Assembly: GCA_002502175.1 (NCBI GenBank) | Contig: DAPQ01000060.1 | Span: 7,784-71,783, forward strand | Direction of reading: 5' to 3' | From: Euryarchaeota archaeon UBA19 | Lineage (GTDB): Archaea; Thermoplasmatota; Poseidoniia; Poseidoniales; Thalassarchaeaceae | Length of the DNA stretch: 64,000 nt | Part shown: one piece after another, positions 1 through 64,000 of the stretch | How the letters are laid out: each line of letters opens with the position of its first letter | Position numbering within the stretch: the stretch's first letter is position 1 | Position numbers and translations under genes: made by a program | The notes under the pieces: generated by a model | Told to the model about the DNA's origin: nothing | Databases searched by the model: none | The model's input: the letters and a program-made list of their open reading frames with translations, nothing else

Positions 1-59
1 ACATTGAACCTGATCCATTACATGCAGTCGCTAGAAAATTTATCGCCCCAACCGTAATT

Positions 60-821
60 TTGTTAATTTTCTCTCTATTTCTACACGCTATAGCTCCGGC
101 TTTAGGAGATGTGCCGCTACTATCATGGCTAACTCAAGGATCTTATCAAATCGGTCCACTTGATTATCCAAAATTATTATTCATCACATTTCCAATATTT
201 GTATTGCCAATAATCATCAGAATATACGCTAATTCTAGAGATATTAACAGGCAAAACACCTACATTAATTCCCCATTAGGTGACCCCGAATTAGAATTAT
301 CAATCGGCGATGGGTGGGTAGAAATCGCCGAAATGAAGTTACCTGAAGAGGTGCAATTTTCTGCAGCCAGAATACAAGCCGGTGTCGCGGTGCCTGAAAG
401 AAAAACCATGCTTAAGTCATCCAACCGGCCAGAAGGTACTCAACCCCCTCCAGGTATGTCAACCGCTTTACCAGAAAAAAGATTGACAGGGGGAGAAGAA
501 CATGGTACTGGGGTAGGAGAATCTACACCTCTAGCAGTTGATTATTCTCGAATCCTATTGTTGGAACCGATGAGGGTAAGGTCGAGAGGGACTTTGGAAA
601 CAAGTAATGAATTACCTATCAGATTGAATGGGCCCGAAGAAAGATGGCCGGGTACAGTTTATTCCTCGGTGATTGCATTACATTGGGAGATTCATTTGCA
701 CGTACTTTGGCAAGGCACGAGGTTAAGGTGGGTCAGTCCAATTATTATGCCTCAAACTGATAATAAAATATTGATTGATAATCTACCACTTAGGGCTGCT
801 AGGTCTGAAGATTCTAAGTAA
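60..821 (+). CDS. hypothetical protein with hydrophobic N-terminus and low-complexity C-terminal part
   Basis: 253-aa ORF. Two hydrophobic segments at the N-terminus and a Pro/Gly/Glu-rich remainder. No recognisable catalytic motifs. May begin upstream of the window. Confidence 0.25.
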   Translation: MLIFSLFLHAIAPALGDVPLLSWLTQGSYQIGPLDYPKLLFITFPIFVLPIIIRIYANSRDINRQNTYINSPLGDPELELSIGDGWVEIAEMKLPEEVQFSAARIQAGVAVPERKTMLKSSNRPEGTQPPPGMSTALPEKRLTGGEEHGTGVGESTPLAVDYSRILLLEPMRVRSRGTLETSNELPIRLNGPEERWPGTVYSSVIALHWEIHLHVLWQGTRLRWVSPIIMPQTDNKILIDNLPLRAARSEDSK

Positions 822-824
822 TAA

Positions 825-2015
825 TCACACAGGTTGTAAGGGTGGAGGGCAAGCTAGCTGATCCTCGGCAAATATTTCAGTTTCCAGATGGTTATAATCT
901 GAATCTCGTTTTTGTGGTATGAATCCTGCACGCGAAATTACCCTCTGTAATTCATCTTCTCCTGCTAGAGTCTTTGTGGTGCCGGAAGCAGAAACGACAT
1001 TTTCCTCCATCATTGTAGAGCCCGCGTCATCTGCTCCCGCAAATAGGGCTAGTTGGGCTATACCCATCCCCATTGTAGGCCAAGATGCTTGAATGTGGGT
1101 AATATTATCGAAAAACAAACGAGCAATAGCAACATGACGAAGATATTCATGAGCACCAGCTCCTAATTGAATTCTATTTTGACCCTTATTCCTTTTACCA
1201 AATGTATTGTTTTCTAATTGAACAGGCCATGCTATGAATGATGTAAATCCAATCAATCCGTCTGCTAAACTTCTGTCTTGTAGTCTTCGTATCCTATCCA
1301 TATGTTGAACACGGTGCGAATTATTCTCACCAAAACCAATGACATTCGTTGCAGATGTTGTTAGTCCAAGATGTTGTGCTTCTTCCATAACTCTTAGCCA
1401 ATTTTCCGAGCTACCTTTCTTTGGAGAGATGTCTAGGCGGACATCATCAACCAGCATTTCTGCTCCACCGCCTGGCAAGCCATGCATTCCTGCATCCTTC
1501 AATTGTTCTAGCACCTCTTTGGTAGAGGTTTGACAAACTTCTGCGATCCCTTCAATCTCGATAGGGGAAAAACAATCCAAAGCAATAGTCGGATGCCTTG
1601 CCCTTAATTGGCTAATCAAATTCGTGTACCACTCCATAGGTAGATCAGGGTTGACTCCGCCTTGCATTAACACGCGTGTGCCACCGATATTTTCTAACTC
1701 GGCAAATCTTGCACTAATTTGGTCTACGGATTGAGTGTAAGTCTCTTCATGCCCTGGGGGACGATAGAAAGAACAAAATTGACAATTTATTGTACACACA
1801 TTAGTGTAGTTGACATTTCGATCTACGAGATAAGTTACCTTATTTCCCGGAACTCTCTTTCTACGCATCAATAATCCAGCGTGCAATAATTCGTTTTGAT
1901 CGGCTTGATCGTAGAGAATTGTGGCTTCCTCAACAGAAAGTCGAGGAGGGTTATCACTTAATTGAGTTTCAAGAATTTCTTGCCAAGCGGCCAAACAATC
2001 ACAACCCTGAGCCAA
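825..2015 (-). CDS. radical SAM enzyme, MqnC/MqnE/CofH (ThiH-like) family
   Basis: Cys triad 'CTINCQFCSF' (CxxxCxxC) about 75 aa from the N-terminus. Length ~396 aa and overall pattern are typical of futalosine-pathway MqnC/MqnE or CofH/ThiH-like radical SAM enzymes. Confidence 0.55.
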   Translation of the reverse strand: MAQGCDCLAAWQEILETQLSDNPPRLSVEEATILYDQADQNELLHAGLLMRRKRVPGNKVTYLVDRNVNYTNVCTINCQFCSFYRPPGHEETYTQSVDQISARFAELENIGGTRVLMQGGVNPDLPMEWYTNLISQLRARHPTIALDCFSPIEIEGIAEVCQTSTKEVLEQLKDAGMHGLPGGGAEMLVDDVRLDISPKKGSSENWLRVMEEAQHLGLTTSATNVIGFGENNSHRVQHMDRIRRLQDRSLADGLIGFTSFIAWPVQLENNTFGKRNKGQNRIQLGAGAHEYLRHVAIARLFFDNITHIQASWPTMGMGIAQLALFAGADDAGSTMMEENVVSASGTTKTLAGEDELQRVISRAGFIPQKRDSDYNHLETEIFAEDQLACPPPLQPV

Positions 2016-3354
2016 CCAATGCTTCGATTTCTGTAATTTGTTTAGGGCAGCTTGAGGTTAAGACAACAGGTCCATCCTTAGTGATTAATACGTCGTCTTC
2101 GATACGAATTCCAATTCCGGAGTATTTCTCAGGGATTTCGACATCCTCCCTCCATGAGGCGAAATAAATACCTGGTTCGACAGTTAGAACCATACCTTCC
2201 TCTAGTAACCTACCATCGCCCTTTCCACGAGGTCTAGTTACTCCGACGTCATGAACATCCAGACCTAATGAATGACTAGTTCCATGCATGAAGAACTGAC
2301 GGGTTTTGCCATCTAAATCTTCACCCATGGCTTCTTCAAATGTACAATTCAGTATACCTAATTTAATCAGACCTCTGGAAATTACCTCCATAGTCGCTTT
2401 GTGAGATGCGTTCCATGGCGCACCCACCTGACAAGCTTCAATTCCTGCAATTTCAGCCTCTAGAACCAGATTGTATATCTCTCGTTGAGGCTCAGTAAAT
2501 TTACCATTAACAGGCCAGGTTCTAGTGATATCAGAAGCATAGCCCTCAACCTCGCAACCAGCGTCCACGAGAACTAGCTCTCCATCCGAAACGGATTTGT
2601 TGTTAGCATGGTAGTGTAGAATTGTGGCGTTGTCACCACCACCAACAATGGAGGGGTAACTCCATTGAGAACCATTCGATTGAAAACAACCCTCGATTAT
2701 GGCCTGAATTTCCCATTCTCCGATCCCGGTATGGCTCTTTTTCATTGCAATAGAATGTGCCATAGAGGCTAAATCAGCAGACTTTTGCATAATGGCGATC
2801 TCTTCCTGAGATTTACAAATTCGCATTTCATCTAAGATTGAGGAAGGATCTACTAGACTAATTGGACCCATCCCGTAGGTATTTCTTTGTCTACTCTTTG
2901 AGGTAAGAGAATCGTGGACAATTTGGTCAATATCTGCATTCAGATTTTGAATCAAATACACCCCATTTGATTTTTTCAACGAATCAGTAACAACTTCTTT
3001 CATCTCTAGTAGAGAATAGGCTTCATCAATCGGCCATCCTGATGATGCACCTTCTATGCCAATTCTTCGACCTTCCCAAATTTCTGCGGTTGTATCGTTT
3101 GGTTGGACAAATAATGAAACTAGCCAATTTTTCCCGTTATGTTTTGCCATTAATACGGACTCAGGTTCGGACCAACCACAAAGGTATAGCATGTAGGAAC
3201 TAGCTCGGAATGGATAGTGAACGTCATTAGAGCGAATAGAAGCTGGATTAGTTGGGATGAGAACTAAACTATCGTGAGGGATCTTGTCGAGGAATCTAGA
3301 CTGACGTCCTCTGTATTCTGACTCCGAGAAAGGTAGGCTAGCCATACTGTCCAC
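1999..3354 (-). CDS. Xaa-Pro aminopeptidase (M24B family, PepP-like)
   Basis: M24 signature region 'VLVDAGCEVEGYASDITRT' and 'HGTSHSLGLDVHDVG' (metal-binding His and Asp). Length of 451 aa fits PepP. Confidence 0.75.
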   Translation of the reverse strand: MDSMASLPFSESEYRGRQSRFLDKIPHDSLVLIPTNPASIRSNDVHYPFRASSYMLYLCGWSEPESVLMAKHNGKNWLVSLFVQPNDTTAEIWEGRRIGIEGASSGWPIDEAYSLLEMKEVVTDSLKKSNGVYLIQNLNADIDQIVHDSLTSKSRQRNTYGMGPISLVDPSSILDEMRICKSQEEIAIMQKSADLASMAHSIAMKKSHTGIGEWEIQAIIEGCFQSNGSQWSYPSIVGGGDNATILHYHANNKSVSDGELVLVDAGCEVEGYASDITRTWPVNGKFTEPQREIYNLVLEAEIAGIEACQVGAPWNASHKATMEVISRGLIKLGILNCTFEEAMGEDLDGKTRQFFMHGTSHSLGLDVHDVGVTRPRGKGDGRLLEEGMVLTVEPGIYFASWREDVEIPEKYSGIGIRIEDDVLITKDGPVVLTSSCPKQITEIEALVGSGL

Positions 3355-3421
3355 GCCTTGCCGAGAAGCAAGTTATTCTTAGGACTGTGGGATGAAAATA
3401 ATTTACAAAAAAAGTACAAAA

Positions 3422-4903
3422 TCAGGATTTCCATTTTGGTATTGTTCGTTCACTATTCCCTCGGAATCGGTTAACTAAGGCATATGTTAGGAACAATGCG
3501 CTAAATGCGAACGCCACCAGAGCGATTGGGAATGGCTTGACTTCGTCAGGATGAATTAAAATTACAGAAATCGTTGCGAACTCGCCATCATCGTCAATCA
3601 CTTCCAGAGTAAGTATGGCTCGATATTCTTCAACTTCAGTCCAAGAAAATTCTCTGTCACACCCCTCGTAAAGGGGAGAATTATCCAATAACCAAATACA
3701 TCTCAAACTGGAAGCATCATTTGCTGTGTCGGAACTTTCAGTGGCGTCTAATTTTATTTCAGAGGGATTTGAAATCCTAACTTCTTGACCGTCCGTAATA
3801 GCTTCGCCATCAATTATCAGCGATGCGGTAGGAACTGTATTCTTGATGTCTAAATTTACCATTTGCTCTGATGATAAGCCTCCTTTATCATAGACAGTTA
3901 AACTTAGAGTGTAGTTTCCAGATTGTGCCCCTGAGATAGAATATGTGTTGAGGTCTTCACCCATTTGTACATCGATTGGAAGATTGCCAGAGTGGGAAGG
4001 CCTTCTGAGAGTCCAAACATAGTACATTTCCGTTCTTCCCCAATACGGGTCCTCAGTTAGGGTTGCGTCGAATGTATGCCAAATATCATCCTCTACAGCA
4101 TAATCAATCCCCGATATTTTGATTACTGGTGGTTGGTTATTTACACGAATAGAAAATTCGTGGCTAGCCCCCACGGGAGCAGAATTACTCGATGGGCAGC
4201 CAATTAGTATTATTTCCATCCAACCGTCTAACTTGGCAGAAATATCCCAATTTATCTCGAATTCTCCAGATGGAAGTTCGTATACCTCATCAGTTATGGA
4301 TGCTTCATTGCAAACTGATGATTGAGGAATATGAGATGATTGAATTAGTCCCTGCGCCAAAGAACCTGAGATTTCTAGATTAACTCTCGCGTTTGGATAA
4401 GTACCAAGCCAACCACTAATTTGAAGAGAAGAATCTATCAAATCTCCGGATTGATCTGTATCTAACAAAAATCCAATCAAACCGGTTGAGTTTTCCTCAA
4501 CCATAAATACCACTCTAGTTTCTACAACTTCTAATCCATAATCATCTATTGAATGAACACTAACATAACATGCACACTCGCCTGAAGCTGAGAAAGTCAA
4601 CTCAAAGGACCAACCCCATTGTTCTCTACTACTTGTAGATGTTATATCAATCAAAGAACTCTGCAAATCTCCACCATCGAATTCTGTACCATCCTTAGAT
4701 ACCCGCCAAAATACATCTTGGGGTGGTTCATCATCTTCTATGATTCCTGAAAACGTGATCGACTCGGATGAATGGTATCCGTTTTCGACATCTATACTGA
4801 TTAAGGCAGGATCATCATCGTTGGAATTTTCTGCTTGAACACTATTGCACAGCAAAAGCAATGCTGAAAGTGATAGCAAGACTGCCCTCCAATGGCGCTT
4901 CAT
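3422..4903 (-). CDS. secreted cell-surface protein, N-terminal signal peptide and C-terminal TM anchor, Ig/PKD-like repeats
   Basis: N-terminal 'AVLLSLSALLLLCNSVQA' signal peptide. C-terminal hydrophobic helix 'IALVAFAFSALFLTYALV' followed by a basic tail. Ser/Thr/Asp-rich beta-type repeats. Confidence 0.4.
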   Translation of the reverse strand: MKRHWRAVLLSLSALLLLCNSVQAENSNDDDPALISIDVENGYHSSESITFSGIIEDDEPPQDVFWRVSKDGTEFDGGDLQSSLIDITSTSSREQWGWSFELTFSASGECACYVSVHSIDDYGLEVVETRVVFMVEENSTGLIGFLLDTDQSGDLIDSSLQISGWLGTYPNARVNLEISGSLAQGLIQSSHIPQSSVCNEASITDEVYELPSGEFEINWDISAKLDGWMEIILIGCPSSNSAPVGASHEFSIRVNNQPPVIKISGIDYAVEDDIWHTFDATLTEDPYWGRTEMYYVWTLRRPSHSGNLPIDVQMGEDLNTYSISGAQSGNYTLSLTVYDKGGLSSEQMVNLDIKNTVPTASLIIDGEAITDGQEVRISNPSEIKLDATESSDTANDASSLRCIWLLDNSPLYEGCDREFSWTEVEEYRAILTLEVIDDDGEFATISVILIHPDEVKPFPIALVAFAFSALFLTYALVNRFRGNSERTIPKWKS

Positions 4904-4955
4904 CAGCCCAAACGGCTAGACTATCTGTCTTGAACCTCATGCAAAAGTGTTCAAT

Positions 4956-6014
4956 TTATCTTTCTGAAATTTGCATTTGCCACACCAATTCATCAAGCCA
5001 CGTTCCTAGTGTATCAATATCTACGAATTCTTGACTGGCCTCAGCCGTTAGAATACAGTCACATGCGGCAGCGGCTAGTAGACCCGCATCTTCCATTGGC
5101 AAACCGTTTCCTAATGCTACTGCCAATGCTGTTGCCGCTGCGTCATGCAAACCTATCTGTTGTTTTGGAGTGGGGGCTGAACAATCGAAATGAATCACTT
5201 CTCCCTCCGATTGATAGAGAGTTACCCCATTAATCCCTCCCAAAACTACCAATGCATCCCAATCGTATGTAGAAATTAGTTCAGAGGCTGCGGAAGCAGA
5301 GTCGGAAGCCTCCAAACGTCGACGCATAAGTTCCATACCCCTCATCTCAACTAGAACAACCGTAGCACCTCGAGACCGTTCTAAACCGGTTAGTTTGGGG
5401 TCCATTATGACGGGTATGCCATTCTTGCTCGCAGCACCAATCAATTTTGAGGCGCTGGCTACAGTAACCGCACCATTATCATAATCTGAGATTACCAAAG
5501 CGCAACTATTCTCCAATTGCTTCATAGCATTATTAGCTAATTTATCAGACATTGAATTATCAATTTGATCAAGTGGTCCTCTGTCCGCCTGTAGTAAGAT
5601 TTGACTCTCTTCAAGCAGGCTTTCTCTGCTACCAAAAAACCGAATTTTTACGAGCGTATGCCTATCTGGAACTGATTCTATGCCCGTTACTGCAATTCCA
5701 TCTTCAGTTAACATATCGACAACTGCTTTACCTTCTCTATCATTTCCAACAAACGTGTGAAAATCAACATCTAGGCCTATTGAGTTTAGCCCCCTTGCAA
5801 TATGAGCCGCCGCCCCTGGGCTCTCATCAGTTTGGAAAATTTTCAACACAGGAACTGGTGCGATTGAGTTCAGATTATTCGCATATCCATGGTGATAACG
5901 GTCTAACATAACATCGCCCAACAATGTCACCTGAGAACCTTCCATATCATTGAGGCTGGAACGTAATCGCCTTAGAGATTCAATGCGGGAGACTGTTTCT
6001 TCGTCAATCGCCAT
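4956..6014 (-). CDS. PfkB-family sugar kinase with HldE/RfaE domain-I-like N-terminus
   Basis: N-terminal 'VTLLGDVMLDRYHHGYANN...APVPVL' matches the HldE/RfaE kinase-domain signature (VxVxGDxMLDRY...PEAPVPV). The C-terminal region is ribokinase-like. Confidence 0.55.
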   Translation of the reverse strand: MAIDEETVSRIESLRRLRSSLNDMEGSQVTLLGDVMLDRYHHGYANNLNSIAPVPVLKIFQTDESPGAAAHIARGLNSIGLDVDFHTFVGNDREGKAVVDMLTEDGIAVTGIESVPDRHTLVKIRFFGSRESLLEESQILLQADRGPLDQIDNSMSDKLANNAMKQLENSCALVISDYDNGAVTVASASKLIGAASKNGIPVIMDPKLTGLERSRGATVVLVEMRGMELMRRRLEASDSASAASELISTYDWDALVVLGGINGVTLYQSEGEVIHFDCSAPTPKQQIGLHDAAATALAVALGNGLPMEDAGLLAAAACDCILTAEASQEFVDIDTLGTWLDELVWQMQISER

Positions 6015-6038
6015 GAACCTTCCAAAGGTTGGGAGTGA

Positions 6039-7109
6039 ATGAGGTTTGGGGGAGCTAAATGGTCAAATCATGACCGACTAACTCAAGCGAGTAGGTTCTC
6101 TCCGCGAGGTATGGCTGACCACTCTGGGACTTGGGTCTACGAGGGGGCAGCCGCCGAAAGACTATGGCAAAAATCAGCGATTGGTAGACCAAATGGAGAG
6201 GGAAAACTAGAGTTATCTCCGGCTGAGACATTGTTCGTTCACTATCACAGGCACATAGACCTACCAACAAATGATTGGATGAATCACGCACTGAATCAAA
6301 ACCCGATGCTATTACAAGAATATTCTATCTTAGAGGCTCTTCGTGTACCGGGTAACAAGATTGTTTTATCTCAAAATATGGGGCTATTTTCTCAACAAAT
6401 TCACCCTAAGTCTTGGGCTACTCGATGGACTTCGAATACTCATCCAAGAAATAGTAAAGCGATTTCCGAAATACGATGGTTTCATGAATCCGATAAATTG
6501 GATGCAATAGAATTACACCAATGGACAATTGATGTAAGCAATTCCGGGAGAACGCCGGAGGTTTTGGTTGTAGATGAAGAGTTGAGTGTTGTAACATACC
6601 AACTATCCTCTCAAAACCCCCGTGGATCATTTCAAGATCAAGAGGCAATAGAATCTCTAACTAATTTATCTGGAGGAATTACCTCAGCCGACGGTTTGCT
6701 ATATCCATCCGATGATTGGAAAATCCAACAATTAGGAGTACCCACCGCAGGGGGTATTCATCTCGATTCAATCACATGTGAAATTATTCAAGGATTAAAT
6801 CCGCTATCGGAAGGCGCAATGATTCTTTCTGACTTGCTTAATAGGGGTCTCGTAATTCGACCCGGATTCAAGTACGGTACTAGATGGAGATGTTATGATA
6901 AGCCTCTAGGAGAGGATCATGCACCTTTCCTCGTAGTCTTGCCAGAGGATGCACCAAGAGATTGGGCCGGTGCTTGCCTCGCCTCCAGATTAGCATCTGG
7001 AGTAAACAAAATTTGGTTACACCCTGTCAATAATGGAGATTCATGGAGTTATCTAGCGATAACTAGACCACCTGCTGACTCACGATGGTCGAATCCAAGT
7101 AAACGCTGA
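6039..7109 (+). CDS. endA: tRNA-splicing endonuclease EndA, tandem two-unit form
   Basis: The C-terminal catalytic unit 'GFKYGTRWRCYDK...HAPFLVVL...RLASGVNKIW' matches the EndA catalytic domain (GxKYGxDFxxY ... H ... K). Length (~330 aa from the likely start at M25, 'MADHSG') indicates a duplicated-unit EndA as in Euryarchaeota/Thermoplasmatota. Confidence 0.55.
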   Translation: MRFGGAKWSNHDRLTQASRFSPRGMADHSGTWVYEGAAAERLWQKSAIGRPNGEGKLELSPAETLFVHYHRHIDLPTNDWMNHALNQNPMLLQEYSILEALRVPGNKIVLSQNMGLFSQQIHPKSWATRWTSNTHPRNSKAISEIRWFHESDKLDAIELHQWTIDVSNSGRTPEVLVVDEELSVVTYQLSSQNPRGSFQDQEAIESLTNLSGGITSADGLLYPSDDWKIQQLGVPTAGGIHLDSITCEIIQGLNPLSEGAMILSDLLNRGLVIRPGFKYGTRWRCYDKPLGEDHAPFLVVLPEDAPRDWAGACLASRLASGVNKIWLHPVNNGDSWSYLAITRPPADSRWSNPSKR

Positions 7110-7120
7110 TTTTTTTCACT
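7110..7120 (+). terminator. oligo-T tract directly after the endA stop (archaeal intrinsic terminator-like)
   Basis: The sequence 'tga ttttttt cac' lies immediately after the stop codon at 7107-7109. Confidence 0.3.
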
Positions 7121-7190
7121 TTTACTCGCTATAATATACCCCCCTGCCTACAAAAAGAAGGTTAGGCGATTTGATCCGCCAAGAAAGCCC

Positions 7191-7448
7191 ATGGGTCGAA
7201 CAGTTGCAACTTGGAGGATGAGAGGGGAAGAAAGAATAGAGGGGTGGAAGCAGTTTCGTAGAACTTTGAGACCGCAAGAACGTTCGGCTTACGATTCGAT
7301 GGTTAATGCCGCGAGAAACAGAGCGGCGGCTTGTGGAATGATACCCACGGTCGACCCTATGGAACCAATATTTCTAGCGATGTTAGTCGAAGCGTACGAG
7401 AGAATCTCAAAAATCGAAGACGAAATTGAGAGGTTGAGGAATGGATGA
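7191..7448 (+). CDS. small hypothetical protein; start of polB overlaps its end by 8 nt
   Basis: 85-aa ORF preceded by an AT-rich 'ctataatata' TATA-like element about 55 nt upstream. Charged helical C-terminus. No recognisable domain. Confidence 0.25.
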   Translation: MGRTVATWRMRGEERIEGWKQFRRTLRPQERSAYDSMVNAARNRAAACGMIPTVDPMEPIFLAMLVEAYERISKIEDEIERLRNG

Positions 7449-9828
7449 AGGATGGATCCTTGATTGTCATCTAGATATCAAAACCGAATGTATGAGTTTA
7501 TGGATAAAGAAAGACGATGGAGAAGTTCAACAAATCCTAATGCCATGGTCATTCACGATACATGTTCATGGAGAATCGCACAGATTAGATGAACTAGGTA
7601 GAGCCCTTTCTAGACCTGAATACCAACGTCCATTTGGAGCACTATCATTGAGAAGGGAAAGGCATCGTACCTCACATGAATCACAAAAACAGGTGGAAGT
7701 CCTGGCAGTTAATTTACAGAAGCCATCGAAGATAAGAAAAATTGCAGAGATGATTGATGCAAATGGTTCATGGCGAAATTTCGAGCTTTTTTCCGTTGAC
7801 CCAAAAATCACTCAGAAATTTTTGTTAGACCTCAAAACCCATCCATTTGGGAGAGTGAAGATAATTGGAAACCAAATTTTCCCCTTAGATACAAGAGACG
7901 AAGTTGATTGGCAACTTCCACCTCTTAGAATCATCGAACTCGATGTTTGTTGCCTAGATGTAAATGGTAAAAGAAAGGCTAGCGCACCAATTTCTAGTAT
8001 CACAATAGTTGACAAGGGAGTAATTAATTGTGAAAGCAAATCATTCAGTCAAACTTTGGTTGCCGACGCATATACTTGCTATGCCCATATGTTAGATGAT
8101 TTCCACAGAAAAATAGAGGAAATTGATCCCGACATTGTAATCACCCATGATGGAGACAGTGTCGACATTCCTGCATTGATTAGACTCGCCGAGAAGTCGG
8201 GAGTGAAGCTGAATATTAGTAGAAATGGTAGAGAAAGTAAACCTCGCTCTCAAGAACGTGTGGCTTGGAGCTACGGCCGACTTCTAAGAAAGGAAGCGTA
8301 CCATTCCTTAGAAGGGCGATTACACATTGATATGGGGCGCTCTTTCATAGGCAAAGAAGGTGGGATTGAGGGGTTAATGGAATTATCAAGAGCTTCGGGA
8401 TTACCAGCAGCGGACCTATCGAGATTATCACCAGGTTCAGCAATTTCAGCTATGCAAATTCGACAATCGATTGAAGATGGAGTATTGATTCCTTGGAAAA
8501 AGAATAGGCCAGAAGATATGAAAGATGCTGAACAAATAATGTTGGCTGATCGGGGTGGACTATACTTAGACCCAATTGTTGGTGTTCACCAAGGTGTTAT
8601 TGAACTAGATTTTGCGAGTTTATTCCCCAGCATAATTGCAACGAGGAACATTAGTCCTGAAACTATGAATTGTTTGTGCTGTAATCTAGATTCGGACCAT
8701 TCAAGAAAAGATGGGAGATTATCGTTGAATGTAAAAACAGCTGCTGCTGAAATTCAAAAAAGGCAAAAAAATAATGAAAATCTGAAATTAGTTGTACCCG
8801 AACTTGGATTACATGTCTGTACGAAAAGGCATGGATTCCTAGGTAGAGTGGTAGCACCTATAATTGAAAGACGGAATGTATTGAAAGAAAAAAGGCAGAA
8901 CAAAGGAGACGTTTGGGACAGAAGACAAAATGTTCTGAAGTGGATCTTGGTAACTTGTTTTGGCTATACTGGTTATCGAAATGCACGCTTTGGTAGAATA
9001 GAATGTCACGAGGCTATTTGCGCTTGGTCTCGTGAAATACTCCTGACCACTATTGAAGAAGCAAACAAAGAAGGATGGGATTGCATACACGCTATAGTAG
9101 ACGCTATTTGGATTAAAGATAGAAAGAATCGAAGCGAGGAAGAAAAACGAGATTCATACCAACGTTTGATGGTTAGAATTGAAGCATTGGTTGGCATACC
9201 TCTTGAACTAGAACATGAATATGATTGGATTGCATTCATCCCAAATAGAACTACAGGAGTTGGTGCACTCACCAAATACTATGCAAAGATAGGAGAAGAG
9301 TGGAAGGTTAGAGGGATTGAATTACGCCAGCATTCAACATGTGAATGGATAAGGCAATTACAAGAAGATATGATGGAAGATTTAGCGAATGACCCATTCG
9401 GAATTGGACCGAAAATCGCGGCTCAACGTGTTGAAGATGAAATATCTCGTATGAAGAGAGGGGAAGTACCATTGAGTCAATTGATAGTAGGTAGAAGAGT
9501 ACGATATGAAACTGGTAATCATCGTGTAATGAATCTGACAGCTGCGGCTCTTCTCCGTGCCCGAGCGCTAGAACAAATCACACCTCCTGGAAGGAAGGTT
9601 CGTTTTGCCGTAACAGGTTGGAAAAGAGAACAGCCTACCGACAGGGTGCGATTACAATCAGAAATAGACTCAGGAACGAATTCCATTTCAGGACAAAAAG
9701 GAGATGCTGAATTCTATACTCCACTAGCTGTTCGAGCCGCCACTTCGATACTATCTCCCTTCGGTTGGAATGAAGATGTTGTAACTGCAGGCTCGAAGAG
9801 GCAATCTAGTCTAGAGGTTTGGATGTGA
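7441..9828 (+). CDS. polB: family B DNA polymerase (PolB) paralog with degenerate catalytic motifs (likely inactivated)
   Basis: Motif A 'DFASLFPSII' is present. Exo II-like 'THDGDSVDIPAL' is present. Motif B reads 'KWILVTCFGYTGY' (the conserved N of KxxxNSxYG is V here). The motif C position reads 'HAIVDAIW' instead of YGDTDS. The KKRY position reads 'TKYYA'. The Exo I position reads 'IELDV'. Length of 795 aa is typical of archaeal PolB. Confidence 0.7.
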   Translation: MDEGWILDCHLDIKTECMSLWIKKDDGEVQQILMPWSFTIHVHGESHRLDELGRALSRPEYQRPFGALSLRRERHRTSHESQKQVEVLAVNLQKPSKIRKIAEMIDANGSWRNFELFSVDPKITQKFLLDLKTHPFGRVKIIGNQIFPLDTRDEVDWQLPPLRIIELDVCCLDVNGKRKASAPISSITIVDKGVINCESKSFSQTLVADAYTCYAHMLDDFHRKIEEIDPDIVITHDGDSVDIPALIRLAEKSGVKLNISRNGRESKPRSQERVAWSYGRLLRKEAYHSLEGRLHIDMGRSFIGKEGGIEGLMELSRASGLPAADLSRLSPGSAISAMQIRQSIEDGVLIPWKKNRPEDMKDAEQIMLADRGGLYLDPIVGVHQGVIELDFASLFPSIIATRNISPETMNCLCCNLDSDHSRKDGRLSLNVKTAAAEIQKRQKNNENLKLVVPELGLHVCTKRHGFLGRVVAPIIERRNVLKEKRQNKGDVWDRRQNVLKWILVTCFGYTGYRNARFGRIECHEAICAWSREILLTTIEEANKEGWDCIHAIVDAIWIKDRKNRSEEEKRDSYQRLMVRIEALVGIPLELEHEYDWIAFIPNRTTGVGALTKYYAKIGEEWKVRGIELRQHSTCEWIRQLQEDMMEDLANDPFGIGPKIAAQRVEDEISRMKRGEVPLSQLIVGRRVRYETGNHRVMNLTAAALLRARALEQITPPGRKVRFAVTGWKREQPTDRVRLQSEIDSGTNSISGQKGDAEFYTPLAVRAATSILSPFGWNEDVVTAGSKRQSSLEVWM

Positions 9829-10565
9829 CGGAATTCCAGAAGTGAGGTTTGACCAAACGGCAATTGTGCCCAAATCATTTCCCTATCAAGGGACAAAAGG
9901 TGTAATCTCTTTCTTGCCAAACCACCATTAGATTTTTTCGAGCGTGGTTCATCAATCCTAAGTATATCATCTGTAAATTGTCTCAGAATCTCGCGCATAT
10001 CCTTGCTTAACGGTGGTGATGAATTACGACTTGATGTGAGAACCACCAAGGAATTCGAATCTTTACTAATATCCCTACATCGTTGAAGTGTTGCCTTCAA
10101 CAAAGAGCGTCCCTCCGATTTCTTAAGTTGAGCATCCATAAACATCCTAGGTATTTGTGAAATCACGATTATTCTTCCCTCTATCAGTCTATTCGGTGAA
10201 TTTTTTGATCCGGCTTCATTAGACAGTCGTTGAATAATCGACGCTGTTTGGTGAGCTGTGAAACCACGACATATATGGAAATTCGACAATACTTCACGAT
10301 TTTTACAACCTCGTATTCGCAACAAAGGAAGAAGAGGGGAAGGGTCGAATGCCATCCCTCCATCAATCCAATGTACTGGTATAGATTCAGACAAATCGTT
10401 AGCAACCATTCGTAATAACGCACCTTGGAATTCCTTTCTATGTTGATCAATAAGAAGGACAGAGGGCACCTTTGGTTTTGGTAATACTAGATCTATTGCT
10501 GAATCACCCCAAGAAATACTCGTTGGCCGAGACATAGTCTGAAGGCAATACAAATCACCTATCAA
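9714..10565 (-). CDS. RadB/RecA-superfamily paralog lacking Walker A and the Walker B Asp (predicted ATPase-dead)
   Basis: Collinear with RadB: 'ISWGDSAIDLVL' (cf. TGxxxLDxLLGGG), 'VHWIDGGMAFDPSPLL' (cf. VAYVDTEGGFSPERL), 'IIVISQIPRMF' (cf. LVVVDSFTAHY), 'SLVVLTSS' (cf. VAVIVVNQ). At the P-loop position it has 'DQHRKEFQG' instead of GxxGxGKT. Confidence 0.45.
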   Translation of the reverse strand: MIGDLYCLQTMSRPTSISWGDSAIDLVLPKPKVPSVLLIDQHRKEFQGALLRMVANDLSESIPVHWIDGGMAFDPSPLLPLLRIRGCKNREVLSNFHICRGFTAHQTASIIQRLSNEAGSKNSPNRLIEGRIIVISQIPRMFMDAQLKKSEGRSLLKATLQRCRDISKDSNSLVVLTSSRNSSPPLSKDMREILRQFTDDILRIDEPRSKKSNGGLARKRLHLLSLDREMIWAQLPFGQTSLLEFRHIQTSRLDCLFEPAVTTSSFQPKGDSIEVAARTASGV

Positions 10566-10612
10566 TCAGCCAACGAGAGAGAGGTATTGAGTCGGTTAGT
10601 GAAAGTAATGCT

Positions 10613-12763
10613 TCACAATAATTGAGATTCGTCGTCTTCGTTTGTAGGTTGATTTTGGTTAATTGGTTTAGGATTGGATGTAGGCATCAATGAAATCGCG
10701 AGTAAAACGAAAATAACCATGATTGCATTGCTAGGTTGAACGAGCCAAGAAAGAGGGCTATCCCCGTTAAATGATGATTGTGCAGTAAGTGTAACAGGAA
10801 CTCTTTGTTCTAGTCCAAAGGAGTCGACGAAAACGATTTCACCTTCTGCAATCATACCTGGATTCAATAATCCATCAGGGACTATGTTTAGGACGATTTC
10901 AGGGCATGCTTGTAATTCACCAGCGGTTTGGACTGTGGCTATTCGAGAGAGTGCTCCCTCGACTGCGATAGAGTATGTTCGTGAACCTTCACCCAAGCAA
11001 GATGTGGATAGTTTGAGCTGGGAGTTTTCATCCCAAGGAATAACCGCAGTAAGGTGTTCCGAAGTGATTCTATGACCTATGGAATACCAGTCTAAGTCAA
11101 TTTGCCAATTCTCTTCCCCTTCACAACCAATTGTGCCTCGAAGATATCCTGAACCCTGAGCCATTTGGTTGGCGGTAGCAAGTTCTACTGTAGATTCCCC
11201 TTGCTCAATTGAAACGATTCTTGGAGCGAACCCTTCTGAATTGGTTGAAGTATAGACGTCAATTTCTAATTGACAAGGAGTTTCTGCAAATACTGTGGCA
11301 AAAATTGTTTCTTGTCCGAGAATTTCCAAAGGACCTCTAGGAGGCAATACATCGACAGTCGTAGGATTTTCAGGATAATCGAAATTAATTGTTGTCTCTT
11401 CAGAATTGATACTCTCAATTGTCGCTGTCCATTGTACCAAACGACCTCGACTATCTCGTATTTGCATGCCATTTGCTCCCAATTGATCTCCTTGGGTAAA
11501 AGCGTCCCCGGGTGCGCCACTATCTCGGCCTCGTTGCAAGGCCGCATCGCCATCCGCTTCGAGAATTTTCAGCCACGCCTTTTCCGGGTCCGTGTTGACA
11601 AGGTTGTTACCTTCATCGCCATTATTTTGATCTTGAATTTCGACAATGACTCCATGGCCAGGCAGGGCCGAATCGAATCCCGAATTGACTCTAAGTGTGA
11701 ATCGGACCCATTCATTTGGTGCAATTGGAATTTCAAGGTATGAACCTCCTTGAGATATTCCTTGGATAGTATAATTGGAAAAATTCGGATCTACCTGAAT
11801 ACCTCGCTTGACCCCAATTAGGTCAAGAGTAGAGGAGGAGGGCAGGGCAGGTATTGCACCATTGCCGTTCCAATTACCACTAGCCATTATCCCCCAGTCA
11901 CCAATGCCATTCCAATTACTGGTTGGCAAATCGCTGTGAACATCATACAAATCTAAAGCACCCATTTGGTGTAACATTTCATGCACAACTGTACCTACAC
12001 CAGAATGTACTGAAGCGATTGTGAAGTGTTCAATTCTCCAATCTCCAATTTCTAATGGTTCTTGCATTCCTGTGAAGTGGCTCCAAAGTGAATCAGTGCC
12101 ACCATTCATTTCCTGAGGTTGTGCAGAGTGCAGAATTAGTATTCTGTCGATTACTCCATCCGAGTTCGGGTCCCAATTGGAAAGGTCAATTCCTTGTAGT
12201 TGGTCTGAGGCAACATCACGAAGCAAAGTTTCAGCCCCATTCCCATCTGCACCATGATCTCTCTCTCCGGCAACATCTTCACCCCAATTTTTGACTCCAT
12301 ATGGTGCTTGCCAAACTTCGTCAAATAATGTCACTGATAATGACGAAGACCCAGCAGTCATTTGGTCAATGTATTCCTCAGCAGAACCATCTCCGATTAG
12401 AATATCTGAGGCGGTTGTAGTTGAAAATTGGTCATTCGGAAATTCAACTTGAAGGACTAACCATTGTTCATCAATCTGAACTCCCAATAATGGAAGCCCA
12501 CTATCGTCATCATTGGACACTCGATTGGAGGCCCAATTATCGACCATATCGGAATTAAAATGCACATATATGGCACCTAGCAACAACAAAGCCACTAGCC
12601 CTGCCCTAAGTCCCTTCATACCGATATCGAACATCTCCGTTCCCTTGAAGGGAACGGATTGTTGAATTGTCTTCGCTTCAATTTCAAGGCAATCTACGAT
12701 ATTCTGACGAGTAAAACTGCAAAGATTGTTTTCTCCAGTTTGGTAAATTAGAATTGTCTTCAT
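10613..12763 (-). CDS. secreted zincin metallopeptidase (HExxH) with C-terminal membrane anchor
   Basis: N-terminal signal/TM 'LVALLLLGAIYVHF'. 'VVHEMLHQMGALDLYD' is an HExxH zinc-binding motif. Gly/Asn-rich beta regions. C-terminal hydrophobic helix 'AIMVIFVLLAISLM' followed by an acidic tail. Confidence 0.55.
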   Translation of the reverse strand: MKTILIYQTGENNLCSFTRQNIVDCLEIEAKTIQQSVPFKGTEMFDIGMKGLRAGLVALLLLGAIYVHFNSDMVDNWASNRVSNDDDSGLPLLGVQIDEQWLVLQVEFPNDQFSTTTASDILIGDGSAEEYIDQMTAGSSSLSVTLFDEVWQAPYGVKNWGEDVAGERDHGADGNGAETLLRDVASDQLQGIDLSNWDPNSDGVIDRILILHSAQPQEMNGGTDSLWSHFTGMQEPLEIGDWRIEHFTIASVHSGVGTVVHEMLHQMGALDLYDVHSDLPTSNWNGIGDWGIMASGNWNGNGAIPALPSSSTLDLIGVKRGIQVDPNFSNYTIQGISQGGSYLEIPIAPNEWVRFTLRVNSGFDSALPGHGVIVEIQDQNNGDEGNNLVNTDPEKAWLKILEADGDAALQRGRDSGAPGDAFTQGDQLGANGMQIRDSRGRLVQWTATIESINSEETTINFDYPENPTTVDVLPPRGPLEILGQETIFATVFAETPCQLEIDVYTSTNSEGFAPRIVSIEQGESTVELATANQMAQGSGYLRGTIGCEGEENWQIDLDWYSIGHRITSEHLTAVIPWDENSQLKLSTSCLGEGSRTYSIAVEGALSRIATVQTAGELQACPEIVLNIVPDGLLNPGMIAEGEIVFVDSFGLEQRVPVTLTAQSSFNGDSPLSWLVQPSNAIMVIFVLLAISLMPTSNPKPINQNQPTNEDDESQLL

Positions 12764-13790
12764 CTAACCAATTTAGTCCGTCTAATTCAGTTTGATTGGA
12801 TTCAATGTAAGAGCGAATATCGATTGGTAAAGGATATCCATTACATCCAGTGATAGTCAAGCGAGTGAGTGAATTGCGTTGCACCATTTCTCTCAATGCC
12901 AATTGTTCATTTTCGTCCAAACATAGCGCACTTGGTCGTAGAATTGGTATTTTTTGGTGCAACCAATTTTCCTTAAATGACGGGCAAGCCCCATCACATG
13001 AACAGTCAACTAAAGCTATTTTTTGAATAGTACCATCTTTGTTGACAAACTGGGTAAATTCTGGATTACGCGGTCCCAATGGACCTTTTGGCACTGTTCT
13101 AGATATTACCTCAGCAGTTACCAATACTAATATTGCAATCAAAATTCTAAGTCCCTCGAAAATTTCTGGTAGGGTCAAAATTAGCAAACCACCGACAATA
13201 GCAAAGACTCGGTTTCTAAATCTACTCCGGCCTTCTTCAACCAAACCAAATAATCTTGAGAGGGAAAGGAATAGTGTAGAAGTAAATGTAAGAATTAAGA
13301 TCCAAGAAATACCACTAGCCAAAGAAAATAACTCTGATGCGTCATATCTCGGAGTGACTGAAGAAATAGAGTCTAGTTGAATACCTGCTTCGATGTAATA
13401 AGGAATCATACTAAACCATACCCAATACAAAATGCTCGGAACAATTATTGCATTCAAAATCAAGTATGTATCTAGCCACCTCTTCTCATTAGGTAGAAGT
13501 CCTGCATTGGCGAAAAATCTCAAATCGAGAGAAAAAAATGGAAGTGAAATGACAGATGCAATAATGATTACAGCCATGAATCTCATTTCTATCCAATCAT
13601 AAGGACCATAGACAGATAGAGCGCCTGAGGGTGACTGAGAAAGGCTCCAATTATTGAGGATTGTTTCGACCCAAATTGTTGTTACTGCAGAAGCAATAAG
13701 AAATACAAACGCACTCCTTCGGATTAAAGAGTGTAAATCTTCCAAATGGCTAGTGACCGGTTTACGGTCTACTAGACTACTGTTTGACAT
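12684..13790 (-). CDS. tatC: TatC-like Sec-independent translocase subunit with ~110-aa Cys-rich C-terminal extension
   Basis: N-terminal 'SHLEDLHSLIRRSAF' resembles the TatC start motif (HLxELRxRL). 'NAGLLPNEKRW' is the conserved TatC loop motif. There are six predicted TM helices. The C-terminal extension carries 'CSCDGACPSF' and 'TGCNGYP'. Confidence 0.45.
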   Translation of the reverse strand: MSNSSLVDRKPVTSHLEDLHSLIRRSAFVFLIASAVTTIWVETILNNWSLSQSPSGALSVYGPYDWIEMRFMAVIIIASVISLPFFSLDLRFFANAGLLPNEKRWLDTYLILNAIIVPSILYWVWFSMIPYYIEAGIQLDSISSVTPRYDASELFSLASGISWILILTFTSTLFLSLSRLFGLVEEGRSRFRNRVFAIVGGLLILTLPEIFEGLRILIAILVLVTAEVISRTVPKGPLGPRNPEFTQFVNKDGTIQKIALVDCSCDGACPSFKENWLHQKIPILRPSALCLDENEQLALREMVQRNSLTRLTITGCNGYPLPIDIRSYIESNQTELDGLNWLDEDNSNLPNWRKQSLQFYSSEYRRLP

Positions 13791-13791
13791 T

Positions 13792-14823
13792 TTACATCAC
13801 ATCGTGGACGGTTGGCTCTGCTTTAGCCGAACGTACAGTTCGATACACCCCATATGAGGCCCAAGCGGCTATGAACCAAGCACATCCAATAACGAAGTCA
13901 TGTTGACCGCCGTTGGCAGACCAGTCGACTGCAAAGAAGAAGGCAATGACTGCAACTAGTCCACGCCTGACACCTTGTGGATAGGCCAATTCCATGGCTA
14001 AGTATTCCGGACCTGGGCCATGGCGTCTTTCGAGGATTTCCCGTTGGAACACGGCGCCTACGATTAGGGCGGTAAGGGAAGTCCAGTAAAACAGGTTACC
14101 ACTTTCAAATACTCTATCGGAAAGGTTCTTTTGTCGTTCTTTTTCTTTTTCAGCCTCACTTTCTTCAAGGACGAAGAGTGTTTGGTAATCACCAACAGCA
14201 ATTGTTCGAGTTTGCAAGGTTGCATCACCATCTCCCGCTGCAATAGTACCTGGTGGATTAATCGAAAAAGTCAGAACATTCCAGTAATCATACTCATTTG
14301 GAATCCCGTCTCCATTAACTGAATTTCCGGCTATACTGAAGAGTATTGTATCTGAATCAGATGATGGTGCGGTCCAAGTGATGGTCCAAACTCCATCACT
14401 GGTTTCTGAATGTGATATAGCATTTTCATCTCCATCAGCTTCTCTAATCTCTTGTGAATCATCCCAAGAGAAAGTCCCAGCGCCATTATCTGTTAGGAGG
14501 AATCCAGCTTTGGTGTTACCGTCCGCTCCAGCCAGAGTTACAGAATCAGCCACTGTGATTACAAACTCGTACGACTGATCTGATTCGTACATAACTGGGA
14601 CTCCTGAGACCATAACAACGGCTCTGTCACCCGGACTGGAATAATGACAAGTACACCCGTATTTGGCAGTCTCTTGATTATCTGAATTAAGATATGGTGG
14701 GCCACCGCTGTTGGCGAATGCTGGGATTGCTAGTAATCCTACTAGGCATAGAGCAACAACGAGCTTTGTTGGACGCACCATCATCAAGACCTCCTGTTTT
14801 CGTTGCGACCTCGTCAAACACAT
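13792..14823 (-). CDS. exported protein of a 'GCTCH...GNSVNGDGIP' family (paralog of 62236-63054), C-terminal TM anchor
   Basis: Signal peptide 'LVVALCLVGLLAIPAFANS'. Shared blocks with the 62236 ORF: 'YGCTCHYSSPGD', 'WTITWTAP', 'GNSVNGDGIPNEYDYWN'. Hydrophobic helices near the C-terminus. Confidence 0.4.
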   Translation of the reverse strand: MCLTRSQRKQEVLMMVRPTKLVVALCLVGLLAIPAFANSGGPPYLNSDNQETAKYGCTCHYSSPGDRAVVMVSGVPVMYESDQSYEFVITVADSVTLAGADGNTKAGFLLTDNGAGTFSWDDSQEIREADGDENAISHSETSDGVWTITWTAPSSDSDTILFSIAGNSVNGDGIPNEYDYWNVLTFSINPPGTIAAGDGDATLQTRTIAVGDYQTLFVLEESEAEKEKERQKNLSDRVFESGNLFYWTSLTALIVGAVFQREILERRHGPGPEYLAMELAYPQGVRRGLVAVIAFFFAVDWSANGGQHDFVIGCAWFIAAWASYGVYRTVRSAKAEPTVHDVM

Positions 14824-14863
14824 AACCCTTGCTCGTTCGCCTCCCCTAGGGAGGCGGTGTAAT

Positions 14864-16294
14864 CTACAACTCCTTTACTGCGGCATTGAGTTCGTTCATC
14901 ATCTTCTTTCCATCACCGAATAGCATCATGGTTTTATCCATGTAAAATAAATCATTGTCTACTCCGGCATAGCCAACTGACAAACTTCTCTTGATGATTA
15001 CAACTGTTCGGGCCATGTCTGCGTCGATGATTGGCATTCCAGCGAGTGGACCTTCTTTTGTTCTAGCGGCAGGGTTACAGGTATCATTTGCTCCGATAAT
15101 TAGGGCTATATCTGCCTCTGGCATCTCAGGATTAATTTCATCCATTTCGATTAATTGATCGTAGGGGACATTAGCCTCGGCCAGTAGGACATTCATGTGG
15201 CCAGGCATTCTGCCTGCAACTGGATGGATTGCATACTTCACCTCGGTGTCAAATTTCTCTGATACTAAGTCTGCAAATTCCTTGACTTGGTGTTGACATT
15301 GGCTTACAGCCATACCATATCCAGGTACTATGATTACCTTCTGAGCACCATCAACCATCATCGCGACTTCGTCTGCGTCGCTTCCGACCTTTGTGCGAGT
15401 TAACTGTTCTTTATCAGACCCGCCAAACGCCTTGAAAAGAACATCAATTAGTTCTCTGTTCATGGCTTTACACATAATGAATGTTAGAATCAAACCACTG
15501 GCACCAACTAAGGAACCAGCGACTATCAAAACACTGTTAGAGATAATGAATCCAGTAAATGCTGCAGCAATACCAGATAGGGAATTTAGCAAGGATACGA
15601 CGACCGGCATATCCGCGCCACCGATAGGCAATACCAACAATATACCGAGTAGACATGAAATTCCAATTATCGCAAATAGGTAATTGGTCTCAGTAGGTTC
15701 TTGGATTGACATATAGATTAGAACTAATGTGCTGAGGAATAACAAAGCCTTGACGGGATTTAACCAAGACGGACCCCAGGTAGGTGTGCGAATCCATTTA
15801 CCAAATAATTCCACGCCACCCTTGAGTTTTAGCATAGCGAGTAAAGACCCGGTTAGCGTCATCCAACCAACCAATGCTGAAAGTCCGGCTGCGACTACCA
15901 TGACTTCTAGTTCGAGACCTGTAGGAATTTCTAGTGTATCATCCTCGATGTATTTCCAGGATTCTGACAGAGCCACCAAGGCTGATGCTGCACCACCAAA
16001 TCCATTGAACAAAGCGACCATTTCAGGCATCCCTGTCATCTCGACGCGGACAGCCATAACCCAACCGATTAAACCGCCTAGAAGTAATCCGCTTCCAATC
16101 AAAATCCAACCTTCAATACCATCTCCTAGTTCCATTTGTAGTACTGTTGTGAGAACCGCTACAAGCATCCCCATTGCGCCTAATTGATTTCCTCGAGGAG
16201 CTGTTCTAGGGTGGGATAATCTCTTCAAGCCGAAGATGAATAGAGTCGCCGAGAGCAGGTATCCAAGGCCAACCCATTGATCATCGATCATCAT
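14864..16294 (-). CDS. pntB: NAD(P) transhydrogenase subunit beta
   Basis: Multi-TM N-terminal half. C-terminal NADP(H)-binding domain 'VIIVPGYGMAVSQCQHQV...HPVAGRMPGHMNVLLAEANVPYD'. Confidence 0.8.
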   Translation of the reverse strand: MMIDDQWVGLGYLLSATLFIFGLKRLSHPRTAPRGNQLGAMGMLVAVLTTVLQMELGDGIEGWILIGSGLLLGGLIGWVMAVRVEMTGMPEMVALFNGFGGAASALVALSESWKYIEDDTLEIPTGLELEVMVVAAGLSALVGWMTLTGSLLAMLKLKGGVELFGKWIRTPTWGPSWLNPVKALLFLSTLVLIYMSIQEPTETNYLFAIIGISCLLGILLVLPIGGADMPVVVSLLNSLSGIAAAFTGFIISNSVLIVAGSLVGASGLILTFIMCKAMNRELIDVLFKAFGGSDKEQLTRTKVGSDADEVAMMVDGAQKVIIVPGYGMAVSQCQHQVKEFADLVSEKFDTEVKYAIHPVAGRMPGHMNVLLAEANVPYDQLIEMDEINPEMPEADIALIIGANDTCNPAARTKEGPLAGMPIIDADMARTVVIIKRSLSVGYAGVDNDLFYMDKTMMLFGDGKKMMNELNAAVKEL

Positions 16295-16602
16295 TGACCA
16301 CCCCTTTTCTTTCCAGCTATCATATTCAACATTCGATTAGTTACTGCGAATCCTCCAACTACGTTGATCATCGCGAGTACTAATGCTATGAAGGCAAGGA
16401 TTCCACTGACTACTGTGTCGCCACCTTCGTAGGCGACATTCGCCCCTAACAGAGCACCAACTATACTGATTCCAGAAATAGCATTAGCTCCACTCATTAG
16501 TGGGGTATGAAGAGTGGCGGGGACTTTGGTGATAAGTTCGAATCCTAAGAAAATAGACATTACAAAAAGCGTTACTGAACCAATTAAAACCGTAGGCTCC
16601 AT
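16291..16602 (-). CDS. pntAB: NAD(P) transhydrogenase alpha subunit, membrane part (PntAB)
   Basis: 103-aa three-TM protein. Its start and end overlap pntAA and pntB by 1 and 4 nt, the canonical pntAA-pntAB-pntB order. Confidence 0.7.
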   Translation of the reverse strand: MEPTVLIGSVTLFVMSIFLGFELITKVPATLHTPLMSGANAISGISIVGALLGANVAYEGGDTVVSGILAFIALVLAMINVVGGFAVTNRMLNMIAGKKRGGQ

Positions 16603-17798
16603 TACAACACACCTCCTAGTTTGCTCTGTTTAGGATGTATTTTTCCATCTGAACATATCAAAACCCCTCCCATTCCAGGGACGTAGAAATCATCTCCTTC
16701 AGGAGCACCTACTAATACATCGTCTTCATCTGAAATTACTAACTCGCCATCAATAAATATCGATGTAATGAAAGTGGTAAGGTTGTTTGAATACAACATG
16801 GAGGCTGTGTTTGCCAACGTGCCTGGGAGATTTCTCACTCCGATTATTGTTACACCGTTTTCTGTGACAACTGTTTCACCCGCAACTGTATCTTCACAAT
16901 TCCCTCCGACATCAGCATTCATGTCAACAATAACAGCACCGGACTTGAATGATTCAACAGCACTACTCGGTACTGTGATAGGTGCTGGCCTTCCAAAAAT
17001 TCTGGCAGTGGTTACAATGATGTCGGCATCGGAAGCGACTCCGCAAACTGTGTCATTGACTTTCTGAATGAACTCCGGAGTGAGTGGTTTTGCATAACCA
17101 GCTTCATCTTCGAAATCATCCATACCATCAACCTCAATGAATCTCCCCCCAACAGACTCTATCTGTTCTGCGGCTGACTTCCTCACATCGGAAGCATAGA
17201 CAATTGCGCCAAGTCTCTTTGCGGTTGCAATGGCTTGTAAACCAGCAACGCCACTACCCATAATCACAACTTTCGCTGGCCTCACAGTTCCTGCAGAAGT
17301 GGTCATCATCGGGATTCCCTTTGGTACTGAGGCGGCGCCCAAGAGTACCGCTTTGTATCCTGCCAGATTGTCTTGACTTGAATTTACATCCATGGATTGT
17401 GCTCTTGACAACCTTCGAGGAATCATATCCATCGACAGAAGGGTGATTCCTGCATCCAAGCAAGCCTGAACTTTTTCAGGATGACGAAACGGATCGGCCA
17501 CGCAAGCGATGACCTGACCCGCATGAAGTTCAGAGACATCTGGTAAGTGAACGGAAATAATTAGCGGAGATTTTAGGACTTCAAGTCTGTTTGAGATAAT
17601 TGCTCCGTTTTCTTCGTATTCGGAATCATAATGATTTGCGGAAATGCCAGCATTAGATTCCACCACTACTTCAAACCCAGACTTACTTAATTTACGAAGC
17701 GATTTCGGCACGATTGCAACCCTTGTTTCGCCTTCAGGTTCCTTCAACACACCTAGTCTCATACAAGTCCCTCGGTTCCTAATGAGCCATAGGCTCAT
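16602..17798 (-). CDS. pntAA: NAD(P) transhydrogenase alpha subunit, NAD(H)-binding part (PntAA)
   Basis: Alanine-dehydrogenase-like fold. 'MRLGVLKEPEGETRVAIVP' start; the likely true start is the internal Met. Rossmann motif 'KVVIMGSGVAGLQA'. Confidence 0.8.
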   Translation of the reverse strand: MSLWLIRNRGTCMRLGVLKEPEGETRVAIVPKSLRKLSKSGFEVVVESNAGISANHYDSEYEENGAIISNRLEVLKSPLIISVHLPDVSELHAGQVIACVADPFRHPEKVQACLDAGITLLSMDMIPRRLSRAQSMDVNSSQDNLAGYKAVLLGAASVPKGIPMMTTSAGTVRPAKVVIMGSGVAGLQAIATAKRLGAIVYASDVRKSAAEQIESVGGRFIEVDGMDDFEDEAGYAKPLTPEFIQKVNDTVCGVASDADIIVTTARIFGRPAPITVPSSAVESFKSGAVIVDMNADVGGNCEDTVAGETVVTENGVTIIGVRNLPGTLANTASMLYSNNLTTFITSIFIDGELVISDEDDVLVGAPEGDDFYVPGMGGVLICSDGKIHPKQSKLGGVL

Positions 17799-17876
17799 GT
17801 CAGGTAAGCATTGCGAGCGGAATTAGATTATTGAATGAAACGGAATAGTCGCCTCATCAAAAATATAGCAACCAAA

Positions 17877-18560
17877 TTAGAACAGAATAACATAAGCAAT
17901 TCCGAAGACCGCCACATCGGCAATAGCATGAGATATCCAGCAGAGGAAAAGTGAGCGGTGACGTAGCCACAATAATGACCAAATCGCTCCAGCAATAAAT
18001 ATACCAATACTGGAAATTACATTTTGCCAAGGCTCAAAATAATAGCCCAACAATACCGTGTGGTGTAAAGTAAAGATTGCCGCTGAAAGTAATACTGTAA
18101 CCGATTCTCGGCCTGTAAATTCAAGGATTCGATCTCCGATAAATTGTCGGAAGACAAATTCTTCCACTAGACTATTGATAGTTATCCAATAGAAAACCCC
18201 GAGGAAAAATATGTGAGGATTCAATAATCCAGTACCTCCGATTTCCTGCTTCATCAAATCCACGTCAAGCGTATCACCAAAGATTAGGAAAATAATCCCA
18301 ACAGCAAGAAAAATTAGGATTCCTGAAACTATTGATTGGTACATTCCTTTAGAATTGATTTCACCCAATGAAAACCGACTTTCTTCAATCCGATATATCC
18401 AATATATCGGTATCAGAATAATCCATAATTTCGCAAAAATAAAGAATATTTGAGACTGTAATTCGGATTCACTCCATGAAAAGGAGAATAGAACTGAAAC
18501 AGTAGGCATTATTGAGACAAGAAACAGGACAAATATTGACAGATGACCTTTCTGCATCAA
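17877..18560 (-). CDS. CPBP-family (CAAX/Abi) intramembrane metalloprotease
   Basis: Motifs 'SLVEEFVFRQF' (EExxxR) and 'FTLHH', 'HAIADVAVFG' within a 6-TM protein. Confidence 0.6.
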   Translation of the reverse strand: MMQKGHLSIFVLFLVSIMPTVSVLFSFSWSESELQSQIFFIFAKLWIILIPIYWIYRIEESRFSLGEINSKGMYQSIVSGILIFLAVGIIFLIFGDTLDVDLMKQEIGGTGLLNPHIFFLGVFYWITINSLVEEFVFRQFIGDRILEFTGRESVTVLLSAAIFTLHHTVLLGYYFEPWQNVISSIGIFIAGAIWSLLWLRHRSLFLCWISHAIADVAVFGIAYVILF

Positions 18561-18667
18561 CCCGTCTAATTCCCTGTATGTGATTAGTATTAGGGCGGCA
18601 TACGACGAACCTAACGCTCACTAAAGGCTAAGCGTGTAATTCTAATCCCGCATATTGAGGATAACAA

Positions 18668-19663
18668 ATGCAAACTACGCAAGAGGGAGAAAAAGCAGCA
18701 ATAAGGGTCGCCATTACTGGAGCTGCTGGTAACATCGGCTATGCTTTATTGTGGAGAATTGCTAGTGGTGATTGCTTTGGAAATAATCAACCCGTAATTT
18801 TACAGTTGCTAGAAATCCCACCAGGAATGCAACGACTTGATGGAGTAATCATGGAACTACGAGATTCTGCTTTCCCATTGGTACACGACATTATTGGCAC
18901 CGACGATCCAGAGGTTGCGTTTAGTGATGCAGATGCAATTTTCCTAGTCGGTTCGCGTCCACGGACCAAGGATATGGATCGTGCAGATCTCGTCGCTGCT
19001 AACGGGCCCATTTTCGTGGGCCAAGGAAAAGCAATAGATGCTGTTGCATCACCTAATGTCAAAGTCATCACCGTAGGTAATCCATGCAATACGAATGCAC
19101 TAATTGCATCGGCAAACGCTGCAAGTATCCCTAGTAGACAATTCACCGCCATGACTAGGCTTGATCAAAACCGTGCGGTTGGGCAAATCGCGGAACAGGC
19201 TCGCGTTCCAGCATCGAAGGTAGAAGACGTATTCATTTGGGGTAATCACTCAAACACTATGTATCCAGATCCAAGGTTTGCAAGGGTAGGCAATGAGTCC
19301 GTTACTGATTTATTCGATAATGAATGGTTACAAGGCGCCTTCCTAGATACTGTAGCAACCCGTGGTAAGGCAATTATCGTAGCACGTGGTGCTTCTTCCG
19401 CCGCATCAGCTGCTTCCGCTGCGGTAGACCACATGAGAGACTGGTGGCAAGGTTCCAATGGCCGGATTGTATCCATGGCACTACCATCAGAAGGATGGTA
19501 CGGAGTTCCAGAAGGCTTAGTGTTTAGTTTCCCTTGCCGATGCGAAGGTGGAGAAATTAACGTGGTTGAAGATTTACCTATTGATGAATTCGCCCAAACC
19601 AAGATAGATGAAAATGTCAAAGCTCTACTCGAGGAACGGGATGCGGTAAGTGAGTTGTTGTAA
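18668..19663 (+). CDS. mdh: malate dehydrogenase (LDH-like MDH, NAD-dependent)
   Basis: '[23 protein letters not shown]...[10 protein letters not shown]' matches the MDH N-terminal signature. The catalytic region is '[10 protein letters not shown]'. Confidence 0.8.
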
Positions 19664-19718
19664 TCAACGACTGTCAAATATCCATACTAAATCATTTGAG
19701 AGACCGAATGATTAGCCG

Positions 19719-20516
19719 TTGAGTTCATTTTCTAAATTAGTCTCGCCACCAAAGATGACCGAGCCTCGTCGTCATATCCATCTTGAACACGATGGTAAAT
19801 TACTCCTAGTAGATCTACAAGGAAAAGGACCCGCAATACCTCAAATGGGAAGAAAAGGAGATGGCGGATTCTCGATTCGCCTCCCAACTCCTGAAGAAGC
19901 GAAAGGAATGGGTTTGACCTGGAATACTAAGCGAACTAATCGATTTAGATTAGGACAAGAAATGCATGAGGTTATTGTCGCTACTCCTGAAATTACTTGG
20001 CCTGGAGAGTGGGCCTGGAAAGATGCTGTGATTAGCGACAGTGAGGTTGACCCTGTGGCTAGAGAATCTGTATATCGGACTCTACATAGAGTAGTCAGCA
20101 AAGTTGTAATTACTAATCCATCTAATCAGATACTTATGGCAAAAGTAACTCGAGGATTTTTCACAGGCTGTTGGACCTTACCGGGAGGTTTTGTCGACTA
20201 TGGCGAGCATCCTAGAGTGGGAGCTGAACGTGAAGCATTGGAAGAACTGGGAATCGACATTCGCATACCAGACCCTATTGGGGAGTCGAGTGAGGGGTAT
20301 GGCACAAACTCCGAGTCAATTGTCCGACAGGAGATTTTCACGCCTGATGGTATTTGTTGGCTTTCATTTACGTACAAATGTGAGGCGGATATTCCAGCAG
20401 AGAAAATAGTACCAAAAGATGATGAAATAGAGGAAGCAAAATGGTTTGATAAACAGGAAGCATTATCCGTAGCCGTTTCCCTTTTTGATATTGAAGCCAT
20501 AGAGAAATTCATTTGA
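19719..20516 (+). CDS. NUDIX hydrolase with ~130-aa N-terminal extra domain
   Basis: Nudix box 'GGFVDYGEHPRVGAEREALEELGI' (Gx5Ex7REUxEExGU). Confidence 0.65.
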   Translation: MSSFSKLVSPPKMTEPRRHIHLEHDGKLLLVDLQGKGPAIPQMGRKGDGGFSIRLPTPEEAKGMGLTWNTKRTNRFRLGQEMHEVIVATPEITWPGEWAWKDAVISDSEVDPVARESVYRTLHRVVSKVVITNPSNQILMAKVTRGFFTGCWTLPGGFVDYGEHPRVGAEREALEELGIDIRIPDPIGESSEGYGTNSESIVRQEIFTPDGICWLSFTYKCEADIPAEKIVPKDDEIEEAKWFDKQEALSVAVSLFDIEAIEKFI

Positions 20517-20549
20517 TAATTTTACCGCTTTCGCCGATTAGAGAAGAAG

Positions 20550-20627
20550 TGGTGGGCCTGCCTGGATTTGAACCAGGGTCAAATGGTCCCAAACCATCTA
20601 GCATAGGCCAGACTAACCCACAGGCCC
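20550..20627 (-). tRNA. tRNA-Pro (anticodon UGG), CCA encoded
   Basis: Minus-strand read: acceptor GGGCCTG/CAGGCCC. T-arm CCTGG-TTCAAAT-CCAGG. Anticodon arm GATGG-TTTGGGA-CCATT with UGG in the loop. Discriminator A, then CCA. The D-arm pairing is weak by hand. Confidence 0.6.
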
Positions 20628-20664
20628 GTGAGTAACATGGCCACCTAAGTCGACTTTATGGAGT

Positions 20665-21129
20665 TCACGCTAACCATTTCCACTCATCTTGAGCAGTTCT
20701 TTGGACCACTCCCTGTAATTCCGCCATACCAATAATTTGTTCAGGAGATGGTTCTGTAACTCCTTCTGTTTCTAGACTTACTCGCAATGATTTCAGAGTT
20801 AACACACCTCTTTCATCTGTAGATTGTTTCAGTATTCTGAGAATCATTCCAGCATTTGCCCTATCCCTTGTCTTCAATTGTTTACGCTTTTTTTCGTTTA
20901 ATTTTGCCTCTATCTCTTGACTAATTTCTGAAGGTAGGTTGGCGTTTGCGACCGCTTCGGTTAATTTAGCAGGATCTGTGAATACCGCAGTTGTTGTGAT
21001 TTGGCTAGATTCGCCACATCTACTGCAGGATGCTTGAGTTCCTTGTCTAGCCCCAAACGATTGGCCGCATTTGCATCGAAGTAGTAGCCAATTACTCGCC
21101 ATAGCCTTTGCTGAAAAGTGATGGTTCAA
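20665..21129 (-). CDS. zinc-ribbon protein, hypothetical
   Basis: 'CKCGQSFGARQGTQASCSRCGES' (CxC...CxxC) at the N-terminus, helical C-terminus. No identifiable family by eye. Confidence 0.35.
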   Translation of the reverse strand: MNHHFSAKAMASNWLLLRCKCGQSFGARQGTQASCSRCGESSQITTTAVFTDPAKLTEAVANANLPSEISQEIEAKLNEKKRKQLKTRDRANAGMILRILKQSTDERGVLTLKSLRVSLETEGVTEPSPEQIIGMAELQGVVQRTAQDEWKWLA

Positions 21130-21133
21130 TATA

Positions 21134-21499
21134 TTGTCTTGGGGCTATAGAAGCCGAATTAGGATTCTAATTGAAGAAATTAAGCGTATCCCTAATGATG
21201 CAGGACCATTGGGGGTTAACGTGCAAAACGCTCGAATTGTCTTCGGTTGGTTGGCATTTCTTATTCTAATCGTCTTTTCGATTTACTCATTTTTCGAATC
21301 CGGCTCTATAACTATCGAGGCATGGATTTCGTTACTTCTTTCTCCTGCGGCCCTTGCATTCGCACTTAATCGAAGCAAATGGTGGGAAAGAGATACTATT
21401 CACCCTACAACAATAATAGAGGAAGAAAGTGTAGAGACATCTTCAAAAAAAGAAGTCCCAAATCCGGAAGAGGATGGATTCGATATCCCTGTAATGTAA
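21134..21499 (+). CDS. small membrane protein (2 TM), hypothetical
   Basis: Two hydrophobic helices and an acidic C-terminal tail. Confidence 0.25.
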   Translation: MSWGYRSRIRILIEEIKRIPNDAGPLGVNVQNARIVFGWLAFLILIVFSIYSFFESGSITIEAWISLLLSPAALAFALNRSKWWERDTIHPTTIIEEESVETSSKKEVPNPEEDGFDIPVM

Positions 21500-21509
21500 G
21501 GGAAATCGG

Positions 21510-22727
21510 TCAATTGCCCCAATATGCTTCCCGCATGGCTTGATTGGCTTCCATACATGCAACAACATCTGCAGGACGCTGTGGCATAGAATCAATTCCT
21601 GCTAAGTGATTATACAAAGGTTGTATGTTGGATAAATTGACAACACCCCATCCAACTTGTGTACAAGGAGCAACAGGTGAAATTGGCAATGTGCCCGAAG
21701 TTGGATCCCATGTTGATGCACTAGGATACCACGCGGACAAATTTAGTGCATCACGGATATCGTCATTGGAGATGGAAAGATTTGTGCCGTTAACAAGTAA
21801 ACCACTTCTTTCTTCTGAAGCGCCACTCATTAGGTCTCCTGAATCTTCTCGTAACATAGTCAATACCATGCTAAGAATTCCTGCTGTCCTAGGTGTAGCA
21901 AAAGAGGTACCAGATGTTTGATGGTATCCATCTATGTCGTCATGATTAGGTAGCATCTGAGTCCAATCAGCGGCAATATCTGGATAAGAACCACTCATAG
22001 TTTCCTTTTGGTCATCTTCCTCTTCCGCATATCCAGATACACCAATTGACCAAGGAGGGCCGGCGGTGGGGTCTTGCACTGCGGGAGAAGGAGTATTGTC
22101 TGCAGCTCCAGTGTGGATTTTCTTATTTTCAACGACCGCAACTCTCGTTGAGTCCTCGATTCCAGGCACTGGAATTGAACCAATTGGGCCAAATGAAGTA
22201 GTGATTATGTCCACTAGGGGTTGGTTGGCGGCAGCTAATACTGCAGCGTCACTAAATCCTTCGACAAAGAAAATTATCGCGTCAGGGTTAGCATCCAATA
22301 CTGCGCCAGTAACTGCGGTTCCATGACCATCAGAAGGATCGTCTAGGATAGGGATGTCCGTCCCGTCATCTGGTGTTGTAGCAATTATTCTGGTGCCGGG
22401 AAAATACACTATATCCGAGGAAGTTATTACATCCCAACAAGTTTCCCTGTCGGCCTCGTATCGTTCTTCCCATGTGCCCTCCGTAGTGATATTACACCAC
22501 ATAGTTACGCCTAGCCCATCCAACATCCAGTCTGGTAGAGTCTCATTTAAGACGAAATGATTGTGATAAACATTGATTCCAGTATCAATTGGAGCAACTA
22601 TACTGTACGCATTGGTAGTTTGTTCGTCAATAATTTCTACTTCATCGGGGTCATTAGTATGTATACAACCCACAAGTGCTGAGGATAGCAGTACCAATGA
22701 GACAACGGCCCAGGGTGCAACCCTCAT
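21510..22727 (-). CDS. secreted subtilisin-like serine protease (S8 family)
   Basis: Catalytic triad motifs 'VAPIDTGIN' (Asp), 'HGTAVTGAVLD' (His) and 'GTSFATPRTAG' (Ser). N-terminal signal/lipobox-like 'LLSSALVGC'. Confidence 0.7.
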   Translation of the reverse strand: MRVAPWAVVSLVLLSSALVGCIHTNDPDEVEIIDEQTTNAYSIVAPIDTGINVYHNHFVLNETLPDWMLDGLGVTMWCNITTEGTWEERYEADRETCWDVITSSDIVYFPGTRIIATTPDDGTDIPILDDPSDGHGTAVTGAVLDANPDAIIFFVEGFSDAAVLAAANQPLVDIITTSFGPIGSIPVPGIEDSTRVAVVENKKIHTGAADNTPSPAVQDPTAGPPWSIGVSGYAEEEDDQKETMSGSYPDIAADWTQMLPNHDDIDGYHQTSGTSFATPRTAGILSMVLTMLREDSGDLMSGASEERSGLLVNGTNLSISNDDIRDALNLSAWYPSASTWDPTSGTLPISPVAPCTQVGWGVVNLSNIQPLYNHLAGIDSMPQRPADVVACMEANQAMREAYWGN

Positions 22728-22785
22728 GACTCATCGGCTAAGGCGAATATGTTTGAGGTTGATGTATAGTTGTCAAAGTCAAAAT

Positions 22786-24702
22786 TTACTTCAATCTAAG
22801 AGTTTCAAGGTTTGCCGGAGCATAGGTTTGAACCCTAAATTCATCTCTTAGACCTTGCCGGAATGCATTGCATGTTTTAGCGTCTCCATGATGGCAGATT
22901 ATTTTCCTAGGCGTAGGGTTCAATGCTTTCACATAATCCATTAATTGTCGCCTGTCAGAGTGCCCACTGAATCCATCAATTGTTACAACATTACAGGCAA
23001 CAGGGACCATGTGGGTTTGTCCCTTGTCCATTAGTGGAACCTCTGCATGGCCTTGTTGTAGTCTGCGTCCAAGAGTTCCAGAGGCTTGATATCCAACAAA
23101 ACATAATGTGTTATTTGTTTCAGGAGCCCAGTGCTTGAAATATTCGATTATGGGTCCTCCGGTCATCATTCCTGAAGTTGCCAAGACGATACATGGAGAT
23201 GGGTCGTAAAGTAATTTTTCTCTTTGTTCTCTACTATCTACCTGCTTGAACCAACTTGAATTGAATGGATTTTCTTCACCCCCCTTCAATACCTTACTAC
23301 GTAATTCACGATTGAGGAAATCCGGGTGGCTAGCGTGAATTGCGGTTGCCTCTGCAATCATTCCATCCAAATAAACTGTTACCGGTTTAATCTCGCCGGA
23401 TTTGAACAATTGATCTATTGCAATCATCACCTCTTGCGAACGTCCTACTGCGAATACTGGACAGAATATTTTACCTCCCCTCGAGAGAGCTAATTTTACC
23501 AAATCTTGCAATTCCTGTGTAGCGTCTGCTCGATTTGGTTGGAAATCTTGCGCGCCTCCGTATGTTGATTCGATAACTAAGGTCTCGACCTTTTGGAACC
23601 TTACTGTTGCAGCATCAAATAACCATGATCTTTCGTATTTGATGTCACCTGAGAAGAGCAATCTATGTTCAGAATTTCCTTCTCCAATCTGCATGTAAAC
23701 ACTAGATGAACCAAGGATATGTCCTGCGTTTTCGAGAGTGATTTTTACATCTGGAGCAATATCTGTCTTATCGCCCCAGCGAATGTCAACAACGTGTTTG
23801 ATACATTCTTGTATATCCGCCTTTGAATAAGGTGGATCTGCGCCTTCTGCTTGGGAGACTTTGATGTAATCCATCTGCAATAATGTCATCAAATCCCTAG
23901 TTGGTGGTGTGCAATATACCGGCCCTCGATATCCATACCGGAATAGAACTGGAAGCATGGCTATGTGGTCAACGTGAGCATGGGTTAGTACGATTGCATC
24001 GAGATTATCTAAAGGAAGTAATTCTGGTGCATTGAAGAATGGCTGAACTTCACTACGATTCATCGTTGGCTTAGCACCACAATCAACGAGAACTCGTGAT
24101 TCATTTGTTGTAACCAAATGCATTGCTCGGCCAACTTCTCGATATGAACCTAAAGCGGTCAGTCTAACCCATGGTTCCCCAGCTCTTTTTGGACGATAAA
24201 TTCGGGTACCAAATTTCCTCAATAGGGATTTTCTTTCATCGGCTAATTCTTTTCGATATCTTCGGATATCATGTTGAGTTCGGCTCTCAAAGGCCGGAGC
24301 GCGTTCTACCGATATTAACCAGCCAATTTCATCTCTGAGATTTTTGATATTGATTCCCTTAGGGCCTACAGCAGAAGCAGGATCGTCACATTCCAGAGTA
24401 ACTTCGGATAATGCAGGGTCGAGCCAAACATTCCTCACCTCAGCCTCAGGTGGAATAATTTCGTTTACCTTTTGCCGTACTGTATCTTCATCGGCGAGAA
24501 TATCAGAGTGCGGTCTTACGATTACCCTACGCTTGACATTTTTCGCAATTTTTACGGTCAATGATTGGCCAGCGCCCCCGAAGGCTTCTGGTTGCTTTGT
24601 AATAATTGCAATCGAACCTGCCTCTACATCTACATCATAGTCGATGTTTTCAGGTACTAACTTGGATACCCTTTGTTTTACTTCTGTCAATGTTAATCTC
24701 AT
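22786..24702 (-). CDS. archaeal CPSF1-type KH/beta-CASP ribonuclease (FttA transcription termination factor)
   Basis: N-terminal KH-like region. Metallo-beta-lactamase motif 'LTHAHVDHIAMLP'. beta-CASP region. Length 638 aa. Confidence 0.8.
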   Translation of the reverse strand: MRLTLTEVKQRVSKLVPENIDYDVDVEAGSIAIITKQPEAFGGAGQSLTVKIAKNVKRRVIVRPHSDILADEDTVRQKVNEIIPPEAEVRNVWLDPALSEVTLECDDPASAVGPKGINIKNLRDEIGWLISVERAPAFESRTQHDIRRYRKELADERKSLLRKFGTRIYRPKRAGEPWVRLTALGSYREVGRAMHLVTTNESRVLVDCGAKPTMNRSEVQPFFNAPELLPLDNLDAIVLTHAHVDHIAMLPVLFRYGYRGPVYCTPPTRDLMTLLQMDYIKVSQAEGADPPYSKADIQECIKHVVDIRWGDKTDIAPDVKITLENAGHILGSSSVYMQIGEGNSEHRLLFSGDIKYERSWLFDAATVRFQKVETLVIESTYGGAQDFQPNRADATQELQDLVKLALSRGGKIFCPVFAVGRSQEVMIAIDQLFKSGEIKPVTVYLDGMIAEATAIHASHPDFLNRELRSKVLKGGEENPFNSSWFKQVDSREQREKLLYDPSPCIVLATSGMMTGGPIIEYFKHWAPETNNTLCFVGYQASGTLGRRLQQGHAEVPLMDKGQTHMVPVACNVVTIDGFSGHSDRRQLMDYVKALNPTPRKIICHHGDAKTCNAFRQGLRDEFRVQTYAPANLETLRLK

Positions 24703-24784
24703 TATTCACACCTCAATTGAGGAACTCCACCCTCTACCAAAAACCTCGAAATGAGGTTGTAAGGCTAAATGCCGTGGAGTTTGT

Positions 24785-25411
24785 CTACAATTTGGAAAGC
24801 AGGTCTGAGACCTCTTTCTCTGTTAGCTGTTGGTAGCCTGCATCTTTTGTAATTACTGCAAGATCCATGCCATTTCCGCTTGCTGCATCTCTTTGTGCCG
24901 ATGCCAAGAGGGCCTTTGCGGCTACCTTTAGTGCTTGATTCTGATTCATACCATCCTTGTACTGGTCTTCTAGGACACCGTACATGAATGGGCTTCCTGA
25001 ACCGGTGGCGCAGTAAACGTCTGGAATTGAGCCACCTGCTGAGTCTATCGAATACACACTCGGACCATCTTCATCGGTTCCAACAATCAATAGTTGAACA
25101 TAGTGTGGTCTACCCACTAGTATGTTAGCAGTTAATGTAGCAGCACCTCGGACAGTCATTGGAGCGTTACGCTTCAGTTCGTATAGCCTCAATTCTGCTG
25201 CAAGGGTTCGTGAAAGTGATTGGGCATGTCCTACAAGACCTGCAGTAGTGAGGGCGACGTTATTTGAAATTTTGAACAACTTCTTGACGCTCTTGTTTGC
25301 AATAAAGTGTCCCATAGTTGCTCTATGGTCTGCTCCGACTACAACACCTCCGTCGAATGTTATGCCAACAGTGCTAGTTCCGGTCTTGACGGCGTCTGCT
25401 TCTGCGTTCAT
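24785..25411 (-). CDS. psmB: proteasome subunit beta
   Basis: 'GTSTVGITFDGGVVVGADHRATMG' with the catalytic Thr after the propeptide. Confidence 0.85.
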   Translation of the reverse strand: MNAEADAVKTGTSTVGITFDGGVVVGADHRATMGHFIANKSVKKLFKISNNVALTTAGLVGHAQSLSRTLAAELRLYELKRNAPMTVRGAATLTANILVGRPHYVQLLIVGTDEDGPSVYSIDSAGGSIPDVYCATGSGSPFMYGVLEDQYKDGMNQNQALKVAAKALLASAQRDAASGNGMDLAVITKDAGYQQLTEKEVSDLLSKL

Positions 25412-25616
25412 CTGATTTCACCGCACGGAGAGTTCCCTGCGGATTGCACTCAAATCCGGCCCCTTATCAATCCGACGGGGTGTTAGTGAGGGAATGTGCT
25501 CAAACTTGTAATTAGGCCTCGAGCGAAAATGTCTCTTTCAACATAGGTCATTAATTGGGTATTTCCATCCAACATTAACCGTATTACTGAAAGAGCCTAC
25601 CACTCCGGAATGAATT

Positions 25617-26024
25617 ATGGCGAAGCCTACTAGGTCCGAACCCAAATGGATCGAGATGCCTAGTTTACCTTCTCAGTCTCGCGACTTTTCGTTAGATCCA
25701 GGTCAAGATTACCATGACTTGGGTGAGCTATACGCAGATGCGCCAGTGGCTAGAGGAATGGGCGATGTTATTGTTCACAGAGCCATTTTAGATGATATTA
25801 CAGGAATTCCTAAACTACTAGATTGGTTATCCGATGGTGATATCGTAATATTAGAAATGTCGCGCTTAATCACAGTTGAAACCGAATTAAGAATTGCAGT
25901 AGATAGAATCCAATCTTTTGTAGAAACCGACTTATCAGGAGAAGTGATTAGATTGGGCACCTCAAGATTGTTACTCTTACCATCAACATTTGCTATATCC
26001 GAGGAGCAAAATACTGCTTACTGA
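25617..26024 (+). CDS. sepF: SepF-like cell-division protein
   Basis: C-terminal core 'VIVHRAILDDITGIPKLLDWLSDGDIVILEMSRL...IRLGTSRLLLLP' follows the SepF/DUF552 pattern (VxV..P.sfeD ... ViVNL ... FLLxP). Confidence 0.45.
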   Translation: MAKPTRSEPKWIEMPSLPSQSRDFSLDPGQDYHDLGELYADAPVARGMGDVIVHRAILDDITGIPKLLDWLSDGDIVILEMSRLITVETELRIAVDRIQSFVETDLSGEVIRLGTSRLLLLPSTFAISEEQNTAY

Positions 26025-26027
26025 GGT

Positions 26028-26639
26028 GTGAATTTGGAAAGCTCTCTTGATTATCCTTGTCCAATTTGTAATGCACAGAATGGATTAATTCTCAATGTTC
26101 ACACCTCAGAAATACCATACTTTGGCGAACACACAGAGATGACTATCATTTGCAATGAGTGCGGTTGGAGGCACACCGATTTCATACCCTCGGAAGGAAA
26201 AAAGCCAAGCGTCTGGTCACTGGTTATCGACAATTCAGAGTTAATGACTACCAGAGTGGTTAGATCCTCATCATGCACAGTGAGAATTGTCGAATTGGGC
26301 TTGGAAGTAGAACCAGGCGATAATGCAACAGGGTATATTTCCAATGTAGAAGGAGTGCTAAAGCGGTTTTCCGATGCTATCTCAATGATACAACGTGGTG
26401 CAATACGAGATGGTCAAGAAGGAAAAGAAAAAGTTGAATCCTGTCAAGAATTAATTGACAGAATATCTAGAGTCAAGAATGGGAAAGAGACTGTTGAACT
26501 ATTGTTACTAGATCCGAATGGGCATTCTCAAATCTTGCATGAATCGGCTACATCAACAGAGTTGTCCGAAGAAGAAATCGCAGCCTTAGCCACAGGCCCT
26601 CAGATACCCATTTTCGATTCAAGCGACTTTGAAGAATAG
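26028..26639 (+). CDS. ZPR1-type zinc-finger protein
   Basis: 'CPICNAQNGLILNVHTSEIPYFGEHTEMTIICNECGWRHTDF' is a ZPR1 zinc-finger domain (C-x2-C...IPYF...C-x2-CG). Length ~200 aa as in archaeal ZPR1. Confidence 0.65.
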   Translation: MNLESSLDYPCPICNAQNGLILNVHTSEIPYFGEHTEMTIICNECGWRHTDFIPSEGKKPSVWSLVIDNSELMTTRVVRSSSCTVRIVELGLEVEPGDNATGYISNVEGVLKRFSDAISMIQRGAIRDGQEGKEKVESCQELIDRISRVKNGKETVELLLLDPNGHSQILHESATSTELSEEEIAALATGPQIPIFDSSDFEE

Positions 26640-26643
26640 TCCC

Positions 26644-28044
26644 TTATTTTGCGTCGGGCGCTAGGAATTCCTCAAGGCGTCCTTCCCACATATCTCTCTT
26701 ATCGGCTAATTGAGAAAGCCATTCGCTTGCTCTATCGATACAAATCTGCTTCATTTCTCCAGCCAATAGTTTTCCAGATTCGTATTCTCTGGCAATCCTT
26801 GTTAATTCAGAGTCGTCCTCTTCAAAGAAGAATTGTAAATATTGGAATGCAACATCCTTGGAACAATCGCCACCGAGTCTTCTATGTTCCTCTACAGTTG
26901 GTTGACCCCCACTAAACGCCCGCTTTACCTTCTTGCTCATCTCATCGTGAGTATCGTCCATGAAAATTGTAGTTTGTGGCTTAGAGGATGACATCTTATC
27001 TCCAGTAAGCCCAATTGCAAATCTGTGGTAGGTAGAACTTGGAGGCATTAGGCCCATCCCACCCATCTGACGTTCGAGTCTAAGTACACACATTCGGACC
27101 TGAGCTATATCGGAGGTATTTGCGCCAGGAATGTCCAATGTTCCATGTTTTGGATTTGAAATTAAATCAGAGTAACCCATTGGGGCTAATGACCCCTTTA
27201 GTCTATCAAAAATTGACTCCCTTACCTGTCTATCCACCCGACCATTTGGCGAAACTCCGAAGGCTTCTGAGTTACTATCCTGAACGGATAGAGAAACTGT
27301 CAAACCTCCTGATTTTCTCGGTTTTACGTTAAACCAATGGGTTTTCCCTGCAATACCTCTAGTCAGCCGTAAATGAGGGTCTTGGTCAACTCCAACTGGC
27401 ACTACGATAGGTCGCAATCCTCCAAATTCTTCCAATTGCGGATGAATAATATCTCCAACCTGAACCAAAGGTGCTTGCACATGTGCTAAATTAGTGTCAC
27501 CTTTGAAGCCATAAATCGCTTCAAATTCAGAAAGATTTGTTCTTCGCCCCAAAGAAAACGCAAGTCTCTGAACTTCGGGTCGACCACTTTGAAAATACAC
27601 ATTGGTAGTTTTTGGGTCAAGACCGAGTGCAGCGTAATTGTGGACATATTCCTTTAGAGCTGTTTTTCTTCCTTCTTCAAGGCTGGTTCCTCTAGTAGCT
27701 AATGCTTCAAGGTCGGCTACTGTTACAGTGATATCAGCACCTTGTTCCTGAAACCATCTAACTTGCTCGATAACCATTGAATGACCTAGGTGCATCCTCC
27801 CGCTGGGCATGAGACCTGTCAATACACCAAATGGGTCCGAGCGCTCCATGCATCCAGTGACAACATCGAGATCTCTATGTGCGAAAATAATCCCCCTACG
27901 ATGTAGCATACTTGGATTAGGAACTTGAGTTAGATCTAGACTCTCTAAGCCGAATTGGTCACGTATCCGAGCATAATCTGTAGATTGCTCCGAGGACCAA
28001 GGATCGATGCGACCGGCGTTTCCCACACCCATACGAGAATACAC
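26644..28044 (-). CDS. trpS: tryptophan--tRNA ligase (archaeal/eukaryotic type)
   Basis: HIGH-type 'GRMHLGHSMV'. 'VPVGVDQDPHLRLTRGIA' matches the eukaryotic/archaeal TrpRS block (AIDQDPYFRMTRDVA). KMSKS-type 'KMSSSKP'. Confidence 0.75.
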   Translation of the reverse strand: MYSRMGVGNAGRIDPWSSEQSTDYARIRDQFGLESLDLTQVPNPSMLHRRGIIFAHRDLDVVTGCMERSDPFGVLTGLMPSGRMHLGHSMVIEQVRWFQEQGADITVTVADLEALATRGTSLEEGRKTALKEYVHNYAALGLDPKTTNVYFQSGRPEVQRLAFSLGRRTNLSEFEAIYGFKGDTNLAHVQAPLVQVGDIIHPQLEEFGGLRPIVVPVGVDQDPHLRLTRGIAGKTHWFNVKPRKSGGLTVSLSVQDSNSEAFGVSPNGRVDRQVRESIFDRLKGSLAPMGYSDLISNPKHGTLDIPGANTSDIAQVRMCVLRLERQMGGMGLMPPSSTYHRFAIGLTGDKMSSSKPQTTIFMDDTHDEMSKKVKRAFSGGQPTVEEHRRLGGDCSKDVAFQYLQFFFEEDDSELTRIAREYESGKLLAGEMKQICIDRASEWLSQLADKRDMWEGRLEEFLAPDAK

Positions 28045-28125
28045 TCCTCAATCAACTAATCGCCCATATAATGCGACAAATGCTCGACTGCAACTAATCA
28101 AGAACTAAACCGGCTTGGGGTAATT

Positions 28126-29187
28126 ATGGCGGTTGTACATTGTCTAGGGACTGGATTGGTCGGTGCGTGGGTTGCAAAGCGTCTAGCAACACTTGGACAC
28201 GAAGTTCACGCCTATGACCTTCAGCCGCATCGAGTCATGGGGATTGATGGAATTACGGTACATCAAGGAGATGTATTGGATAATTTGATGTCAATGAGCA
28301 ATAATGCTCAGGTTGACATGGTTGTGAATATGTTACCGGGCGATATTGGGCATATGGCAACGACAGATCTCGCTGAAAGTAGGTATCGCGTGGTGGATTT
28401 AAGTTTCAGTAAACATACACCCGATAGAGATAATCAAAAGGCTCAGGATTACGGAGCAAGAATCCTTTGGGATGTTGGTATAGCACCCGGTTTATCGAAT
28501 ATGTTGCTAGCCGTCGCGGATAGGAAAATTGGACCTTTGGAAAAAGCTGAAGTTTGGGTAGGTGGAAACCCAACCGGGCCATATGGTGAATGGAAGTATA
28601 TGGCACCATTTTCCCCCATAGATGTAATTGCAGAATACACTAGGCCGGCGAGGGTGATTCGAGAAGGAGAAGAAGTGATTCTTCCTGCGTTAACGCAACG
28701 TCATATGATAGATACCGGAGAACACGGTGAAATGGAGGCTTTTCTTACAGATGGTTTACGTTCCGTGCTGAAATCTATTCCTGCATTTGAGATGTCTGAA
28801 TTCACCGTACGATGGCCGGGTCATATCCAGAAATTTATAGACGAAAGGGAAACTGGAGAATTGAACGAAGAGGAATTAATTTGGGAGTGGAATTATGATC
28901 ATAAAATTCCTGAATTTACTTGGATGAAGGTTAGAACTCAGTCAAGAACCGGTGAAGTCATGGAATGGGAAGTTGAGGATCATGGGGGCGACGATGGTCA
29001 TTCTATGGCCCGAGCAACCGGAATGGTGACTGCATGTTGTGTAGAAGCATGGTTGAAAAATCCAGATATGTTACCTGTAGGTGTCCACGCACCAGAAGTA
29101 TTGGGAAACCATACAATTTCCCAAATAATACGAGCTATGAAACTCAATAACGTACGAATAGACGGCCCTGAAATATCGTTAGAATAG
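28126..29187 (+). CDS. saccharopine dehydrogenase-family NAD(P)-binding oxidoreductase
   Basis: N-terminal Rossmann 'VHCLGTGLVGAWVA'. ~350-aa two-domain layout typical of the saccharopine/carboxynorspermidine dehydrogenase family. Confidence 0.5.
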   Translation: MAVVHCLGTGLVGAWVAKRLATLGHEVHAYDLQPHRVMGIDGITVHQGDVLDNLMSMSNNAQVDMVVNMLPGDIGHMATTDLAESRYRVVDLSFSKHTPDRDNQKAQDYGARILWDVGIAPGLSNMLLAVADRKIGPLEKAEVWVGGNPTGPYGEWKYMAPFSPIDVIAEYTRPARVIREGEEVILPALTQRHMIDTGEHGEMEAFLTDGLRSVLKSIPAFEMSEFTVRWPGHIQKFIDERETGELNEEELIWEWNYDHKIPEFTWMKVRTQSRTGEVMEWEVEDHGGDDGHSMARATGMVTACCVEAWLKNPDMLPVGVHAPEVLGNHTISQIIRAMKLNNVRIDGPEISLE

Positions 29188-29255
29188 TTGGAATTAGTAT
29201 AACTTTATTTTTACGCGAACAAGATAATAAGTGTGAAGAAATACAGGTTGTTCTT

Positions 29256-29669
29256 ATGGTATCGAACGATGTCCACAAGGTGGATACTAATCGCTCCAGT
29301 CTTGGCAGGATAATGTGGTTTAGTTTGGGACTATTTTTCACTGCTTTAGGACTAATAGGTATCCCTGTACCTGGACTTCCAACCACTCCTTTTATGATTT
29401 TAGCCGCAGCTTGTTTTGCTAAATCAAGTCAGAAATTCTACGACTGGGTGATTAACAACAAAATATTTGGTACGCATGTGAAGAATTATCGTGAAACCGG
29501 AGGGATACCAAGAAAAACAAAAAGCATAATATTGACCACAATGTGGATTTTTGTATTATTTGCGATACTAATTGCAATTCCCGATTCTGCCCCTCAAATA
29601 TCACGAATTACAACATTTGTATTAGCCTTGATTGGTACGTTGTATATCGTTAAAATCCCTCCACTATAG
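29256..29669 (+). CDS. DUF454/YbaN-family small membrane protein
   Basis: 'IGIPVPGLPTTPFMILAAACFAKSSQKFYDWV' matches the YbaN/DUF454 pattern. Two to three TM helices. Confidence 0.5.
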   Translation: MVSNDVHKVDTNRSSLGRIMWFSLGLFFTALGLIGIPVPGLPTTPFMILAAACFAKSSQKFYDWVINNKIFGTHVKNYRETGGIPRKTKSIILTTMWIFVLFAILIAIPDSAPQISRITTFVLALIGTLYIVKIPPL

Positions 29670-30702
29670 GCAGCGATTGACTGGAAAATGCTTCATTAAT
29701 CAGATTAGTAAGTCCTGAAATCCATAATGGATCATCGTTCAGACATTTCACGACGACTAACTCTTCGCCTCCTTCTGAAAGAAATTCCTCCCTTATTTCT
29801 ATGTCAAGTTCTTCGAGGGTCTCTAATCCATCTGCTAAGAAAGCAGGGGATACAATAACTAACTTCTTGATTCCGTTCATAGCCAGGTTCTGAACTGTCT
29901 CTGTTGTAGATGGTTTCAGCCATTTAGCGGGTCCGAGCCTGCTTTGATAACTCATAGACCAATCAGACTTTGATAGTCCTAATTTTTTGGTAACCGCTTC
30001 AGTGGTAAGTGAGCAATGGTGAGAATAACACATTGAGTTAGCATCCAGAGAAAGTCCACAACAGTTTTCAACTTTCTGACAGTGTTTACCAGATTTATCT
30101 GATCGTTTTACATGAGATATGGGTAGACCATGATATGAGAATAAAAGATGAGAATCCTCTTGTAAATAAGGCCTTATTGATTCCACCAATGGGTCAATAA
30201 AATTAGGGTTATTTGGGAAATGACCTAGTTCCTTGGTCAGTGGATTCCAATTCATTTCGTTCATTTGCTTGTATGCAAACTTAAGAGAAGATTCTGTGGT
30301 AGCCTGCGCATGATGAGGAAATAAAGGGGCTAGTAATACCTCCTCAACTCCTGATTTCTTTAATCGTTCTAATCCATGACGAATACTTGGGTTTCCATAC
30401 CTCATTCCTACTTCACAAACTGTATCATCCATGTTTTGTTCCACAGCATCTGTCATCTTTTGAGTTAAAACACGGAGTGGTGAGCCTTCTTCCATCCATA
30501 TACTCTGATATCGGGGTGCTATTTTTTTCGGTCTAGTTTTCAGAATTATCCCCCTAACCAAAAGGTGTCTCAGGGGTGTAGGGATGTCAATTACGTCTGG
30601 ATCAAGTAGAAATTCACGCAGATAAGTTCTGACAGATTCCACATTTGGTTCATCTGGGGTCCCTATGTTCATCAACAGAACCCCGCGCTTCATATCGTTC
30701 AA
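29650..30702 (-). CDS. hemH: ferrochelatase
   Basis: 'LLMNIGTPDEPNVESVRTYLREFLLDPDVIDIP' (N-terminus) and 'YQSRLGPAKWLKPSTTETVQNL...VSPAFLADGLETLEELDIE' match HemH conserved blocks. Confidence 0.7.
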   Translation of the reverse strand: MNDMKRGVLLMNIGTPDEPNVESVRTYLREFLLDPDVIDIPTPLRHLLVRGIILKTRPKKIAPRYQSIWMEEGSPLRVLTQKMTDAVEQNMDDTVCEVGMRYGNPSIRHGLERLKKSGVEEVLLAPLFPHHAQATTESSLKFAYKQMNEMNWNPLTKELGHFPNNPNFIDPLVESIRPYLQEDSHLLFSYHGLPISHVKRSDKSGKHCQKVENCCGLSLDANSMCYSHHCSLTTEAVTKKLGLSKSDWSMSYQSRLGPAKWLKPSTTETVQNLAMNGIKKLVIVSPAFLADGLETLEELDIEIREEFLSEGGEELVVVKCLNDDPLWISGLTNLINEAFSSQSLPIVEGF

Positions 30703-30742
30703 TTACCCCCTCGTTGTTGTAATGTTTTGTTTTGAGGAATAG

Positions 30743-31861
30743 TTAATTCCACCAATTATCATTGTCTTTTTGATCGCGGGCTACCACCCATTTGATAGCG
30801 ATTGGAGTCGCGATTAATATCCCGATAGCCAACACAGGTAGCCTCCAATCCATTTGCAATGCTGCAGGCCTCTCAATTAACCAAGTGAATCGAAGTGGTG
30901 AATTATGAAAATCAGAAGTCCAATCGTGTAGGTTTGTTACGTGGTGGCCGACTATACTTACAGAATGGTGTAATCCATTGAAAGTGACCTGCGGAGTATG
31001 CGAAATTGAAACTTCTTCGGATTCAAAGAAGAATTCGACAAAGACTCCTGGTTCTGCTGTAACATACGCTCCTCCATCTACTGGCCGAATACCTGTTATC
31101 AGATGCTTTTGAGCCGCAGGTATAACTAACGCCTCTTCGCCATCAAATTGTATACTTGTGGGAGGTTCTGACCATTCGAATAAGGCCGTACCCGGGACTG
31201 CCCAAAAAGAATCGGACAATGTTGAAATTCTGTATGTCTTTACATGTGGATCTGAGGTCAAAATTCTGTCATATGACTCTCCAGATATTTTGTGCCCATG
31301 CCACTCCCCCCAAGTGGTAAACCAAACCTCTTGAGATTTGAGCAAGGAAATAGCATCTTTATCCTCTCTGATTTTCATATCGTGCCATCTAGCAATCCAA
31401 TAAATGCTGACTAGGCTGTCTCGTTCTGCGTTTTCTAAAGCAGACAAATTAGCTTGGCCTTTTTCAAGACTGGTTAATCGTTCTACAACATTTAGACCAT
31501 GACCATCGCCTTCAATCCTATCTCCAATAATTGAAAAACCAGCCTCAGAAATTGCACTAGCAATATCTTCAGTCACTATACCGTTTGGGTGACCGAAGGA
31601 AATCGGTTGAGAGCCCCAACGTGATGCGTTGGTGAATCGATTTAGGTAATCTCTACAATCTTCAATGACCCAAGACTCCTCTCTCACATCTACTCCTTCA
31701 AACCCATGACAGCCAAATTCATCTCCGAGTTCAAGCCTTTCTGGACCGATGATATTTCTGAGCCAATTATCATCTTCCCATTCAGCAACAACTGCGGGTG
31801 CGGTCATTGGTAGCAAAATAATACAACACATAGCTAGACAGAGTACTCTAGGTATGCCCAC
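30743..31861 (-). CDS. exported hypothetical protein with C-terminal TM anchor
   Basis: Signal peptide 'LAMCCIILLPMTAPAVVA'. C-terminal helix 'LPVLAIGILIATPIAIKWVV'. His-rich segments. Confidence 0.35.
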   Translation of the reverse strand: MGIPRVLCLAMCCIILLPMTAPAVVAEWEDDNWLRNIIGPERLELGDEFGCHGFEGVDVREESWVIEDCRDYLNRFTNASRWGSQPISFGHPNGIVTEDIASAISEAGFSIIGDRIEGDGHGLNVVERLTSLEKGQANLSALENAERDSLVSIYWIARWHDMKIREDKDAISLLKSQEVWFTTWGEWHGHKISGESYDRILTSDPHVKTYRISTLSDSFWAVPGTALFEWSEPPTSIQFDGEEALVIPAAQKHLITGIRPVDGGAYVTAEPGVFVEFFFESEEVSISHTPQVTFNGLHHSVSIVGHHVTNLHDWTSDFHNSPLRFTWLIERPAALQMDWRLPVLAIGILIATPIAIKWVVARDQKDNDNWWN

Positions 31862-31941
31862 AATAATGGGGGGCAGTATGTATCAGAAGAAGTCATCGCA
31901 CTTACGCAAAGCAATAATGCAGAGCAGTAGTCGGAGGAACG

Positions 31942-32718
31942 ATGCCCGGCTTGTCCGCTGATTCTTTGGAAACGGTGGCGAAATTGACCGGGCTTGAGGG
32001 CACTGGTATATCCCATTCAACCCCAATGTTTTACAAAGGTTTGATTGAATTATCACCATCATTAGTTAGAACGATAACTAATGTAAGTTACAATGGAGTA
32101 AATAGAATTCCAAAAAATGGACCCGCAATACTAGTTGGCAACCATACATCGCACATCGATCCAATTGTCAAAATAATGGGAGCAAAAAGACCTGTACATT
32201 ATCTTGCAAAAGCAGAACATTTCGAAGACAAAAAATTCCAGAAACTGATGACTTCCACTGGACAGATTGAAACATTTCGAGAATCGGGGGGTGTGGAAGC
32301 ATTAGCAAGTGCTGTGGACGTTCTTTCTGGAGGGAATGTCATGGGTATATTCCCCGAAGGAACTCGCTCCAGATCCGATAAACCACCTTACCTTTCTAGA
32401 GGAAAGACTGGTGTTGCTCGATTAGCTGCTAGGTTTCCTGAAGTACCAGTTGTACCAATGGCAATTATTGGTGCAAGAAAATTCATGGCACCAGGTTCTG
32501 CTGTGGTCAATCCATTGGCGAAAGTGCAAGTCAATGTCGATAACCCAATCACCTTTGGAGAGTGGTTAGGCGATGAATCCGGAGGGAATATGTCCGATGA
32601 AGACATTTCCAACATTGCTGATTTAGACGAGCATGGCCAAAGATCGATAATGAAATCACATTACAGAAGATTCACAGATCAATTAATTGAAAATTTGAGA
32701 GCTTTGGGGGCACCCTAA
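31942..32718 (+). CDS. plsC: 1-acyl-sn-glycerol-3-phosphate acyltransferase-like (PlsC family)
   Basis: 'VGNHTSHIDPIV' (HxxxxD acyltransferase motif) and 'FPEGTRS' motif. Confidence 0.7.
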   Translation: MPGLSADSLETVAKLTGLEGTGISHSTPMFYKGLIELSPSLVRTITNVSYNGVNRIPKNGPAILVGNHTSHIDPIVKIMGAKRPVHYLAKAEHFEDKKFQKLMTSTGQIETFRESGGVEALASAVDVLSGGNVMGIFPEGTRSRSDKPPYLSRGKTGVARLAARFPEVPVVPMAIIGARKFMAPGSAVVNPLAKVQVNVDNPITFGEWLGDESGGNMSDEDISNIADLDEHGQRSIMKSHYRRFTDQLIENLRALGAP

Positions 32719-32765
32719 TCCAAAGTTTTGATGCAAAAATTTGAGTCAAGATATCCGCATCCTTC

Positions 32766-33593
32766 ATGGACTTCGGCGGTTCTGTAGGTTTAGTTGACAT
32801 GGAGCAATACCTAGCATTCCTCGAACGAATCCTTGACGAAGGAATAGAGAAATCTGATCGTACAGGCACTGGAACAATTTCAGTTTTCGGCCACCAAATG
32901 CGATTTGACTTGTCTGAATCTTTTCCAGCCGTGACCACAAAAAAACTTCATTGGCCTAGTATAATCCATGAATTATTGTGGTTTTTATCTGGAGATACTA
33001 ACGTTGCCTATCTACAGGAAAATAACGTTCGGATATGGAACGAATGGGCTGACGAAGATGGCGACCTTGGACCTGTTTATGGAAAACAATGGAGAAAATG
33101 GGAGACTAATGATGGCAGGGTCGTGGACCAAATTGAAAACGCCATTGAAATGATCAAACAGAACCCAAATTCACGAAGGATTATTGTTTCAGCTTGGAAT
33201 GTTGGAGAATTGGAAGATATGGCGTTAATGCCTTGCCATGCTTTTTTCCAATTCTATGTCAACGAAGGAAAATTGTCCTGCCAATTATACCAAAGAAGCG
33301 CCGATGCTTTTCTTGGAGTCCCATTCAATATTTCATCATACAGTCTTCTAACCTGTATGATGGCTCAAGTATGCGGATTGCAGCCCGGTGAATTTGTCTG
33401 GACTGGGGGTGATTGTCATTTGTACCTAAACCACTTAGAACAAGCCAAGGAACAAATTTCTAGGAAACCACTTCCATTGCCTAAACTCAGGTTAGATGAG
33501 ACTATCTCCGAAATAGATGGATTTACTGCAGAGAGTATTGAAATTCTCAATTATGAGCATCACCCACATATTTCGGCACCAATATCTGTTTGA
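32766..33593 (+). CDS. thyA: thymidylate synthase (ThyA)
   Basis: '[38 protein letters not shown]', active-site '[10 protein letters not shown]'. Conserved throughout. Confidence 0.9.
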
Positions 33594-33602
33594 GGTAATA
33601 AT

Positions 33603-34112
33603 ATGCGTATGTCGATGATTGTTGCTATGGATGAAGAGGGCTGTATTGGAAGGGGAGAAGGACTTCCATGGCGTTTAGCTTCGGACATGGCTCGATTCAA
33701 ACAATTGACTGAAGGAGATGGGTTTAACGCCGTAATTATGGGAAGAAAAACTTGGGATTCACTTCCCGAAGCATATCGGCCATTACCCGAGCGATTAAAC
33801 ATCGTTATGTCAAGAGACACCGGATGGGAAGCGGATGGAGCAGAGACCGCTCTATACATCGGCCGGGCCATAGAAATCGCGTATGCGGATGGTTGCGATG
33901 AATGCTGGATAATTGGCGGGGCTCAGATTTACCAAATGTTTCTTGATCGAGTAGAAGAAATTCATCTTACAACGGTCCAAACCAATAATAGTGGCGACGT
34001 GAAATTCCCAGAATGGAATCGTACTGAATGGTCTGAGGAAGTTATTGAAAAATTGCAATCAGACTCCAATAACGAATACGACACTACATATTCCATCTGG
34101 ACTAGGCGATAA
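33603..34112 (+). CDS. folA: dihydrofolate reductase
   Basis: 'MIVAMDEEGCIGRGEGLPWRL...IMGRKTWDSLP', the typical DHFR N-terminus. Lies 9 nt after thyA. Confidence 0.85.
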   Translation: MRMSMIVAMDEEGCIGRGEGLPWRLASDMARFKQLTEGDGFNAVIMGRKTWDSLPEAYRPLPERLNIVMSRDTGWEADGAETALYIGRAIEIAYADGCDECWIIGGAQIYQMFLDRVEEIHLTTVQTNNSGDVKFPEWNRTEWSEEVIEKLQSDSNNEYDTTYSIWTRR

Positions 34113-34113
34113 C

Positions 34114-34515
34114 ATGAATTTTCGCGACTTGTTCGCAATCTTAGGCGGTTCATTTTTCGTTTATGTAGGAGTATTGCATTTCACAGATACTGAATGGTTC
34201 GAACCAATTGTTCCACCAATCCTTGGTTCAGCCGAATTTTGGGTAATTGCTAGTGGTGTAGTTGAAATTTTAGTTGGCGTTATGCTGATTATCCCCTCAA
34301 TTAGATGGATAGGAGGATTTGCAAGCGCTACTTTGTTGATTTGTCTATATCCAGCAAATCTGTACATGTGGGTTAATTCTGTCGAATTAGGAGATGGGGC
34401 GTCATTATCTCAGACTGGAAATCTGGTGAGGCTCGTATTGCAATTAGGTGGAATTTGGATTAGTCTCTGGATTGCAGAATATACAATGGAAAAGGGGACG
34501 GAAACTATTGATTAA
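34114..34515 (+). CDS. DoxX-like small membrane protein
   Basis: Start chosen at the ATG 1 nt after the folA stop; the upstream part of the tracked ORF overlaps folA. Four hydrophobic helices. Confidence 0.35.
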   Translation: MNFRDLFAILGGSFFVYVGVLHFTDTEWFEPIVPPILGSAEFWVIASGVVEILVGVMLIIPSIRWIGGFASATLLICLYPANLYMWVNSVELGDGASLSQTGNLVRLVLQLGGIWISLWIAEYTMEKGTETID

Positions 34516-34564
34516 GGATTTAATCGTGATTCATTTGACTGCGATTTCTAAATTATTAACCCAG

Positions 34565-34777
34565 TTATTTTATGTTAAATATTGCCGAAATATTTGACGT
34601 CATCCAAAATGAAGCAGCCCCCAATTGTAGCCAGTCACCAGGGCCTTCAATTCCGTATACGAATACACTGATAATCCAGCATAGACTTGCAAGGGTTTGT
34701 CCTAGCCATTCAATACTCAGAATTTTTCCTATTCGAGTTTCATTTCCCTTCAACACGTCAAACACTCCTGTCCACAA
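34565..34777 (-). CDS. small membrane protein, hypothetical
   Basis: 70 aa with two hydrophobic helices. Overlaps the end of the upstream oxidoreductase gene by 28 nt (operon-like). Confidence 0.25.
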   Translation of the reverse strand: MWTGVFDVLKGNETRIGKILSIEWLGQTLASLCWIISVFVYGIEGPGDWLQLGAASFWMTSNISAIFNIK

Positions 34778-35922
34778 CAGGATAAATCGTCTAAGTACAT
34801 CCCCCAGCCCCTGTAAGCCTCGACGAATTCATCAGTATCAATATCTAGGGACGATGCAATTGCTTGTGCGACGATTGCAAACCGTTGCCTGTATTTGAAA
34901 ATGAAACAAAAAATATGACCGTCATGACGAACTGATGGCCCACAAAGGTACATACCAGGAACTATAGTTGATTCGTCACTATCATTCAGCAGGGGGAATC
35001 CATCTTCTCTTTCATCGAATAAATGTGACACGAATTTGTGACTTCCGTCGAATCCGCCTGCAAATAGAGGCTTAGAATCAGAATTGAAGACTTGACCATC
35101 TTTAGTTCTGACTTCGTATTTTCCGTCAATTAGATTGACTGAATTTACAGGAGTCTCTGCGTTTAATCGGACATTATTTTCAAAATTTGCATTTCTCATT
35201 CGTTCGAATGAAAAAGTAGACAAAGTAATACTTGGATCTGAACTTTCTTCGTCCCATGGGCTGTTAATGTCGAATAATACCACCTTTTTACCATTATTAG
35301 CAAGATGATATGCAGCATCTATTCCACTTTCGTATCCGCCAATAATTAGAAAATTATCCCCTTCTAAATCTGCATATCTCGAAACTGTTGCCGTATGCCT
35401 GCAAAATTCAACGCCTTCAAATCCATCAATTAGTGGATATTGATATTCGCCTGCTGCCCAAATTACATTCTTCGCCAGCAAGTTACTGTCAGCAATTTTT
35501 AGATGAAATAAACCGTCGATTTTCTCTATAGAATCTACATTTGTATTTTCTAAAATTGGGAGCTCAAAATATTCAGCTATATCCTGTAAGTGTTCAGCGT
35601 ATTCCTTACCAGTAGGGTGCTCAACCTTCATACTAAATGCGGGAGATATTCCGATTGCAATTGAATTTAGATCTAGCATTCCAATGGAATTACTAGGAAA
35701 TGACGGCGTAATGAATCGAGTCTCTTCTGGCCATGAAGAAAAAGAGGAACCTACTGTATCTCTATCAACAATCAGGAAGTTCTCAATTCCTGCATGAGCA
35801 ATAGCAATTCCGACACCGATTCCCGCTGCACCTGCTCCGACGATAATTACATCATACGTTTCAGAGTCGACTTTTGGATTCGATTCTTCATCATCTTGAG
35901 CGACTTGCATGTCCAAGGCCAT
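34750..35922 (-). CDS. FAD/NAD(P)-binding oxidoreductase (flavin monooxygenase/CzcO-like), Cys-rich C-terminus
   Basis: 'YDVIIVGAGAAGIGVGIAIA' GxGxxG dinucleotide-binding motif. Second Rossmann 'FLIIGGYESGIDAA'. C-terminal 'CCGQECLTC'. Confidence 0.55.
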   Translation of the reverse strand: MALDMQVAQDDEESNPKVDSETYDVIIVGAGAAGIGVGIAIAHAGIENFLIVDRDTVGSSFSSWPEETRFITPSFPSNSIGMLDLNSIAIGISPAFSMKVEHPTGKEYAEHLQDIAEYFELPILENTNVDSIEKIDGLFHLKIADSNLLAKNVIWAAGEYQYPLIDGFEGVEFCRHTATVSRYADLEGDNFLIIGGYESGIDAAYHLANNGKKVVLFDINSPWDEESSDPSITLSTFSFERMRNANFENNVRLNAETPVNSVNLIDGKYEVRTKDGQVFNSDSKPLFAGGFDGSHKFVSHLFDEREDGFPLLNDSDESTIVPGMYLCGPSVRHDGHIFCFIFKYRQRFAIVAQAIASSLDIDTDEFVEAYRGWGMYLDDLSCCGQECLTC

Positions 35923-36010
35923 AGTTGGTCCGATATTATTAACAATTTAAAAAATACTAATAATATAGAGTACGAGATTTATTATGACAGTCGTAGAATT
36001 TTATCCAAAT

Positions 36011-36400
36011 TCATTCCCCATCATATTCTGTAACTCTAATGCCTAGGTTACCTCGTCGAGCCTTTCTTTGCATTATTTTATCCATTTTCGAGTGGAATTC
36101 GGATTCTAAATCAATGTGCATTGCAAGAGAGTGACCGAGTATCAAAATCAACAAATCCGCTAATTCTTCAGATGCTTCTTCCTTTGGCTTTCCTTTAGTA
36201 ATCGCCGCTGCAAACTCGCCTAATTCTTCAACGGTTAGAGCCACACGGTATCCCATATCATGTCCATTATTCTCAGGGTTAGCGAAGTCATGTTTACTAT
36301 GGAAAGCGGCAACCCTAGCCATCATGGTAGCCCAAGAATCATCGGGCTTAGAATTCCATTCAACTTCCTTCCAATCATCTACACTCAACAGTCGGGTCAT
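36011..36400 (-). CDS. MazG-like nucleotide pyrophosphohydrolase domain protein
   Basis: 'TVEELGEFAAAI...EELADLLILILG' is the characteristic MazG EExxE helix pair. Confidence 0.55.
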   Translation of the reverse strand: MTRLLSVDDWKEVEWNSKPDDSWATMMARVAAFHSKHDFANPENNGHDMGYRVALTVEELGEFAAAITKGKPKEEASEELADLLILILGHSLAMHIDLESEFHSKMDKIMQRKARRGNLGIRVTEYDGE

Positions 36401-36442
36401 ACATCGCCCAGTAATTGGAGAACCATCAAACTGTCTAATGTT

Positions 36443-36745
36443 CTAGAATCTACCACCTGGTGGATTTCTAGGATAATCAGAACCCGCAGGAAGAACATAC
36501 GATAAGCCAACAAGAGATATAATAATTGACGAGAATAATACGGCAGAAAATATTCTCATTCTTGAATTTGCTTCATTTTGAAGTTTGGCACATAATTCTG
36601 CATCGGGTTGAGGGTTGTTATTTGGCAGACATTCCCTCTCATACTCCTTGTCTTTTTGATCCCACCAATCCATTCTATCCAATGCTTCGATGAAGAGGAA
36701 AACAGAGACTAAAAGTAGGATTAATCCTAATCTCTGGCCTTGCAA
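36443..36745 (-). CDS. small membrane protein, hypothetical
   Basis: Two TM helices flank a Cys-containing loop. Confidence 0.25.
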   Translation of the reverse strand: MQGQRLGLILLLVSVFLFIEALDRMDWWDQKDKEYERECLPNNNPQPDAELCAKLQNEANSRMRIFSAVLFSSIIISLVGLSYVLPAGSDYPRNPPGGRF

Positions 36746-36754
36746 TTTTATCCC

Positions 36755-37510
36755 TCAATAATTAGCTTGCAAGGCTTCGATACAATCTCTCACACGAGCA
36801 CGTAGGGTTGCTGCCTTAGCATCAACTGCATGATGGTCGATTTCTGCTGAAGGGTCACCTGGAGTTCTACCCGCCGCCCAATTTGATGAACATGATATCG
36901 CCACATGAGGAATTCCTGTTTCCGCGATCAAACGTGACTCAGGACCAAGGGTCATTCCAACTACATCAGCACCCAAACGAACAAGCGCATCAATTTCAGA
37001 AGGCGATTCAAATTGAGGGCCGATACACTGCGCAACTACTAGACTGCTTGGAGTGTATTCTTGAGTCTCTGATAAGGTAGAGGAACAAATTTTACTGGCT
37101 TTTATATCAAACATTGAGGTTCTATCCGCATGGATAGCATCGTCATCATGGAAAGTCCATGGACGGATTGCTAAATCCAATACATCACCAGCCACACCAA
37201 TCATACCCGGAGGTAAATCTTCAATCATCGTCCCTACAGAATTAACACTGAGAATTAAATCTGGAGAGAAGGACTTGGCTGCATGAATATTCGCCCTGTG
37301 TTCTATTTCATGAGGTGGTGTTCTCGCATCCCCTTCTCGGTGATGTCTGTCGATTAGGAGAACTTCCCCTAATTCAGTTTCAACCAATATTGTCGGAACC
37401 TCTCCCCAGTTTGATTCTACTCGGATTTCAGTATTTTTTCTTGAACTATCGGACATCTCATGAGCAATATCAGACATTCCTGTTCCACTAATTACGGCTA
37501 TCCGCACCAA
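36755..37510 (-). CDS. purine nucleoside / 5'-methylthioadenosine phosphorylase (PNP/MTAP family)
   Basis: 'IAVISGTGMS' and 'CIGPQFESPSEIDALVRLGADVVGMTLGPE' match MTAP/PNP-II blocks (GPxFxTxAE...GADxVxMT). Confidence 0.7.
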   Translation of the reverse strand: MVRIAVISGTGMSDIAHEMSDSSRKNTEIRVESNWGEVPTILVETELGEVLLIDRHHREGDARTPPHEIEHRANIHAAKSFSPDLILSVNSVGTMIEDLPPGMIGVAGDVLDLAIRPWTFHDDDAIHADRTSMFDIKASKICSSTLSETQEYTPSSLVVAQCIGPQFESPSEIDALVRLGADVVGMTLGPESRLIAETGIPHVAISCSSNWAAGRTPGDPSAEIDHHAVDAKAATLRARVRDCIEALQANY

Positions 37511-37554
37511 ATTCTCACCTCGGTTTGGAATGGGCTTGGCCGCCCATATTTACC

Positions 37555-38508
37555 TCACTCTTGCAGACGGGAAATCAAATCTGCTTTCTTTCCTGAGACT
37601 GGTTTTCCAGCCTCCTTTAGAAGTCCCTTTAGTTCAGAAACCGTCATTGTTTCGTAATCAATCTCAGAGACATCGGATGATTCAGTATCCTCCTCTTGGG
37701 AATCTTCAGCGCCTTCCTCTTCCACTTCCTCAGATGCTTCTTCTGGCTCTTCATCTGAATCAGCCTCTCCAACCTCAGAAAGATCTGCAGATGCTTCTGC
37801 TGCTGCTAAAACATCGACTTCCTCTACTTCAGCGGCTGCAGCAGCGGCCTTCTCCTCAGCATGTATTTCATCCAAGGTAGGACCATCTTCTACGACTACT
37901 CCGCTTTGTAATAACTGACTGCGTCTAATCATAACGGTTCTGACGGGAGTGACCTTGGAAACCGATTCTTTGATTGCTGCTTCCATCGTACCATCGAGTA
38001 GCGCTTTTTGCAATTGAATCCAAGTTGAACTAGCACCCATAGTCAGGATTGTTTCTCTAGCACTAGCCCTCATTGCAGATTTTTGACTGGATTTTACACG
38101 AGATCTTGAAATTAGTAGAGGCTTGAATCTGACGTAATACCCATCATCGGTGACAACATCTACTGTGTCGTCAACCTTTCCACGATGACGGCGGATTTGG
38201 CGGCGAATGTGGTCTTTTAGCACGTTGTGTCCGACAAATTCAGTAAGCGCATCTCCACCGACAGATTCTGTTATTCGGAAAACTACCTGAACGTGCATCT
38301 TCGAAAAGTCGCCATCTAACTCATTTTGCATGATGTCGTATGTTCGACCAATTAGTTGTTCGGAGTCCTCTGCGAGGGTCTCTCCAATGACTCTGAATGA
38401 CCAAGGATTACGAGGTGCTCGAATTGTGAACCAGCGCTTTGCCTTCCACTTGTCTCTCTGCTTGCGTGCCGCTGCCCTTGCTTTTGCGCCCTTTGCCATG
38501 AGAAACAC
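37555..38508 (-). CDS. rps3ae: 30S ribosomal protein S3Ae (eS1) fused to acidic tract and C-terminal SAP domain
   Basis: N-terminus 'KQRDKWKAKRWFTIRAPRNPWSF...IGRT' is S3Ae. Then a ~75-aa Glu/Asp/Ala-rich tract. The terminal 'MTVSELKGLLKEAGKPVSGKKADLISRLQE' fits the SAP consensus. The likely true start is the 4th codon (MAKGAK). Confidence 0.75.
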   Translation of the reverse strand: MFLMAKGAKARAAARKQRDKWKAKRWFTIRAPRNPWSFRVIGETLAEDSEQLIGRTYDIMQNELDGDFSKMHVQVVFRITESVGGDALTEFVGHNVLKDHIRRQIRRHRGKVDDTVDVVTDDGYYVRFKPLLISRSRVKSSQKSAMRASARETILTMGASSTWIQLQKALLDGTMEAAIKESVSKVTPVRTVMIRRSQLLQSGVVVEDGPTLDEIHAEEKAAAAAAEVEEVDVLAAAEASADLSEVGEADSDEEPEEASEEVEEEGAEDSQEEDTESSDVSEIDYETMTVSELKGLLKEAGKPVSGKKADLISRLQE

Positions 38509-38621
38509 CTCGTATCGGGGGCTACCCCGTATGCGAGCCGTGCGACCTGCCTCCAGTATTTGAATGAAAGCCCTAGAGTACCATCAACAGACAAGGGCGC
38601 AGCGTGGTCTTCAAGGAGTGA

Positions 38622-39077
38622 TTGCTCCTGCCATTATCAATGAGTCTGCATAGCGTATACTGGAGAATACACTGTAGCGCTGTAGACGATCTTGAAATTA
38701 TTGAGGCGGCAATGAGTCAACTATCCCCGGTAAAGACAGAGATAACTAGAGAGAAATCCAAATCCTATCATGGTGCTCCACAAATAATCCTAGCAATGAA
38801 AATAAATAACAAAAAAGCAGCAAAACAAAGCCTTCAATCATTAGGCAAGGATGTATTGAATCAGTTAGTTAGTAATGGCCTCGATTCTCATATTGATGAT
38901 GACAAAATATTCCATGTTCGCGTCTCATTATCTTCCTTAGTGAATGGAGACATTCTATTAGCTGAGGGCTCGGAATGGAAATCTGCTGTAAAAGGTCGGT
39001 TCAAAATTGAATCGTATCCTGGACAAAATCCAGAAGAAGTTGTTAATCAGTTGATTGATGAAATAATATTGAAATGA
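38622..39077 (+). CDS. hypothetical protein (true start probably the internal Met at 38712)
   Basis: The first 30 codons run through a GC-rich, hairpin-containing intergenic stretch. A conserved-looking alpha/beta region follows 'MSQLSPVKTEI'. Confidence 0.3.
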   Translation: MLLPLSMSLHSVYWRIHCSAVDDLEIIEAAMSQLSPVKTEITREKSKSYHGAPQIILAMKINNKKAAKQSLQSLGKDVLNQLVSNGLDSHIDDDKIFHVRVSLSSLVNGDILLAEGSEWKSAVKGRFKIESYPGQNPEEVVNQLIDEIILK

Positions 39078-39144
39078 ATTAGGTTAACCTAAAATTTTTC
39101 GGACATAACAAGCAATTAAATGCCACCATTATACCCGGTTTTAC

Positions 39145-39420
39145 ATGACTCACGTGGTGACAAGCGCATGTGTTGCGCACAAGTATCAGGATTGTGTGGC
39201 AGTATGTCCAGTCGAGGCTTTCAGAGAAGCAGACTCATATTTGGTCATCGACCCTGATGAGTGCATCGATTGTGCTGCCTGTGTTTCCGAATGTCCTGTC
39301 GAAGCAATTTTCGCAGACACCGATGTACCAGATGAAGAAATGGAATGGATCGAGCGTAACGAGACTGAAAGTCTAGAATTAGAAATAGCAACTGGAGATT
39401 CACCAGTACTCGCAGACTGA
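39145..39420 (+). CDS. ferredoxin (7Fe-type, [3Fe-4S][4Fe-4S])
   Basis: '[18 protein letters not shown]' and '[17 protein letters not shown]' cluster motifs. Confidence 0.7.
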
Positions 39421-39474
39421 AGATTCACCTTCTAGTGAACTTAAACATAGATTCATGAATAGAAGCCGGGAGGC

Positions 39475-40470
39475 TTGAGTATGACTCAGAGGGTTGACTT
39501 GGGGCAAATGCGCCACGGTACGGAGTTGTTGAAGCGGGGCTTCGCCAAGATGCAAGAAGGCGGAGTCATCATGGATGTCGTCAACGCTGAAGAAGCACAC
39601 ATAGCAGAAGATGCTGGTGCTGTCTCAGTAATGGCCCTAGAGAGAGTTCCTGCAGATATCCGATCTAGTGGAGGAGTCGCACGAATGAGTCACCCCGATA
39701 TGATAAAGGAAATTATCGAAACCACCTCGATACCAGTAATGGCCAAGGCAAGAATTGGTCACGATGAGGAAGCAAGAGTGCTCGAAGCACTAGGCGCAGA
39801 TATGATCGATGAATCTGAGGTTTTAACTCCCGCAGATCCCTTCTTTCACATAGCAAAAAACAACTTTACCGTACCATTTGTTTGTGGTTGCACAAACCTA
39901 GGAGAAGCGGTAAGAAGAGTCGCAGAAGGGGCGGCGATGATGCGTACCAAAGGTGAAGCTGGAACTGGAAATGTAGTCAGCGCCGTGCAACATTCTAGAT
40001 TAGTAGAAAATGAAATCACCCACGCACAATCTATTGGAGAAGAAGGTCGCAGTGAAATGGTTGACATAATTATGCAAGGATTTCAAAGAATAAACAAGGT
40101 CTCCTCCTTTAATTTAGATCCAGATTCCACGCCATTTGGTTCAATTAAAGAGGTTCGAGCAGAAGTGTCCTCTGTACTAGAAGACGTGGCCAGACTTGGT
40201 AGATTACCTGTGGTAACATTCTCGGCCGGAGGAATATCAACCCCAGCAGATGCAGCCCTTATGATGAAGCATGGTATGGATGGAATATTTGTTGGTTCTG
40301 GAATCTTCAAGAGTTCCGACCCAATACAGACCGCTGAAGCCATAGTGCTTGCAACCCATCACTTCGAGGATCCTTCCGTAGTCGCTGAGGCTAGTGCAAT
40401 GATTGGCGAACCAATGCCGGGTTTGGAAATCGAAACACTAGATGTTCGGCTGGAAGAGAGAGGCTGGTAA
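39475..40470 (+). CDS. pdxS: pyridoxal 5'-phosphate synthase subunit PdxS
   Basis: '[42 protein letters not shown]...GGVARM' is near-canonical PdxS. Confidence 0.9.
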
Positions 40471-40472
40471 AC

Positions 40473-41492
40473 TCACAATTTTCCACGAGTTGTCCCTAAT
40501 TTTCGTTTCTTGGACTTTCTCGGCTTTGACGCCCGGGGTTCTGACTCTTCTTCAATTCCTGTACCGCCGAGAGTCAAAGAGCCACTTTCTAGTAACATCT
40601 CTTCTAATGACCCAGCTAGTTCTTCACTTTCGGATGGCGATCTAATAGCGTCTCTAACTGATTGATTGTGGTCTCGTATAGTCTTCTCACGTTCTTCTCG
40701 AGCGGCTTTTATTGAGTCACGGATTTCATTGACTTGGTCAAGCAGTGCTTTCATTTCAGTATGGACTTCATCAGCCGCTGCTTTTGCTTCAACAAATACG
40801 TTGTGAAGCCTATCACCCTCAGCCCTTAGGAAGTCTCTTTCCTCAAATAGTGGCTTAATTTCCTCCCATATTTCATCACCTTGCTTATGGCAATCTACCA
40901 TTGCTTGGTGTTCTGAATCAGCCTCTGCTTTTAGACGATTAATCGATTCATCCATGTCGCCAAGATCTATTGTAATAGACTCATGTTCCTTTACCGCGGG
41001 AAGTAATTCATTTCTCTTACCAATGAGTTTCTTTAGTTCCTTCAGGAGTTTATTTTCATCTTCCAATTTCAGTCTGCCATCAGTTTCTAAACGCCTCTCA
41101 ATCTTGTCAATTTGCCCTTCGGTTTCTGACAATTCAATAACTACTGATTTAGAACCTCTTTCGTCATCCCTACGACCACGTTTTTTCGAAATTATCTCTC
41201 TGATATGACCCTGGATTTCGTCTCTTCTAGCCTTGTGAATTCTTGCCTGGTCTCTAATTTCTTTTTGTTTAGCCTTCATTTCGTCAATAGATTCGCGTAA
41301 ACCTTTGGCTTGTTCTTGAACAGCATTCCGCGAATCGGCTGCTCTACGAGCGTTCTCATTGTGACTATTGCGATTATCTCGCATACGCCTTACTTTGGTC
41401 TCCATAGCGTGTAGGCGACTCCTGAGGTCATCGTCAGGGTTGGTAGTCTCGTCAGACACGGCCACGCCACGAGCGTTTGCCTCTTGAATCAA
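40473..41492 (-). CDS. charged coiled-coil protein (paralog family with 45628/46611/47643 ORFs), basic C-terminal tail
   Basis: Heptad-rich, KR/ED-rich. Shared central block 'IERRLETDGRLKLEDENKLLKELKKLIG' (cf. 'TSALDHKAEKKMIERRKKLI', 'GRFLGKKEKEFVAKMKKLHQEL'). C-terminus 'KPRKSKKRKLGTTRGKL'. Confidence 0.4.
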   Translation of the reverse strand: MIQEANARGVAVSDETTNPDDDLRSRLHAMETKVRRMRDNRNSHNENARRAADSRNAVQEQAKGLRESIDEMKAKQKEIRDQARIHKARRDEIQGHIREIISKKRGRRDDERGSKSVVIELSETEGQIDKIERRLETDGRLKLEDENKLLKELKKLIGKRNELLPAVKEHESITIDLGDMDESINRLKAEADSEHQAMVDCHKQGDEIWEEIKPLFEERDFLRAEGDRLHNVFVEAKAAADEVHTEMKALLDQVNEIRDSIKAAREEREKTIRDHNQSVRDAIRSPSESEELAGSLEEMLLESGSLTLGGTGIEEESEPRASKPRKSKKRKLGTTRGKL

Positions 41493-41504
41493 CCCGATGT
41501 ATGG

Positions 41505-43091
41505 TCAGAGGCCTAGAACTGAACCAATGAATGGTAGAAGCGGTGATAGAATTGCAATAATAGCACCAAGGATAAACAATGCTCCTGTTGTCATTCTAAG
41601 TCTAGTAAAGAGGTCGTTGCGAATCTGAACCGTTAGCACACGACCAGATATTAGATTGCCATCCAAATCCTCTAGACGAATTGTAACAGTAGACTCACCA
41701 GTGCTAGATGGTAACAAACTCTGCCAAATAATTCTAGTAGAGTTTAGGAGGTTTGGAAGTGTGTCGGTGATTTTCGGAGAAAGTATTCCATCGAAAGAAA
41801 TCGATTTATGAGGCTCCACCTTAAGTCGATATTCACAATCATTTGGTCTAAAATCAGGGGTTTGAACCCTTAGTATGAGGTCTTGTATTTCATCGGTTTG
41901 ATTGAGAATGAACGCGAATAAATTCGCAGGGCCAACAACTAAGTTTTCCATATCCACATCAAACCATACATCACCAGATTTTCCGTTCTGATGCCTCATG
42001 TGTAAACGATCGTGAAGGCGGAAAAATGGTGCGCAATCAAGCATTGCTCTCGATAATAATCGGTCCCAGGTTTCTTGACCTAATTCGGGATGCTCAAATA
42101 AGCCATCAATCGAATCGGAGTCAATCATTGATGCCAGTGCAAGTCTAAATTGATTCTCATCTATCACAGATCTCCTCCTAAGATGCAATAAATGTAGCAA
42201 TGTCTCTTGCAGTTCTGTCATAGATTTACCAGGTTTAATTTCAGATTCAACTGTACGCAAATATTCGGATATCCTAACAGCCAATAGTGGATCGATATGG
42301 GCTTTAATTACGTCAGAAAACGGATATCGGAGTAAAGCGGGATGGATAGGTGGGGAGAAGGCGCTCAACATCCCCCATGGCTCATTAGCATTGAAGCGTG
42401 ATTTATTTGATACCAAAAAGGTCCCATGACCAGCTAATAAAGTCCCTGTAGAAAGCGCAACTAACCTTGGAGAAAGGTCTCCGTCGGGTGCCAACCAAAG
42501 GGCGATTCCAAGAAATAGGATTGCTAGAAGAAGGAAACTTATCGTGGCCCCTAACTGCCTTCTTGAACCATTTATGGTCGCACGCATTTCTGCATATCCG
42601 TGGGAGCTTTTGAACGTCAATCCGGCAGTTGTCAAAGATTCAGCCTCATACTGAAAAATCCTCCTAGTTACTGTCAACAACCGGAATAATAAGAGTAAGA
42701 GAGCAATATTTGCAACTAAAATGAATAATGAAAGGAAATGGATTCCAAGGTGCATCTCAACAGGAGCGACTTCTTGCATATGGTCCACCCACCATTCTGG
42801 CGTGGTATTTCTGTAAGAATGAGCAAGGCCGAAATTCACCACTACAATCAATGGTAAGAAGAGGACAAATCGAACCCCCCCACTGATCAGAAGTCTGTCT
42901 ATTCGTAGTAGGGTTCTTTCTTGATTCCTTAAACTATCAACATTTGAAAACATTATTTTTTCAGAATTATCTCCCTCTACAACCTGAAATTGTTTCATAT
43001 TATCCTGCTGAGGCAATGACTCTTCCTCTAGAACTTTTGATGCTAATGAGCTCAGAGCATCTTCCAAATTTGGAATCTCTTCATCCTGCAA
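41505..43091 (-). CDS. large membrane protein, hypothetical (3 N-terminal TM + 1 C-terminal TM)
   Basis: Hydrophobic helices at residues ~70-230 and at the C-terminus 'ALFILGAIIAILSPLLPFIG'. ~250-aa soluble middle region. 3-nt gap to the upstream DtxR-like gene. Confidence 0.4.
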   Translation of the reverse strand: MQDEEIPNLEDALSSLASKVLEEESLPQQDNMKQFQVVEGDNSEKIMFSNVDSLRNQERTLLRIDRLLISGGVRFVLFLPLIVVVNFGLAHSYRNTTPEWWVDHMQEVAPVEMHLGIHFLSLFILVANIALLLLLFRLLTVTRRIFQYEAESLTTAGLTFKSSHGYAEMRATINGSRRQLGATISFLLLAILFLGIALWLAPDGDLSPRLVALSTGTLLAGHGTFLVSNKSRFNANEPWGMLSAFSPPIHPALLRYPFSDVIKAHIDPLLAVRISEYLRTVESEIKPGKSMTELQETLLHLLHLRRRSVIDENQFRLALASMIDSDSIDGLFEHPELGQETWDRLLSRAMLDCAPFFRLHDRLHMRHQNGKSGDVWFDVDMENLVVGPANLFAFILNQTDEIQDLILRVQTPDFRPNDCEYRLKVEPHKSISFDGILSPKITDTLPNLLNSTRIIWQSLLPSSTGESTVTIRLEDLDGNLISGRVLTVQIRNDLFTRLRMTTGALFILGAIIAILSPLLPFIGSVLGL

Positions 43092-43094
43092 GTT

Positions 43095-43745
43095 CTAGTC
43101 CTCCAATCTAACTAAAATACGCTTGGCCAAATCTTCGGAAAATAAGTATGGGGATCCTGAGACATATGTAGTGGAAAGTGTTTTGGTAACGTTGACGCCG
43201 ATGGAGATGTTTTGATTTTCTAGAGTTTTAATATCTTGGCCAGTTAGAGCGATTAATTCAACTACACCGCTACTGCCTTCCGGCATATTGGATATTGGCA
43301 ATAATGGGGATATTATGTCTGGTTCAAATTGCCTGGAAATTTGAGGGACTTTCTCACCCAGATGACTGTACTCTGGATAACCCAATAACTTGTCTAGAGA
43401 CGCCTCTAATTCATCATTAACCGCATGTTCCATTTCACACGCTATGGAATTAACATCTCCTTCAAATCCAATTACATCTGTTAGTAATAATTCAAGAAGT
43501 AATTGTCGTCGCTTAATCTTGCCAGCGATAGCAAACCCTTCTACTGTTAATCTTGAACCCTTGTAAGGAATATACGTCACCAAATCCCGGCCAGCAAGTC
43601 TTTGAATCATCTCCGTTGTTGAAGCATCACTGACTCCCATTATATCGGCTAACATTGAGGTTTTTACAATCGCAGCTGGTTGTTCAGAATGTATCTCAAA
43701 CATCTTCTTGAGATACATTTCCTCGAATTCGCTTAGTTCGTGCAT
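43095..43745 (-). CDS. DtxR/IdeR/MntR-family metal-dependent transcriptional regulator with C-terminal FeoA/SH3-like domain
   Basis: wHTH then 'IKRRQLLLELLLTDVIGF' (cf. RHRLAERLLTDVIGL) then 'ACEMEHAVNDELE' (C-x-x-E-H metal site as in DtxR 'ACRWEHV'). C-terminal 'GSSGVVELIALTGQDIKTLENQNISIGVNV' is SH3-like. Confidence 0.65.
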   Translation of the reverse strand: MHELSEFEEMYLKKMFEIHSEQPAAIVKTSMLADIMGVSDASTTEMIQRLAGRDLVTYIPYKGSRLTVEGFAIAGKIKRRQLLLELLLTDVIGFEGDVNSIACEMEHAVNDELEASLDKLLGYPEYSHLGEKVPQISRQFEPDIISPLLPISNMPEGSSGVVELIALTGQDIKTLENQNISIGVNVTKTLSTTYVSGSPYLFSEDLAKRILVRLED

Positions 43746-43758
43746 GAAAAAACCTCAG

Positions 43759-45651
43759 TTATGGTTCTCCAACCTCTGCTAGGAATTCACAGCGGCAGGC
43801 AGGACACCTAGCCTTTACTGGACGTCTGTTAATTGGGATTTTTAGAGTTTGATCGCAACTAGGGCAAGATAGCAAATCATCCACTGAGCGAGCGGATATC
43901 TCTTGAGGAGTTGAAGTGGAAGGTGAATCATTTTGGGTCGCAATGTTTTCTTCTTCTGAAATTTTGTCTTCATCTTCTGACTCGATCGATTCGACCATGA
44001 ATCGAGCGGTACAAGCAGGACATTTCACGGCACCAGAATGGCTGTTCGGAATGTGCAGACGTTGGTCGCATTCGGGACACGGTATCTCTCTTTTTTCTAC
44101 TGCTGCAGACTTTTTCTTTTCCCCTCTGGCTTCTCTTAGTCGATTAAATCTTGATTTTCCTGTGTCCTCTACGCTTTCCGATACTGTTCGATATAGAACT
44201 AAAATGAACATTACAAGAACTAAACCTGTGACCGTTCCATAAATTGCGGCGACCAAATCAAATGGCAATTCTGCCTCTGCATTATTGTCGGAAAATGTTT
44301 CTATCTCCAAAAGAAGGCTTTCGGTAAGTCCACTAGTTACCCATATTATATGCACATCAACAACTTTTGAATCGGGCCACTGTTCGATGGTGAATTCACT
44401 GCTAAATGATTCACTTGGATTAATTGAAAAAGTTGGAATTGTGTCGAGTATCATGTTATCTGAATTTCGCACTACTCTTACCTCTCCTGCTAAAGTCGGA
44501 GTATTACCATTATTGGTTAAGGAGAACGGGATTTTTACACTTTCACCCACCACAGGAGCTGTGCTTACACCTTCAGAAGTAACCACAAGATCTAGTATAG
44601 GAGGAGTGAGTGTAGTCTGAATTTCAATTTCCTCTTCGGCCGTCCAAGTAACTGTATTTACTCGAATAATTAGTGCGTCTGCTGAAGGATTTCCTAGATC
44701 GAGGTTTAGTTGCCTTCGACCAGGATCCATGGTAATTAGGAAAAATTGTAAATTAGACTCAATAGTTTGATCGATTATTGCAACTTCGATTTCAACTTCC
44801 CTAGATCGGCCATCACTAAGGTAAAGAGAGAGTTCTGAACTTAGGCCATCTTCAAGATTCCAGTCCAAAGAATCAACTACTAACTGGATTGATTGAGGCT
44901 CTAAAACTTCAATCACAGTGGTACCGTTGAGTTCTCTTGCGACACCTCCATTGCTGGAATGAACCTTCCAATCTAGTTTGATTGAGCCTGAAGAAGAGGG
45001 TGAAAATGATGCGGAAACCTCCCTACTCGAACCGGGATTAATCAGTATGGCTTGGCCTTGAATAGGGTCTGACCCCTCAGGTGATATAACCAAACTAACA
45101 GATTCAGGATTCTGACCTTGATTATGGACCAATATTGAAGCGGTAAGTGAATCCCCAACATGGGCAGGCTCGCCAATAAGTGCTATTTCGGAGGAGCTAG
45201 CAGCAGTCAAGTTCAGAGGATTGGGTTCTACTAGTAAAGTAAGACTTTCACTCTGACCCGAAGAATCAATTCCGAAAATCAGATTCAAAACTCCTTCAGG
45301 CAGTGGACCGAATGAAATGTTGACTATCACAGTCGAATCTGAACCCTCAAGGAAACCAGTGAGTTCAGGAGTGGTTTGACCGTCCAATTCCATCACAAAC
45401 CACCACTCATCATGTCCAGCAGTAGTATCACTATTTGATACCTCGATGGATAATTGAATTCGGTCGCCTGCAAAAGCAGATGAATTCTCCGAAGGAAGGG
45501 ATGTTGAACCATCGATGATTGTATTATCCCAATCTGCTGAATTTTCTATACTGAATCTATCCTGGGCACTAACATTTAGCGAAATTAGGGTTACAAATAC
45601 AACAGAGGCTGTTATCACAAGCAAGTTGTGAGGACGAACGCCTGTATTCAT
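43759..45651 (-). CDS. surface protein: signal peptide, large extracellular Ig/CARDB-like region, single TM, cytoplasmic tail with two zinc ribbons
   Basis: Signal 'LVITASVVFVTLISLNVSA'. TM 'LVAAIYGTVTGLVLVMFILVLY'. Cytoplasmic 'CPECDQRLHIP...VKCPACTARF' and 'CPSCDQTLKIP...ARCPACRCEF'. Acidic linker between them. Confidence 0.45.
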   Translation of the reverse strand: MNTGVRPHNLLVITASVVFVTLISLNVSAQDRFSIENSADWDNTIIDGSTSLPSENSSAFAGDRIQLSIEVSNSDTTAGHDEWWFVMELDGQTTPELTGFLEGSDSTVIVNISFGPLPEGVLNLIFGIDSSGQSESLTLLVEPNPLNLTAASSSEIALIGEPAHVGDSLTASILVHNQGQNPESVSLVISPEGSDPIQGQAILINPGSSREVSASFSPSSSGSIKLDWKVHSSNGGVARELNGTTVIEVLEPQSIQLVVDSLDWNLEDGLSSELSLYLSDGRSREVEIEVAIIDQTIESNLQFFLITMDPGRRQLNLDLGNPSADALIIRVNTVTWTAEEEIEIQTTLTPPILDLVVTSEGVSTAPVVGESVKIPFSLTNNGNTPTLAGEVRVVRNSDNMILDTIPTFSINPSESFSSEFTIEQWPDSKVVDVHIIWVTSGLTESLLLEIETFSDNNAEAELPFDLVAAIYGTVTGLVLVMFILVLYRTVSESVEDTGKSRFNRLREARGEKKKSAAVEKREIPCPECDQRLHIPNSHSGAVKCPACTARFMVESIESEDEDKISEEENIATQNDSPSTSTPQEISARSVDDLLSCPSCDQTLKIPINRRPVKARCPACRCEFLAEVGEP

Positions 45652-46614
45652 TGTCTGACCCTCGGAGCGGGTCAGTGTATCAAGGAAACCCTAATTCAAG
45701 GTCACGTAGTGACCTTTATGATGGGCCCTAATTTCCGCCGTTTGCATATGGAGTCTGAAGGCCTGCTAGCGGTGACGCCTGACGAATTGGCGCAGGCTTT
45801 GTTAGATAGGAGGGTTTTGCTGAAGGAGCAATTACCCACTGTTATTCGTACACTCGAGGCCGAGGAACAGAACCTTGCTCCAAAGCTATCTCGTTCAGCA
45901 GATAAACACAAACAGGCAAATGAAATTGTTGCTAAGTTGAAAGTGGAACGCGACCAAGCACAAATCGCAGCCCGAAATCTGCTCCCGAAGGTAAAGGAAT
46001 ATCGGGATAAATTGGTGGAATCTGGTGGGATGGTAAACCTTGACCCAGATTGGAAAAAAGAAAAATTGTTTGAAGAATTGGATGAAATCGAAGAAAATAT
46101 CCAGACTTCGGCGTTAGATCACAAAGCTGAGAAAAAGATGATTGAACGTAGAAAAAAGTTGATTCAACAAAACGAAAAATGGCTCAAGGAAAGAAGAGAT
46201 TCAAACCCGGAAATGGCAGATTACATCGATTCTAGAAGAGAGATGTCTTACCAATTTACAATTGCCAACAAGGCTCATAGAAATATGATCAAAGCCGTGG
46301 AAAAGGCGCAACCGTTGCATGAGAAAAAAGTAGCGATGGAGGCAGAAATAAGAGACGTCAGAAGACAATTGGACAGAGCCAAAGAATTACTGTCTCAATC
46401 TGACCAAGCAATAGAACATTGGCAACGCCGATTAAAGGATGGGTATGGAGAATTAGGACTAGGATTCCCTGACCTCCTTAAAGACATGATTCAAGTCCAG
46501 GAGGGAGGAGACTCTAGTTTCGCTAAGAGGCACAAGAAAAACAAACAGAATTCAAAGAAAAATAGTGTTGAGAATGGGCGAATAAACTCCGATTCGAGGG
46601 GTGAGGAAGAATGA
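45628..46614 (+). CDS. charged coiled-coil protein (paralog family); probable start at 45721 or 45748
   Basis: Heptad-rich. Central block 'DWKKEKLFEELDEIEENIQTSALDHKAEKKMIERRKKLIQQNEKW'. Basic C-terminus 'KRHKKNKQNSKK'. Confidence 0.4.
   Translation: MRTNACIHCLTLGAGQCIKETLIQGHVVTFMMGPNFRRLHMESEGLLAVTPDELAQALLDRRVLLKEQLPTVIRTLEAEEQNLAPKLSRSADKHKQANEIVAKLKVERDQAQIAARNLLPKVKEYRDKLVESGGMVNLDPDWKKEKLFEELDEIEENIQTSALDHKAEKKMIERRKKLIQQNEKWLKERRDSNPEMADYIDSRREMSYQFTIANKAHRNMIKAVEKAQPLHEKKVAMEAEIRDVRRQLDRAKELLSQSDQAIEHWQRRLKDGYGELGLGFPDLLKDMIQVQEGGDSSFAKRHKKNKQNSKKNSVENGRINSDSRGEEE
45698..45716. promoter_or_regulatory. perfect 19-bp palindrome AAGGTCAC-GTA-GTGACCTT in divergent intergenic region (candidate metalloregulator operator)
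   Basis: Exact 8-bp inverted repeat with a 3-bp spacer. Lies between the minus-strand operon that encodes the DtxR-like regulator and the plus-strand coiled-coil genes. Confidence 0.4.
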
Positions 46615-47576
46615 GCGATGGTTTGTTCGATGATCTTGAGGAGCTACCTCATGATGAAATCGAAGAGAAGGTCAAACAATTAGACCGTGAATTACGCTCA
46701 TTAGATGAAGAATTCAACTCACTGCGTCAAGAACGAAGAAACCAAGTGGAAATTGTAAAATCGTTGAGAGGAGCATTCGATGGAATTCAAGAGGTGAATT
46801 CTGAGAGGCGAATGCTGTTGAGAGAATTTCATGAAATAAAGAAAAAGGCAGACAAGCATAGAGCATTACGAGATAGAGTCAACCTATCTATTCCGCCACC
46901 TGCTTCTGTATTAGAAGAATGGATGGCAGACACACACTCTAAGTTAACCACCATAGATAACGACCTTACAGCAGTCCCCACCATAAATAGGGAATTGGAT
47001 TCATTTCGACGATTTTTCGAATTACAAGCAGCTGTGGTACGTAAGCGTGAGGCAGAAGATGCTCATGCACAGTATGTAGTTCAAATTGAGGATTTACGAA
47101 AAGTTACATCTAAATTAGACGCAACAAAGAAGGCTGGCAAGGATGCCGCAGATTCAGCAACAGAAAATAATGAAGTTAATCCTGACAACATAACTCGTAG
47201 TGAAATTAGGAAAATGAGCAAGCGAATCAGCAGCATAGATAAGCGGTTAGACACGATTAAATCACAACGTAAGAAATTACGAAGGGAATCAGGTAGAGTC
47301 CGGTCATATCAGAAAATAACTTCAGGAAGAGGGAGAAAAATCCGTCTAACTGATGTAAAAGAGAGAGCAAGTAAAGGAGGTTCACTAAACGCCAATGAAT
47401 TATCTGCTTTACTAGATTCAGGCAGTTTGACAGGTATCACAAATGAAGCAAGCAAACCGGAGTCTACGAAATCAAACGCACCTAGGAAAGGTAGAACGGG
47501 AAAGAAAGGAATGCGAAGACTAGGTGTCACTAGAGGTGGACCAAGGAAGGGTAACTCCGCTAGTCGGAGGGAATGA
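46611..47576 (+). CDS. charged coiled-coil protein (paralog family), Arg/Lys-rich C-terminal tail
   Basis: 4-nt overlap with the upstream paralog. Heptad-rich. C-terminus 'PRKGRTGKKGMRRLGVTRGGPRKG'. Confidence 0.4.
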   Translation: MSDGLFDDLEELPHDEIEEKVKQLDRELRSLDEEFNSLRQERRNQVEIVKSLRGAFDGIQEVNSERRMLLREFHEIKKKADKHRALRDRVNLSIPPPASVLEEWMADTHSKLTTIDNDLTAVPTINRELDSFRRFFELQAAVVRKREAEDAHAQYVVQIEDLRKVTSKLDATKKAGKDAADSATENNEVNPDNITRSEIRKMSKRISSIDKRLDTIKSQRKKLRRESGRVRSYQKITSGRGRKIRLTDVKERASKGGSLNANELSALLDSGSLTGITNEASKPESTKSNAPRKGRTGKKGMRRLGVTRGGPRKGNSASRRE

Positions 47577-47642
47577 GGAAAAAAACACCTCAAATGAACT
47601 TATATGGTAAACTTAGGACGTTAATTCAAGGGGCATGATTGT

Positions 47643-48524
47643 ATGAAGATGGAAAGCGGGGAAATTCGCGGGATTCTTCAACCACTCTGTGACGATATTC
47701 AAGAACAGATATCCTACAATCGGGAAGAAAGGGACCAATGGAATTCGAAAGTCCGTAAATTACTCGACGAACGCAACGAGTTAAATCGGCAAGTTAAGGA
47801 ATTAATCACAGAGGTGCAGAATCAAAAATCTCTACGAGATGATGCAAACCAAACCGTTAGAGAATTAAAAGAAATAAGGGCTGAAAGGACTGAGGTACTA
47901 AGAGTAATTAGGACCGATTTTAGGGAGAAAATAGCCGAAAATGGCTCTCAAGAAGAAAGACAGGAGAAACACGATAAAACTCGCTCACCAGGAAGAATTA
48001 GAACAGAAATAGACCGTTTGGAAAAGCAATACAACGAAGGTCGGTTCCTTGGTAAAAAGGAAAAAGAGTTCGTCGCTAAAATGAAAAAGTTACATCAAGA
48101 ACTTAGAGAAGCTAAGGAAAAGAAATCCGATGGTGGAATAAGAGAATTAAAGATTCAACTTAGAGATGCTGAAAAGAAACAAGAAGACGCCCACAAGAAG
48201 GTGAAGCGGGCAGTAATAGGCGCTCAAGAAGCCCATGACTTGATGGCTGAATTATCGGAAGAGGTCGATAGATTACGAGAGAAGGCAAATTCAGCTCAGT
48301 CAGGAGTTACTCGGGCTAAAAGAGAAGCAGATTCTCTCCATGGAAGATACATTGTATCGTTGAGGTGTATACATTCCATGCAAGATTTACTCAAGGCTCT
48401 GGAAACTAGAGAAGGCGGTGTTACAGAGGACGACGAGCAAGTCGAAGTCGCTGATCTAATGACACGACTAATGTCTGGAGACACATTATCTACTGACGAA
48501 ATCATGGCGCTTCAGAGGAATTGA
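47643..48524 (+). CDS. charged coiled-coil protein (paralog family)
   Basis: Central block 'GRFLGKKEKEFVAKMKKLHQELREAKEKK' and heptad-rich flanks. 293 aa. Confidence 0.4.
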   Translation: MKMESGEIRGILQPLCDDIQEQISYNREERDQWNSKVRKLLDERNELNRQVKELITEVQNQKSLRDDANQTVRELKEIRAERTEVLRVIRTDFREKIAENGSQEERQEKHDKTRSPGRIRTEIDRLEKQYNEGRFLGKKEKEFVAKMKKLHQELREAKEKKSDGGIRELKIQLRDAEKKQEDAHKKVKRAVIGAQEAHDLMAELSEEVDRLREKANSAQSGVTRAKREADSLHGRYIVSLRCIHSMQDLLKALETREGGVTEDDEQVEVADLMTRLMSGDTLSTDEIMALQRN

Positions 48525-49455
48525 TTTCGTAAGTTCGACCATTCCTAGAATGAAGAAGCTCAATTCCACCCTCATGGTCAAGTAGCCAGCCCGGAATAGC
48601 AGAAGGAATTTCTTCTAGTATCGCCCCATCTGAATCAAATGACCACCTTTCTAACATAGTGCTTCTGACCGAACTTCCTTCAATGGCTTCTTCTTGTTTT
48701 TGTCTTCGGGACTCTAAAATCCCTACTAACATAACTCTCAAATCGGTATCTGTCAACCATTTATTTTCTTTGGCAATAATTAACCGTAGGTTTGGAGGGG
48801 TATTCAGAACTTGATCTGAATCATGGGCCTCCAAACGATTAGCCCATGGGTCTTCTAATACACTCCAATTACCCTCTTCCCTCTCTCCATCAGGACTGAC
48901 TAATGCACCATTTATGTTCCATATACGAGATTGTAGAAGTATTGGTTTAGCATCAACATATTCCATTCCTCTTTGTATACACCATTCATCAAGGTCAATT
49001 ATTGGAGGCAAAATGACTAACTTATTCGGAAGTTTTTCTTCAATAATTTCTTCAGTGATTTCTTCATTAGGGGTTATTTGAGGAATTTTGGCTTCTAAAT
49101 CTCCGCGTAAAACTGCTTCTCCAATCCAACGGCTTAAGACATCAGGATTCCAAAGTTCAATTTTCAATTTTGAAGACAATATTTCCTTAGCCTGGTCTTC
49201 AAATTCTCTCTCACTCAAAATCCAATGAGGGCCACTAGGAGCATCTACAAGCCATCTTTCAGCTTCCGCGACACTTACTGGAATAATCGCTTTAGGCACA
49301 TGCCAAACATGCACTGAAGAACCTGTATCCTCTTCTAATTCAGGAATTTTCTCAGCTACTCCAAGGCACCGGAAACCAACAGTTTCGACTAGATTACTAG
49401 CCTCGGATAATCTAACTCCGCGAAGATTGAGTAAATCCCCCACGGTATTATCCAT
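48502..49455 (-). CDS. hypothetical acidic protein in the position normally occupied by nusA downstream of rpl30e
   Basis: 317 aa with no KH (GxxG) motifs. Follows rpl30e on the same strand after an 85-nt gap. Confidence 0.35.
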   Translation of the reverse strand: MDNTVGDLLNLRGVRLSEASNLVETVGFRCLGVAEKIPELEEDTGSSVHVWHVPKAIIPVSVAEAERWLVDAPSGPHWILSEREFEDQAKEILSSKLKIELWNPDVLSRWIGEAVLRGDLEAKIPQITPNEEITEEIIEEKLPNKLVILPPIIDLDEWCIQRGMEYVDAKPILLQSRIWNINGALVSPDGEREEGNWSVLEDPWANRLEAHDSDQVLNTPPNLRLIIAKENKWLTDTDLRVMLVGILESRRQKQEEAIEGSSVRSTMLERWSFDSDGAILEEIPSAIPGWLLDHEGGIELLHSRNGRTYEINSSEAP

Positions 49456-49540
49456 GTCTTCTGGTAGTCGTTTATCCCTTGAAGGGAATCCCTACAAAGT
49501 ATGATTTGGCAGCGAAAATGAAGGCTAATATTCTACGCCA

Positions 49541-49858
49541 TCAGAGGTTTGTACTCAGAGTTAGAAGGTCTGACTGACCTGGGTCTATAACACATAATGC
49601 ACTAACTGGGAATGGTTTGGCACAAGCCGCACCCAACTGCCTGTTTACCATCGTAACTCTATGAACTGGGATATCAGGATGGCTAGTTGTCAAACTGGAT
49701 ATGTAATCCTCCGGACAGTTTGCCGCCACCAATACCAATCTGGCATCTCCTTTATTGCATGCACTTGTCGTTTGGCGTTGGCCAAATAGTACATTTCCTG
49801 TGCTAATTCCTTGTTTTAGTTGTCTTGCTAGATCCATTAGAATTCCTCCTTCAAGCAT
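49541..49858 (-). CDS. rpl30e: 50S ribosomal protein L30e
   Basis: '[13 protein letters not shown]'-type motif ('[16 protein letters not shown]'). Position downstream of rpoA'' is canonical. Confidence 0.8.
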
Positions 49859-51431
49859 CTGCCTCTTCAGGTATGTAAAACAAATCTACACTACCTGTTC
49901 CAAGGGCTACTGGTTGACCAACGATAATATTCTCAGTTACACCTCTTAGGTGGTCTCTTTCACCAATTACACCAGCACGAAGTAAGTGGTTAACAGAGAC
50001 TTCGAACGCTGATCTTGCTAGAATACTGTGTTTCGTACCGCTAACTCCGTGTCGTCCAATCGCACGAACTTCACCTTCGCTAGTCATCACGTCAGCCACA
50101 GTGATTAGGTGCCTAGTGTCGACCTCCAAACCTGCCCCTTCAAGAGTATCTTTCATCTCATTGACGATTGCTTGCCTTGCCGCTTCAACTCCTAGATATT
50201 GGTAAATTTCATTGATATTGTTTGTGTAAGTTCTGCCTCTGTCTACACCTGCAAATTCACTGACCTTTGCTAGATTTGAGCCAATTGTGGCGATGTAATA
50301 CTCGCCGGTATCCTTGTTTGGACCCTGAACATTTGCTCGAATAATATCTGGCAATCCCTTTAATCTAAGTTTCTTGACTTTGTCCTCAAGTTGCAGTAAT
50401 GCGGTGTATGTTGGAGGATCATTTGCCAATGTTGCTAGATCATCTTCTTTGGTAACTCCAGGAATTACCTTGAGGACCTTAGGCTTGTCTTCATTATCAG
50501 CCTGAATGTATAGTCGAAGAGCTCTTTGCAGTTTATCTCTAACCTCAGCACCAGTCATTTTCTTCAAACGTAGGTTTGAGGCGTTTAAATCTAAATTAAG
50601 GTGCCTTTGAGCGACATCCACATCGATGGAAGCGATGTCTCTAGTCGTAGTTGTTTCAATTGAGGCCGCAATCGCTTGAACCTTCTTTTCATTGGTTCGC
50701 AGAGGCTTACCTTTGGAATCATTCTCATCGAGATAAACAAGCATTGTCGGTGTTTTTGGCACCTTCCTTGCATCAACAATTTCGATTACTCTCGGAAGAC
50801 CTTGGGTTACGTTAACCGTAGCTACACCAGCATAGTGGAAAGTACGCATTGTCATCTGAGTCCCAGGCTCTCCAATTGATTGAGCAGTGGTTATCCCTAC
50901 AGCCTCGTGTGGATCGACTCTTGACATTTCCATGCCGGATGCGGCACAAGTTACGACCTTGCGTGCTTCCGCTGCGGTAAGTTTCTTCTTTCCTCTAGAT
51001 AGCAAGCCATTGACTAAATCATTGATTGTCTTCGGTGTAATTCGAATGTTTTCCTTTGCGGCTGCGTCTGAAAGACTGGTGAACATTGGGTTCTCAATAT
51101 CTAAATCACGGTGGATTTGACGCATCTTGTCTTCCGAGTCATATTCTTGCAGAGGAAGAACGCTCTTCTTTCTGCGTCTTGTAGCAACACGGCGACGGAT
51201 CAAAGTCTTCTCCGCTGCCTTTTCCTTTTGAGCCGCTTTGGTAGAGCCTTGAATGACTTCAGATATATTCTGTGCCATTCCAGAATCGGTGGCGCAAATT
51301 TGTGCGATTTCTCCAGCGGTAAGCACCTTCACGTCATCCCACTTGCGGTCATCTGCAAGGCGATGTGCATATTCCTCTGCGATTCCAAGATCCATCAACT
51401 TCTTTTTGGTTGCACTCTTGACTACCATCAC
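49851..51431 (-). CDS. rpoA2: DNA-directed RNA polymerase subunit A'' with ~110-aa N-terminal (HhH)2-like extension plus Arg-rich linker
   Basis: A'' core blocks '[25 protein letters not shown]', '[10 protein letters not shown]'. The N-terminus '[26 protein letters not shown]...' is paralogous to the RpoH N-terminus. Linker '[14 protein letters not shown]'. Confidence 0.85.
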
Positions 51432-54400
51432 TCATCACCTCCTAGAGCATCATCGAGAACCTTGGTGATATCAAATGGCATACCCTTTCGACTTCTAGCT
51501 GGGTCAATTCCATCTTCACCATACTCGAATTGGATAATCCTATCGGCAGTATTTCTAACTGAGCCGTTTCCATCTTCAGACACCTTGAGGTCGTCCATTG
51601 CGTTGATTAGACGGCGTTGCATATATCCTGACTTAGAGGTACGAACCGCGGTATCGACTAGGGACTCTCGTCCAGATACTGATAGCATGAAGAACTCAGT
51701 TGGCTCAAGCCCTTGCTTAAACGAAGAAGAGACGAATCCCTTTTCTTCCGCTCCTTTTACTCCACGAGGGAAGTGGGAAAGTACTCTGTCTTGGTAACCT
51801 CGCTCTAGACGCTTTCCACGGACCTTTGGTTGTCCTATCGAACCTGCCATCATCGCTAGGTTATCCATTGAACCACGAGCTCCCGATGTTGCCATGATTA
51901 CAGCAGAGTTATCCTCTCCAAGGTATGACTTAGCAACATTACCAGATTCTGCTTTAGCGGAATCTAGAATTTGCAGTATGTTCTCTTCAAGCGTCTCGAT
52001 TGGAGTTCTTCCCGGTCGAGTCTCATATCCACGTCCATTTTTGCCAAACTTTGCCAATTCTGCGTCTACTTCGTCACTAGCTCGGACGTTGATTTCAGAG
52101 ATTTCCTTAATCGCCGCGAGGGGTAAGTCTTCGTCATCGATTCCAGTAGTGAATCCAAGAGATGTACAAATTGCGATTGTCATCTTTGTCATTCTGTTTA
52201 GGAATTCAGCGCCACGGTTAGTACCGTGAGTCTGAACTACCGCATCAAGTAATCTACCATCTTCTGCACCAATTCCTCGCTTGTCGATAGTACCACTGAC
52301 AATACCAGTAGAAGTAACATTGACTTCGTCTCCACTTCTACTCGTGTAGTTTAATTTGAATCCTGCAGGGACAATTAGGCTGAGGAGATCAGCACCTCTG
52401 TAACCTACCATACCATCCTTAGTTGTGACTTCTTCTGGCATCTCTCCATCCCAGCCTACTGAACCCAATACTTCCATAGCCAGTTCCTTAGGTAGAACTC
52501 TGTCACCATGAGTTAGAAGATAAGCTCCTGAAATATGGTCATGTATTCCTCCAATAACCGAACCACCGTATCTTGGAGTAATGATGTGTTCCTGAACTCT
52601 CATCAAAATCTTCGCTTCGGCCCTTGCCTCTTCAGATTGTATGACGTGTAGATTCATTTCATCTCCGTCGAAATCAGCATTGTAGGGTGTACAATCTGCT
52701 AGATTGAATCGGAATGTCTTGCCTTGCATAACACGAATTTCGTGAACCAGCATAGACATTCTGTGAAGTGAAGGCTGCCGATTGAAGATTGCTACGTCCC
52801 CGTCGATAAGATGTCTTTCAACAATTACACCAGGTCGCGGGTTACCGTCCCTATCGTAAGTTGAAAGTCTGTCTTCAACTTCAGTTCGGTATACATTACC
52901 GTGCTCGTCTTCCACCGCAGGACTGCCACAATGAGGGCAGTACACTTCAAGGTGCTCTGGGAAATATTCGTCAGGGTTGTTCTGCTCCCATACCCATCGA
53001 TTATGGATAATTGCTCGAGGGTCGTCCTCAGCTAGTTGACGACCATTTTCGTCTTCACCTCGTAGGTTGGAAATTGTTGTGTCAAGATCTACTGACCAAA
53101 CATCCTCGAGGTCACCCAGTTCATTCCTTCGCATCTGCTTCATTAGTTCAAGCCCAGGAAGGAAGTTTGGTGCAGGGAGTACTGTGTTGAGGTCTGGCCG
53201 ATATCCATCATAGGGCTCTTCGTCGCTTCCGCAATGACAATCTGGATTCAAACAACGGAATCCAGCCCAGATGAATTTTGTCCTATCAGTGATTCTTACT
53301 CTGAAACTATCTCCTCTGATAATGTAGTTAACACCAGGATGGACATCCGGCCCACGCATAATCATCCTTCGTAATTGTTCTCGGTTCCTGCTAGTTGCAC
53401 GGATTGGAACTGTCAATTCCTTGGCTGTTTGAACTGGAACACCAACCTCGTTAATTCCAAGATTTGGATCTGGGCTGATTACAGTACGAGCACAGAAGTT
53501 AACTCGCTTTCCGGAAAGATTGCTTCGGAATCTTCCTTCCTTACCCTTGAGGCGTTGTGAAAGAGTCTTCAGAGGCCTTCCAGAGCGGTGCCTTGCTGGT
53601 GGAATACCGCTGGTCTGATTATCGAAATATGTTGTAACGTGGTATTGCAATAATTCCCAGAGATCTTCAACAATTAATTGCGGTGCTCCAGCGTCACGGT
53701 TTTCTCGTAGTCGTTGGTTGATTCTGAGAACGTCGACCAATTTGTGAGTGAGGTCATCTTCGGAGCGATCTCCGCTATCCAAAGTAATTGATGGACGTAC
53801 TGTTATTGGCGGCACTGGAAGAACCTTCATTATTGACCACTCAGGTCTACTAGAATTGCTATCCATTCCAAGGAATATCAAATGTTGGTCTGGAATCTTT
53901 TCTAGCCATTCTCGGATATCTCTTGCATTCAACTTGTGTTCCCCTTTGTCGGCTTTCTTCTCCTTGAAAGTAGAAGGCTTGTCTAGGAGAATCTTACCTT
54001 GTTCCGCGCCACAGTGCATGCAAATAGCACGCTTGGCGCTGGAACATTCCTTCTCGATTTCCTTGATGATTTTCTTGAATTCAGTGGAACCTACACCATG
54101 CTTTCGCATTACATCATGAACACGGTCACGGTAGTAATCTTGTTCAGACTTTTCTGGATCTAGAGGGTGAGTGTCTGCTGCACTGTGCAGAAGAATTTGG
54201 CTACATTCATTGCAAGTGCACTTCAGAGCCGTTTTGATTAGAGCGGTGAATCCGATGTGCATAACAGGTAGTTCAAGCGCGATATGCCCGAAATGACTCG
54301 GGCACTCGTCATGCTTATTTCCACACGTCTCACAGCGAATTCCTGGGTCAATGACTCCCATTTTTGGATCCATCAATCCTTGCTTGAACGCGTGTCCATC

Positions 54401-54526
54401 ATCCTTGTAAGTGTCTGCTGTCTTTACTTCAACTGCCGACATCTTTCGAATCTCATTTGGATCCATTAGGCTGAACTTGATCGAATCTATCCTCTTTGGG
54501 ATTTTTGCTACTCCACGGGCACTCAT
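51428..54526 (-). CDS. rpoA1: DNA-directed RNA polymerase subunit A' (with lineage-specific zinc-ribbon insertion)
   Basis: Zn sites '[17 protein letters not shown]', 'CTCNEC...CMHCG'. '[12 protein letters not shown]' active site. '[11 protein letters not shown]'. 1032 aa versus ~880 typical. Confidence 0.9.
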
Positions 54527-57500
54527 CTTCGGTCCTCCAATTCAAGGCGCATAGCCACTCCAAGACTCTTCATTTCGTCCAGAAGTAGCTTGAAAGCGTA
54601 GGAGGTTTGTACCGAATGAACATCTGCTCGATCGCCACAGACCGGGCAAACCGGTGTCCTCCTCTTCCAATCATAATACGCGATATGTCCACAGCCACTG
54701 TTGTTACAAACCATCAGTGGCCAACCATCCGATTCATCGAGCAGTCTATCTTTGATTACCATCGAAGCACCGTGGGCAATTAGACAATCTCTCTCCATTT
54801 CTCCGAACCTGAGACCACCTTGTCGGGCTCGTCCCTCTGTTGGCTGTCGAGTCAAGATTTGTACTCGACCACGGCTTCGGGCGTGCAGTTTGCTGCTAAC
54901 TAAGTGGTGTAGGCGCTGATAGAAAATTACTCCAGTGAAAATTTCAGCTTGGAAGGCTTCTCCGGTTTCACCGCTAATCATCGGTTCTCTTCCTGTGTGC
55001 GCGAAACCATTTCTAAGTAGTCCAGAGCGAAGTGATTCTTCCTTTTCTCCGCTAAACGCAGTACCGTCAATCTGTCGACCTTCCATGGAACCAACCTTTC
55101 CACCAATCATCTCTAAAACGTGTGCTACTGTCATTCTAGATGGAATAGCGTGAGGATTGATAATTAGGTCGGGAACGATACCGTCAACAGTGAATGGCAT
55201 ATCCTTCTCATCTACGAGTCTGCCAATTACACCCTTCTGACCGTGTCGACTTGCGAATTTATCACCTAATTCAGGTACCTTTTCTGTCCTCAAAGTGATG
55301 CGGCACAGAAGTCCGGAATCGAGTGATTCTGTAACGAATACATTGTCTACCCATCCAGATTCACCATTACGAACCATCATTGATGATTCTCGGCGTTCTT
55401 GGGCTTGTAGGAAATGTCCATGTGATTCTTCAAGGAATCTTGGAGGGCTTGTTTTTCCTACTAAGACTCCGGTATCTGCACCAACACTTGACAAATGAGT
55501 CTCTGGAGTTGGAAGACCATCCCTTTCTAAGTGGACGTAGCTCTCCCAAGACTTGAGGCCCTTTACCTCGTCAAGTCCAGTTCCTGGAACTTCAATTTGC
55601 TCTTTTTGTCCACCAGGGAATTGTTTGTTCTCGGCATTGTATGTGCGAATGAATGATGAGCGGCCCAGCGATCTCTCGACTGCTGCTCTATTCATAACCA
55701 CGGCGTCTTGCATGTTGTATCCATGATGGCTCAATATAGCCACAACGAAATTTTGTCCGCCCGGTCTTTGGGCGAAATTAGTAGTCTTCATCGAGCGTGT
55801 TCCGACAATTGATTGCTGTGGATAATGCATTACGTGCATACGGGTATCTGGCCTTAGGCGGTAGTTTGCACTTGGAAGACCAAGGCTTTGCTTCACCATT
55901 GCTGTACCACCGGTAACTCTTGGAGTAGAGTTGTGCTCAGGATAAGGCACTAGTGATGCACATACACCTAGAATTAGTTGAGGGTCTATCTCGACGTGAG
56001 TGTAGGCGAGAACTGTGTTTTGCCTCTTCTGCTTTCGTAGAATAGCCTCAAGATCCTCTTGATAGTAGTTTAGTGGTACACTGAAATTCTCTATCTCCGA
56101 ATCCCCATTAGGCATCTTTACTTCTACGCGTAGTTTTGCTTTCTTAATTTGAGAAGCACCTAGGTTTACCCATTCCACGGAAGCTGGATTTATTGGACGA
56201 CCATGCTTTGGAGAAACCATAGGTAAATCGAACGGCCGAGGTGCAATAAGGAGGTCTTCCTCTTCTTCTGCATCCACCCATTCAACTACACCGTTTGATA
56301 CTAAATCAGCAAACGTCCATTCTCCTGATTTTATCAAGTCGAGATGGTCTTTGGAAAGTACCAAATCACCGTCTTCGAGGACCAAAAGAGGCCTCAGTAT
56401 TCGACCTCTGTCAGTGTTGATGAAAATATCTCTATTTGCCCCGTCATATCGTATACTTACCTCGGGACGGATTCTTCCCTGGCGCCTTCGACGCTTGAAT
56501 TGATTAACCAACTTAGTGGCGTTTTTGTGTAATCCGAAAATGTCTCCATTAACGTGTACACGGAATCCTTCAGCCCATCCGGCAGGTGAAGAATCAACTC
56601 CTGCTTCGCTTAGGAGTTGCTTTACCTCGTTCTCATGAACTTCTTCTGAGACGTCAATCATCTGAGATGCGTTCTTGACCAAGCCACAATTCTGCCCTTC
56701 GGGCGTCTCGTTTGGACAGAGCCTACCCCATTGAGTGGGGTGCAGATCTCGAGCTTCGAAGTGAGGTTGGCTGCGAACCAAGGGGCTCGTTACTCTACGC
56801 ATGTGTGACAGAGCCGCAAGATAGGTAGTCCTGTCCAGAAGTTGACTGACACCGCTACGTCCGCCAACCCAATTTCCGGTTGCCAAAGCGTGCATTATTT
56901 TCTGAGTTAGAACATCAGGTCGCAAGCAGGCGTTGATTCTTAATTCGCGCTTTCTGTTGTGATGGCGCTCTAATTGATACTTTAGATCACGTGCAAGTTG
57001 TTGAAGGCTTACTCGGAATAGATCTTCGACTAAGTCCCCTGCTAATCTAACTCTCTTGTTAGCGTAATGGTCCTTGTCATTAGGGTCTTGGTCTGTAATT
57101 GCCATTTCAAGGACTTGGCGTACAATTCGGCCGAGGAATATTGCTTTCTTCTCTCGGTGTTCGGGGCCTGAACCAAGGTGAGGTAGTAGTTCCTTGTCCA
57201 ACAAATTCTGAATTCTCGCTTCTCGATATTCCTTCTGCTGACCAGCGGCGAATTTCTTCTCTAGCCATTGAAGGGCTTCCTCGGAAGTCTCTACGTTATA
57301 TTCTTCGTTATCTTTGACATCGTTTAGATTAGCAACAGTATACTTCATCGCTTCAGCTGGACCTGCAATTGCAGTGAAAATTTCCTTATCATTCTCCATG
57401 CCGAGAGAACGCATTAGCAGAACCACTGGAATTGGAGTTGTTCCTGCACTTGGAATCTTAACCATAAGCATACCATCACGGCGCTTTTCTATGTTCAGTG

Positions 57501-58209
57501 GCTTTCTAACTCCATCTTTTTGTGAGAAAATCTTTGCAACTTCTGTTTCATGAGCATATTTCTTATTCTTCTCCACAGTGACTCGGTTTGGCGCTAGATC
57601 TTCCATCGAGATTAGTACTCTTTCTGTACCGTTGATAATGAAATAGCCACCAGGGTCTAGAGGGTCTTCTCCTGCTCTACGTAGTAACTCAGTTAATCTC
57701 TCAGCATCCTCTGTGGAAGTGTGAGGTGATAACTTTCTATCGTCATCAGCACATAGGTGAGAGATATGGTTAGCGTGTAGATTACACTGAGCAGAACGAA
57801 CCATAATTGGGAGGTTACCAATGTGCACCCTCTCTTCTATATCCGGAGTTGGTTTGTCATCTCGGATAATTTGGAAATCTAGGTGCACTGGTGAGAAATA
57901 AGTTAGTTTCCTTAGCCTGCACTCTAATGGGGTCGCAGGATGTTCTGCGCCATTTGCTTCCCGGATTGTAGGGCGGCCAAGATGAATATTCTTCATTCTG
58001 ATGACGATCTCTTTGTCTAGAACGTCCAGTTTGATTATTCCACCGTCATCGTCTTCTACTGGCTCATCAGTTCCAATGCGAATATTTCGAACGATTTTTT
58101 CCATTCGGCTTAATTTACCGTCGGTAGATGGAATACAATCATTGTAGGATGCTAATTGGTGGTTAACCAAGCTTCTTTGCTGAAAATAACTCTCTACGAT
58201 TTCCTTCAT
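54523..58209 (-). CDS. rpoB: DNA-directed RNA polymerase subunit B (unsplit)
   Basis: 1228 aa single ORF. 'GEMERDCLIAHGA', C-terminal Zn ribbon 'CNNSGCGHIAY...CPVCG'. 4-nt overlap with rpoA1. Confidence 0.9.
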   Translation of the reverse strand: MKEIVESYFQQRSLVNHQLASYNDCIPSTDGKLSRMEKIVRNIRIGTDEPVEDDDGGIIKLDVLDKEIVIRMKNIHLGRPTIREANGAEHPATPLECRLRKLTYFSPVHLDFQIIRDDKPTPDIEERVHIGNLPIMVRSAQCNLHANHISHLCADDDRKLSPHTSTEDAERLTELLRRAGEDPLDPGGYFIINGTERVLISMEDLAPNRVTVEKNKKYAHETEVAKIFSQKDGVRKPLNIEKRRDGMLMVKIPSAGTTPIPVVLLMRSLGMENDKEIFTAIAGPAEAMKYTVANLNDVKDNEEYNVETSEEALQWLEKKFAAGQQKEYREARIQNLLDKELLPHLGSGPEHREKKAIFLGRIVRQVLEMAITDQDPNDKDHYANKRVRLAGDLVEDLFRVSLQQLARDLKYQLERHHNRKRELRINACLRPDVLTQKIMHALATGNWVGGRSGVSQLLDRTTYLAALSHMRRVTSPLVRSQPHFEARDLHPTQWGRLCPNETPEGQNCGLVKNASQMIDVSEEVHENEVKQLLSEAGVDSSPAGWAEGFRVHVNGDIFGLHKNATKLVNQFKRRRRQGRIRPEVSIRYDGANRDIFINTDRGRILRPLLVLEDGDLVLSKDHLDLIKSGEWTFADLVSNGVVEWVDAEEEEDLLIAPRPFDLPMVSPKHGRPINPASVEWVNLGASQIKKAKLRVEVKMPNGDSEIENFSVPLNYYQEDLEAILRKQKRQNTVLAYTHVEIDPQLILGVCASLVPYPEHNSTPRVTGGTAMVKQSLGLPSANYRLRPDTRMHVMHYPQQSIVGTRSMKTTNFAQRPGGQNFVVAILSHHGYNMQDAVVMNRAAVERSLGRSSFIRTYNAENKQFPGGQKEQIEVPGTGLDEVKGLKSWESYVHLERDGLPTPETHLSSVGADTGVLVGKTSPPRFLEESHGHFLQAQERRESSMMVRNGESGWVDNVFVTESLDSGLLCRITLRTEKVPELGDKFASRHGQKGVIGRLVDEKDMPFTVDGIVPDLIINPHAIPSRMTVAHVLEMIGGKVGSMEGRQIDGTAFSGEKEESLRSGLLRNGFAHTGREPMISGETGEAFQAEIFTGVIFYQRLHHLVSSKLHARSRGRVQILTRQPTEGRARQGGLRFGEMERDCLIAHGASMVIKDRLLDESDGWPLMVCNNSGCGHIAYYDWKRRTPVCPVCGDRADVHSVQTSYAFKLLLDEMKSLGVAMRLELEDRR

Positions 58210-58221
58210 CTTCTCAACTCC

Positions 58222-58809
58222 TCAAGCACTCTCCACGATTAGTCTGAATGCGGTACTTGAACCGGCAACTCGGCTATATCGAACTACTCGCACTACTCTG
58301 TTTGCAAGCCATCCAGCAGGTAAATCATCTATCTCCGACTCTACCTTTTCTTTGATAGCTTGAACGGCAGGGTCGGTAATTAGAAGCTTAGGCAATAATT
58401 CCTTTGCAATCCTAATTCCGCCTTCATTGTCAGGAACTTCTAAACCCCAATGAGACAATACTGCGGACTCTTCTTCTTGTGAGACCAATTCATGGTGAGG
58501 AACTAATATGTGATTTAGGACATTAAAGCGATCGTCACCCTGAGGGATGTCGTCTAGTTCCAATGCCTTTCTTGAAATTGTAATTCTGCCGGAACGACTG
58601 CGTCGACGAGAGGTGTTGTGCTCTCTGATAATGGACATGATATTCTCGAGTGTTGCATCGCTCATCGCTACTCCAGTCTTTTCGGAAACTTCCTCAACCG
58701 TCATTCGCTTGATTGCATCCATGTTTGCGTCGTCAGCGAGTTTGTGGGCATGTTCTGCATCTATGCCCAACTCGATTAGACGCTTTTTTGTAGAACTCTT
58801 AACTGCCAT
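58222..58809 (-). CDS. rpoH: DNA-directed RNA polymerase subunit H with ~100-aa N-terminal (HhH)2-like extension
   Basis: C-terminal '[15 protein letters not shown]...[14 protein letters not shown]...[22 protein letters not shown]' is RpoH/Rpb5-C. The N-terminal '[26 protein letters not shown]...' is paralogous to the RpoA'' N-terminus. Confidence 0.8.
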
Positions 58810-58858
58810 TTACGCCGCCCCAAAACCCAGAAAACCGTGTGCCTGAGGCTTGGTCAGG

Positions 58859-58932
58859 CGGGCCTGGAGGGATTCGAACCCCCGGCCACCGGGTTAAAAG
58901 CCCGGCGCTCTACCTGACTAAGCTACAGGCCC
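58859..58932 (-). tRNA. tRNA-Lys (anticodon UUU), CCA not encoded
   Basis: Full cloverleaf by hand: acceptor GGGCCTG/CAGGCCC. D-arm GCTT-AGTCAGGTA-GAGC. Anticodon arm CCGGG-CTTTTAA-CCCGG. T-arm GGGGG-TTCGAAT-CCCTC. Discriminator G. Confidence 0.8.
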
Positions 58933-59094
58933 ATGGCTAGTGCTGGGCTGCCGGTCGTCCGAAGGGGTGTTTAAGAAAGTGACGGTCTATGCGTAGCATA
59001 GGCACGGCTGGACCATTCACCCTCTTGGGGGCCGAGAGAGCGGAAAGAAGTAAGGACTTCCATGAATAAAGGTTTGCGCAATTAAGGTGATAAA

Positions 59095-60465
59095 ATGGGC
59101 ACTAGTGAAATATCCAGAGAGGTCGAATACTCCTCTTCAGATCATTCCAAGGTTCATGATTTCAAGATAAACGATAAGAATTCTATCAAGTTGATTGTGC
59201 CGCCTACTGTTTACCCACCCAGAAGAGACACTAAACTGTTGCTTAAGGGGCTGGAACGCATTAATTTGCAACCAGGAAATTTGGTCGAGATTGGATGTGG
59301 TTCAGGGGCAATTTCAATTGCCAAGGCTCTGGAAGGCTGGAATGTAACCGCCTTTGATGTAAATCCACTGGCCGTAGTTGCAACAAAAGGAAACTCGGAA
59401 GTTGCAAAAGTGAACGATAGAGTCACAGTAGAAGAGGGAGGCGTTGGGGAAGAACATTGGAAGTTACCCGATAATGCGGACTTAGTCGTATGGAATTTAC
59501 CATACCTAACCCCGGATTTAGAAAATATACTTGGGCCAATGGAAGAAGCGGCTTTAACCGATGAGAGAATTACAGGTTGGTCTGAACAATTACTCGAGCT
59601 AGCAAATGAAGAAAGTCAAAATGGAACGATATTTGTGCTTCTAATAAACTCTGATTCGAATCCAAAAAATTCACCATTAACATGGATAAGGAAAGGCTGG
59701 TCAAAAAGGTCTTTGGCAGTCGAAAGAGTTGGAGACGATACCCTAGAAGTTATAGCATTCTGGAGACCTGGGTTTGGTTCAGAACCCATCTACCTAGAAA
59801 TGACAAATTCGACCATGGATGAGGCACGAAATTTACCTAATTTTGGGTGGCAGAGAATTCGTTCTGGAGAACAGATTAGCGGGAGAGGAAGGAAAGGGGC
59901 AATTTGGCATTCAAATCAAGGTGACATGATAGCCTCTTGGAGCGTTAAATTAGAGGAATTAAATCAATTGAATCCGGGGCTATTACAAGTATCAATAGGA
60001 GCATCAATTTGTGAAGCATTAGGAGTCCAAATGAAATGGCCAAATGACTTGATTTGGCAGGGTAGAAAATGCGGCGGAATTTTACTTGAATCTAGCACAT
60101 ATGATGGAACAATTAGGATCGGTGTTGGATTAAACAAGAATGGGGGAGAAATAGAAGGTTTTTCCTATTCTGGATGGACTGAATATTTCGGGGAGATTGA
60201 CTCTAACGAGATGTTTCAAATTATTGATGCCGCAATAGGATCAATTTTGGATTCTACACCGCCAATAGATTCTATTGAAAATACATTATGGCAACAGAAA
60301 TCTTGGGCCCAATTATGTGACATTCTATCCACAGGCGTGGTAGCCAAATTTGAGGGAAGGGAAGTAAATATTGTTGGCCTTTCTAATGCTGGCAGTTTGA
60401 GAGCATATTCAGATAGTTCGGAATACGAAATATCTGATATTGATGACTTTTCCATTACTTTCTAG
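59095..60465 (+). CDS. fusion protein: N-terminal HemK/PrmC-like class I methyltransferase + C-terminal biotin--protein ligase (BirA catalytic domain)
   Basis: MTase: 'VPPTVYPPRRDTKLL', motif I 'VEIGCGSGAISIA', motif IV 'VVWNLPYL' (NPPY variant). BPL: 'GRGRKGAIWHSNQGDMIASWSV' and 'KWPNDLIWQGRKCGGILLE'. GGTGA Shine-Dalgarno-like sequence 6 nt upstream. Confidence 0.65.
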   Translation: MGTSEISREVEYSSSDHSKVHDFKINDKNSIKLIVPPTVYPPRRDTKLLLKGLERINLQPGNLVEIGCGSGAISIAKALEGWNVTAFDVNPLAVVATKGNSEVAKVNDRVTVEEGGVGEEHWKLPDNADLVVWNLPYLTPDLENILGPMEEAALTDERITGWSEQLLELANEESQNGTIFVLLINSDSNPKNSPLTWIRKGWSKRSLAVERVGDDTLEVIAFWRPGFGSEPIYLEMTNSTMDEARNLPNFGWQRIRSGEQISGRGRKGAIWHSNQGDMIASWSVKLEELNQLNPGLLQVSIGASICEALGVQMKWPNDLIWQGRKCGGILLESSTYDGTIRIGVGLNKNGGEIEGFSYSGWTEYFGEIDSNEMFQIIDAAIGSILDSTPPIDSIENTLWQQKSWAQLCDILSTGVVAKFEGREVNIVGLSNAGSLRAYSDSSEYEISDIDDFSITF

Positions 60466-60847
60466 GTGGTCTTGGAAGCCCCATACGTTCTCTAACCAAC
60501 CTAATCTTTCCGGAAGTAGTCAAAGATTCTATTTCTGGGTTTGAATGCAATTTTCGCCTAGCGGATTCTTTGTTTTCAAGATTTAACCTAATTATCGCCA
60601 ATGTATCTGATTGGGACGACAAACAATCGAGTAATCGGAAATTAATGTCCGGTAAATTTTGTTCAATAATTTTGCCTACAGAATTTCGAGATAACTCACC
60701 TTTGTTTATTCGTAAACCCATCCAACGATGTTTGCCACGGGAGGCTTTGCTCTGCCGAGCCATGCTTCGGCGAGTAGGTCGATGCTTAACGAGTTCCCGC
60801 TTGATTGAACTTAGAAAATTACGTCGGTTACAATTACGAAAGGCCAC
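60455..60847 (-). CDS. basic hypothetical protein (weak Rpp29/Sm-fold-like resemblance)
   Basis: 130-aa, highly basic N-terminus. 'SGKIRLVRERMGLPRP' resembles the Rpp29 C-terminal 'GERLVGRPEMR'; the match is weak. Overlaps the upstream FtsZ-like gene start by 14 nt. Confidence 0.25.
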   Translation of the reverse strand: MAFRNCNRRNFLSSIKRELVKHRPTRRSMARQSKASRGKHRWMGLRINKGELSRNSVGKIIEQNLPDINFRLLDCLSSQSDTLAIIRLNLENKESARRKLHSNPEIESLTTSGKIRLVRERMGLPRPPRK

Positions 60848-61751
60848 TAACTACTGCAACTAATCGTAACCTACCCACCATTTCATCGCTAGCTCTTGCT
60901 CCTAAAATCACCTGACAATCAGGGTGTAGAGAACTGACTAATGATTCGCTTAATTGATTTAGATGATGCAAAGTCATGTCCGGTCCACCTTCAACTTGGA
61001 TCAAACAACCCTTTGCTCCTGACACATCTACTTCAGTTAGCGGAGAACGTCTAGCTAACTCTACAACCTGCAAAGGATCTACAACACTGCCTGTCCCCAC
61101 AATTAAAGTGGCTCCACCTTGGTGTTCTACTACTGTTCGAAGATCCATTAAGTCAAGATTGAGTTTTCCTACTTTGGCCAAAGTTGTAACAAGGCCTTCG
61201 ACTAAATCTTGGATCCAACCAGAGCCGGATTGCCAATCCTCATCTCTTGCCCTTGCATACCATGCAAGTCTTTCCATACTGACGCGTATACAGACATGGG
61301 ATTGCCCCTCTAGAGCAGGTAAAGCCGTGTTTGCGATAGAGCTTCGAAGAGGTTGCTCAGCAAATGGCAGACCAGCTATAGACATCACAATACAATTCCT
61401 TGCGCGTGCGATTCTTGCAAGTTCACTTGCGGCCCCAGAACCTGTACCCCCGCCTAAACCAGTCATTATGAACAATAATTCTGCTTTGTCCAATAATGAT
61501 TCGATAGCTCCGAGGCCCTCACTCAATCGATGTGCTGCAAGGTTAGGGAGAGCTGCCGCTCCACTTCCATCACCTATTGCGTCTAGGTGTAGGCAATGCG
61601 CTTGACCTGAGCCCCTAAACGAGGCTTCATCAGCATCTATCAATAGAAGATCGGATAGGTCAGCACACTGTTGGTGGGCTGCTACAGCCCAGGCACAACC
61701 AAGGCCACCGACTCCAGCGATGAGTATCGCGCCCTCGTGCATATATGCCAT
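60834..61751 (-). CDS. short FtsZ/tubulin-superfamily GTPase (no C-terminal linker/tail)
   Basis: T1 'ILIAGVGGLGCAWAV', T4 signature 'GGGTGSGAA', T7 'NLDLMDLRTV'. 305 aa. Confidence 0.6.
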   Translation of the reverse strand: MAYMHEGAILIAGVGGLGCAWAVAAHQQCADLSDLLLIDADEASFRGSGQAHCLHLDAIGDGSGAAALPNLAAHRLSEGLGAIESLLDKAELLFIMTGLGGGTGSGAASELARIARARNCIVMSIAGLPFAEQPLRSSIANTALPALEGQSHVCIRVSMERLAWYARARDEDWQSGSGWIQDLVEGLVTTLAKVGKLNLDLMDLRTVVEHQGGATLIVGTGSVVDPLQVVELARRSPLTEVDVSGAKGCLIQVEGGPDMTLHHLNQLSESLVSSLHPDCQVILGARASDEMVGRLRLVAVVSGLS

Positions 61752-61781
61752 TGGAGAACAGACGCGCCTTCAAACTGCGGG

Positions 61782-62087
61782 TCAATCGTAGGTAAGATAA
61801 CGACGATATCGTCTTCTTTCATCCCTTGCCCAAGCATTGTCTGGTTCTATCTCAAGAACCATGTCGTAGTATTCAACAGCCTTTTCAAACTCTGAAAGAT
61901 ACCTTCCATTCATGTGGGCTAGATTATTTAGGACTGGTACGCAGTTTGGTTCTTCTTCTAACATTCGAAGAAGAATCTTTTCTGCCTCCGAAATATCCAA
62001 CCTTTCCATCTTCTCTTCAGCCTCGTCTAGAGATGAAATTTGCTCATCGCTGAGGCGGTAAATATTCTTCCAAACAGGCCCCGCCAT
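61782..62087 (-). CDS. small TPR-repeat protein
   Basis: 'VPVLNNLAHMNGRYLSEFEKAVEYYDMVLEIEPDNAWA' is a TPR-like helix pair. Immediately upstream of the FtsZ-like gene on the same strand. Confidence 0.45.
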   Translation of the reverse strand: MAGPVWKNIYRLSDEQISSLDEAEEKMERLDISEAEKILLRMLEEEPNCVPVLNNLAHMNGRYLSEFEKAVEYYDMVLEIEPDNAWARDERRRYRRYLTYD

Positions 62088-62235
62088 AAACCGGACGAGA
62101 CGGTGATTTGGTTTGAGTTTTCTCCGTCAGAGATTGCTGCGAAATATTTCCCAAAAAATAAACGACCCCGAAGGGGTCAAACTGAAACCTTGATAGCCCT
62201 CAATCTGCTGGAATGAGATAGGTGTCAGAGGTCCA

Positions 62236-63054
62236 ATGATGAGAGTGCATCTACCGACCTTTCATCGGCTTGTAGTTCTAGGCTGTTTCGCCATATTATT
62301 GGCTGGTTCAACACAAGGATATTCAAATGGAATCGGTGGAGATGAAAATGGTGACGGGGATGTGGCTCTTGCAGGTTGTACTTGCCACAATGAATTACCT
62401 GACAACTCAGTGACTGTAATCTTAGATGGACTCCCATATCACTATTCAGCAGAGACAACTTACACACTTACCATTCAATTAATCGGAGGCCCTGATATTG
62501 ATTCTACTTCCAACACTGGTGGGTTCGCCATGAGAGTGAGCGGAGGTTTGCTAGCCGCAGCTGAAGGGTTTGAAACTCAAGTCCAAAATTGGGAAGAAGA
62601 TGGAGCAAGCTTAACCCATACTGGTTCCGGTGCTGCAACCTCAGATAGAACTTGGATGATAACTTGGACCGCCCCCCAAACAGGTGCTGGCCCTGTCACC
62701 ATTTGGTTGGTAGGAAACTCTGTCAATGGCGACGGAATCCCAAGTGAACTCGATAGATGGAATCGGCTTTCAGTGTCTCTAGAGGAAGGAGAAGATGCAG
62801 GAGATACAAGAACCGTTTTCAGTGGTAATGGTGAGATAGAGCCTCCGGCACCAGTAGAAACACATGTCGATCTTCACCACATGGGCGCTAAGCTACGAGC
62901 ACACTGGCTAGGTCTGCTTGGGTTTGCAGCCGTTATTCTAGTCATACTATTCTGCGGATTCTTCCTAAGATATGGATTCTCGAGACATTACGTCGGAAGA
63001 AGTAATTTGCTAAAGTTACGAATCAAGCACCTACGCCGAGGTGATCAACTATGA
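62236..63054 (+). CDS. exported protein of the 'GCTCH...GNSVNGDGIP' family (paralog of 13792-14823), C-terminal TM anchor
   Basis: Signal 'LVVLGCFAILLAGSTQG'. 'AGCTCHNELPDN', 'WMITWTAP', 'GNSVNGDGIPSELDRWN'. C-terminal helix 'LGLLGFAAVILVILFCGFFL'. Confidence 0.4.
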   Translation: MMRVHLPTFHRLVVLGCFAILLAGSTQGYSNGIGGDENGDGDVALAGCTCHNELPDNSVTVILDGLPYHYSAETTYTLTIQLIGGPDIDSTSNTGGFAMRVSGGLLAAAEGFETQVQNWEEDGASLTHTGSGAATSDRTWMITWTAPQTGAGPVTIWLVGNSVNGDGIPSELDRWNRLSVSLEEGEDAGDTRTVFSGNGEIEPPAPVETHVDLHHMGAKLRAHWLGLLGFAAVILVILFCGFFLRYGFSRHYVGRSNLLKLRIKHLRRGDQL

Positions 63055-63500
63055 GAGACGATGTTGTGATGAAACTTCTGCGTGAAGTTAAGGCAGGCAA
63101 AGTCAGTGTAGAGGACGCCCGCGATGCACTGTCTGAAGTTGAGTTAAGTGAGGATGCTTACCAGAACGCTGTAGACCAAGGGGTATTCAATGACCCAGAA
63201 CCAGGGACGATTATTCGTGCCAGTATTTCACCTTCTAGTGATTCTTGGCTTGTCATCATATTTGCTATGTGGGGAATTCTATGGACTCTATATTGGGCCG
63301 GAACGCTTTCCTATGGTCTCTACAATCATTGGGATCAGCAGCGACTATCCTTCCATCTTGCGATGACTCTACTCACAGTGATTTTGATGGGTATAGTTTA
63401 CTTGAGATTTGTAATGCCTGATGTAATTATTGTCAAGCATAGAAGAAACAAATACATTACTTCAAACGACTCGGATGGGTGGAAGCAATATGAGGTGTGA
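63051..63500 (+). CDS. membrane protein (2 TM), hypothetical; 4-nt overlap with upstream gene
   Basis: Helices 'WLVIIFAMWGILWTLYWAG' and 'LAMTLLTVILMGIVYL'. Confidence 0.35.
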   Translation: MRDDVVMKLLREVKAGKVSVEDARDALSEVELSEDAYQNAVDQGVFNDPEPGTIIRASISPSSDSWLVIIFAMWGILWTLYWAGTLSYGLYNHWDQQRLSFHLAMTLLTVILMGIVYLRFVMPDVIIVKHRRNKYITSNDSDGWKQYEV

Positions 63501-64000
63501 ATGATGGCGCGAAGATTTCGACTAAGGCCCCTTCCCAGTGACGATGAAAACTGGTGGGAAGATTCGAATCCTGCTATTGACCGAAGGGAGTTTATGCGCC
63601 ACTCATTCAATACAGCGGCCGGAGTCATCACCATGGCTAGCCTTGGTAGTATCGGGTTTGCTTCACTGCTAATGGGTACTGCCGATTCTTCCGGAGGAGA
63701 TTCCGCTGTCAGATTCTGGGTTCCTACCGGTGCAGAAGATTCTGCTTGGTATGGAGATAGGCATCTTGAACCTATGAACTACTCTGCTTTTGTTGATGCG
63801 GCTGCAAACAGTGGCACAGGTATGTCCGGAGCGCAAGGTGTATGGTCAGGGATGCCAGTGAACGTGGTTTACGTCCCGCACGAAGAAAATGTCTCCAAGG
63901 CCGCTACTACAAACGTTCCAAGGTTCCAATTCATGGATGGCTACAATGAGAGTGGGAAATATATTGGAAGTGGATATGAACTAGAAGAGAATCCAGATTA
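63501..64000 (+). CDS. Tat-signal-bearing exported protein (partial, runs off window end)
   Basis: Twin-arginine motif 'DRREFMRHSF' followed by the hydrophobic h-region 'TAAGVITMASLGSIGFASLLMG'. Confidence 0.4.
   Translation, partial: MMARRFRLRPLPSDDENWWEDSNPAIDRREFMRHSFNTAAGVITMASLGSIGFASLLMGTADSSGGDSAVRFWVPTGAEDSAWYGDRHLEPMNYSAFVDAAANSGTGMSGAQGVWSGMPVNVVYVPHEENVSKAATTNVPRFQFMDGYNESGKYIGSGYELEENPD

Follow-up and report, generated by a model that had tools for sequence, protein, structure and literature searches.

A conserved Poseidoniales gene block with DUF7121 coiled-coil proteins, a DtxR-family regulator and a candidate shared operator

Genes and proteins of the block

The window is the whole 64-kb stretch of DNA analysed here, and it comes from a Marine Group II (MGII, Poseidoniales) archaeon. 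Between pdxS and rpl30e it holds eight genes, which we call A to H. All eight had been proposed in the first-pass annotation, and they lie where it placed them, apart from the start of E. The features are as follows.

40473-41492, minus strand: gene A, 339 aa, last gene of the D-C-B-A operon
41505-43091, minus strand: gene B, 528 aa, MGII-specific membrane protein
43095-43745, minus strand: gene C, 216 aa, DtxR-family metalloregulator
43759-45651, minus strand: gene D, 630 aa, type-I membrane protein, first gene of the D-C-B-A operon
45677-45691, minus strand: conserved motif GGGTTTCCTTGATAC, 25-31 nt upstream of the D start, proposed BRE/TATA of D-C-B-A
45698-45716, no strand: inverted repeat AAGGTCAC-GTA-GTGACCTT, 8+3+8 in 19 bp, proposed operator of C
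45748-46614, plus strand: gene E, 288 aa, diverged DUF7121 paralogue, first gene of the E-F-G operon
46611-47576, plus strand: gene F, 321 aa, basic coiled-coil protein
47643-48524, plus strand: gene G, 293 aa, canonical DUF7121/COG1340 protein
48502-49455, minus strand: gene H, 317 aa, acidic MGII-specific protein

The gaps on the minus strand are 13 nt (D/C), 3 nt (C/B) and 12 nt (B/A), just as first reported. Such packing assigns C to the same transcription unit as D, B and A. On the plus strand the start of F overlaps the stop of E (ATGA). E almost certainly starts at ATG 45748 and not at GTG 45628 as first annotated, since every related locus keeps a start codon at this position and a TTTAT box is found about 31 nt ahead of it.

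A, E, F and G had been described as paralogous coiled-coil proteins, with COG1340 suggested as a family to compare. That guess was right. Pfam DUF7121 (PF23435, cut-off 29) matches G at 41.5 bits and A at 34.4 bits. The window copies of E and F have no match, and the E orthologues in two related loci (L001 and L002) carry the domain. When compared by hhalign with DUF7121 from outside MGII, G scores 100% (7e-41), A 98.8% (1e-16) and E 97% (1e-10), with reversed-sequence controls for coiled-coil bias at 0.8% or less. We assign A, E and G to DUF7121/COG1340, a widespread archaeal family, on these profile matches. F scores 64.5% (E 6e-5) over its C-terminal half, so the paralogy is solid for G, A and E but only moderate for F, which is probably a highly diverged member. 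An SMC/Rad50 kinship of the coils can be set aside, as the NCBIfam matches are far below cut-offs and reflect composition.

G is the orthologue of a single-copy gene of about 289 aa in other Thermoplasmata, and its family has 784 representative clusters at E<=1e-3. It looks like any other COG1340/DUF7121 protein, with a length of about 290 aa, RDxLN repeats, AQxxHxxM and ADxxH motifs and a C-terminal G(E/D)xLSTxELMxLQ. A and E are clear but diverged members. The family C-terminal motif G-E-K-L-S-T-E-D-L-x-x-L-Q-K-x-G is intact in G, which ends in it (SGDTLSTDE(I/L)MALQRN), and degenerate in E. It is altered but recognisable in F (GGSLNANELSALLDSGSL) and A (LEEMLLESGSL), where extensions follow it. 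Three of the four MGII paralogues differ from other DUF7121 proteins in having basic/acidic C-terminal extensions with conserved peptides of their own. The tail of A, ...GS(L/I)TLGG...K+R+LGTTRG+, is kept in all orthologues. F has a conserved GGSLxxxELxALLxSGxL followed by KKxxR+LGVTRGGxRKG, and its net charge is +16. Basic tails had been noted on two of the plus-strand proteins; E has one as well, with GGxSSFAR, then a basic stretch, then a final GEEE.

D has an N-terminal signal/anchor, a variable CARDB/Ig-like ectodomain (CARDB at 40.4 bits against a Pfam cut-off of 22.7), a TM helix at about 463-485 and a cytoplasmic tail. The tail carries two conserved MJ0042-like zinc ribbons, CPxC-x(n)-CPAC, in every MGII orthologue displayed (59 aligned), though zinc-ribbon Pfam models all stay below their cut-offs. 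The ectodomain and linker vary among orthologues; the ribbons do not. This bears out the earlier description of D as a surface protein with a double zinc ribbon. B begins with four TM helices, which are followed by a helical domain at about 255-370 and an Ig-like beta-sandwich at about 375-490, and it ends in a further TM helix. The positive-inside rule predicts that its soluble part is cytoplasmic. It has many invariant His/Asp/Cys residues, and it matched no Pfam or NCBIfam family and no transporter family or fold.

H is a different case. It follows rpl30e on the same strand after 85 nt, and it probably closes the RNA polymerase/L30e operon rather than belonging to the coiled-coil unit to which it was first assigned. 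It is the acidic protein without KH domains that had been described, and it has no Pfam or NCBIfam family. A divergent NusA, which would have two KH domains in about 140-190 aa, can be rejected here: there is no KH domain, and the AF2 model is endonuclease-like with an added beta domain. In that model the N-terminal domain is predicted to have a PD-(D/E)xK (restriction-endonuclease-like) fold with an alpha-beta-beta-beta-alpha-beta core, and the C-terminal domain is predicted to be beta-rich. The N-terminal domain superposes on AF1548, AspBHI and MspJI and more weakly on the N-terminal domain of eukaryotic Rpb5. The invariant residues of H include E35, E64, D71, H77, S81 and R83. Unlike in PD-(D/E)xK proteins, no canonical D...(D/E)xK is evident among them, and the third strand lacks a canonical (D/E)xK. 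H also differs from these proteins and from Rpb5 in its extra beta-rich domain, its lack of a sequence-level family and its restriction to MGII.

The regulator and the inverted repeat

C was first described as a DtxR-family protein with its metal site intact, and both points hold for the primary site. Its wHTH is followed by a dimerisation/metal domain, and about 75 aa extend the protein at the C-terminus. Pfam finds Fe_dep_repress (PF01325, 47.2 bits, cut-off 26) and Fe_dep_repr_C (PF02742, 56.1 bits, cut-off 27). The PDB matches at E<=1e-3 are 31 DtxR/IdeR/MntR/SloR/ScaR sequences, the best being 8pvt, 'iron dependent repressor', at 1e-17. The primary metal ligands Met10, Cys102, Glu105 and His106 (DtxR numbering) are present; in a BLASTP alignment to C. 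diphtheriae DtxR, M10, C103, E106 and H107 align. EEMYLK and C-x-x-E-H are kept in all MGII orthologues. In domain layout and primary ligands C resembles DtxR, IdeR and MntR, including the archaeal TroR, Idr, SirR (Haloferax/Halobacterium) and MDR1 (Archaeoglobus).

Unlike in these relatives, the ancillary site of C is degenerate. Position 79 is Gln (or Glu) and position 98 is Asn, Ser or variable, so His79 and His98 are lost and only Glu83 is kept. C also reaches no NCBIfam equivalog cut-off (DtxR; MntR of Thermococcales, E. coli and Bacillus), with its best score at 87.9 bits against 350 for NF047407. The Met/Cys/Glu/His primary site would favour Fe2+ as the metal, and Mn2+ could also serve.

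The inverted repeat lies between two predicted divergent promoters of leaderless type. It was first called a perfect 19-bp palindrome. The repeat is there, but its 8-nt arms AAGGTCAC and GTGACCTT flank a non-symmetric 3-nt centre, gta. On the E side it touches or overlaps the BRE/TATA predicted for E-F-G (TTTAT, 45715-45719, about 31 nt upstream of the E ATG). On the D side the conserved GGGTTTCMTTSATAC, itself 25-31 nt upstream of the D ATG, is 8 nt away, and the repeat sits immediately upstream of this proposed promoter motif. The motif GGGTTTCCTTGATAC is kept in all related loci, even those without the palindrome, and judged by its spacing it would be the promoter element of D-C-B-A.

The repeat has a single match in the window, where 0.24 would be expected by chance at up to 3 mismatches. 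Of 52 distinct intergenic sequences from related loci, 48 retain it with no more than 2 mismatches, even though the proteins have diverged to 30-60% identity. Column identity across related loci is 0.96 in the repeat and 0.55-0.75 in the flanks. In 1.2 Mb of related loci, all from this same region, 59 copies of it lie between D and E and 3 weak matches at other places, and no further copies were found there or in the window. Loci with the dyad hardly vary in the recognition helix of C, ASTTEMIQRL. The dyad is missing only where the Gln of this helix is replaced (by T, I or G, in three groups). The dyad behaves like an operator and covaries with the recognition helix, and we argue that it is most likely the operator of C.

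The site also looks right for the family. It is a dyad of about 19 bp with an AGGT-containing half-site, it lies in the promoter region of C itself, and C is encoded inside the operon presumably under its control. The classical DtxR box has a 9-1-9 spacing, whereas the half-sites here are spaced 8-3-8. Characterised DtxR-family factors of archaea recognise similar semi-palindromes in which the central spacer is short; one is the TroR site TTTAGGC-NNN-CCTAAA (PMC10783522), which also differs from the 8-3-8 layout.

Conservation within and beyond the Poseidoniales

All 84 related loci share the gene order rpoA''-L30e-H-(G,F,E)-D-C-B-A-pdxS, even where identity has fallen to 52% for B and 30% for H. 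The block forms a genuine unit kept across the Poseidoniales. Even in the MGII loci that have diverged most, orthologues of A, E, F and G are still about 45-60% identical to the window copies, a level that H and D fall well short of. It must be noted that 25 kb around the block, including pdxS and S3Ae, is collinear throughout MGII. Synteny within the order is therefore weak evidence and by itself does not prove a functional unit.

The block had been taken to stand in the place of nusA. No nusA was found in the window among 20 further ORFs scanned with Pfam, nor by a regex for the KH GxxG, which is not exhaustive and also missed the KH domain of FttA. There is no sign of a recent insertion. 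In tetranucleotide usage the block correlates with the whole window at 0.946 (mean 0.948), and its GC is unremarkable. Given this native composition and an arrangement fixed across the order, we reject horizontal transfer or an insertion in place of nusA.

The block was said to match no named system, and nothing we searched changes that: PADLOC, the PDB and the literature were all negative. The idea of an anti-phage defence system finds no support, since PADLOC gives only coiled-coil noise (LmuB and JetC coils, at most 25 bits) and no match at all for B, C, D, E or H. Literature searches on DUF7121, COG1340, DtxR in Poseidoniales or an iron-dependent repressor in Marine Group II returned nothing relevant.

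Outside MGII we examined the neighbourhoods of DUF7121 in the best 80 matches of a genome scan with alignment A6. All are Thermoplasmata or Methanomassiliicoccales, and MGIII and other phyla lie outside this sample. Most of the 80 have one DUF7121 gene and about 20 have two, in contrast to the four clustered paralogues of MGII. None of them has DtxR, B, D or H near DUF7121. The wiring of these paralogues to a DtxR-type regulator and membrane proteins sets MGII apart. What does recur is another kind of regulator. Of 73 Thermoplasmata loci, 32 have an ArsR-type wHTH no more than one gene away from DUF7121. This regulator is homologous to C in the wHTH only (hhalign 14.6%), which rejects a closer kinship.

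In 14 loci an operon of a triple-zinc-ribbon protein followed by a wHTH runs divergently from DUF7121, but these come from one related lineage and the enrichment is not an independent replicate. Such loci (L106-L160) recall D and C facing E, and they too have a second DUF7121 paralogue nearby. They differ in that their zinc-ribbon protein is a soluble one carrying three ribbons of DZR type, the regulator is of ArsR/HTH_20 type and unrelated to DtxR, and there is no B. They also have no CARDB ectodomain, except for two giant proteins with zinc ribbons, a TM segment and a CARDB-like region that adjoin DUF7121 (L087 and L146). The likeness to MGII is architectural only.

Possible roles of the block

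We argue that the block is a vertically inherited Poseidoniales unit in which C would control the divergon D-C-B-A/E-F-G, with a membrane-tethered coiled-coil scaffold as its possible cargo. We put the probability of this reading at about 0.5. The earlier suggestion of co-regulation is reasonable, with the repeat behaving like a functional operator common to both operons. In our scenario the two operons would run from back-to-back leaderless-type promoters split by the one dyad AAGGTCAC-N3-GTGACCTT. Metal-loaded C would bind it as a dimer. Bound C would occlude the BRE/TATA of E-F-G and repress that operon, and it would modulate its own operon from just upstream of the D-C-B-A BRE. When metal is scarce the module would be de-repressed. 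We speculate that the coiled-coil proteins gather on the cytoplasmic face of the membrane, anchored by the zinc-ribbon tail of D and the cytoplasmic helical/Ig-like domain of B. The C-terminal peptides of A and F (R+LG(T/V)TRG) could be docking or nucleic-acid-binding tails. We count the link of DUF7121 with zinc-ribbon proteins or regulators outside MGII in favour of this reading as a whole.

One can also imagine that the arrangement is only historical. C would then be a general iron/manganese regulator of MGII that autoregulates, and the DUF7121 paralogues would be housekeeping neighbours in a frozen, gene-dense region (RNAP, L30e, S3Ae, exosome, proteasome). Since copies of the dyad were scanned for within loci of this region, C may be a global regulator merely autoregulating here. 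The collinearity of the whole region fits this idea, as does the level of identity kept by A, E, F and G. The G-type orthologue of other Thermoplasmata lies in a housekeeping context (SRP54, RNA methyltransferase, adenylosuccinate lyase) without a DtxR. However, the 3-13-nt gaps tie C to D, B and A, and the dyad overlaps promoter elements of E-F-G and not those of C alone. Four paralogues of one family cluster around the regulator, and a wHTH regulator, in places with zinc-ribbon proteins, recurs beside DUF7121 in other lineages. We consider the historical explanation unlikely, though it must be taken seriously.

It is harder to argue that the targets of the coiled-coil proteins are nucleic acids or ribonucleoproteins (nucleoid, ribosome or SRP-linked) and not the envelope, with basic tails that bind DNA or RNA and a meaningful proximity to RNA polymerase. 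The tails of A and F are conserved and strongly basic, and the cluster adjoins RNAP/L30e and an S3Ae-SAP fusion. But A shares its operon with two membrane proteins, and Pfam and NCBIfam detect no nucleic-acid-binding domain in A, E, F or G. One DUF7121-like coil (P0490) is fused to a C-terminal KH domain that replaces the family motif, but this is a single, rare architecture within a STAND NTPase. In 46 of the 73 Thermoplasmata loci SRP54 is at most two genes away from DUF7121, which could equally mean membrane targeting. We find this role quite doubtful.

The reading with least in its favour makes D and B a surface or uptake device induced by metal starvation. DtxR-type repressors typically control metal-acquisition genes. 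The TroR regulon is in line with this (PMC10783522). The genes around C, unlike usual targets of the family, encode coiled-coil and membrane proteins and not metal transporters or storage proteins. The CARDB ectodomain of the surface protein D would bind a substrate or particle, B, with its invariant His/Asp/Cys, would be a channel or sensor, and the coiled coils would be accessory; yet this is very improbable, as B matches no transporter, its large conserved domain is predicted to be cytoplasmic, the four coiled-coil paralogues are left without a role, and DUF7121 is widespread in archaea without D and B.

Our preferred reading of a C-controlled divergon can be carried further. COG1340/DUF7121 proteins might be units of an unrecognised archaeal membrane-associated coiled-coil skeleton that docks on the zinc-ribbon tails of surface proteins. 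Poseidoniales would have elaborated it with four paralogues, two membrane anchors and an iron (or manganese) switch through a DtxR-type repressor. This is a long shot. If it were true, remodelling of the envelope or cell architecture would be tied to metal availability in abundant archaea of the surface ocean. Should iron prove to be the signal, iron sensing would have a new output in a dominant marine archaeal group. COG1340/DUF7121 is a widely conserved, uncharacterised archaeal family; a PDB search found no solved homologue and the literature is limited to a 2005 mention. Its context in Poseidoniales is unusually informative, with four paralogues locked to two membrane proteins and a metal-sensing repressor that has an identifiable candidate operator. 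Databases label members of the family 'uncharacterized coiled-coil DUF342 family protein', 'coiled-coil protein' or, wrongly, 'phosphoserine phosphatase'.

Layout and conservation of the block

The block between pdxS and rpl30e (40473-49455) is laid out as follows.

40473-41492, minus: A, coiled-coil protein
41505-43091, minus: B, multi-TM membrane protein
43095-43745, minus: C, DtxR-family regulator
43759-45651, minus: D, CARDB surface protein with a zinc-ribbon tail
45698-45716: dyad in the D/E intergenic region, AAGGTCAC-GTA-GTGACCTT (8+3+8)
45628-46614, plus: E, coiled-coil protein (longest ORF; ATG at 45748)
46611-47576, plus: F, coiled-coil protein
47643-48524, plus: G, coiled-coil protein
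48502-49455, minus: H, acidic protein
49541-49858: rpl30e (Pfam L7Ae/L30e)

The ORF coordinates of the first-pass annotation agreed exactly on re-examination. The minus-strand run D, C, B, A has successive gaps of 13, 3 and 12 nt, and the start codon of F overlaps the stop of E. G and H are convergent and have 23 nt in common; across their junction (48492-48534) is an inverted repeat of 13 nt (92% complementary, 17-nt loop), which may be a 3'-end element of both genes. The first-pass annotation had also raised a comparison of composition with the flanks, and the block does not stand out from them. Its GC content and tetranucleotide usage are indistinguishable from the remainder of the window; its tetranucleotide profile correlates with that of the window at 0.946, and sliding 9-kb segments average 0.948 (sd 0.021).

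Homologues of B, G and H originate from ocean metagenomes, and their named sources are Marine Group II (MGII, the Poseidoniales), Thalassarchaeaceae, Thermoplasmatota or Euryarchaeota MAGs. MGII loci were taken from an exact-protein look-up (4) and a metagenome scan with the B alignment (80), and were compared by tblastn of the window proteins. The D-C-B-A/E-F-G unit is fixed in Poseidoniales, because gene order and orientation agree in all loci of sufficient length: rpoA''-L30e-H-(G,F,E opposite strand)-D-C-B-A-(pdxS opposite)-...-S3Ae. This bears out the conserved neighbourhood on which the first-pass proposal depended. The order is constant even where identity drops to 52% for B, 31% for D and 30% for H. 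The surrounding ~25 kb is equally fixed in MGII, and therefore synteny within the order is by itself no evidence of a functional link. A live alternative is historical synteny, in which the genes simply lie around a metal regulator of global scope.

H lies 85 nt downstream of rpl30e. Its strand and spacing make it, on the simplest reading, the final gene of the RNA polymerase/L30e operon. Its homologues form 76 clusters, from MGII-type marine sequences only. In an AF2 model (pLDDT 79) the N-domain is PD-(D/E)xK-type, with a Foldseek match to MspJI (2e-4); a canonical catalytic motif is not evident among the invariant residues of H. Given this N-terminal domain, we rejected H as NusA. nusA was not found among the other window ORFs scanned.

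The regulator and the D/E control region

C matches Pfam PF01325 and PF02742, and its best PDB match is an 'iron dependent repressor' (1e-17). Aligned to C. diphtheriae DtxR, C retains the primary-site ligands Met10, Cys102, Glu105 and His106, as do all its orthologues; the ancillary-site histidines are not conserved. Met/Cys ligands are typical of the Fe-responsive DtxR/IdeR branch. C falls below every NCBIfam equivalog cut-off.

The first-pass annotation saw a perfect 19-bp palindrome between D and E, but the repeat consists of two 8-nt arms around GTA. Across 52 distinct loci the D-strand layout is constant: E start codon, ~25 nt, ATAAAGGTCACTAYGTGACCTT, ~8 nt, GGGTTTCMTTSATAC, 25-31 nt, D start codon. 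Seen from E, the right arm continues into TTTAT, ~31 nt upstream of the ATG at 45748, a spacing in keeping with an archaeal TATA box whose transcript is leaderless or nearly so. Given this position, the dyad would overlie the BRE of E-F-G and the edge of its TATA box. On the other side of the dyad, the proposed promoter motif of D lies a short way downstream. Column identity over 48 loci is 96% in the dyad and 55-75% in the flanks. The motif occurs once in the window, and 1.2 Mb of related loci hold 59 copies at the D/E site and 3 weak matches elsewhere.

Three groups are missing the dyad: L003, L076/L079 and L077. The recognition helix of C, ASTTEMIQRL, is otherwise essentially invariant, and its Gln becomes Thr, Ile or Gly in exactly these groups. 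In place of the AAGGTCAC dyad, L076/L079 have another palindrome, ACCATTAAAATGGT, which covers the E TATA box at the equivalent D/E position; the recognition helix of their C orthologue is altered as well, to EMLIRL. C is the obvious candidate to bind the dyad because of this covariation, the symmetry of the dyad and its position in the control region of C itself. We argue the best-supported statement, on these sequence comparisons, is that the block holds a putative divergon controlled by its resident DtxR-type repressor via a single conserved operator. The placement of that operator would block initiation at E-F-G. The site of the archaeal DtxR-family regulator TroR of Haloferax is a semi-palindrome, TTTAGGC-NNN-CCTAAA, and TroR acts both ways, repressing and activating targets (PMC10783522). 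The dyad at the C locus is a comparable semi-palindrome and has a 3-nt centre too.

The coiled-coil family inside and outside MGII

A and G pass the Pfam DUF7121 threshold. Profile-profile comparison of MGII orthologue alignments with 29 non-MGII family members gave probabilities of 100% for G, 98.8% for A, 97% for E and 64.5% for F (reversed-sequence controls <=0.8%). The first-pass guess of a COG1340-type family was therefore a good one for G, A and E, with F a probable member. A DUF7121 profile search of 1.84 billion representative proteins returned 784 clusters. Sources call them 'coiled-coil protein', 'uncharacterized coiled-coil DUF342 family protein' (the COG1340 product name) or 'phosphoserine phosphatase'. 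The last label on stand-alone DUF7121 proteins of NCBI MAGs is probably an annotation-transfer artefact, because SerB (the HAD phosphoserine phosphatase) is fused to DUF7121 in Methanocellales / Halobacteriota (P0447, P0492, P0493). The search of solved structures found none related to DUF7121.

G has all family motifs intact, including the C-terminal G(D/E)xLSTxELMxLQ. A and F end in a variable linker and then a conserved basic peptide, R+LG(T/V)TRG. The tail of E is GGxSSFAR, a basic stretch and GEEE. This acidic end is found in almost all E orthologues (window 46560-46614) and resembles a short docking motif. The window also codes for a small TPR protein (61782-62087). In the DUF7121 helical rods (alignments A4 and A5) invariant polar residues recur at i/i+3 (Q185-x-x-H188-x-x-M191, D220-x-x-H223), and E116, T121 and E129 are also invariant. 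These residues are kept in G and some are lost in A and F. The i/i+3 set is reminiscent, by analogy, of ExxH-type metal sites in helical bundles. DUF7121-like coiled coils are also embedded in two STAND/NACHT NTPases, P0490 of 1327 aa and P0414 of 1709 aa; the former has a KH domain at its C-terminus instead of the usual motif.

GTDB species genomes were scanned with a non-MGII DUF7121 alignment, and the best 80 matches were all in Thermoplasmata or Methanomassiliicoccales. Homologues of C, B, D, H, L30e and rpoA'' were near DUF7121 in 0 of these 80. The lack of C homologues there implies that the DtxR link is probably specific to MGII. Among the 73 of these loci with a called DUF7121 ORF, SRP54 is downstream within two genes in 46, an ArsR-type HTH_20 regulator is at most one gene away in 32, and a GvpD/KaiC-like ATPase is in the flank in 27. 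Fourteen loci of one lineage of Thermoplasmata encode a soluble three-zinc-ribbon protein and then an HTH_20 regulator on the strand opposite to DUF7121. This pair diverges from a 289-aa DUF7121 gene and converges on a second paralogue, which is shorter; D and C against E in MGII follow the same logic. The HTH_20 regulator is unrelated to C beyond the wHTH. ORFs with at least two zinc ribbons make up 14/306 within two genes of DUF7121 and 1/685 farther away, although these loci are phylogenetically related and do not make an independent test. In L087 and L146 a giant protein near DUF7121 joins a CARDB/DUF11-like ectodomain and a TM segment to zinc ribbons on the cytoplasmic side. It is suggestive that DUF7121 is accompanied across lineages by a dedicated wHTH regulator and, at some loci, by zinc-ribbon proteins.

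L106-L160, of this Thermoplasmata lineage, have a conserved element, CTTATAC..TGTCGAyCCrGTAATCAnCnnTGATAAC, which includes a near-palindrome, TAATCA-N4-TGATAA. The element lies ~80-100 nt ahead of the zinc-ribbon/HTH_20 operon, in the intergenic region before the triple-zinc-ribbon gene (in L152, for example, at about 6254-6400), and may serve this module as its operator or promoter.

Cargo of the proposed divergon and other genes in the window

D starts with a signal/anchor and a CARDB-type ectodomain (40 bits); a TM helix then leads into the cytoplasmic tail, which carries two Cys4 ribbons. Across the order its ribbons and last 30 residues are conserved, and its ectodomain and linker vary. 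We favour a membrane-tethered coiled-coil assembly as the role of the cargo, because a DUF7121 paralogue is operonically coupled with two membrane proteins, the cytoplasmic parts of both are conserved, A, E and F carry conserved terminal peptides, and zinc-ribbon proteins recur beside DUF7121 elsewhere. A nucleic-acid or RNP role of the coiled-coil proteins is also live, and the basic tails, the KH fusion and the SRP54 and RNAP neighbourhoods speak for it. So is a metal-starvation surface device. That the block represents a new archaeal system of the envelope or cytoskeleton is unlikely.

What is already known is the regulator family and the uncharacterised coiled-coil family; the remainder are lineage-specific proteins. 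We found no description of the gene combination, the fourfold paralogue expansion or the operator in the searchable literature. The block would be a metalloregulator-controlled divergon with unprecedented cargo, and it offers an uncommon experimental way into COG1340.

Other genes in the window deserve mention. RpoH (58222-58809, minus) is 195 aa long with the Rpb5_C domain only at residues 95-191. Its ~60-aa N-terminal extension is homologous to the N-terminus of RpoA'' (49851-51431, minus; 34% identity over 79 aa, E 5e-15), so two RNA polymerase subunits have an extra module in common. Neither extension matches a Pfam family, and the module is possibly HhH-like. S3Ae (37555-38508, minus) is extended by an acidic linker and, at the C-terminus, a SAP domain (Pfam 47 bits), a fusion conserved in the MGII loci with called genes listed (L001-L004). 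A short FtsZ of 305 aa (60834-61751, minus), a SepF-like protein whose weak match falls short of the Pfam cut-off (25617-26024, plus) and the termination factor FttA/aCPSF1 (22786-24702, minus) place cell-division and transcription-termination genes within 20 kb of the block.

Follow-up and report, generated by a model that had tools for sequence, protein, structure and literature searches.

A conserved dyad between divergent operons of Thalassarchaeaceae is a candidate operator of an adjacent DtxR-family regulator

The window analysed here is a stretch of 64,000 nucleotides from a Thalassarchaeaceae (Marine Group IIb) archaeon. Two divergent operons in this window are separated by a 96-bp gap (minus-strand start 45651, plus-strand ATG 45748), and the gap contains the sequence AAGGTCACGTAGTGACCTT (45698-45716), an exact inverted repeat of two 8-bp arms around a 3-bp spacer (Table 1). 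The plus-strand operon encodes coiled-coil proteins, and the minus-strand operon encodes two membrane proteins, a DtxR-family regulator and one more coiled-coil protein. A distance of 0.4-1.3 kb separates the cluster from the RNA polymerase genes (49851-58209).

Table 1. Genes and putative regulatory elements at the locus (coordinates in the window).
Feature	Coordinates	Strand	Remarks
Coiled-coil DUF7121 protein, 339 aa	40473..41492	-	operon gene four; PF23435, E = 2.1e-8
Lineage-specific membrane protein, 528 aa	41505..43091	-	operon gene three; 293 homologues
DtxR-family metalloregulator, 216 aa	43095..43745	-	operon gene two; PF01325 + PF02742
Membrane protein, 630 aa	43759..45651	-	first gene of the divergent operon; CARDB domain, PF07705, E = 3.5e-10
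Conserved block GTATCAAGGAAACCCT, on the minus strand GGGTTTCCTTGATAC	45677..45692	-	predicted BRE + TATA of the membrane-protein/DtxR operon
Perfect 19-bp palindrome AAGGTCACGTAGTGACCTT	45698..45716	.	outer base pair specific to the source genome
17-bp dyad AGGTCAC-GTA-GTGACCT, putative operator	45699..45715	.	arm centres 10 bp apart
TATA-like box TTTATGAT of the coiled-coil operon	45715..45722	+	-33..-26 from ATG 45748; predicted function
C.AATTT, possible promoter-proximal element	45727..45733	+	after the TATA box, before the start codon
First coiled-coil gene, 288 aa	45748..46614	+	heads the three-gene operon; predicted leaderless
Second coiled-coil gene, 321 aa	46611..47576	+	only weak matches of the coiled-coil type
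Third coiled-coil gene, 293 aa, DUF7121	47643..48524	+	PF23435, E = 1.4e-10

The start of the first coiled-coil gene had been placed at an ATG at either 45721 or 45748. The latter is the conserved one, as ATGGA is retained there (GTG in one clade) and the codon-like conservation pattern begins at this point, while the ATG at 45719-45721 is replaced by TTTATT, TTTAAT or TTTAAC in many orthologues. With the starts at 45651 and 45748 the dyad is intergenic. The second coiled-coil gene overlaps the first one by 4 nt and has GAGG upstream. In the minus-strand operon, the 630-aa membrane protein carries C-terminal Cys-X2-Cys pairs. For the 528-aa protein the Pfam and NCBIfam searches yielded no match, and all its homologues bearing a source name come from Thalassarchaeaceae or MGII MAGs. 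The AF2 model of this protein (pLDDT 69) comprises transmembrane helices, a helical domain, a beta-sandwich and a C-terminal helix; a Foldseek search against PDB returned only generic matches to the Ig-like beta-sandwich fold, with no hint of a metal transporter. Among the neighbours of the dyad, domain profiles and the structure search identified no recognisably metal-related genes.

The regulator in the adjacent operon indeed belongs to the DtxR family, as had been proposed. It comprises the winged-helix domain PF01325 (residues 4-63, E = 2.5e-12, 47.2 bits at a cutoff of 26) and the metal-binding and dimerisation domain PF02742 (residues 67-134, E = 3.8e-15, 56.1 bits at a cutoff of 27), and its PDB matches include DR2539 (1.3e-17), IdeR and DtxR (1e-11 to 1e-13), as well as SloR, ScaR and MntR. 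The dimerisation domain is followed by about 80 residues; residues 3-177 are covered by the NCBIfam archaeal MntR model, and no Pfam match to FeoA, the type of SH3-like C-terminal domain present in DtxR and IdeR, was found in the protein at E < 0.01. The scores for the NCBIfam equivalogs are below the cutoffs (MntR NF047407, 87.9 bits vs. 350; DtxR NF053665, 47.5 vs. 290), hence the assignment holds at the family level only, and the name does not tell which metal is sensed.

Residues M10, C103, E106 and H107 of the regulator align to M10, C102, E105 and H106 of IdeR and are invariant in all 81 orthologues. We take this ligand set to be associated with Fe(II) sensing, and its invariance points to a metal site of the Fe type. 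The ligands of the ancillary metal site (H79, E83 and H98 in DtxR) are not conserved; the respective positions are occupied by Q/E (81), E/Q/K/R (85) and N/D/S/H (99), varying among the orthologues. The regulator gene is separated from the preceding gene by a 13-nt gap, has a Shine-Dalgarno-like motif GAGGT upstream, and, judging from the sequence, is co-transcribed from the promoter region containing the dyad.

Within the window alone, the palindrome is statistically unremarkable. There are four perfect inverted repeats of the 8+3+8 type versus approximately 1.5 expected, and 24 perfect repeats with 8-bp arms and spacers of 0-10 versus 13 +/- 4 expected; in 20 of 100 shuffles the pattern was matched at least once at three or fewer mismatches. 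The weight of the palindrome comes from its conservation in other genomes. Copies of CCCTAATT flank the dyad; as such, they are not conserved in the orthologues.

We considered 13 metagenome loci covering the site and 77 genome loci, among the matches listed. The core AGGTCAC-N3-GTGACCT is kept in about 80 of these 90 orthologous loci (with 0-2 mismatches, in 13 of 13 metagenome loci and in approximately 67 of 77 genome loci), the flanking intergenic DNA being scrambled, and it is retained with regulators whose identity is as low as ~50%. The perfect 19-bp palindrome described initially is exact in the source genome, but only 17 bp of it (45699-45715) are conserved: the outermost pair (45698/45716) is outside the dyad, position 45698 being A, T or G among the orthologues. 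In 78 unique sequences the frequency of the majority nucleotide is 0.88-1.00 in the left arm and 0.96-1.00 in the right arm, where the left-arm values are the independent ones, as this set was chosen by a pattern fixing positions 45707-45718. In the set selected via the neighbouring protein, both arms show at least 85% identity. The intergenic stretches beside the dyad have majority frequencies of 0.55-0.63, compared to 0.88-1.00 for the left arm, and the conserved stretch at the dyad spans ~22 nt, compared to ~8 nt at ordinary promoters of the same loci. No compensatory changes between the arms were observed, every variant in an arm breaking the pairing; this argues for selection on protein recognition or on the sequence itself rather than on base pairing. 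On this comparative evidence, the dyad is a genuine cis-element subject to strong purifying selection at the sequence level across Thalassarchaeaceae. The gene order is identical in 80 of 80 genomes (ORFs were listed for twelve loci of 16 kb), and hence the linkage of the site to the regulator gene and its linkage to the coiled-coil operon are inseparable.

The promoter elements were delineated using phylogenetic footprints of the neighbouring promoters, as k-mer enrichment confined to the window was too noisy to give a promoter consensus. These footprints are about 8 nt long and read TTTGATGG at -33..-26 and CTTGATAC at -34..-27; at another promoter of the same loci the footprint TTCAAG is situated slightly closer, at -28..-23. 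Upstream of the coiled-coil operon, the right arm of the dyad adjoins a conserved TATA-like box, approximately 30 nt upstream of ATG 45748, and shares with it the first T of the box. Thus, the dyad is situated at the BRE position of this promoter and appears to overlap its core elements. The TTTA does not vary, and each clade, with or without the palindrome, has TTTATG, TTTAAT or TTTTAATG. In the clades lacking the left arm, the right arm and the TATA box persist as ATAGAGACA-TTTTAATG, hence a part of the conservation reflects the promoter function. The downstream C.AATTT is moderately conserved within the close clade and weaker family-wide.

On the other side, 6-8 bp lie between the end of the left arm and the conserved block of the regulator operon. 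Conservation reaches at least 95% in 11 of the 15 columns of this block, TTGATA is at -32..-27 from ATG 45651, and in the palindrome-less clades the block reads CGTATGAATGAAACCC. Both first genes are predicted to be leaderless, with TATA boxes ~30 nt upstream of their ATGs.

A search for further sites revealed no second dyad at three or fewer mismatches in the 64-kb window and none in 80 loci of 16 kb each; near the promoters of the window there were no matches at four or fewer mismatches, and no hexamers GGTCAC or GTGACC, besides the dyad itself. One look-alike, GGTCA-N5-TGACC (6061-6075), has a near-identical geometry and is situated in the divergent promoter of PfkB and tRNA-endonuclease genes; it was rejected as a chance occurrence, as its right arm is not kept in the orthologous loci (L268-L271). 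The 14-nt core also matched viral contigs (39 loci), all with flanks unlike those of the palindrome locus; these matches were likewise ascribed to chance, as both spacer matches that were checked fall within unrelated ORFs or at their edge (L057, L036). In the literature we found no reports on Marine Group II promoters, operators or this gene cluster, and nothing usable on the motif, DUF7121, COG1340 or Poseidoniales promoters.

The symmetry of the dyad (7-3-7, arm centres 10 bp apart) is within the ~17-21 bp span of DtxR-family operators, and its size and the 10-bp spacing of the arms fit a winged-helix dimer. We propose the dyad as a candidate operator of a dimeric winged-helix factor, most likely the DtxR homologue, an interpretation that we consider about evenly poised between right and wrong. 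If the starts are leaderless and the TATA boxes are ~30 nt upstream, a protein bound to the dyad would occupy the BRE and the upstream edge of the coiled-coil promoter. The bound protein would exclude TFB and TBP and hence repress the coiled-coil operon; at its own operon it would touch the edge of the pre-initiation complex, which could result in weak autoregulation of either sign. As the dyad overlaps the BRE and TATA box of the coiled-coil operon and is 6-8 bp upstream of the core promoter of the regulator, the coiled-coil operon is probably the primary target, and autoregulation would be secondary. Accordingly, of the autoregulatory operator for both divergent units suggested initially, the conserved dyad in the divergent promoter is retained, and the balance between the two units is shifted by its position. 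Binding would likely be metal-dependent, because the primary site of Met, Cys, Glu and His is invariant; these conserved ligands are the single ground on which coupling to metal availability is predicted.

The site is probably to be assigned to the DtxR protein on the grounds of proximity and of one clade-level covariation with one exception. The nine loci of the sole multi-member clade without the dyad are the only ones altered at positions 45 and 48 of the recognition helix: they have ASTTQML[TSN]RL or ASTTEMLIRL instead of the usual ASTTEMIQRL (E45Q; Q48 to T/S/N/I). In DtxR homologues, the recognition-helix residue involved is reported to make a base-specific contact with a G-C pair (bioRxiv 10.1101/2024.02.12.579695). 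The exception is one locus (L250), where the helix ASTTEMIQRL is kept and the dyad is lost. This covariation reflects a single evolutionary event, or two at most, and is hence confounded by phylogeny.

If the DtxR homologue is not the binder, the dyad could be the operator of another dimeric factor encoded elsewhere, for example, one dedicated to the coiled-coil (DUF7121) cluster, the DtxR gene being a bystander or co-regulated. We consider this rather unlikely, though it is the foremost of the alternatives. It would account for the overlap with the BRE and TATA box of the coiled-coil operon rather than with the core promoter of the regulator's own operon, for a motif unlike the known DtxR-family boxes, and for the locus with the intact helix and no dyad; besides, the TCAC...GTGA core recalls the sites of the TrmB family. 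On the other hand, the 16 kb of shared gene order (twelve loci with ORFs listed) reveal no further DNA-binding gene, the helix changes coincide with the loss of the dyad, and the divergent layout of regulator and target is commonest for local regulators. Were another factor the binder, the dyad would still mark some regulator of the cluster. A smaller chance is left to the block being chiefly an extended core promoter for the coiled-coil operon, that is, an unusual BRE and TATA box for TFB and TBP, with the left arm as a lineage-specific upstream element and the symmetry incidental. The right arm and TATA box are the most invariant part and persist without the left arm as ATAG[AT]GAC[AC]-TTT(T)AATG, as would be expected in this case; however, the left arm, 88-100% conserved in 78 unique sequences, is located outside any normal BRE, other promoters of these loci leave footprints of only ~8 nt, and exact mirror symmetry of 7+7 bp with the 10-bp spacing of the centres is what a dimer, not TFB, needs.

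We see very little room for the palindrome being a hairpin or a cruciform, whether as the RNA stem of a leader, as a terminator or as a structural signal in DNA. The single-stranded DNA does fold (-6.6 kcal/mol, z = -3.4), but all arm variants break pairing with not a single compensatory change, a terminator makes no sense between divergent genes, and a search of Rfam produced no match. Moreover, the dyad is upstream of both predicted TATA boxes and hence is probably not transcribed. Least of all can we believe in a chance palindrome without function: such palindromes are no rarer than expected in the window, but this explanation is refuted by the core being kept in ~80 loci, with the surrounding DNA at majority frequencies of ~55-63%.

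Returning to the DtxR homologue as the binder, we tentatively extend the proposal, with less confidence than in the operator as such: an Fe-type DtxR sensor may have been recruited as a dedicated local regulator of a lineage-specific cluster via the GC-rich AGGTCAC-N3-GTGACCT, which differs from the known DtxR boxes and would be read by Glu at the specificity position of helix alpha-3. The cluster under the proposed sensor comprises four coiled-coil (DUF7121, SMC-like) and two membrane proteins. If this were true, what metal availability controls would be a structural or cell-envelope system and not metal transport. Marine Group II ranks among the most abundant planktonic archaea, with, to our knowledge, no isolate in pure culture, and iron is often limiting in the surface ocean; the locus may thus connect iron with a conserved gene cluster near the RNA polymerase genes. 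With a cleanly footprinted putative operator and two predicted leaderless promoters, it is tractable in vitro using one recombinant protein, and the clades in which loss of the dyad accompanies an altered recognition helix provide a natural experiment on the specificity of the DtxR family.

The iron box of Corynebacterium DtxR and Mycobacterium IdeR is the 19-bp TTAGGTTAGCCTAACCTAA. Similarly to the dyad, it is a palindromic operator of 17-19 bp beside or under a DtxR-family protein with the primary-site ligands Met10, Cys102, Glu105 and His106. However, it has 9-bp arms and a 1-bp centre, as opposed to 7-bp arms and a 3-bp spacer here; the dyad is GC-rich and matches the consensus at three of 19 positions in register. 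Further differences are the unconserved ancillary metal site, the archaeal rather than sigma-70 promoter, and the lack of metal-uptake genes under the dyad. Hence, the initial attribution to a DtxR/IdeR/MntR-type operator is consistent with the dyad size, but not with the sequence. Among the boxes of DtxR, IdeR, MntR, TroR and SirR that were compared, none is similar to the dyad, and it does not resemble TTTAGGC-N3-CCTAAA or TTTwGAnnnnTCwAAA.

The glycolytic motif of TrmB/TrmBL1 in Thermococcales, TATCAC-N5-GTGATA, whose effect depends on the position relative to the BRE and TATA box, is also an archaeal dyad with the TCAC...GTGA core, but it has N5 versus N3 between the heptamers here and other outer bases, and near the locus no gene of the TrmB family was seen. 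MDR1 of Archaeoglobus fulgidus reportedly is an autoregulated, metal-dependent DtxR-family repressor encoded inside its own operon. This archaeal homologue likewise blocks the transcription machinery on the operon that encodes it; there, however, the operators are downstream of the TATA box and prevent recruitment of RNA polymerase to an operon of an ABC metal transporter, whereas the present site is located at the BRE of the divergent operon or upstream of it, and coiled-coil and membrane proteins are the cargo.

The closest solved relative of the regulator is DR2539 of Deinococcus radiodurans (E = 1.3e-17), one dimer of which binds a ~21-bp pseudo-palindrome in consecutive major grooves of the dr1709 promoter (PDB 8PVT/8PVZ/8PW0). 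Its helix alpha-3 also starts with Ala (A41 here), but has Gly at the fifth position, where Glu45 is found here, and it is a bacterial repressor acting on the promoter of an Nramp manganese transporter. TroR of Haloferax volcanii has a demonstrated regulon, other half-sites, and sites located ~100 nt upstream of the start codons of iron-uptake and iron-storage genes; nevertheless, it is an archaeal DtxR-family regulator as well, and its semi-palindrome TTTAGGC-N3-CCTAAA has the same 7-3-7 geometry as the dyad (PMC10783522).

The palindrome AAGGTCACGTAGTGACCTT (45698-45716) lies within 96 bp of intergenic DNA, flanked on one side by a minus-strand gene that starts at 45651 and on the other by a plus-strand gene. 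As the initial annotation had it, it is an exact inverted repeat, its 8-bp arms enclosing a 3-bp spacer. Taking the window alone, it is statistically unremarkable: four perfect 8+3+8 repeats were observed versus approximately 1.5 expected, there were 24 perfect repeats with 8-bp arms and spacers of 0-10 versus 13 ± 4 expected, and 20 of 100 shuffles yielded at least one match to the pattern at up to three mismatches.

With the regulator protein as a query, scanning metagenomes gave 14 orthologous loci (68-89% identity). The palindrome is kept in all 13 that extend to the intergenic region, and a 22-nt block, AGGTCACGTAGTGACCTTTATG, is invariant in their alignment, while the flanks vary and include an indel. 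GTDB species genomes, scanned with the alignment of the metagenome regulator orthologues, yielded at least 80 Thalassarchaeaceae loci (48-94% identity); close relatives of the regulator belong to MAGs labelled Candidatus Thalassarchaeaceae, Thalassarchaeum or Marine Group II, so that the archaeal window falls in Marine Group IIb, order Poseidoniales. Among the loci listed, approximately 67 of the 77 covering the site retain the dyad AGGTCAC-N3-GTGACCT (45699-45715) at 0-2 mismatches; the window's clade has GTA as its spacer, the Thalassarchaeum clade ATA. The column frequencies (see the table) come from sequences picked by a pattern fixing 45707-45718, hence only the left-arm and flank values are independent; in an alternative set, selected via the neighbouring protein, both arms show at least 85% identity. 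The palindrome was originally described as 19 bp long, which holds in the window, but its outer pair varies, with A, T or G at 45698 in orthologues, and the functional unit, judging by the alignments, would be 17 bp.

Genes of the divergent locus, and majority-base frequencies in and around the dyad
Feature	Position	Strand	Majority-base frequency	Remarks
CARDB-domain membrane protein, 630 aa	43759-45651	-		regulator operon, gene 1
DtxR-family protein (regulator), 216 aa	43095-43745	-		PF01325, PF02742
Membrane protein, 528 aa	41505-43091	-		no family match
DUF7121 coiled-coil protein	40473-41492	-		same operon as regulator, gene 4
Three coiled-coil genes	45748-46614, 46611-47576, 47643-48524	+
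Left arm	45699-45705		0.88-1.00	78 unique sequences
Right arm	45709-45715		0.96-1.00	78 unique sequences; selection pattern overlaps
Adjacent stretch	45652-45676		mean 0.55
Adjacent stretch	45692-45698		mean 0.63
Adjacent stretch	45723-45747		mean 0.61

The single strand is foldable (-6.6 kcal/mol), but among 41 distinct site variants scored for eight putative pairs there were no two-sided changes, complementarity was broken in every variant, and the palindrome has no Rfam family match. The evolutionary pattern matches a protein-binding site, with the sequence rather than the structure under selection. On these comparative grounds we consider the dyad a real, selected cis-regulatory element, and very probably a transcription-factor operator. 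The sole Rfam matches at the gathering threshold in the whole window are two tRNA genes, 20553-20627 (-) and 58859-58932 (-).

In archaea, first genes are usually leaderless and only internal genes have Shine-Dalgarno motifs. Here, GAGGT-type motifs and tiny gaps precede the genes inside operons, the regulator gene among them, and first genes have no motif. Other first genes of the same loci show footprints of approximately 8 nt (TTTGATGG at -33..-26, CTTGATAC at -34..-27), and a third footprint, TTCAAG, is slightly nearer to the start (-28..-23); all three are presumably TATA boxes of leaderless genes. For the coiled-coil gene, the corresponding stretch is TTTATG, at -33..-28 relative to the conserved ATG 45748, and other clades have TTTAAT or TTTTAATG there; thus, of the two starts proposed for this gene, 45748 stands, and the ATG at 45719-45721 belongs to this putative box and is no start codon. 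The minus-strand operon carries GGGTTTCCTTGATAC, a block kept in every clade, in which TTGATA occupies -32..-27 relative to the operon's ATG. The two putative TATA boxes are 32 bp apart, and the dyad would fill the space between these back-to-back core promoters. The right arm coincides with the likely BRE position of the coiled-coil promoter, and the left arm ends 6-8 bp short of the minus-operon promoter block. A dimer on the dyad would keep TFB and TBP off the former promoter and contact the edge of the pre-initiation complex on the latter. The suggestion of an autoregulatory operator survives insofar as a conserved operator-like dyad does lie in the divergent promoter, but its position argues for the coiled-coil operon as the main target, with autoregulation secondary.

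As to the protein reading the dyad, the best single hypothesis is the DtxR homologue, hence metal control, to which we give an even chance. The adjacent minus-strand operon does encode such a regulator, as the two Pfam matches confirm, and is transcribed from the dyad region. The primary metal-site residues M10, C103, E106 and H107, aligning to M10, C102, E105 and H106 of IdeR, are invariant in 81 of 81 regulator sequences; the ancillary positions vary. The closest solved relative, DR2539, contacts a 21-bp pseudo-palindrome as a single dimer, through consecutive major grooves, and the archaeal TroR recognises a 7-3-7 semi-palindrome (PMC10783522), thus the dyad geometry fits the family. The ten dyad-free loci form one clade of nine and a singleton; in this clade the recognition helix reads ASTTQML[TSN]RL or ASTTEMLIRL versus ASTTEMIQRL elsewhere, and positions 45 and 48 are changed nowhere else in the regulator set. 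The recognition-helix specificity residue (Glu45 here) reportedly makes a base-specific contact in DtxR homologues (bioRxiv 10.1101/2024.02.12.579695). Against this assignment, the covariation amounts to one or two tree events, and the singleton (L250) lacks the dyad with the helix unchanged. The motif, moreover, resembles none of the known DtxR-family boxes compared (DtxR, IdeR, MntR, TroR and SirR). Gene order is identical in 12 of 12 loci with ORFs listed, drawn from palindrome-bearing and palindrome-free clades, and with synteny unbroken, linkage of the dyad to the regulator and to the coiled-coil operon cannot be told apart. In loci lacking the left arm, the right arm and TATA survive as ATAGAGACA-TTTTAATG, hence conservation partly reflects promoter function.

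No metal-related gene was recognisable among the putatively regulated genes by family matches or the model of the 528-aa protein. The coiled-coil proteins match only DUF7121 or SMC/Rad50-like coiled coils. The 528-aa family has 293 homologues, all source-named matches being Thalassarchaeaceae or MGII MAGs; its AF2 model (pLDDT 69) combines transmembrane helices with a helical domain and an Ig-like beta-sandwich, and the fold matches are generic only. The cluster 40473-48524 (orthologous loci L188-L267) comprises the DtxR gene, four coiled-coil genes, of which three match DUF7121, and two genes for membrane proteins, one of which belongs to a family confined to Thalassarchaeaceae; the RNA polymerase genes lie 0.4-1.3 kb away. 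One such archaeal locus, dyad included, lies on the 10-kb contig NZEN01000001.1 (L237), deposited under the MAG 'Opitutia bacterium', probably through binning contamination.

No further dyad site was found in the window at up to three mismatches, or in the 80 listed 16-kb loci at up to two; 39 viral-contig matches of the core have unrelated contexts. A candidate second site of the same geometry, GGTCAAATCATGACC (GGTCA-N5-TGACC, 6061-6075), in the 96-bp divergent promoter of the PfkB-kinase and tRNA-splicing-endonuclease genes (6015-6110), loses its right arm in four orthologous loci (L268-L271), with only GACCGAC and ACTCAAGCGA conserved, and is probably a chance match. For the tRNA-intron endonuclease gene (6039-7109), the in-frame ATG 6111 rather than 6039 is the most likely start, giving 332 aa, as called in orthologous contigs, and leaving the 96-bp intergenic region.

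Around the dyad there are three copies of CCCTAATT (45583-45590 (-), 45689-45696, 45726-45733), seven being observed in the window versus 2.6 expected. Orthologues do not retain the flanking copies as such, C.AATTT (45727-45733) alone being moderately conserved. Elsewhere, TCCGTTCCCTT-C-AAGGGAACGGA (12636-12658) forms a perfect palindrome whose arms are 11 bp long; it lies right after the upstream gene's stop and 1 nt upstream of ATG 12634, hence the ORF 10613-12763 may truly start there. A 13-mer, TCCCTTCAAGGGA, is common to this palindrome and the promoter region of gene 48502-49455 (49475-49487), of which orthologues conserve only TT.AAG at -28..-23. Another perfect palindrome, CGCCTCCC-CTA-GGGAGGCG (14838-14856), falls within the 40 bp that separate the same-strand genes 13792-14823 and 14864-16294, and may act as an operator or a terminator-like element. 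Upstream of gene 37555-38508 (38509-38621), approximately 50 nt (ACGGGGTAGCCCCCGATACGAGGTG, CATTCAAATACTGG) are conserved in about 70 orthologous loci, far exceeding a normal promoter footprint; possible readings are an N-terminal extension of a gene whose start was mis-called, a small RNA and a regulatory element.

Gene regulation in this lineage is essentially unexplored. The arrangement is of a familiar kind, a palindromic putative operator beside a local regulator, and what is unusual is the half-site and the cargo.

Follow-up and report, generated by a model that had tools for sequence, protein, structure and literature searches.

A paralogous N-terminal module, tethered on two subunits of the Poseidoniales RNA polymerase and also present on proteins of virus- or plasmid-like contigs

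To our knowledge, archaeal RNA polymerases are usually described without a counterpart of the eukaryotic Rpb5 jaw or of the bacterial alpha-CTD, and the only accessory element at the downstream DNA that we know of in archaea is Rpo13 of the Sulfolobales. Archaeal Rpo5 does not have the eukaryotic Rpb5 jaw; reportedly, “no archaeal species possesses this domain”, a statement that still holds as far as homology is concerned. Subunit H has been described as “strongly associated with” A'', with A', A'' and H forming the lower jaw beside the downstream DNA (PMC2847245). In Sulfolobales, Rpo13 fills the groove that H forms with the clamp head and binds dsDNA through its Lys-rich tail; analogous elements in other archaea were predicted by the same authors (PMC2675907, PMC3479171).

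We analyzed a 64 kb stretch of DNA (hereafter the window) from a Marine Group IIb archaeon (Thalassarchaeaceae, Poseidoniales). Poseidoniales are uncultured and are among the most abundant archaea of the surface ocean. In their RNA polymerase, a lineage-specific unit occurs twice, at the N-termini of A'' (Rpo1C) and of RpoH (Rpo5); each copy consists of a ~62-aa domain with five predicted helices and, after it, a strongly basic tether of ~30–35 aa that is predicted to be disordered. Rpo5 of Poseidoniales does have an N-terminal domain, of which a second copy is present on A''. Among the accessory domains of multisubunit RNA polymerases, this lineage-specific module is one for which we found no published description; the archaeal RNA polymerase small-subunit survey (2026, PMC13257274) mentions neither Poseidoniales nor the extension.

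The closest functional parallel would be the pair of flexibly tethered alpha-CTDs of bacterial RNA polymerase, with Rpo13 and the eukaryotic Rpb5 jaw as further functional counterparts that likewise have no homology to the module. Disorder is predicted for the A'' tether, and one copy each on A'' and H would give two per enzyme. In contrast to the alpha-CTD, the Poseidoniales domains are N-terminal, belong to two different subunits, would lie on the lower-jaw and not on the upstream side, and combine a strongly basic linker with an acidic domain. The two have no sequence homology, and no match was obtained between the module and the RpoA C-terminal domain in either Pfam or the PDB sequences. 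Rpo13 resembles the module in being a small, lineage-specific helical element with a basic disordered tail, but it is a subunit of its own, with a core of the helix-turn-helix type, whereas the module is fused in cis to A'' and H, has five predicted helices and occurs twice; no Rpo13 chain was matched by the module profile among all PDB sequences. The RpoH module occupies in the sequence a position equivalent to that of the N-terminal jaw of eukaryotic Rpb5, although the jaw is unrelated to it in both fold and sequence. XPF-ERCC1, FANCM-FAAP24, Hef, NusA AR1/AR2 and SAM-SAM were the best structural matches, and no membership of the module in these families was found at the sequence level.

The RNA polymerase operon and the start of rpoA''

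The window contains rpoH, rpoB, rpoA' and rpoA'' in the usual order of archaeal operons (Table 1), as expected for Rpo1C. A'' matched PF04998 (RNA polymerase Rpb1 domain 5) over residues 75–469 with 165.8 bits for a cut-off of 28.5 (E=1.7e-48) and was homologous from end to end to a solved archaeal Rpo1C chain (query 130–520 against chain residues 21–390, E=1e-80). Its amino-acid identity was 88–94% to Thalassarchaeaceae/Candidatus Thalassarchaeum and ~60% to Poseidoniaceae (MGIIa).

Table 1. Positions of the features discussed, in the window unless a contig is named (residue numbers are those of the protein concerned).
Feature	Position	Strand	Description
rpoA'' (Rpo1C) CDS	49851..51428	-	525 aa from conserved ATG 51428; PF04998 and solved Rpo1C chains
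rpoA'' listed ORF	51431..49851	-	526 codons; GTG 51431, one codon earlier
A'' N-terminal extension as observed	51428..51100	-	translated, on A''/Rpo1C
A'' N-terminal module	51243..51428	-	residues 1-62; five helices, SAM-like/(HhH)2 fold (predicted)
A'' basic tether	51153..51242	-	residues 63-92; predicted disordered; ~30 aa
Arg-rich linker	51203..51162	-	residues 76-89, inside the A'' basic tether
A'' acidic/helical connector	51060..51152	-	residues 93-123; into the first helices aligning with solved Rpo1C
rpoA' stop TGA	51430..51428	-	its A is common to the A'' ATG
Shine-Dalgarno-like GGAGGTG	51436..51442	-	within the last rpoA' codons, 6 nt upstream of the A'' ATG
rpoA' (Rpo1N)	51428..54526	-	1032 aa (typically ~880 aa); upstream gene, translationally coupled to rpoA''
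RpoA' insertion	52847..53344	-	~160 aa, residues ~395-560
rpoB	58209..54523	-	unsplit, 1228 aa
rpoH	58809..58222	-	195 aa
RpoH/Rpo5 N-terminal module	58618..58809	-	residues 1-64 of 195; then its own basic run
L30e	49858..49541	-	after rpoA''
317-aa ORF	48502..49455	-	after L30e
tRNA-Lys(UUU)	58857..58932	-	48 nt upstream of the rpoH start, same strand
456-aa ORF	59095..60465	+	divergent from the tRNA-Lys/rpoH region
1292-aa protein (P0285)			module at start, without Pfam domain
316-337-aa family (P0300, P0316, P0318, P0322)			module at start, without Pfam domain
284-295-aa family (P0333, P0340, P0355, P0359)			module at start, without Pfam domain
210-225-aa family with GFRGLGSLF (P0303, P0304, P0308, P0320, P0363, P0369)			module at start, without Pfam domain
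Single representatives (P0351, P0347, P0364, P0296, P0293, P0309, P0358)			module-bearing orphans
851-aa AAA_15/AAA_21 ATPase (P0330)			module at residues 93-149
Module genes on carrier contigs, examples	L092:3681-4694, L093:5446-6348, L097:10001-10591, L095:10001-10651, L083:1884-5762		

RpoB, A', A'' and H are all longer than usual, which shows that several lineage-specific additions are present in the Poseidoniales polymerase. RpoB exceeds typical archaeal B subunits by ~100 aa. The insertion of RpoA' interrupts Pfam Rpb1 domain 2 and contains the Cys motifs CLNPDCHCG ... CPHCG, which suggest an additional zinc-binding element. The 317-aa ORF occupies the usual place of nusA and has no Pfam match; its position is kept in 50 of 80 Poseidoniales loci, it evolves fast (63% identity where A'' shows 94%) and its N-terminus, DLLNLRGVRLSEASNLVETVGF, resembles by eye a helix-hairpin-helix motif. 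On the other side of the operon, translated traces of tRNA precede rpoH in many related loci, and the 456-aa ORF encodes an unusual fusion of an N-terminal PrmA/MTS-type methyltransferase with a biotin/lipoate protein ligase domain.

An earlier note, made from the DNA of the window alone, had described A'' as oversized through ~120 additional N-terminal residues. The protein is indeed 525 aa long (526 if counted from the GTG), against 391–397 aa for the solved archaeal Rpo1C chains, and the extension is real. The solved chains align only from query residue ~124–130, corresponding to their residues 17–21, so that its length is ~105–110 aa and not ~120. Apart from this extension, ~20 more extra residues are located in the jaw region of A''.

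The four-nucleotide ATGA overlap with the rpoA' stop that had been put forward for the start does not exist: the sequence reads GTGATG, and the real overlap is TGATG, in which the two genes have a single base in common. The GTG was usually replaced in related genomes (by CTG or TTG) whereas the ATG and TGATG were kept, which identifies the ATG as the real start of A''; the stop/start overlap indicates translational coupling from rpoA' to rpoA''. The Shine-Dalgarno-like GGAGGTG was kept in nearly all sampled related loci, even when the flanking codons differed, with a few single-base variants (GGGGGTG, GGGGGGG, GGGGGTA). Homologues of 523 aa are annotated in public records from this same start, under the simple name “subunit A''”.

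All 80 Poseidoniales loci fetched matched the A'' extension from query residue 1–4 on; 79 showed the N-terminal motif, and the remaining one is interrupted by the end of its contig. The same 12 residues were shared at the start by 112 out of 120 homologues from metagenomes. Across the first 54 codons of A'', the mean minor-allele fractions at the three codon positions were 0.14, 0.10 and 0.44, and the median dN/dS was ~0.10 at a dS of ~1.7. The earlier suggestion that the module was selected for function and is no annotation artefact agrees well with this dN/dS, with the presence of the extension in the 80 loci and with GGAGGTG and TGATG ahead of the ATG. We give practically no credence to the opposite explanation, in which A'' is translated only from an internal Met onward, so that no protein is made from the region before it. 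Nothing in its favor was found; internal Met codons are present in the window protein (M102, M115, M166, and M168), but none of these positions is conserved across homologues, and the upstream 54 codons vary and evolve as described above, behind a conserved coupling signal and a start site common to the public annotations. An internal start codon was rejected on these grounds, both the variable Met positions and the codon statistics. By these signatures, the extension truly belongs to A'': it is translated and under selection.

Two copies of one module and their predicted fold

The relationship of the A'' N-terminus to that of RpoH, which the earlier note had pointed out, was recovered by alignment, with 41% identity between A'' residues 1–60 and RpoH residues 1–62 (E=3e-12). 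When both modules were searched with tblastn against the whole window, only these two copies were retrieved, the next match having E=0.18, and both were present in 53 of the 53 loci in which the rpoH N-terminus could be read. The A''-type and H-type consensus sequences were distinct in MGIIa as well as in MGIIb, indicating that the duplication predates the split between these two groups. Gene conversion between the two copies was rejected: identity at third codon positions was 12/35, and codons for the same amino acid were identical in only 44% of cases across loci. The copies thus differ at synonymous sites, and it is at the level of the protein that they are kept similar. Both are translated, ancient and under strong purifying selection. 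In many related genomes (L009, L017, L018, L021, L023, L028, L032, L045, and L048) the RpoH module starts with a non-ATG codon, translated for instance as LAVKSSTKK, the amino acids being kept from residue 2 on.

In AlphaFold2 models, the helices of the module span residues 6–13, 18–24, 30–34, 38–45, and 49–62 (the last one to 62/69), and the invariant residues of the A'' module are K4, S5, T7, K8, K9, L11, A21, H22, L24, A25, D27, D31, and K34. The pLDDT was 76 for the model of A'' residues 1–180 and 83 for residues 1–64; in the tether it was 58 over residues 61–80 and 58–67 over 61–90, with no secondary structure at ~70–97. The fold rests on predicted models built from shallow alignments (27–56 sequences). 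An Arg-rich linker had been reported after the module and is found there, inside the tether. Across genomes, the modules are acidic, with a mean net charge of -1.7 for A'' and -2.0 for H (range -4 to 0), whereas the mean charge of the tethers is +8.3 for A'' and +3.7 for H. The tether sequence varies while its basic charge is always kept, and in H the basic run is followed by acidic residues. The N-terminal helix of the module is itself strongly basic (K4 and K8–K10).

The label “(HhH)2-like” is correct for the predicted fold class, which SAM domains fit equally well, whereas membership of the DNA-binding HhH families was not established. The predicted fold has the five helices of an (HhH)2 domain, that is, two helix-hairpin-helix units and a connector helix, and equally those of the SAM fold. 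Its best fold matches included the DNA-binding (HhH)2 domains of Topo V, XPF, FANCM/FAAP24, Hef, UvrC, and LigA, and SAM domains and the protein-binding NusA-AR domains matched equally well. The hairpin glycine signature (h-G-h-G/GhG) was not conserved in both hairpins among the 79 A'' sequences: hairpin 1 was LGI, LGV, or MGV in 61 of them but MLVP, LQID, or MQVP in the other 18, where the Gly is lost, and hairpin 2 (TDSG, TDSE, or LSSE) had no conserved Gly. None of the HHH Pfam models matched the module significantly (best were HHH_6 with E=0.033 and HHH_5 with E=0.16, each in one of 33 members), and of the Pfam models SAM_1 and SAM_2, SAM_1 was hit by two of the 33 members, with an E of 0.023 at best, which reaches no cut-off. 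The module profile retrieved no significant chain from the PDB sequences, and no HhH chain at E<10. Pfam contains no family for this domain.

One could nevertheless interpret the module as a classical (HhH)2 DNA binder, whose two hairpins clamp the phosphate backbone of the downstream duplex while the Arg-rich linker merely adds affinity; the two copies would then form a sliding guard rail. The presence of DNA-binding domains among the top fold matches, the L-G-I of hairpin 1 in most sequences, the invariant lysines of helix 1, and the location of both host subunits along the downstream DNA all speak for this possibility. We regard it as doubtful, given the net acidic charge of the module in every genome, the loss of the hairpin-1 Gly in part of the A'' sequences and its lack of conservation in hairpin 2, the absence of significant HHH Pfam matches, the equally good fit of SAM and NusA-AR domains, and the 25–30 surface residues that are near-identical between the host copies and those of mobile elements (see below), more than binding to a backbone needs. 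The net charge speaks weakly against an attachment to the DNA backbone that is independent of sequence. The module could contact DNA directly, given its strongly basic N-terminal helix, and direct binding is a serious rival to the docking function proposed below.

Module-bearing proteins of putative mobile elements

An exhaustive search with the module profile covered 1.84 billion representative proteins (E<=0.001). It matched just 208 clusters, which include A'' and RpoH fragments as well as at least eight unrelated non-polymerase families (Table 1). The module is indeed carried by two subunits of the same enzyme, as the earlier note had stressed, but it is not specific to RNA polymerase, since it also heads these orphan families. 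It was located there at the extreme N-terminus or near it. Most of the non-polymerase carriers had a module of the A'' type, which agreed with the A'' consensus at 24–31 of 36 residues, and four had the H type. The basic tether was missing from most of them, the orphan family resembling P0358 having a basic run.

All families whose contig was examined were encoded in ORFan-rich, virus- or plasmid-like DNA. The carrier contigs (L081–L098) ranged from 1 to 170 kb, with a GC content of 0.39–0.47 (0.43 in the window) and one module gene each, and consisted of tightly packed ORFans, mostly on the same strand. L092 and L093 encode their own TFB, adjacent to a Holliday-junction resolvase (Hjc), as well as an XPD-like helicase; TFB and resolvase are also encoded by L097 and L098, and L095 has a class II ribonucleotide reductase, several DNA methylases, an ERCC4 nuclease and a FEN-type nuclease. 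In related elements, one and the same slot, located ~3 kb upstream of TFB-Hjc, is occupied by two different module proteins, of the 337-aa and of the 196-aa family. One cluster member originated from the 0.1–0.22 µm size fraction of Tara. These contigs look like viruses or plasmids, a nature that we infer from their sequence. The module was not found in GenBank records of phages and archaeal viruses, and none of its 92 pattern matches in IMG/VR was confirmed. The large ORFs neighboring the module genes had no match in GenBank phages, PHROGs yielded no convincing match on the element contigs (with one borderline hit, E=0.00095, to a family of unknown function), and nothing significant was obtained by a BFVD fold search.

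At the six element loci compared, the module DNA shared only 71–79% identity with the closest among 75 host rpoA'' 5' ends; the similarity between element and host modules therefore does not come from recent transfer, and a recent host-to-element transfer was rejected for them. Apparent stand-alone module genes (P0020, P0035, P0042, P0047, P0048, P0073, P0078, and P0115) were rejected as frameshift-broken A'' calls. Their tails (in P0020, P0042, P0048, P0115 and others) diverge from A'' after frameshifts, which identifies these as broken calls and not as separate genes; many public calls of 80–160 aa on long contigs are likewise frameshift-truncated A'' N-termini that could be mistaken for stand-alone module genes.

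The distribution of the module might also suggest a tag for assembly, stability or localization, steering its carrier to a common site or chaperone, such as the nucleoid or an RNA polymerase assembly platform. The module would then have no part in the transcription cycle, and the proteins of the mobile elements would share the same address. Such a tag would be consistent with the location of the module, including an identical 11-residue start, at the very N-terminus of almost every carrier, and with carriers that are otherwise unrelated. It seems quite improbable to us, however, because the module is a folded domain of 62 aa and no short signal, because the two host carriers adjoin each other within one enzyme and are alone in consistently having the basic tether, and because no partner was identified.

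A possible docking function and its significance

We think that the module is probably a shared docking module. Our complete explanation, to which we attribute a probability of about 0.5, is that of paired tethered units, with the basic tethers on nucleic acid and the acidic modules docking on a conserved partner. A'' and H are direct neighbors in the lower jaw, so that both units would leave the enzyme from the same face, on the lower-jaw side of the downstream-DNA channel (for the location of the N-termini we rely on published work on other archaea). The tethers would contact duplex DNA, and possibly RNA, non-specifically, whereas the net-acidic folded domains, with their near-invariant surface, would dock on the partner. 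This proposed role of the domain follows from its acidity, its lack of a conserved HhH glycine signature and its near-invariant surface, and docking is further favored over plain backbone binding by the porting of the module, without the tether, onto element proteins.

Several partners can be envisaged. The first candidate would be the other module, in a pair comparable to the (HhH)2 pairs XPF-ERCC1 or FANCM-FAAP24. Many (HhH)2 and SAM-like domains act in pairs of paralogues, as homo- or heterodimers, which would fit with two paralogous copies on adjacent subunits, the A''-H pairing being hypothetical. The second candidate would be the positively charged groove that lies between the clamp head and H and is filled by Rpo13 in Sulfolobus, and the third a transcription factor. 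The partner of the A'' module might also be unrelated to that of the H module.

Mobile elements may use the module as a portable docking or address unit. More specifically, elements would fix it onto their own effectors, which would dock at the site of the host domain on the RNA polymerase or on its partner; we propose this tentatively and consider it rather unlikely. The element proteins could use the module for general DNA affinity alone. If effector docking is true, the module proteins together with the element-encoded TFB would amount to a takeover of the host RNA polymerase by domain mimicry, and the two tethered domains of the host would be a regulatory docking platform, more than a DNA clamp.

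With a pair of tethered accessory domains on two lower-jaw subunits, Poseidoniales would have their own, independent answer to the architectural problem that is solved elsewhere by the Rpb5 jaw, the alpha-CTD or Rpo13. The conserved 11-residue start of the module offers a sequence marker to find such elements in this uncultured lineage, and the presence of the module on virus-like, TFB-encoding contigs provides a testable handle on how these elements might address the transcription machinery of their host.

Follow-up and report, generated by a model that had tools for sequence, protein, structure and literature searches.

Two predicted tethered arms on the RNA polymerase of Poseidoniales and the occurrence of their head domain in proteins of virus-like elements

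The RNA polymerase (RNAP) of Poseidoniales, according to structure prediction, is an enzyme with two flexibly tethered arms, one at the N-terminus of RpoH and one at the N-terminus of RpoA'', each joined to its subunit by a predicted disordered linker of like build. The head of these arms represents an undescribed domain family with two tethered copies on the polymerase; no description of it was found in the literature on the RNAP of Marine Group II (MGII)/Poseidoniales, on Rpo5 extensions or on magroviruses. The same head is also present on proteins of virus-like elements, and these proteins may compete with or mimic the polymerase-borne copies. Poseidoniales, also known as MGII, are ocean archaea which belong to the most abundant groups and are still uncultured.

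The DNA analyzed here, referred to as the window, is a stretch of 64,000 nt from Euryarchaeota archaeon UBA19 (GCA_002502175.1, contig DAPQ01000060.1, positions 7,784-71,783, forward strand). All features described below are located on its minus strand. The operon has the order rpoH-rpoB-rpoA'-rpoA'', with rpoH at the head, and an identical order was observed in 60 related loci. The rpoH coding sequence (58222..58809, 195 aa) comprises a module, a linker and the Rpb5-C/RpoH core. A fused rpoB (54523..58209, 1228 aa) lies directly downstream of it, and rpoA' (51428..54526, 1032 aa) is located between rpoB and rpoA''; these two genes form the operon context of the module-bearing genes. The rpoA'' coding sequence (49851..51428) yields 525 aa from its ATG, which overlaps the stop codon of rpoA' (TGATG). 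Upstream of the rpoH ATG, a tRNA-Lys(UUU) gene (58857..58932) follows at a distance of only 47 nt, too close for the reading frame to be extended upstream or replaced by another one there.

The canonical core of RpoH was recognized by two profiles. PF01191 (Rpb5_C) matched residues 95-191 with its whole length (profile positions 1-73 of 73; E=5.8e-13; 48.8 bits, cutoff 23.5), and the 80-position model NF007129 matched residues 94-193 with its positions 4-79 (E=1.9e-13). The score of the latter, 50 bits, lies under the NCBI equivalog cutoff of 83 because of insertions; the canonical RpoH/Rpb5 C-terminal (assembly) domain (aa 94-195; 58222..58530) contains small lineage-specific insertions. Since this domain begins only at residue 94, about 93 residues are extra, close to the approximately 100 that the first-pass annotation of this DNA had proposed to precede it. 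The interval highlighted in that annotation (58600-58809, minus strand) corresponds to residues 1-70 of the 195-aa open reading frame, its quoted sequence is exact, and the basic linker stretch is present after the module as quoted. The module itself, a predicted five-helix (HhH)2/SAM-like domain, occupies residues 1-66 (58612..58809). It is followed by a linker (aa 67-93; 58531..58611) with a basic block (about +6) and then an acidic block (about -4), predicted to be disordered from its low pLDDT and charge blocks. Homologues of RpoH numbered 779, and among the best 120 of these the full-length proteins have 195-203 aa.

A duplicate of the module had been proposed at the head of RpoA'', and the comparison bears this out. 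The two N-termini share 34% identity over 79 aa (BLASTP E=5e-15), residues 1-66 of RpoH being the paralogous part, and 18 of the first 30 positions are identical where a hand count had given roughly 20. Judged from these alignments, the similarity is far beyond chance. RpoA'' begins with the sequence quoted for it, and its canonical TIGR02389 region starts only from about residue 135; the module covers aa 1-62 (51243..51428; HMM E=3.7e-30) and the linker aa 63-133 (51030..51242), in which the charge count gives a basic block (about +10) and then an acidic block (about -4). When the 64-kb window was searched by tblastn with either module, just these two copies appeared at E<0.3. A separate small gene for the RpoA'' extension was also considered and rejected: most matches to this extension have 70-220 aa, but their sequences identify them as gene calls that truncate or frameshift a full-length rpoA'', and complete proteins of 523 aa exist.

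The first-pass annotation had pointed to related genomes for the conservation of the extensions, and both copies can be observed throughout Poseidoniales. The rpoA'' module is present in all 80 GTDB species-representative loci returned, and the rpoH module also in 60 of the 60 loci whose upstream sequence extended to 7.4 kb or more, in a single genome-collection scan whose matches were saturated by Poseidoniales. A Poseidoniaceae RpoH of 216 aa also carries the module. Two conserved subtypes of the head can be distinguished, the H-type (DDANMDAIK) and the A''-type (DDRKWDDVK); the former differs between Poseidoniaceae and Thalassarchaeaceae, and the latter is almost invariant.

Both modules are under purifying selection as strong as that on the catalytic cores. 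Synonymous differences are saturated (pS about 0.8) while pN is only 0.14 in the RpoH module and 0.11 in the RpoA'' module, compared with 0.19 and 0.14 in the catalytic cores; the extension is thus real and translated. Mean amino acid identity is 82% in the RpoA'' module and 73% in the RpoH linker (61 sequences), and the RpoA'' linker is the least conserved part of its protein (52% identity, pN 0.33). An annotation artefact, in which a mis-called start or a fused upstream reading frame had produced extensions absent from the mature subunits, is effectively refuted and has a vanishingly small probability: some pipelines did call fragments, or shorter proteins of 205 aa that start at an internal Met, but the short matches to the RpoA'' extension are truncated or frameshifted gene calls, and the mis-called start which the first-pass annotation had allowed for is contradicted by frame, length and selection across orthologues. 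The frame is uninterrupted and the length conserved in 61 rpoH and 75 rpoA'' copies, the first codon is ATG in 78 of 78 rpoA'' copies (77 loci and the window), no start codon was found near the canonical domain boundary, and the rpoA' stop and the tRNA gene confine the two genes on their upstream sides.

As modelled by AF2, the module folds on its own into five helices over about 62-66 aa and belongs to the (HhH)2/SAM-like fold class. Its pLDDT is about 80, both alone and within full-length RpoH, and drops to 30-43 in aa 67-110. The full-length model (pTM 0.31, mean pLDDT 56) supports an independent tethered domain and says nothing on docking. The five-helix arrangement agrees with the (HhH)2 superfamily, which has two HhH units and a connector helix, and equally with the SAM domain, which is typically eukaryotic. 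Matches in the fold search include XPF-ERCC1, FANCM-FAAP24, Scm-Sfmbt SAM and NusA-AR2/alpha-CTD. Two HhH-like units had been claimed from the sequence; the predicted fold sustains this claim, but the profiles do not, since HHH_5 matched only 1 of 13 module sequences, with E=0.042 and below threshold. No HhH family was found in Pfam at E<=10 for the window sequences, no match at E<=10 was returned by a sequence-profile search of the module against the PDB, and SAM_1 matched 1 of 13 members with E=0.35, which gives no sequence similarity to SAM domains. More generally, neither the module nor most other proteins carrying it could be assigned to a significant family in searches of Pfam, NCBIfam, PHROGs and PDB profiles, and a fold search of the viral BFVD models returned nothing significant.

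The HhH consensus is h-x-x-h-x-G-h-G-x-x-x-A-x-x-h, with Gly-hydrophobic-Gly hairpin loops. In the module, a single Gly occurs in the first hairpin (L-x-x-L-G-I-x-x-x-x-A-H-x-L), and the second is variable, G-V/I-x or S-G-x. Helix 1 is rich in Lys and carries +3, and the remainder of the domain about -4, for a net charge of -1; with regard to DNA binding, this pattern is ambiguous. Identical charge blocks are repeated in both extensions: +3, -4, then +6 (RpoH) or +10 (RpoA''), then -4. Compared with known (HhH)2 domains (Topoisomerase V repeats, XPF/ERCC1, Hef, FANCM/FAAP24, NusA acidic repeats and RuvA domain II), the module has single-Gly hairpins and an acidic body, and it lacks a significant profile match.

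The head is not confined to the polymerase. It was found in 206 clusters at 50% identity, and the 64 carriers other than RNAP subunits fall into at least 26 families of small, otherwise unrelated and nearly all unannotated proteins. With few exceptions, these 26 families bear the head at the N-terminus, and distinct carriers copy either the H-type or the A''-type. Over 45 aa, the viral heads share 60-76% identity with those of the host. In most of the non-RNAP carriers, strong conservation is limited to the first hairpin and does not extend to the second HhH unit; most carriers also lack the charged linker blocks. One metagenomic protein, P0294, contains two heads in tandem. Recent copying of DNA between genes was considered as a source of this likeness and rejected: identity at third codon positions of conserved residues is 0.45-0.67, no higher than between rpoA'' orthologues, and for host and viral heads it amounts to only 0.5-0.67, which equals the value between these orthologues. 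The heads are old copies held by selection. The 206 clusters and the 26 carrier families count as suggesting a specific partner.

In two carriers, the head is fused to the first TFB cyclin fold, in the place of the Zn-ribbon and the B-reader. The TFB-like carrier is rare, with one close relative in 5.8 billion proteins. These TFB-fused carriers count for a link with transcription when the head is read as an interaction handle. The longer carrier contigs examined (20-155 kb, with dense small open reading frames) were virus- or mobile-element-like in 7 of 7 cases, this designation being called from gene content alone. Three of the carrier contigs share an ERCC4-PCNA-RNR block, and one of these also has endonuclease VII together with a 5'-3' exonuclease. 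A TFB of its own and a Holliday-junction endonuclease are encoded on another contig, and two hold tandem pairs of carriers. No capsid or terminase genes were seen within 10 kb on the carrier contigs. Pattern scans of IMG/VR for the head were negative, as were tblastn/megablast searches of INPHARED with the module, a 20-kb carrier locus, its PCNA-like gene and an 824-aa gene.

Rpo13 is among the closest known systems. In Sulfolobales and Desulfurococcales, the helical core of Rpo13 docks in a positively charged groove beside the N-terminus of Rpo5 (PMC2675907, PMC3479171), and its basic tail binds downstream dsDNA non-specifically (PMC3479171). The void which Rpo13 fills in Sulfolobales is that left by the missing Rpb5 jaw (PMC2675907, PMC3479171), and the authors predicted analogous, non-orthologous fillers in other archaea (PMC3479171). 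The arms of Poseidoniales share with Rpo13 a layout only, namely a small helical unit and then a basic disordered stretch. Rpo13 forms a polypeptide of its own, in which a helix-turn-helix core is followed by a Lys-rich C-terminal tail, and it has no second copy on Rpo1C, whereas the RpoH module is (HhH)2/SAM-like, is fused in cis and, like its paralogue, is connected through a linker of 30-70 aa. No Pfam family besides Rpb5_C was significant on RpoH. To our knowledge, no viral proteins share Rpo13.

The N-terminal jaw of eukaryotic Rpb5 is an unrelated domain. It is rigidly packed, whereas the module of Poseidoniales is small, all-helical and, by prediction, tethered, and RpoH matches Rpb5_C only: a Pfam search at E<=10 with full-length RpoH and with residues 1-95 gave Rpb5_C and chance-level matches, and no RNA_pol_Rpb5_N. 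Archaeal RpoH has been described as "without any N-terminal extensions" (PMC3906176), and the position of the Rpb5 jaw was said to be occupied by no domain in any archaeal species (PMC3479171). On the evidence of the profiles, the RpoH of Poseidoniales is an architectural exception to this description and not a homologue of the Rpb5 jaw. The third comparison is the bacterial alpha-CTD, a C-terminal domain on the alpha subunit (the equivalent of Rpo3/Rpo11) which acts upstream of the promoter. The arms are located on other subunits and at the N-terminus, on RpoH and RpoA''; Pfam gave no match to RNA_pol_A_CTD, with nothing significant outside Rpb5_C and Rpb1_5. The resemblance is functional and architectural, with no relationship in sequence.

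The explanation favored here, held with somewhat less than even confidence, is that the arms are tethered interaction handles on RNAP, analogous to Rpo13 and the alpha-CTD, whose binding site is also used by viral proteins. The domain, with its acidic body, would bind a specific and conserved site through a conserved face formed by the basic helix 1, the first hairpin, H22 and D26/D27. For the RpoH copy, the most plausible site by analogy with Rpo13 would be the positively charged void between RpoH and the head of the RpoA' clamp, with the adjacent basic stretch possibly lying on the incoming double-stranded DNA like the C-terminal tail of Rpo13. We infer both this docking site and the DNA contact by the linker. 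The site is proposed from other archaeal structures, and the crevice at RpoH could hold only one of the two arms.

The proteins of the virus-like elements would presumably gain access to the polymerase, DNA or a common partner through the same site, a form of molecular mimicry. A further proposition, doubtful and of modest probability, is that a polymerase-borne handle was copied by viruses or virus-like elements of Marine Group II, with about two dozen families of small proteins now occupying its site. If it is true, the viral mimics attach to host RNAP and displace the arms or redirect the enzyme, so that the host is taken over by mimicry of an appendage, and the mimics include a TFB-like factor without the normal polymerase-binding ribbon.

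The reading of the first-pass annotation, a downstream-DNA clamp, is rather unlikely and appears too narrow. As developed here, it has the two (HhH)2 domains bind the sugar-phosphate backbone of dsDNA directly and non-specifically through their hairpins and, aided by the basic linkers, hold the DNA entering the cleft; the viral proteins would then be merely other DNA-binding proteins from the same domain family. The Lys-rich helix 1 and the strongly basic linkers are in keeping with it, as is the first hairpin (L-x-x-L-G-I-x4-A-x-x-L), the most conserved part in both RNAP and viral copies. The location at the jaw side, which had also been claimed, agrees with the known position of the RpoH N-terminus at the DNA entry side. 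This place is taken by the Rpb5 jaw in eukaryotes and by Rpo13 in Sulfolobales (PMC2675907, PMC3479171), both of which act on downstream DNA (PMC3479171). However, the domain outside helix 1 is acidic, the GhG signature appears to be missing from its hairpins, no HhH profile matches it significantly, and most carriers have not conserved the second HhH unit. Non-specific DNA binders of the (HhH)2 fold are usually very divergent in sequence, but the host and viral copies have kept their high identity, including charged surface residues, with synonymous sites saturated. Moreover, the module is not specific to RNAP, given its presence in at least 26 small-protein families, and to describe it as a jaw which two subunits acquired is therefore too narrow.

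Two further explanations are improbable. In the first, the module of RpoH binds that of RpoA'' and the pair staples the two subunits of the shelf/jaw region together, aiding assembly or rigidity; viral heads would enter the same heterodimer and so intercalate. Obligate heterodimers are well known from this fold class, such as those between the (HhH)2 domains of XPF-ERCC1 and between SAM domains, and the fold matches include XPF-ERCC1, FANCM-FAAP24, Scm-Sfmbt SAM and NusA-AR2/alpha-CTD; exactly two paralogous copies per enzyme, two conserved subtypes and the tandem heads of P0294 would also suit a pair. No covariation is evident, however, as the H-type differs between families and the A''-type is nearly invariant, and long disordered linkers would be an odd design for a structural staple. 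In the second, which has a similarly low probability, the SAM-like head and the alternating charged disordered blocks drive multivalent self-association into a polymer or condensate, which concentrates RNAP and the head-bearing viral proteins at the nucleoid or in viral factories. Blocks of opposite charge do occur in both linkers, and the N-terminal position in almost all of 26 unrelated families resembles that of a targeting tag; but such blocks are missing from most carriers, and this explanation does not account for why exactly RpoH and RpoA'' bear the head.

The findings form an exception to the textbook view of archaeal RpoH as a bare Rpb5 assembly domain. Beside the Rpb5 jaw, Rpo13 and the beta' insertion of Thermus, the arms are possibly a fourth independent decoration of the DNA-entry side of RNAP, and among archaea they would be the first to parallel the two-arm alpha-CTD design of bacteria. 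The head also provides a sequence marker by which virus-like elements can be linked to Poseidoniales hosts. Although these hosts are uncultured, viral interference with archaeal transcription becomes a hypothesis which is testable with recombinant proteins.

The stretch at 58600-58809 (minus strand) encodes residues 1-70 of a 195-aa RpoH (58222-58809, minus), in the sequence quoted by the first-pass annotation, basic run included. The operon is of the classical archaeal type headed by rpoH. Its order on the minus strand is tRNA-Lys (58857-58932, 47 nt upstream of rpoH), rpoH, a fused rpoB (54523-58209), rpoA' (51428-54526; 1032 aa), rpoA'' (49851-51428; 525 aa, from an ATG overlapping the rpoA' stop as TGATG) and an L7Ae/L30e-family gene. 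The C-terminal part of RpoH is ordinary: Rpb5_C is its only Pfam match (aa 95-191, E=5.8e-13), and the 80-position NCBIfam RpoH model aligns to aa 94-193. Because these matches start at aa 94-95, the extra N-terminal residues noticed in the first-pass annotation are real and number about 93. In RpoA'', the 367-position TIGR02389 model begins matching only at about aa 135, which leaves an extension some 133 residues long. The annotation had also placed the same module at the head of RpoA'', and this was confirmed: BLASTP aligned the two N-termini over 79 aa at 34% identity (E=5e-15), with 18 identities among the first 30 positions, and judged by sequence they are paralogous. When either module was used in tblastn, these two were the only copies found in the 64-kb window.

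Several other features of this region were observed. RpoA' contains an insertion of about 145 aa (aa 422-566, window about 52826-53263, minus) in which CLNPDCHC ... CPHC may form a zinc ribbon. The insertion directly precedes the conserved NRQPSLH motif and divides Pfam Rpb1 domain 2 in two stretches, at what is presumably the TFB-binding dock; this would make it the polymerase's second lineage-specific elaboration. The L7Ae/L30e-family gene, which in archaeal RNAP operons is usually followed by nusA, is here followed by a 317-aa ORF without a Pfam match (48502-49455, minus). Three consecutive Lys/Glu-rich, coiled-coil-looking ORFs (328, 321 and 293 aa; 45628-48524, plus), the last matching DUF7121, face the operon. 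Directly upstream of the tRNA-Lys/rpoH region, a 456-aa ORF (59095-60465, plus) has a PrmA/MTS-type methyltransferase domain at its N-terminus and, in addition, a biotin/lipoate protein ligase domain.

The window genome belongs to Thalassarchaeaceae (Marine Group IIb, order Poseidoniales), and the best RpoH homologues bear that name. Among the best 120 of 779 homologues, the full-length ones (195-203 aa) aligned over their whole length; a 216-aa RpoH of Poseidoniaceae (MGIIa) also bears the module. In a scan of one GTDB genome per species, at least 584 places were confirmed. All of the 80 loci listed are rpoA'' and have the module, which in two is 100% identical to that of the window. At each of the 60 loci whose upstream sequence measures 7.4 kb or more, rpoH carries it as well, so that conservation in the lineage holds for both subunits; a frameshift seems to affect rpoH at one further locus (L013). 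In codon alignments of 61 rpoH and 75 rpoA'' copies, synonymous sites were saturated (pS ~0.8). For RpoH and RpoA'', respectively, pN was 0.14 and 0.11 in the module, 0.19 and 0.14 in the canonical core, and 0.20 and 0.33 in the linker; purifying selection thus constrains the modules no less than the catalytic domains. The module's conserved first codon is TTG or GTG, not ATG, in 18 of the 61 rpoH genes (loci L001-L080); therefore, some pipelines began the protein at the internal Met of MELG, which shortens it to 205 aa.

An AlphaFold2 model built on an alignment of 13 modules has five helices (5-13, 18-25, 30-34, 38-45 and 52-65; mean pLDDT 81). Foldseek returned the same (HhH)2/SAM-like families with weak E-values and probabilities of ~0.9. 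The best structural match is a DNA-binding (HhH)2 domain; the model does not separate (HhH)2 from SAM, since both share the five-helix architecture. The (HhH)2-like assignment of the first-pass annotation is thus right at the fold level, but sequence profiles of HhH families were not significant: only 1 of 13 members matched HHH_5 (E=0.042). Pfam and NCBIfam gave nothing beyond the canonical parts of the window sequences, and PDB profiles gave no match. By its predicted structure, the head belongs to the (HhH)2/SAM-like fold, yet it matches the sequence profiles of neither family significantly, and the module family appears undescribed. The first hairpin, L-x-x-L-G-I-x4-A-H-x-L, has a single Gly, in contrast to the G-h-G of classical DNA-binding HhH motifs, and the second is variable. 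In a full-length RpoH model (pTM 0.31), the module had pLDDT ~80 and aa 67-110 only 30-43; the module is thus a separate domain, tethered by a segment that is predicted to be disordered. The head is slightly acidic overall. Net charge is +3 in helix 1 and -4 in the rest of the module in both subunits, about +6 (RpoH) and +10 (RpoA'') in the first part of the linker, and -4 in its second part in both. These four shared charge blocks indicate that the duplication reaches beyond the helical head to the organisation of the whole extension.

The head also occurs outside the polymerase. A search of 1.84 billion cluster representatives with the module profile (E<=1e-3) found 206 proteins, many of them RpoH, RpoA'' or their fragments; 64 others differ otherwise yet begin with a near-identical head, which is off the exact N-terminus in three (P0274, P0329, P0353). 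Their non-module parts define 26 families, and hardly any of these proteins is annotated by Pfam or PHROG. In P0295 and P0450 the head is fused to the first cyclin fold of TFB, replacing the Zn-ribbon and B-reader; another carrier combines C2H2 fingers, the head and an AAA_15/AAA_21 ATPase. MORN and SAP matches occur in single proteins, and a weak double-zinc-ribbon match in two. Carrier heads are either H-type (..DDANMDAIK..) or A''-type (..DDRKWDDVK..) and share 60-76% identity over 45 residues with host heads. At conserved residues, the identity of third codon positions reaches only 0.5-0.67, no higher than between rpoA'' orthologues, and recent DNA transfer was rejected on this ground; by sequence, the carrier heads are old copies kept by selection.

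Two kinds of carrier deserve separate mention. One family of about 215 aa on virus-like contigs (P0308, P0311, P0318, P0369 and P0419, the last at L084 10001-10648) ends in GLGSLFG (GLESLFG in P0318 and P0419), with an internal GFRGLGSLF. This end is similar to the C-terminal tail with which aP1, the archaeal ribosomal stalk protein, binds aEF1A and aEF2 through L103, L106, F107 and its last residue, G108 (PMC4267659), and may be a stalk-tail mimic. P0292 (1292 aa; L081 1884-5762, on a 7-kb TARA scaffold) has an N-terminal head and no Pfam, PHROG or PDB sequence match; its neighbours are tightly packed unannotated ORFs, and one cluster member came from the 0.1-0.22 um size fraction.

All seven longer carrier contigs inspected look virus- or mobile-element-like. 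L084 (90 kb; L085 is a shorter, 69-kb copy) encodes ERCC4, PCNA, ribonucleotide reductase (RNR), endonuclease VII, a 5'-3' exonuclease, a methyltransferase, UvdE and many unannotated small ORFs. L088 (61 kb) and L089 (100 kb) conserve its order of ERCC4, PCNA, RNR and carrier, and each has a tandem pair of head-bearing genes. On L086 (155 kb), dozens of small ORFs accompany three methyltransferases. L090 (20 kb) encodes a helicase and a Holliday-junction endonuclease besides a full-length TFB of its own. The ORFs of L091 (42 kb) lie mostly on the same strand and include a dCMP deaminase; those of L082 (17 kb) are unannotated. RNR has been reported for group B magroviruses, to which the carrier elements may be related because of this gene and suitable contig sizes of 60-100 kb (PMC5434244). 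IMG/VR pattern scans and INPHARED tblastn/megablast found no link to deposited viruses, and no capsid or terminase gene was seen within 10 kb; 'virus-like' therefore refers to gene content only.

At L084 11-10648, L088 6203-11004 and L089 5368-10492, an ERCC4 nuclease, a small ORF, PCNA and RNR are followed by one or two small head-bearing genes, whose families differ from contig to contig, as if the place beside the replication module were a variable slot for them. On L082 (883-9688; JGI Ga0066376_10002453), the contig of head-bearing P0376, at least six neighbouring ORFs share another N-terminal motif (MGGDFDKS, MSGDFDKS, MSGNFDKS, MSDDFDKS), and two others end in repeats of it (SGFDKSDFDKSDFNKSDFDKGG, DDSGFNKS); it is a second shared terminal tag.

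On the Poseidoniales polymerase a small (HhH)2/SAM-like domain is present twice, conserved and tethered, and it also occurs on proteins of virus-like elements. In Sulfolobales, the positively charged groove beside the Rpo5 N-terminus (PMC2675907) is filled by Rpo13. This protein docks on the clamp head and Rpo5 with its helical core and binds downstream dsDNA with a basic C-terminal tail; analogous, non-orthologous fillers have been speculated for other archaea (PMC3479171). The RpoH extension likewise places, in cis, a helical unit with an acidic body beside a basic disordered stretch at the Rpo5 N-terminus. Because of this layout, a docking-handle model is tentatively favoured by analogy. 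The head would dock on a specific conserved site, for the RpoH copy most plausibly the groove; the basic linker stretch would touch incoming DNA; and viral heads would occupy the same site as RNAP heads. The two-arm, flexible-linker design parallels the bacterial alpha-CTD; this, Rpo13 and the Rpb5 jaw are unrelated to the head and are functional analogues only.

The direct DNA clamp proposed in the first-pass annotation agrees with the best structural match and with the most conserved face, the Lys-rich helix 1 and first hairpin, which a backbone binder would keep. It is nevertheless unlikely, as several features argue for a specific partner over generic DNA binding: the unusually strong sequence conservation between host and viral copies, which extends to charged surface residues; the acidic domain body; the degenerate hairpins; and the replacement by the head of the polymerase-binding part of a TFB-like protein in one family. 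In Pol II the counterparts of RpoH and of the RpoA'' N-terminus both lie in the 'shelf' module. A staple joining the RpoH module with that of RpoA'' is improbable, as, to the same degree, is a co-localisation tag. An annotation artefact is scarcely conceivable, a mis-called start being excluded by the lack of any alternative start near the canonical boundary, the closeness of the upstream tRNA to rpoH and the coupling of the rpoA'' ATG to the rpoA' stop.

No description of the head domain, or of extended RpoH or RpoA'', was found in the accessible literature, where archaeal RpoH is stated to have no N-terminal extension (PMC3906176, PMC3479171). In kind, the head is an accessory domain on a polymerase subunit, to which comes a host-virus dimension that is potentially more interesting.
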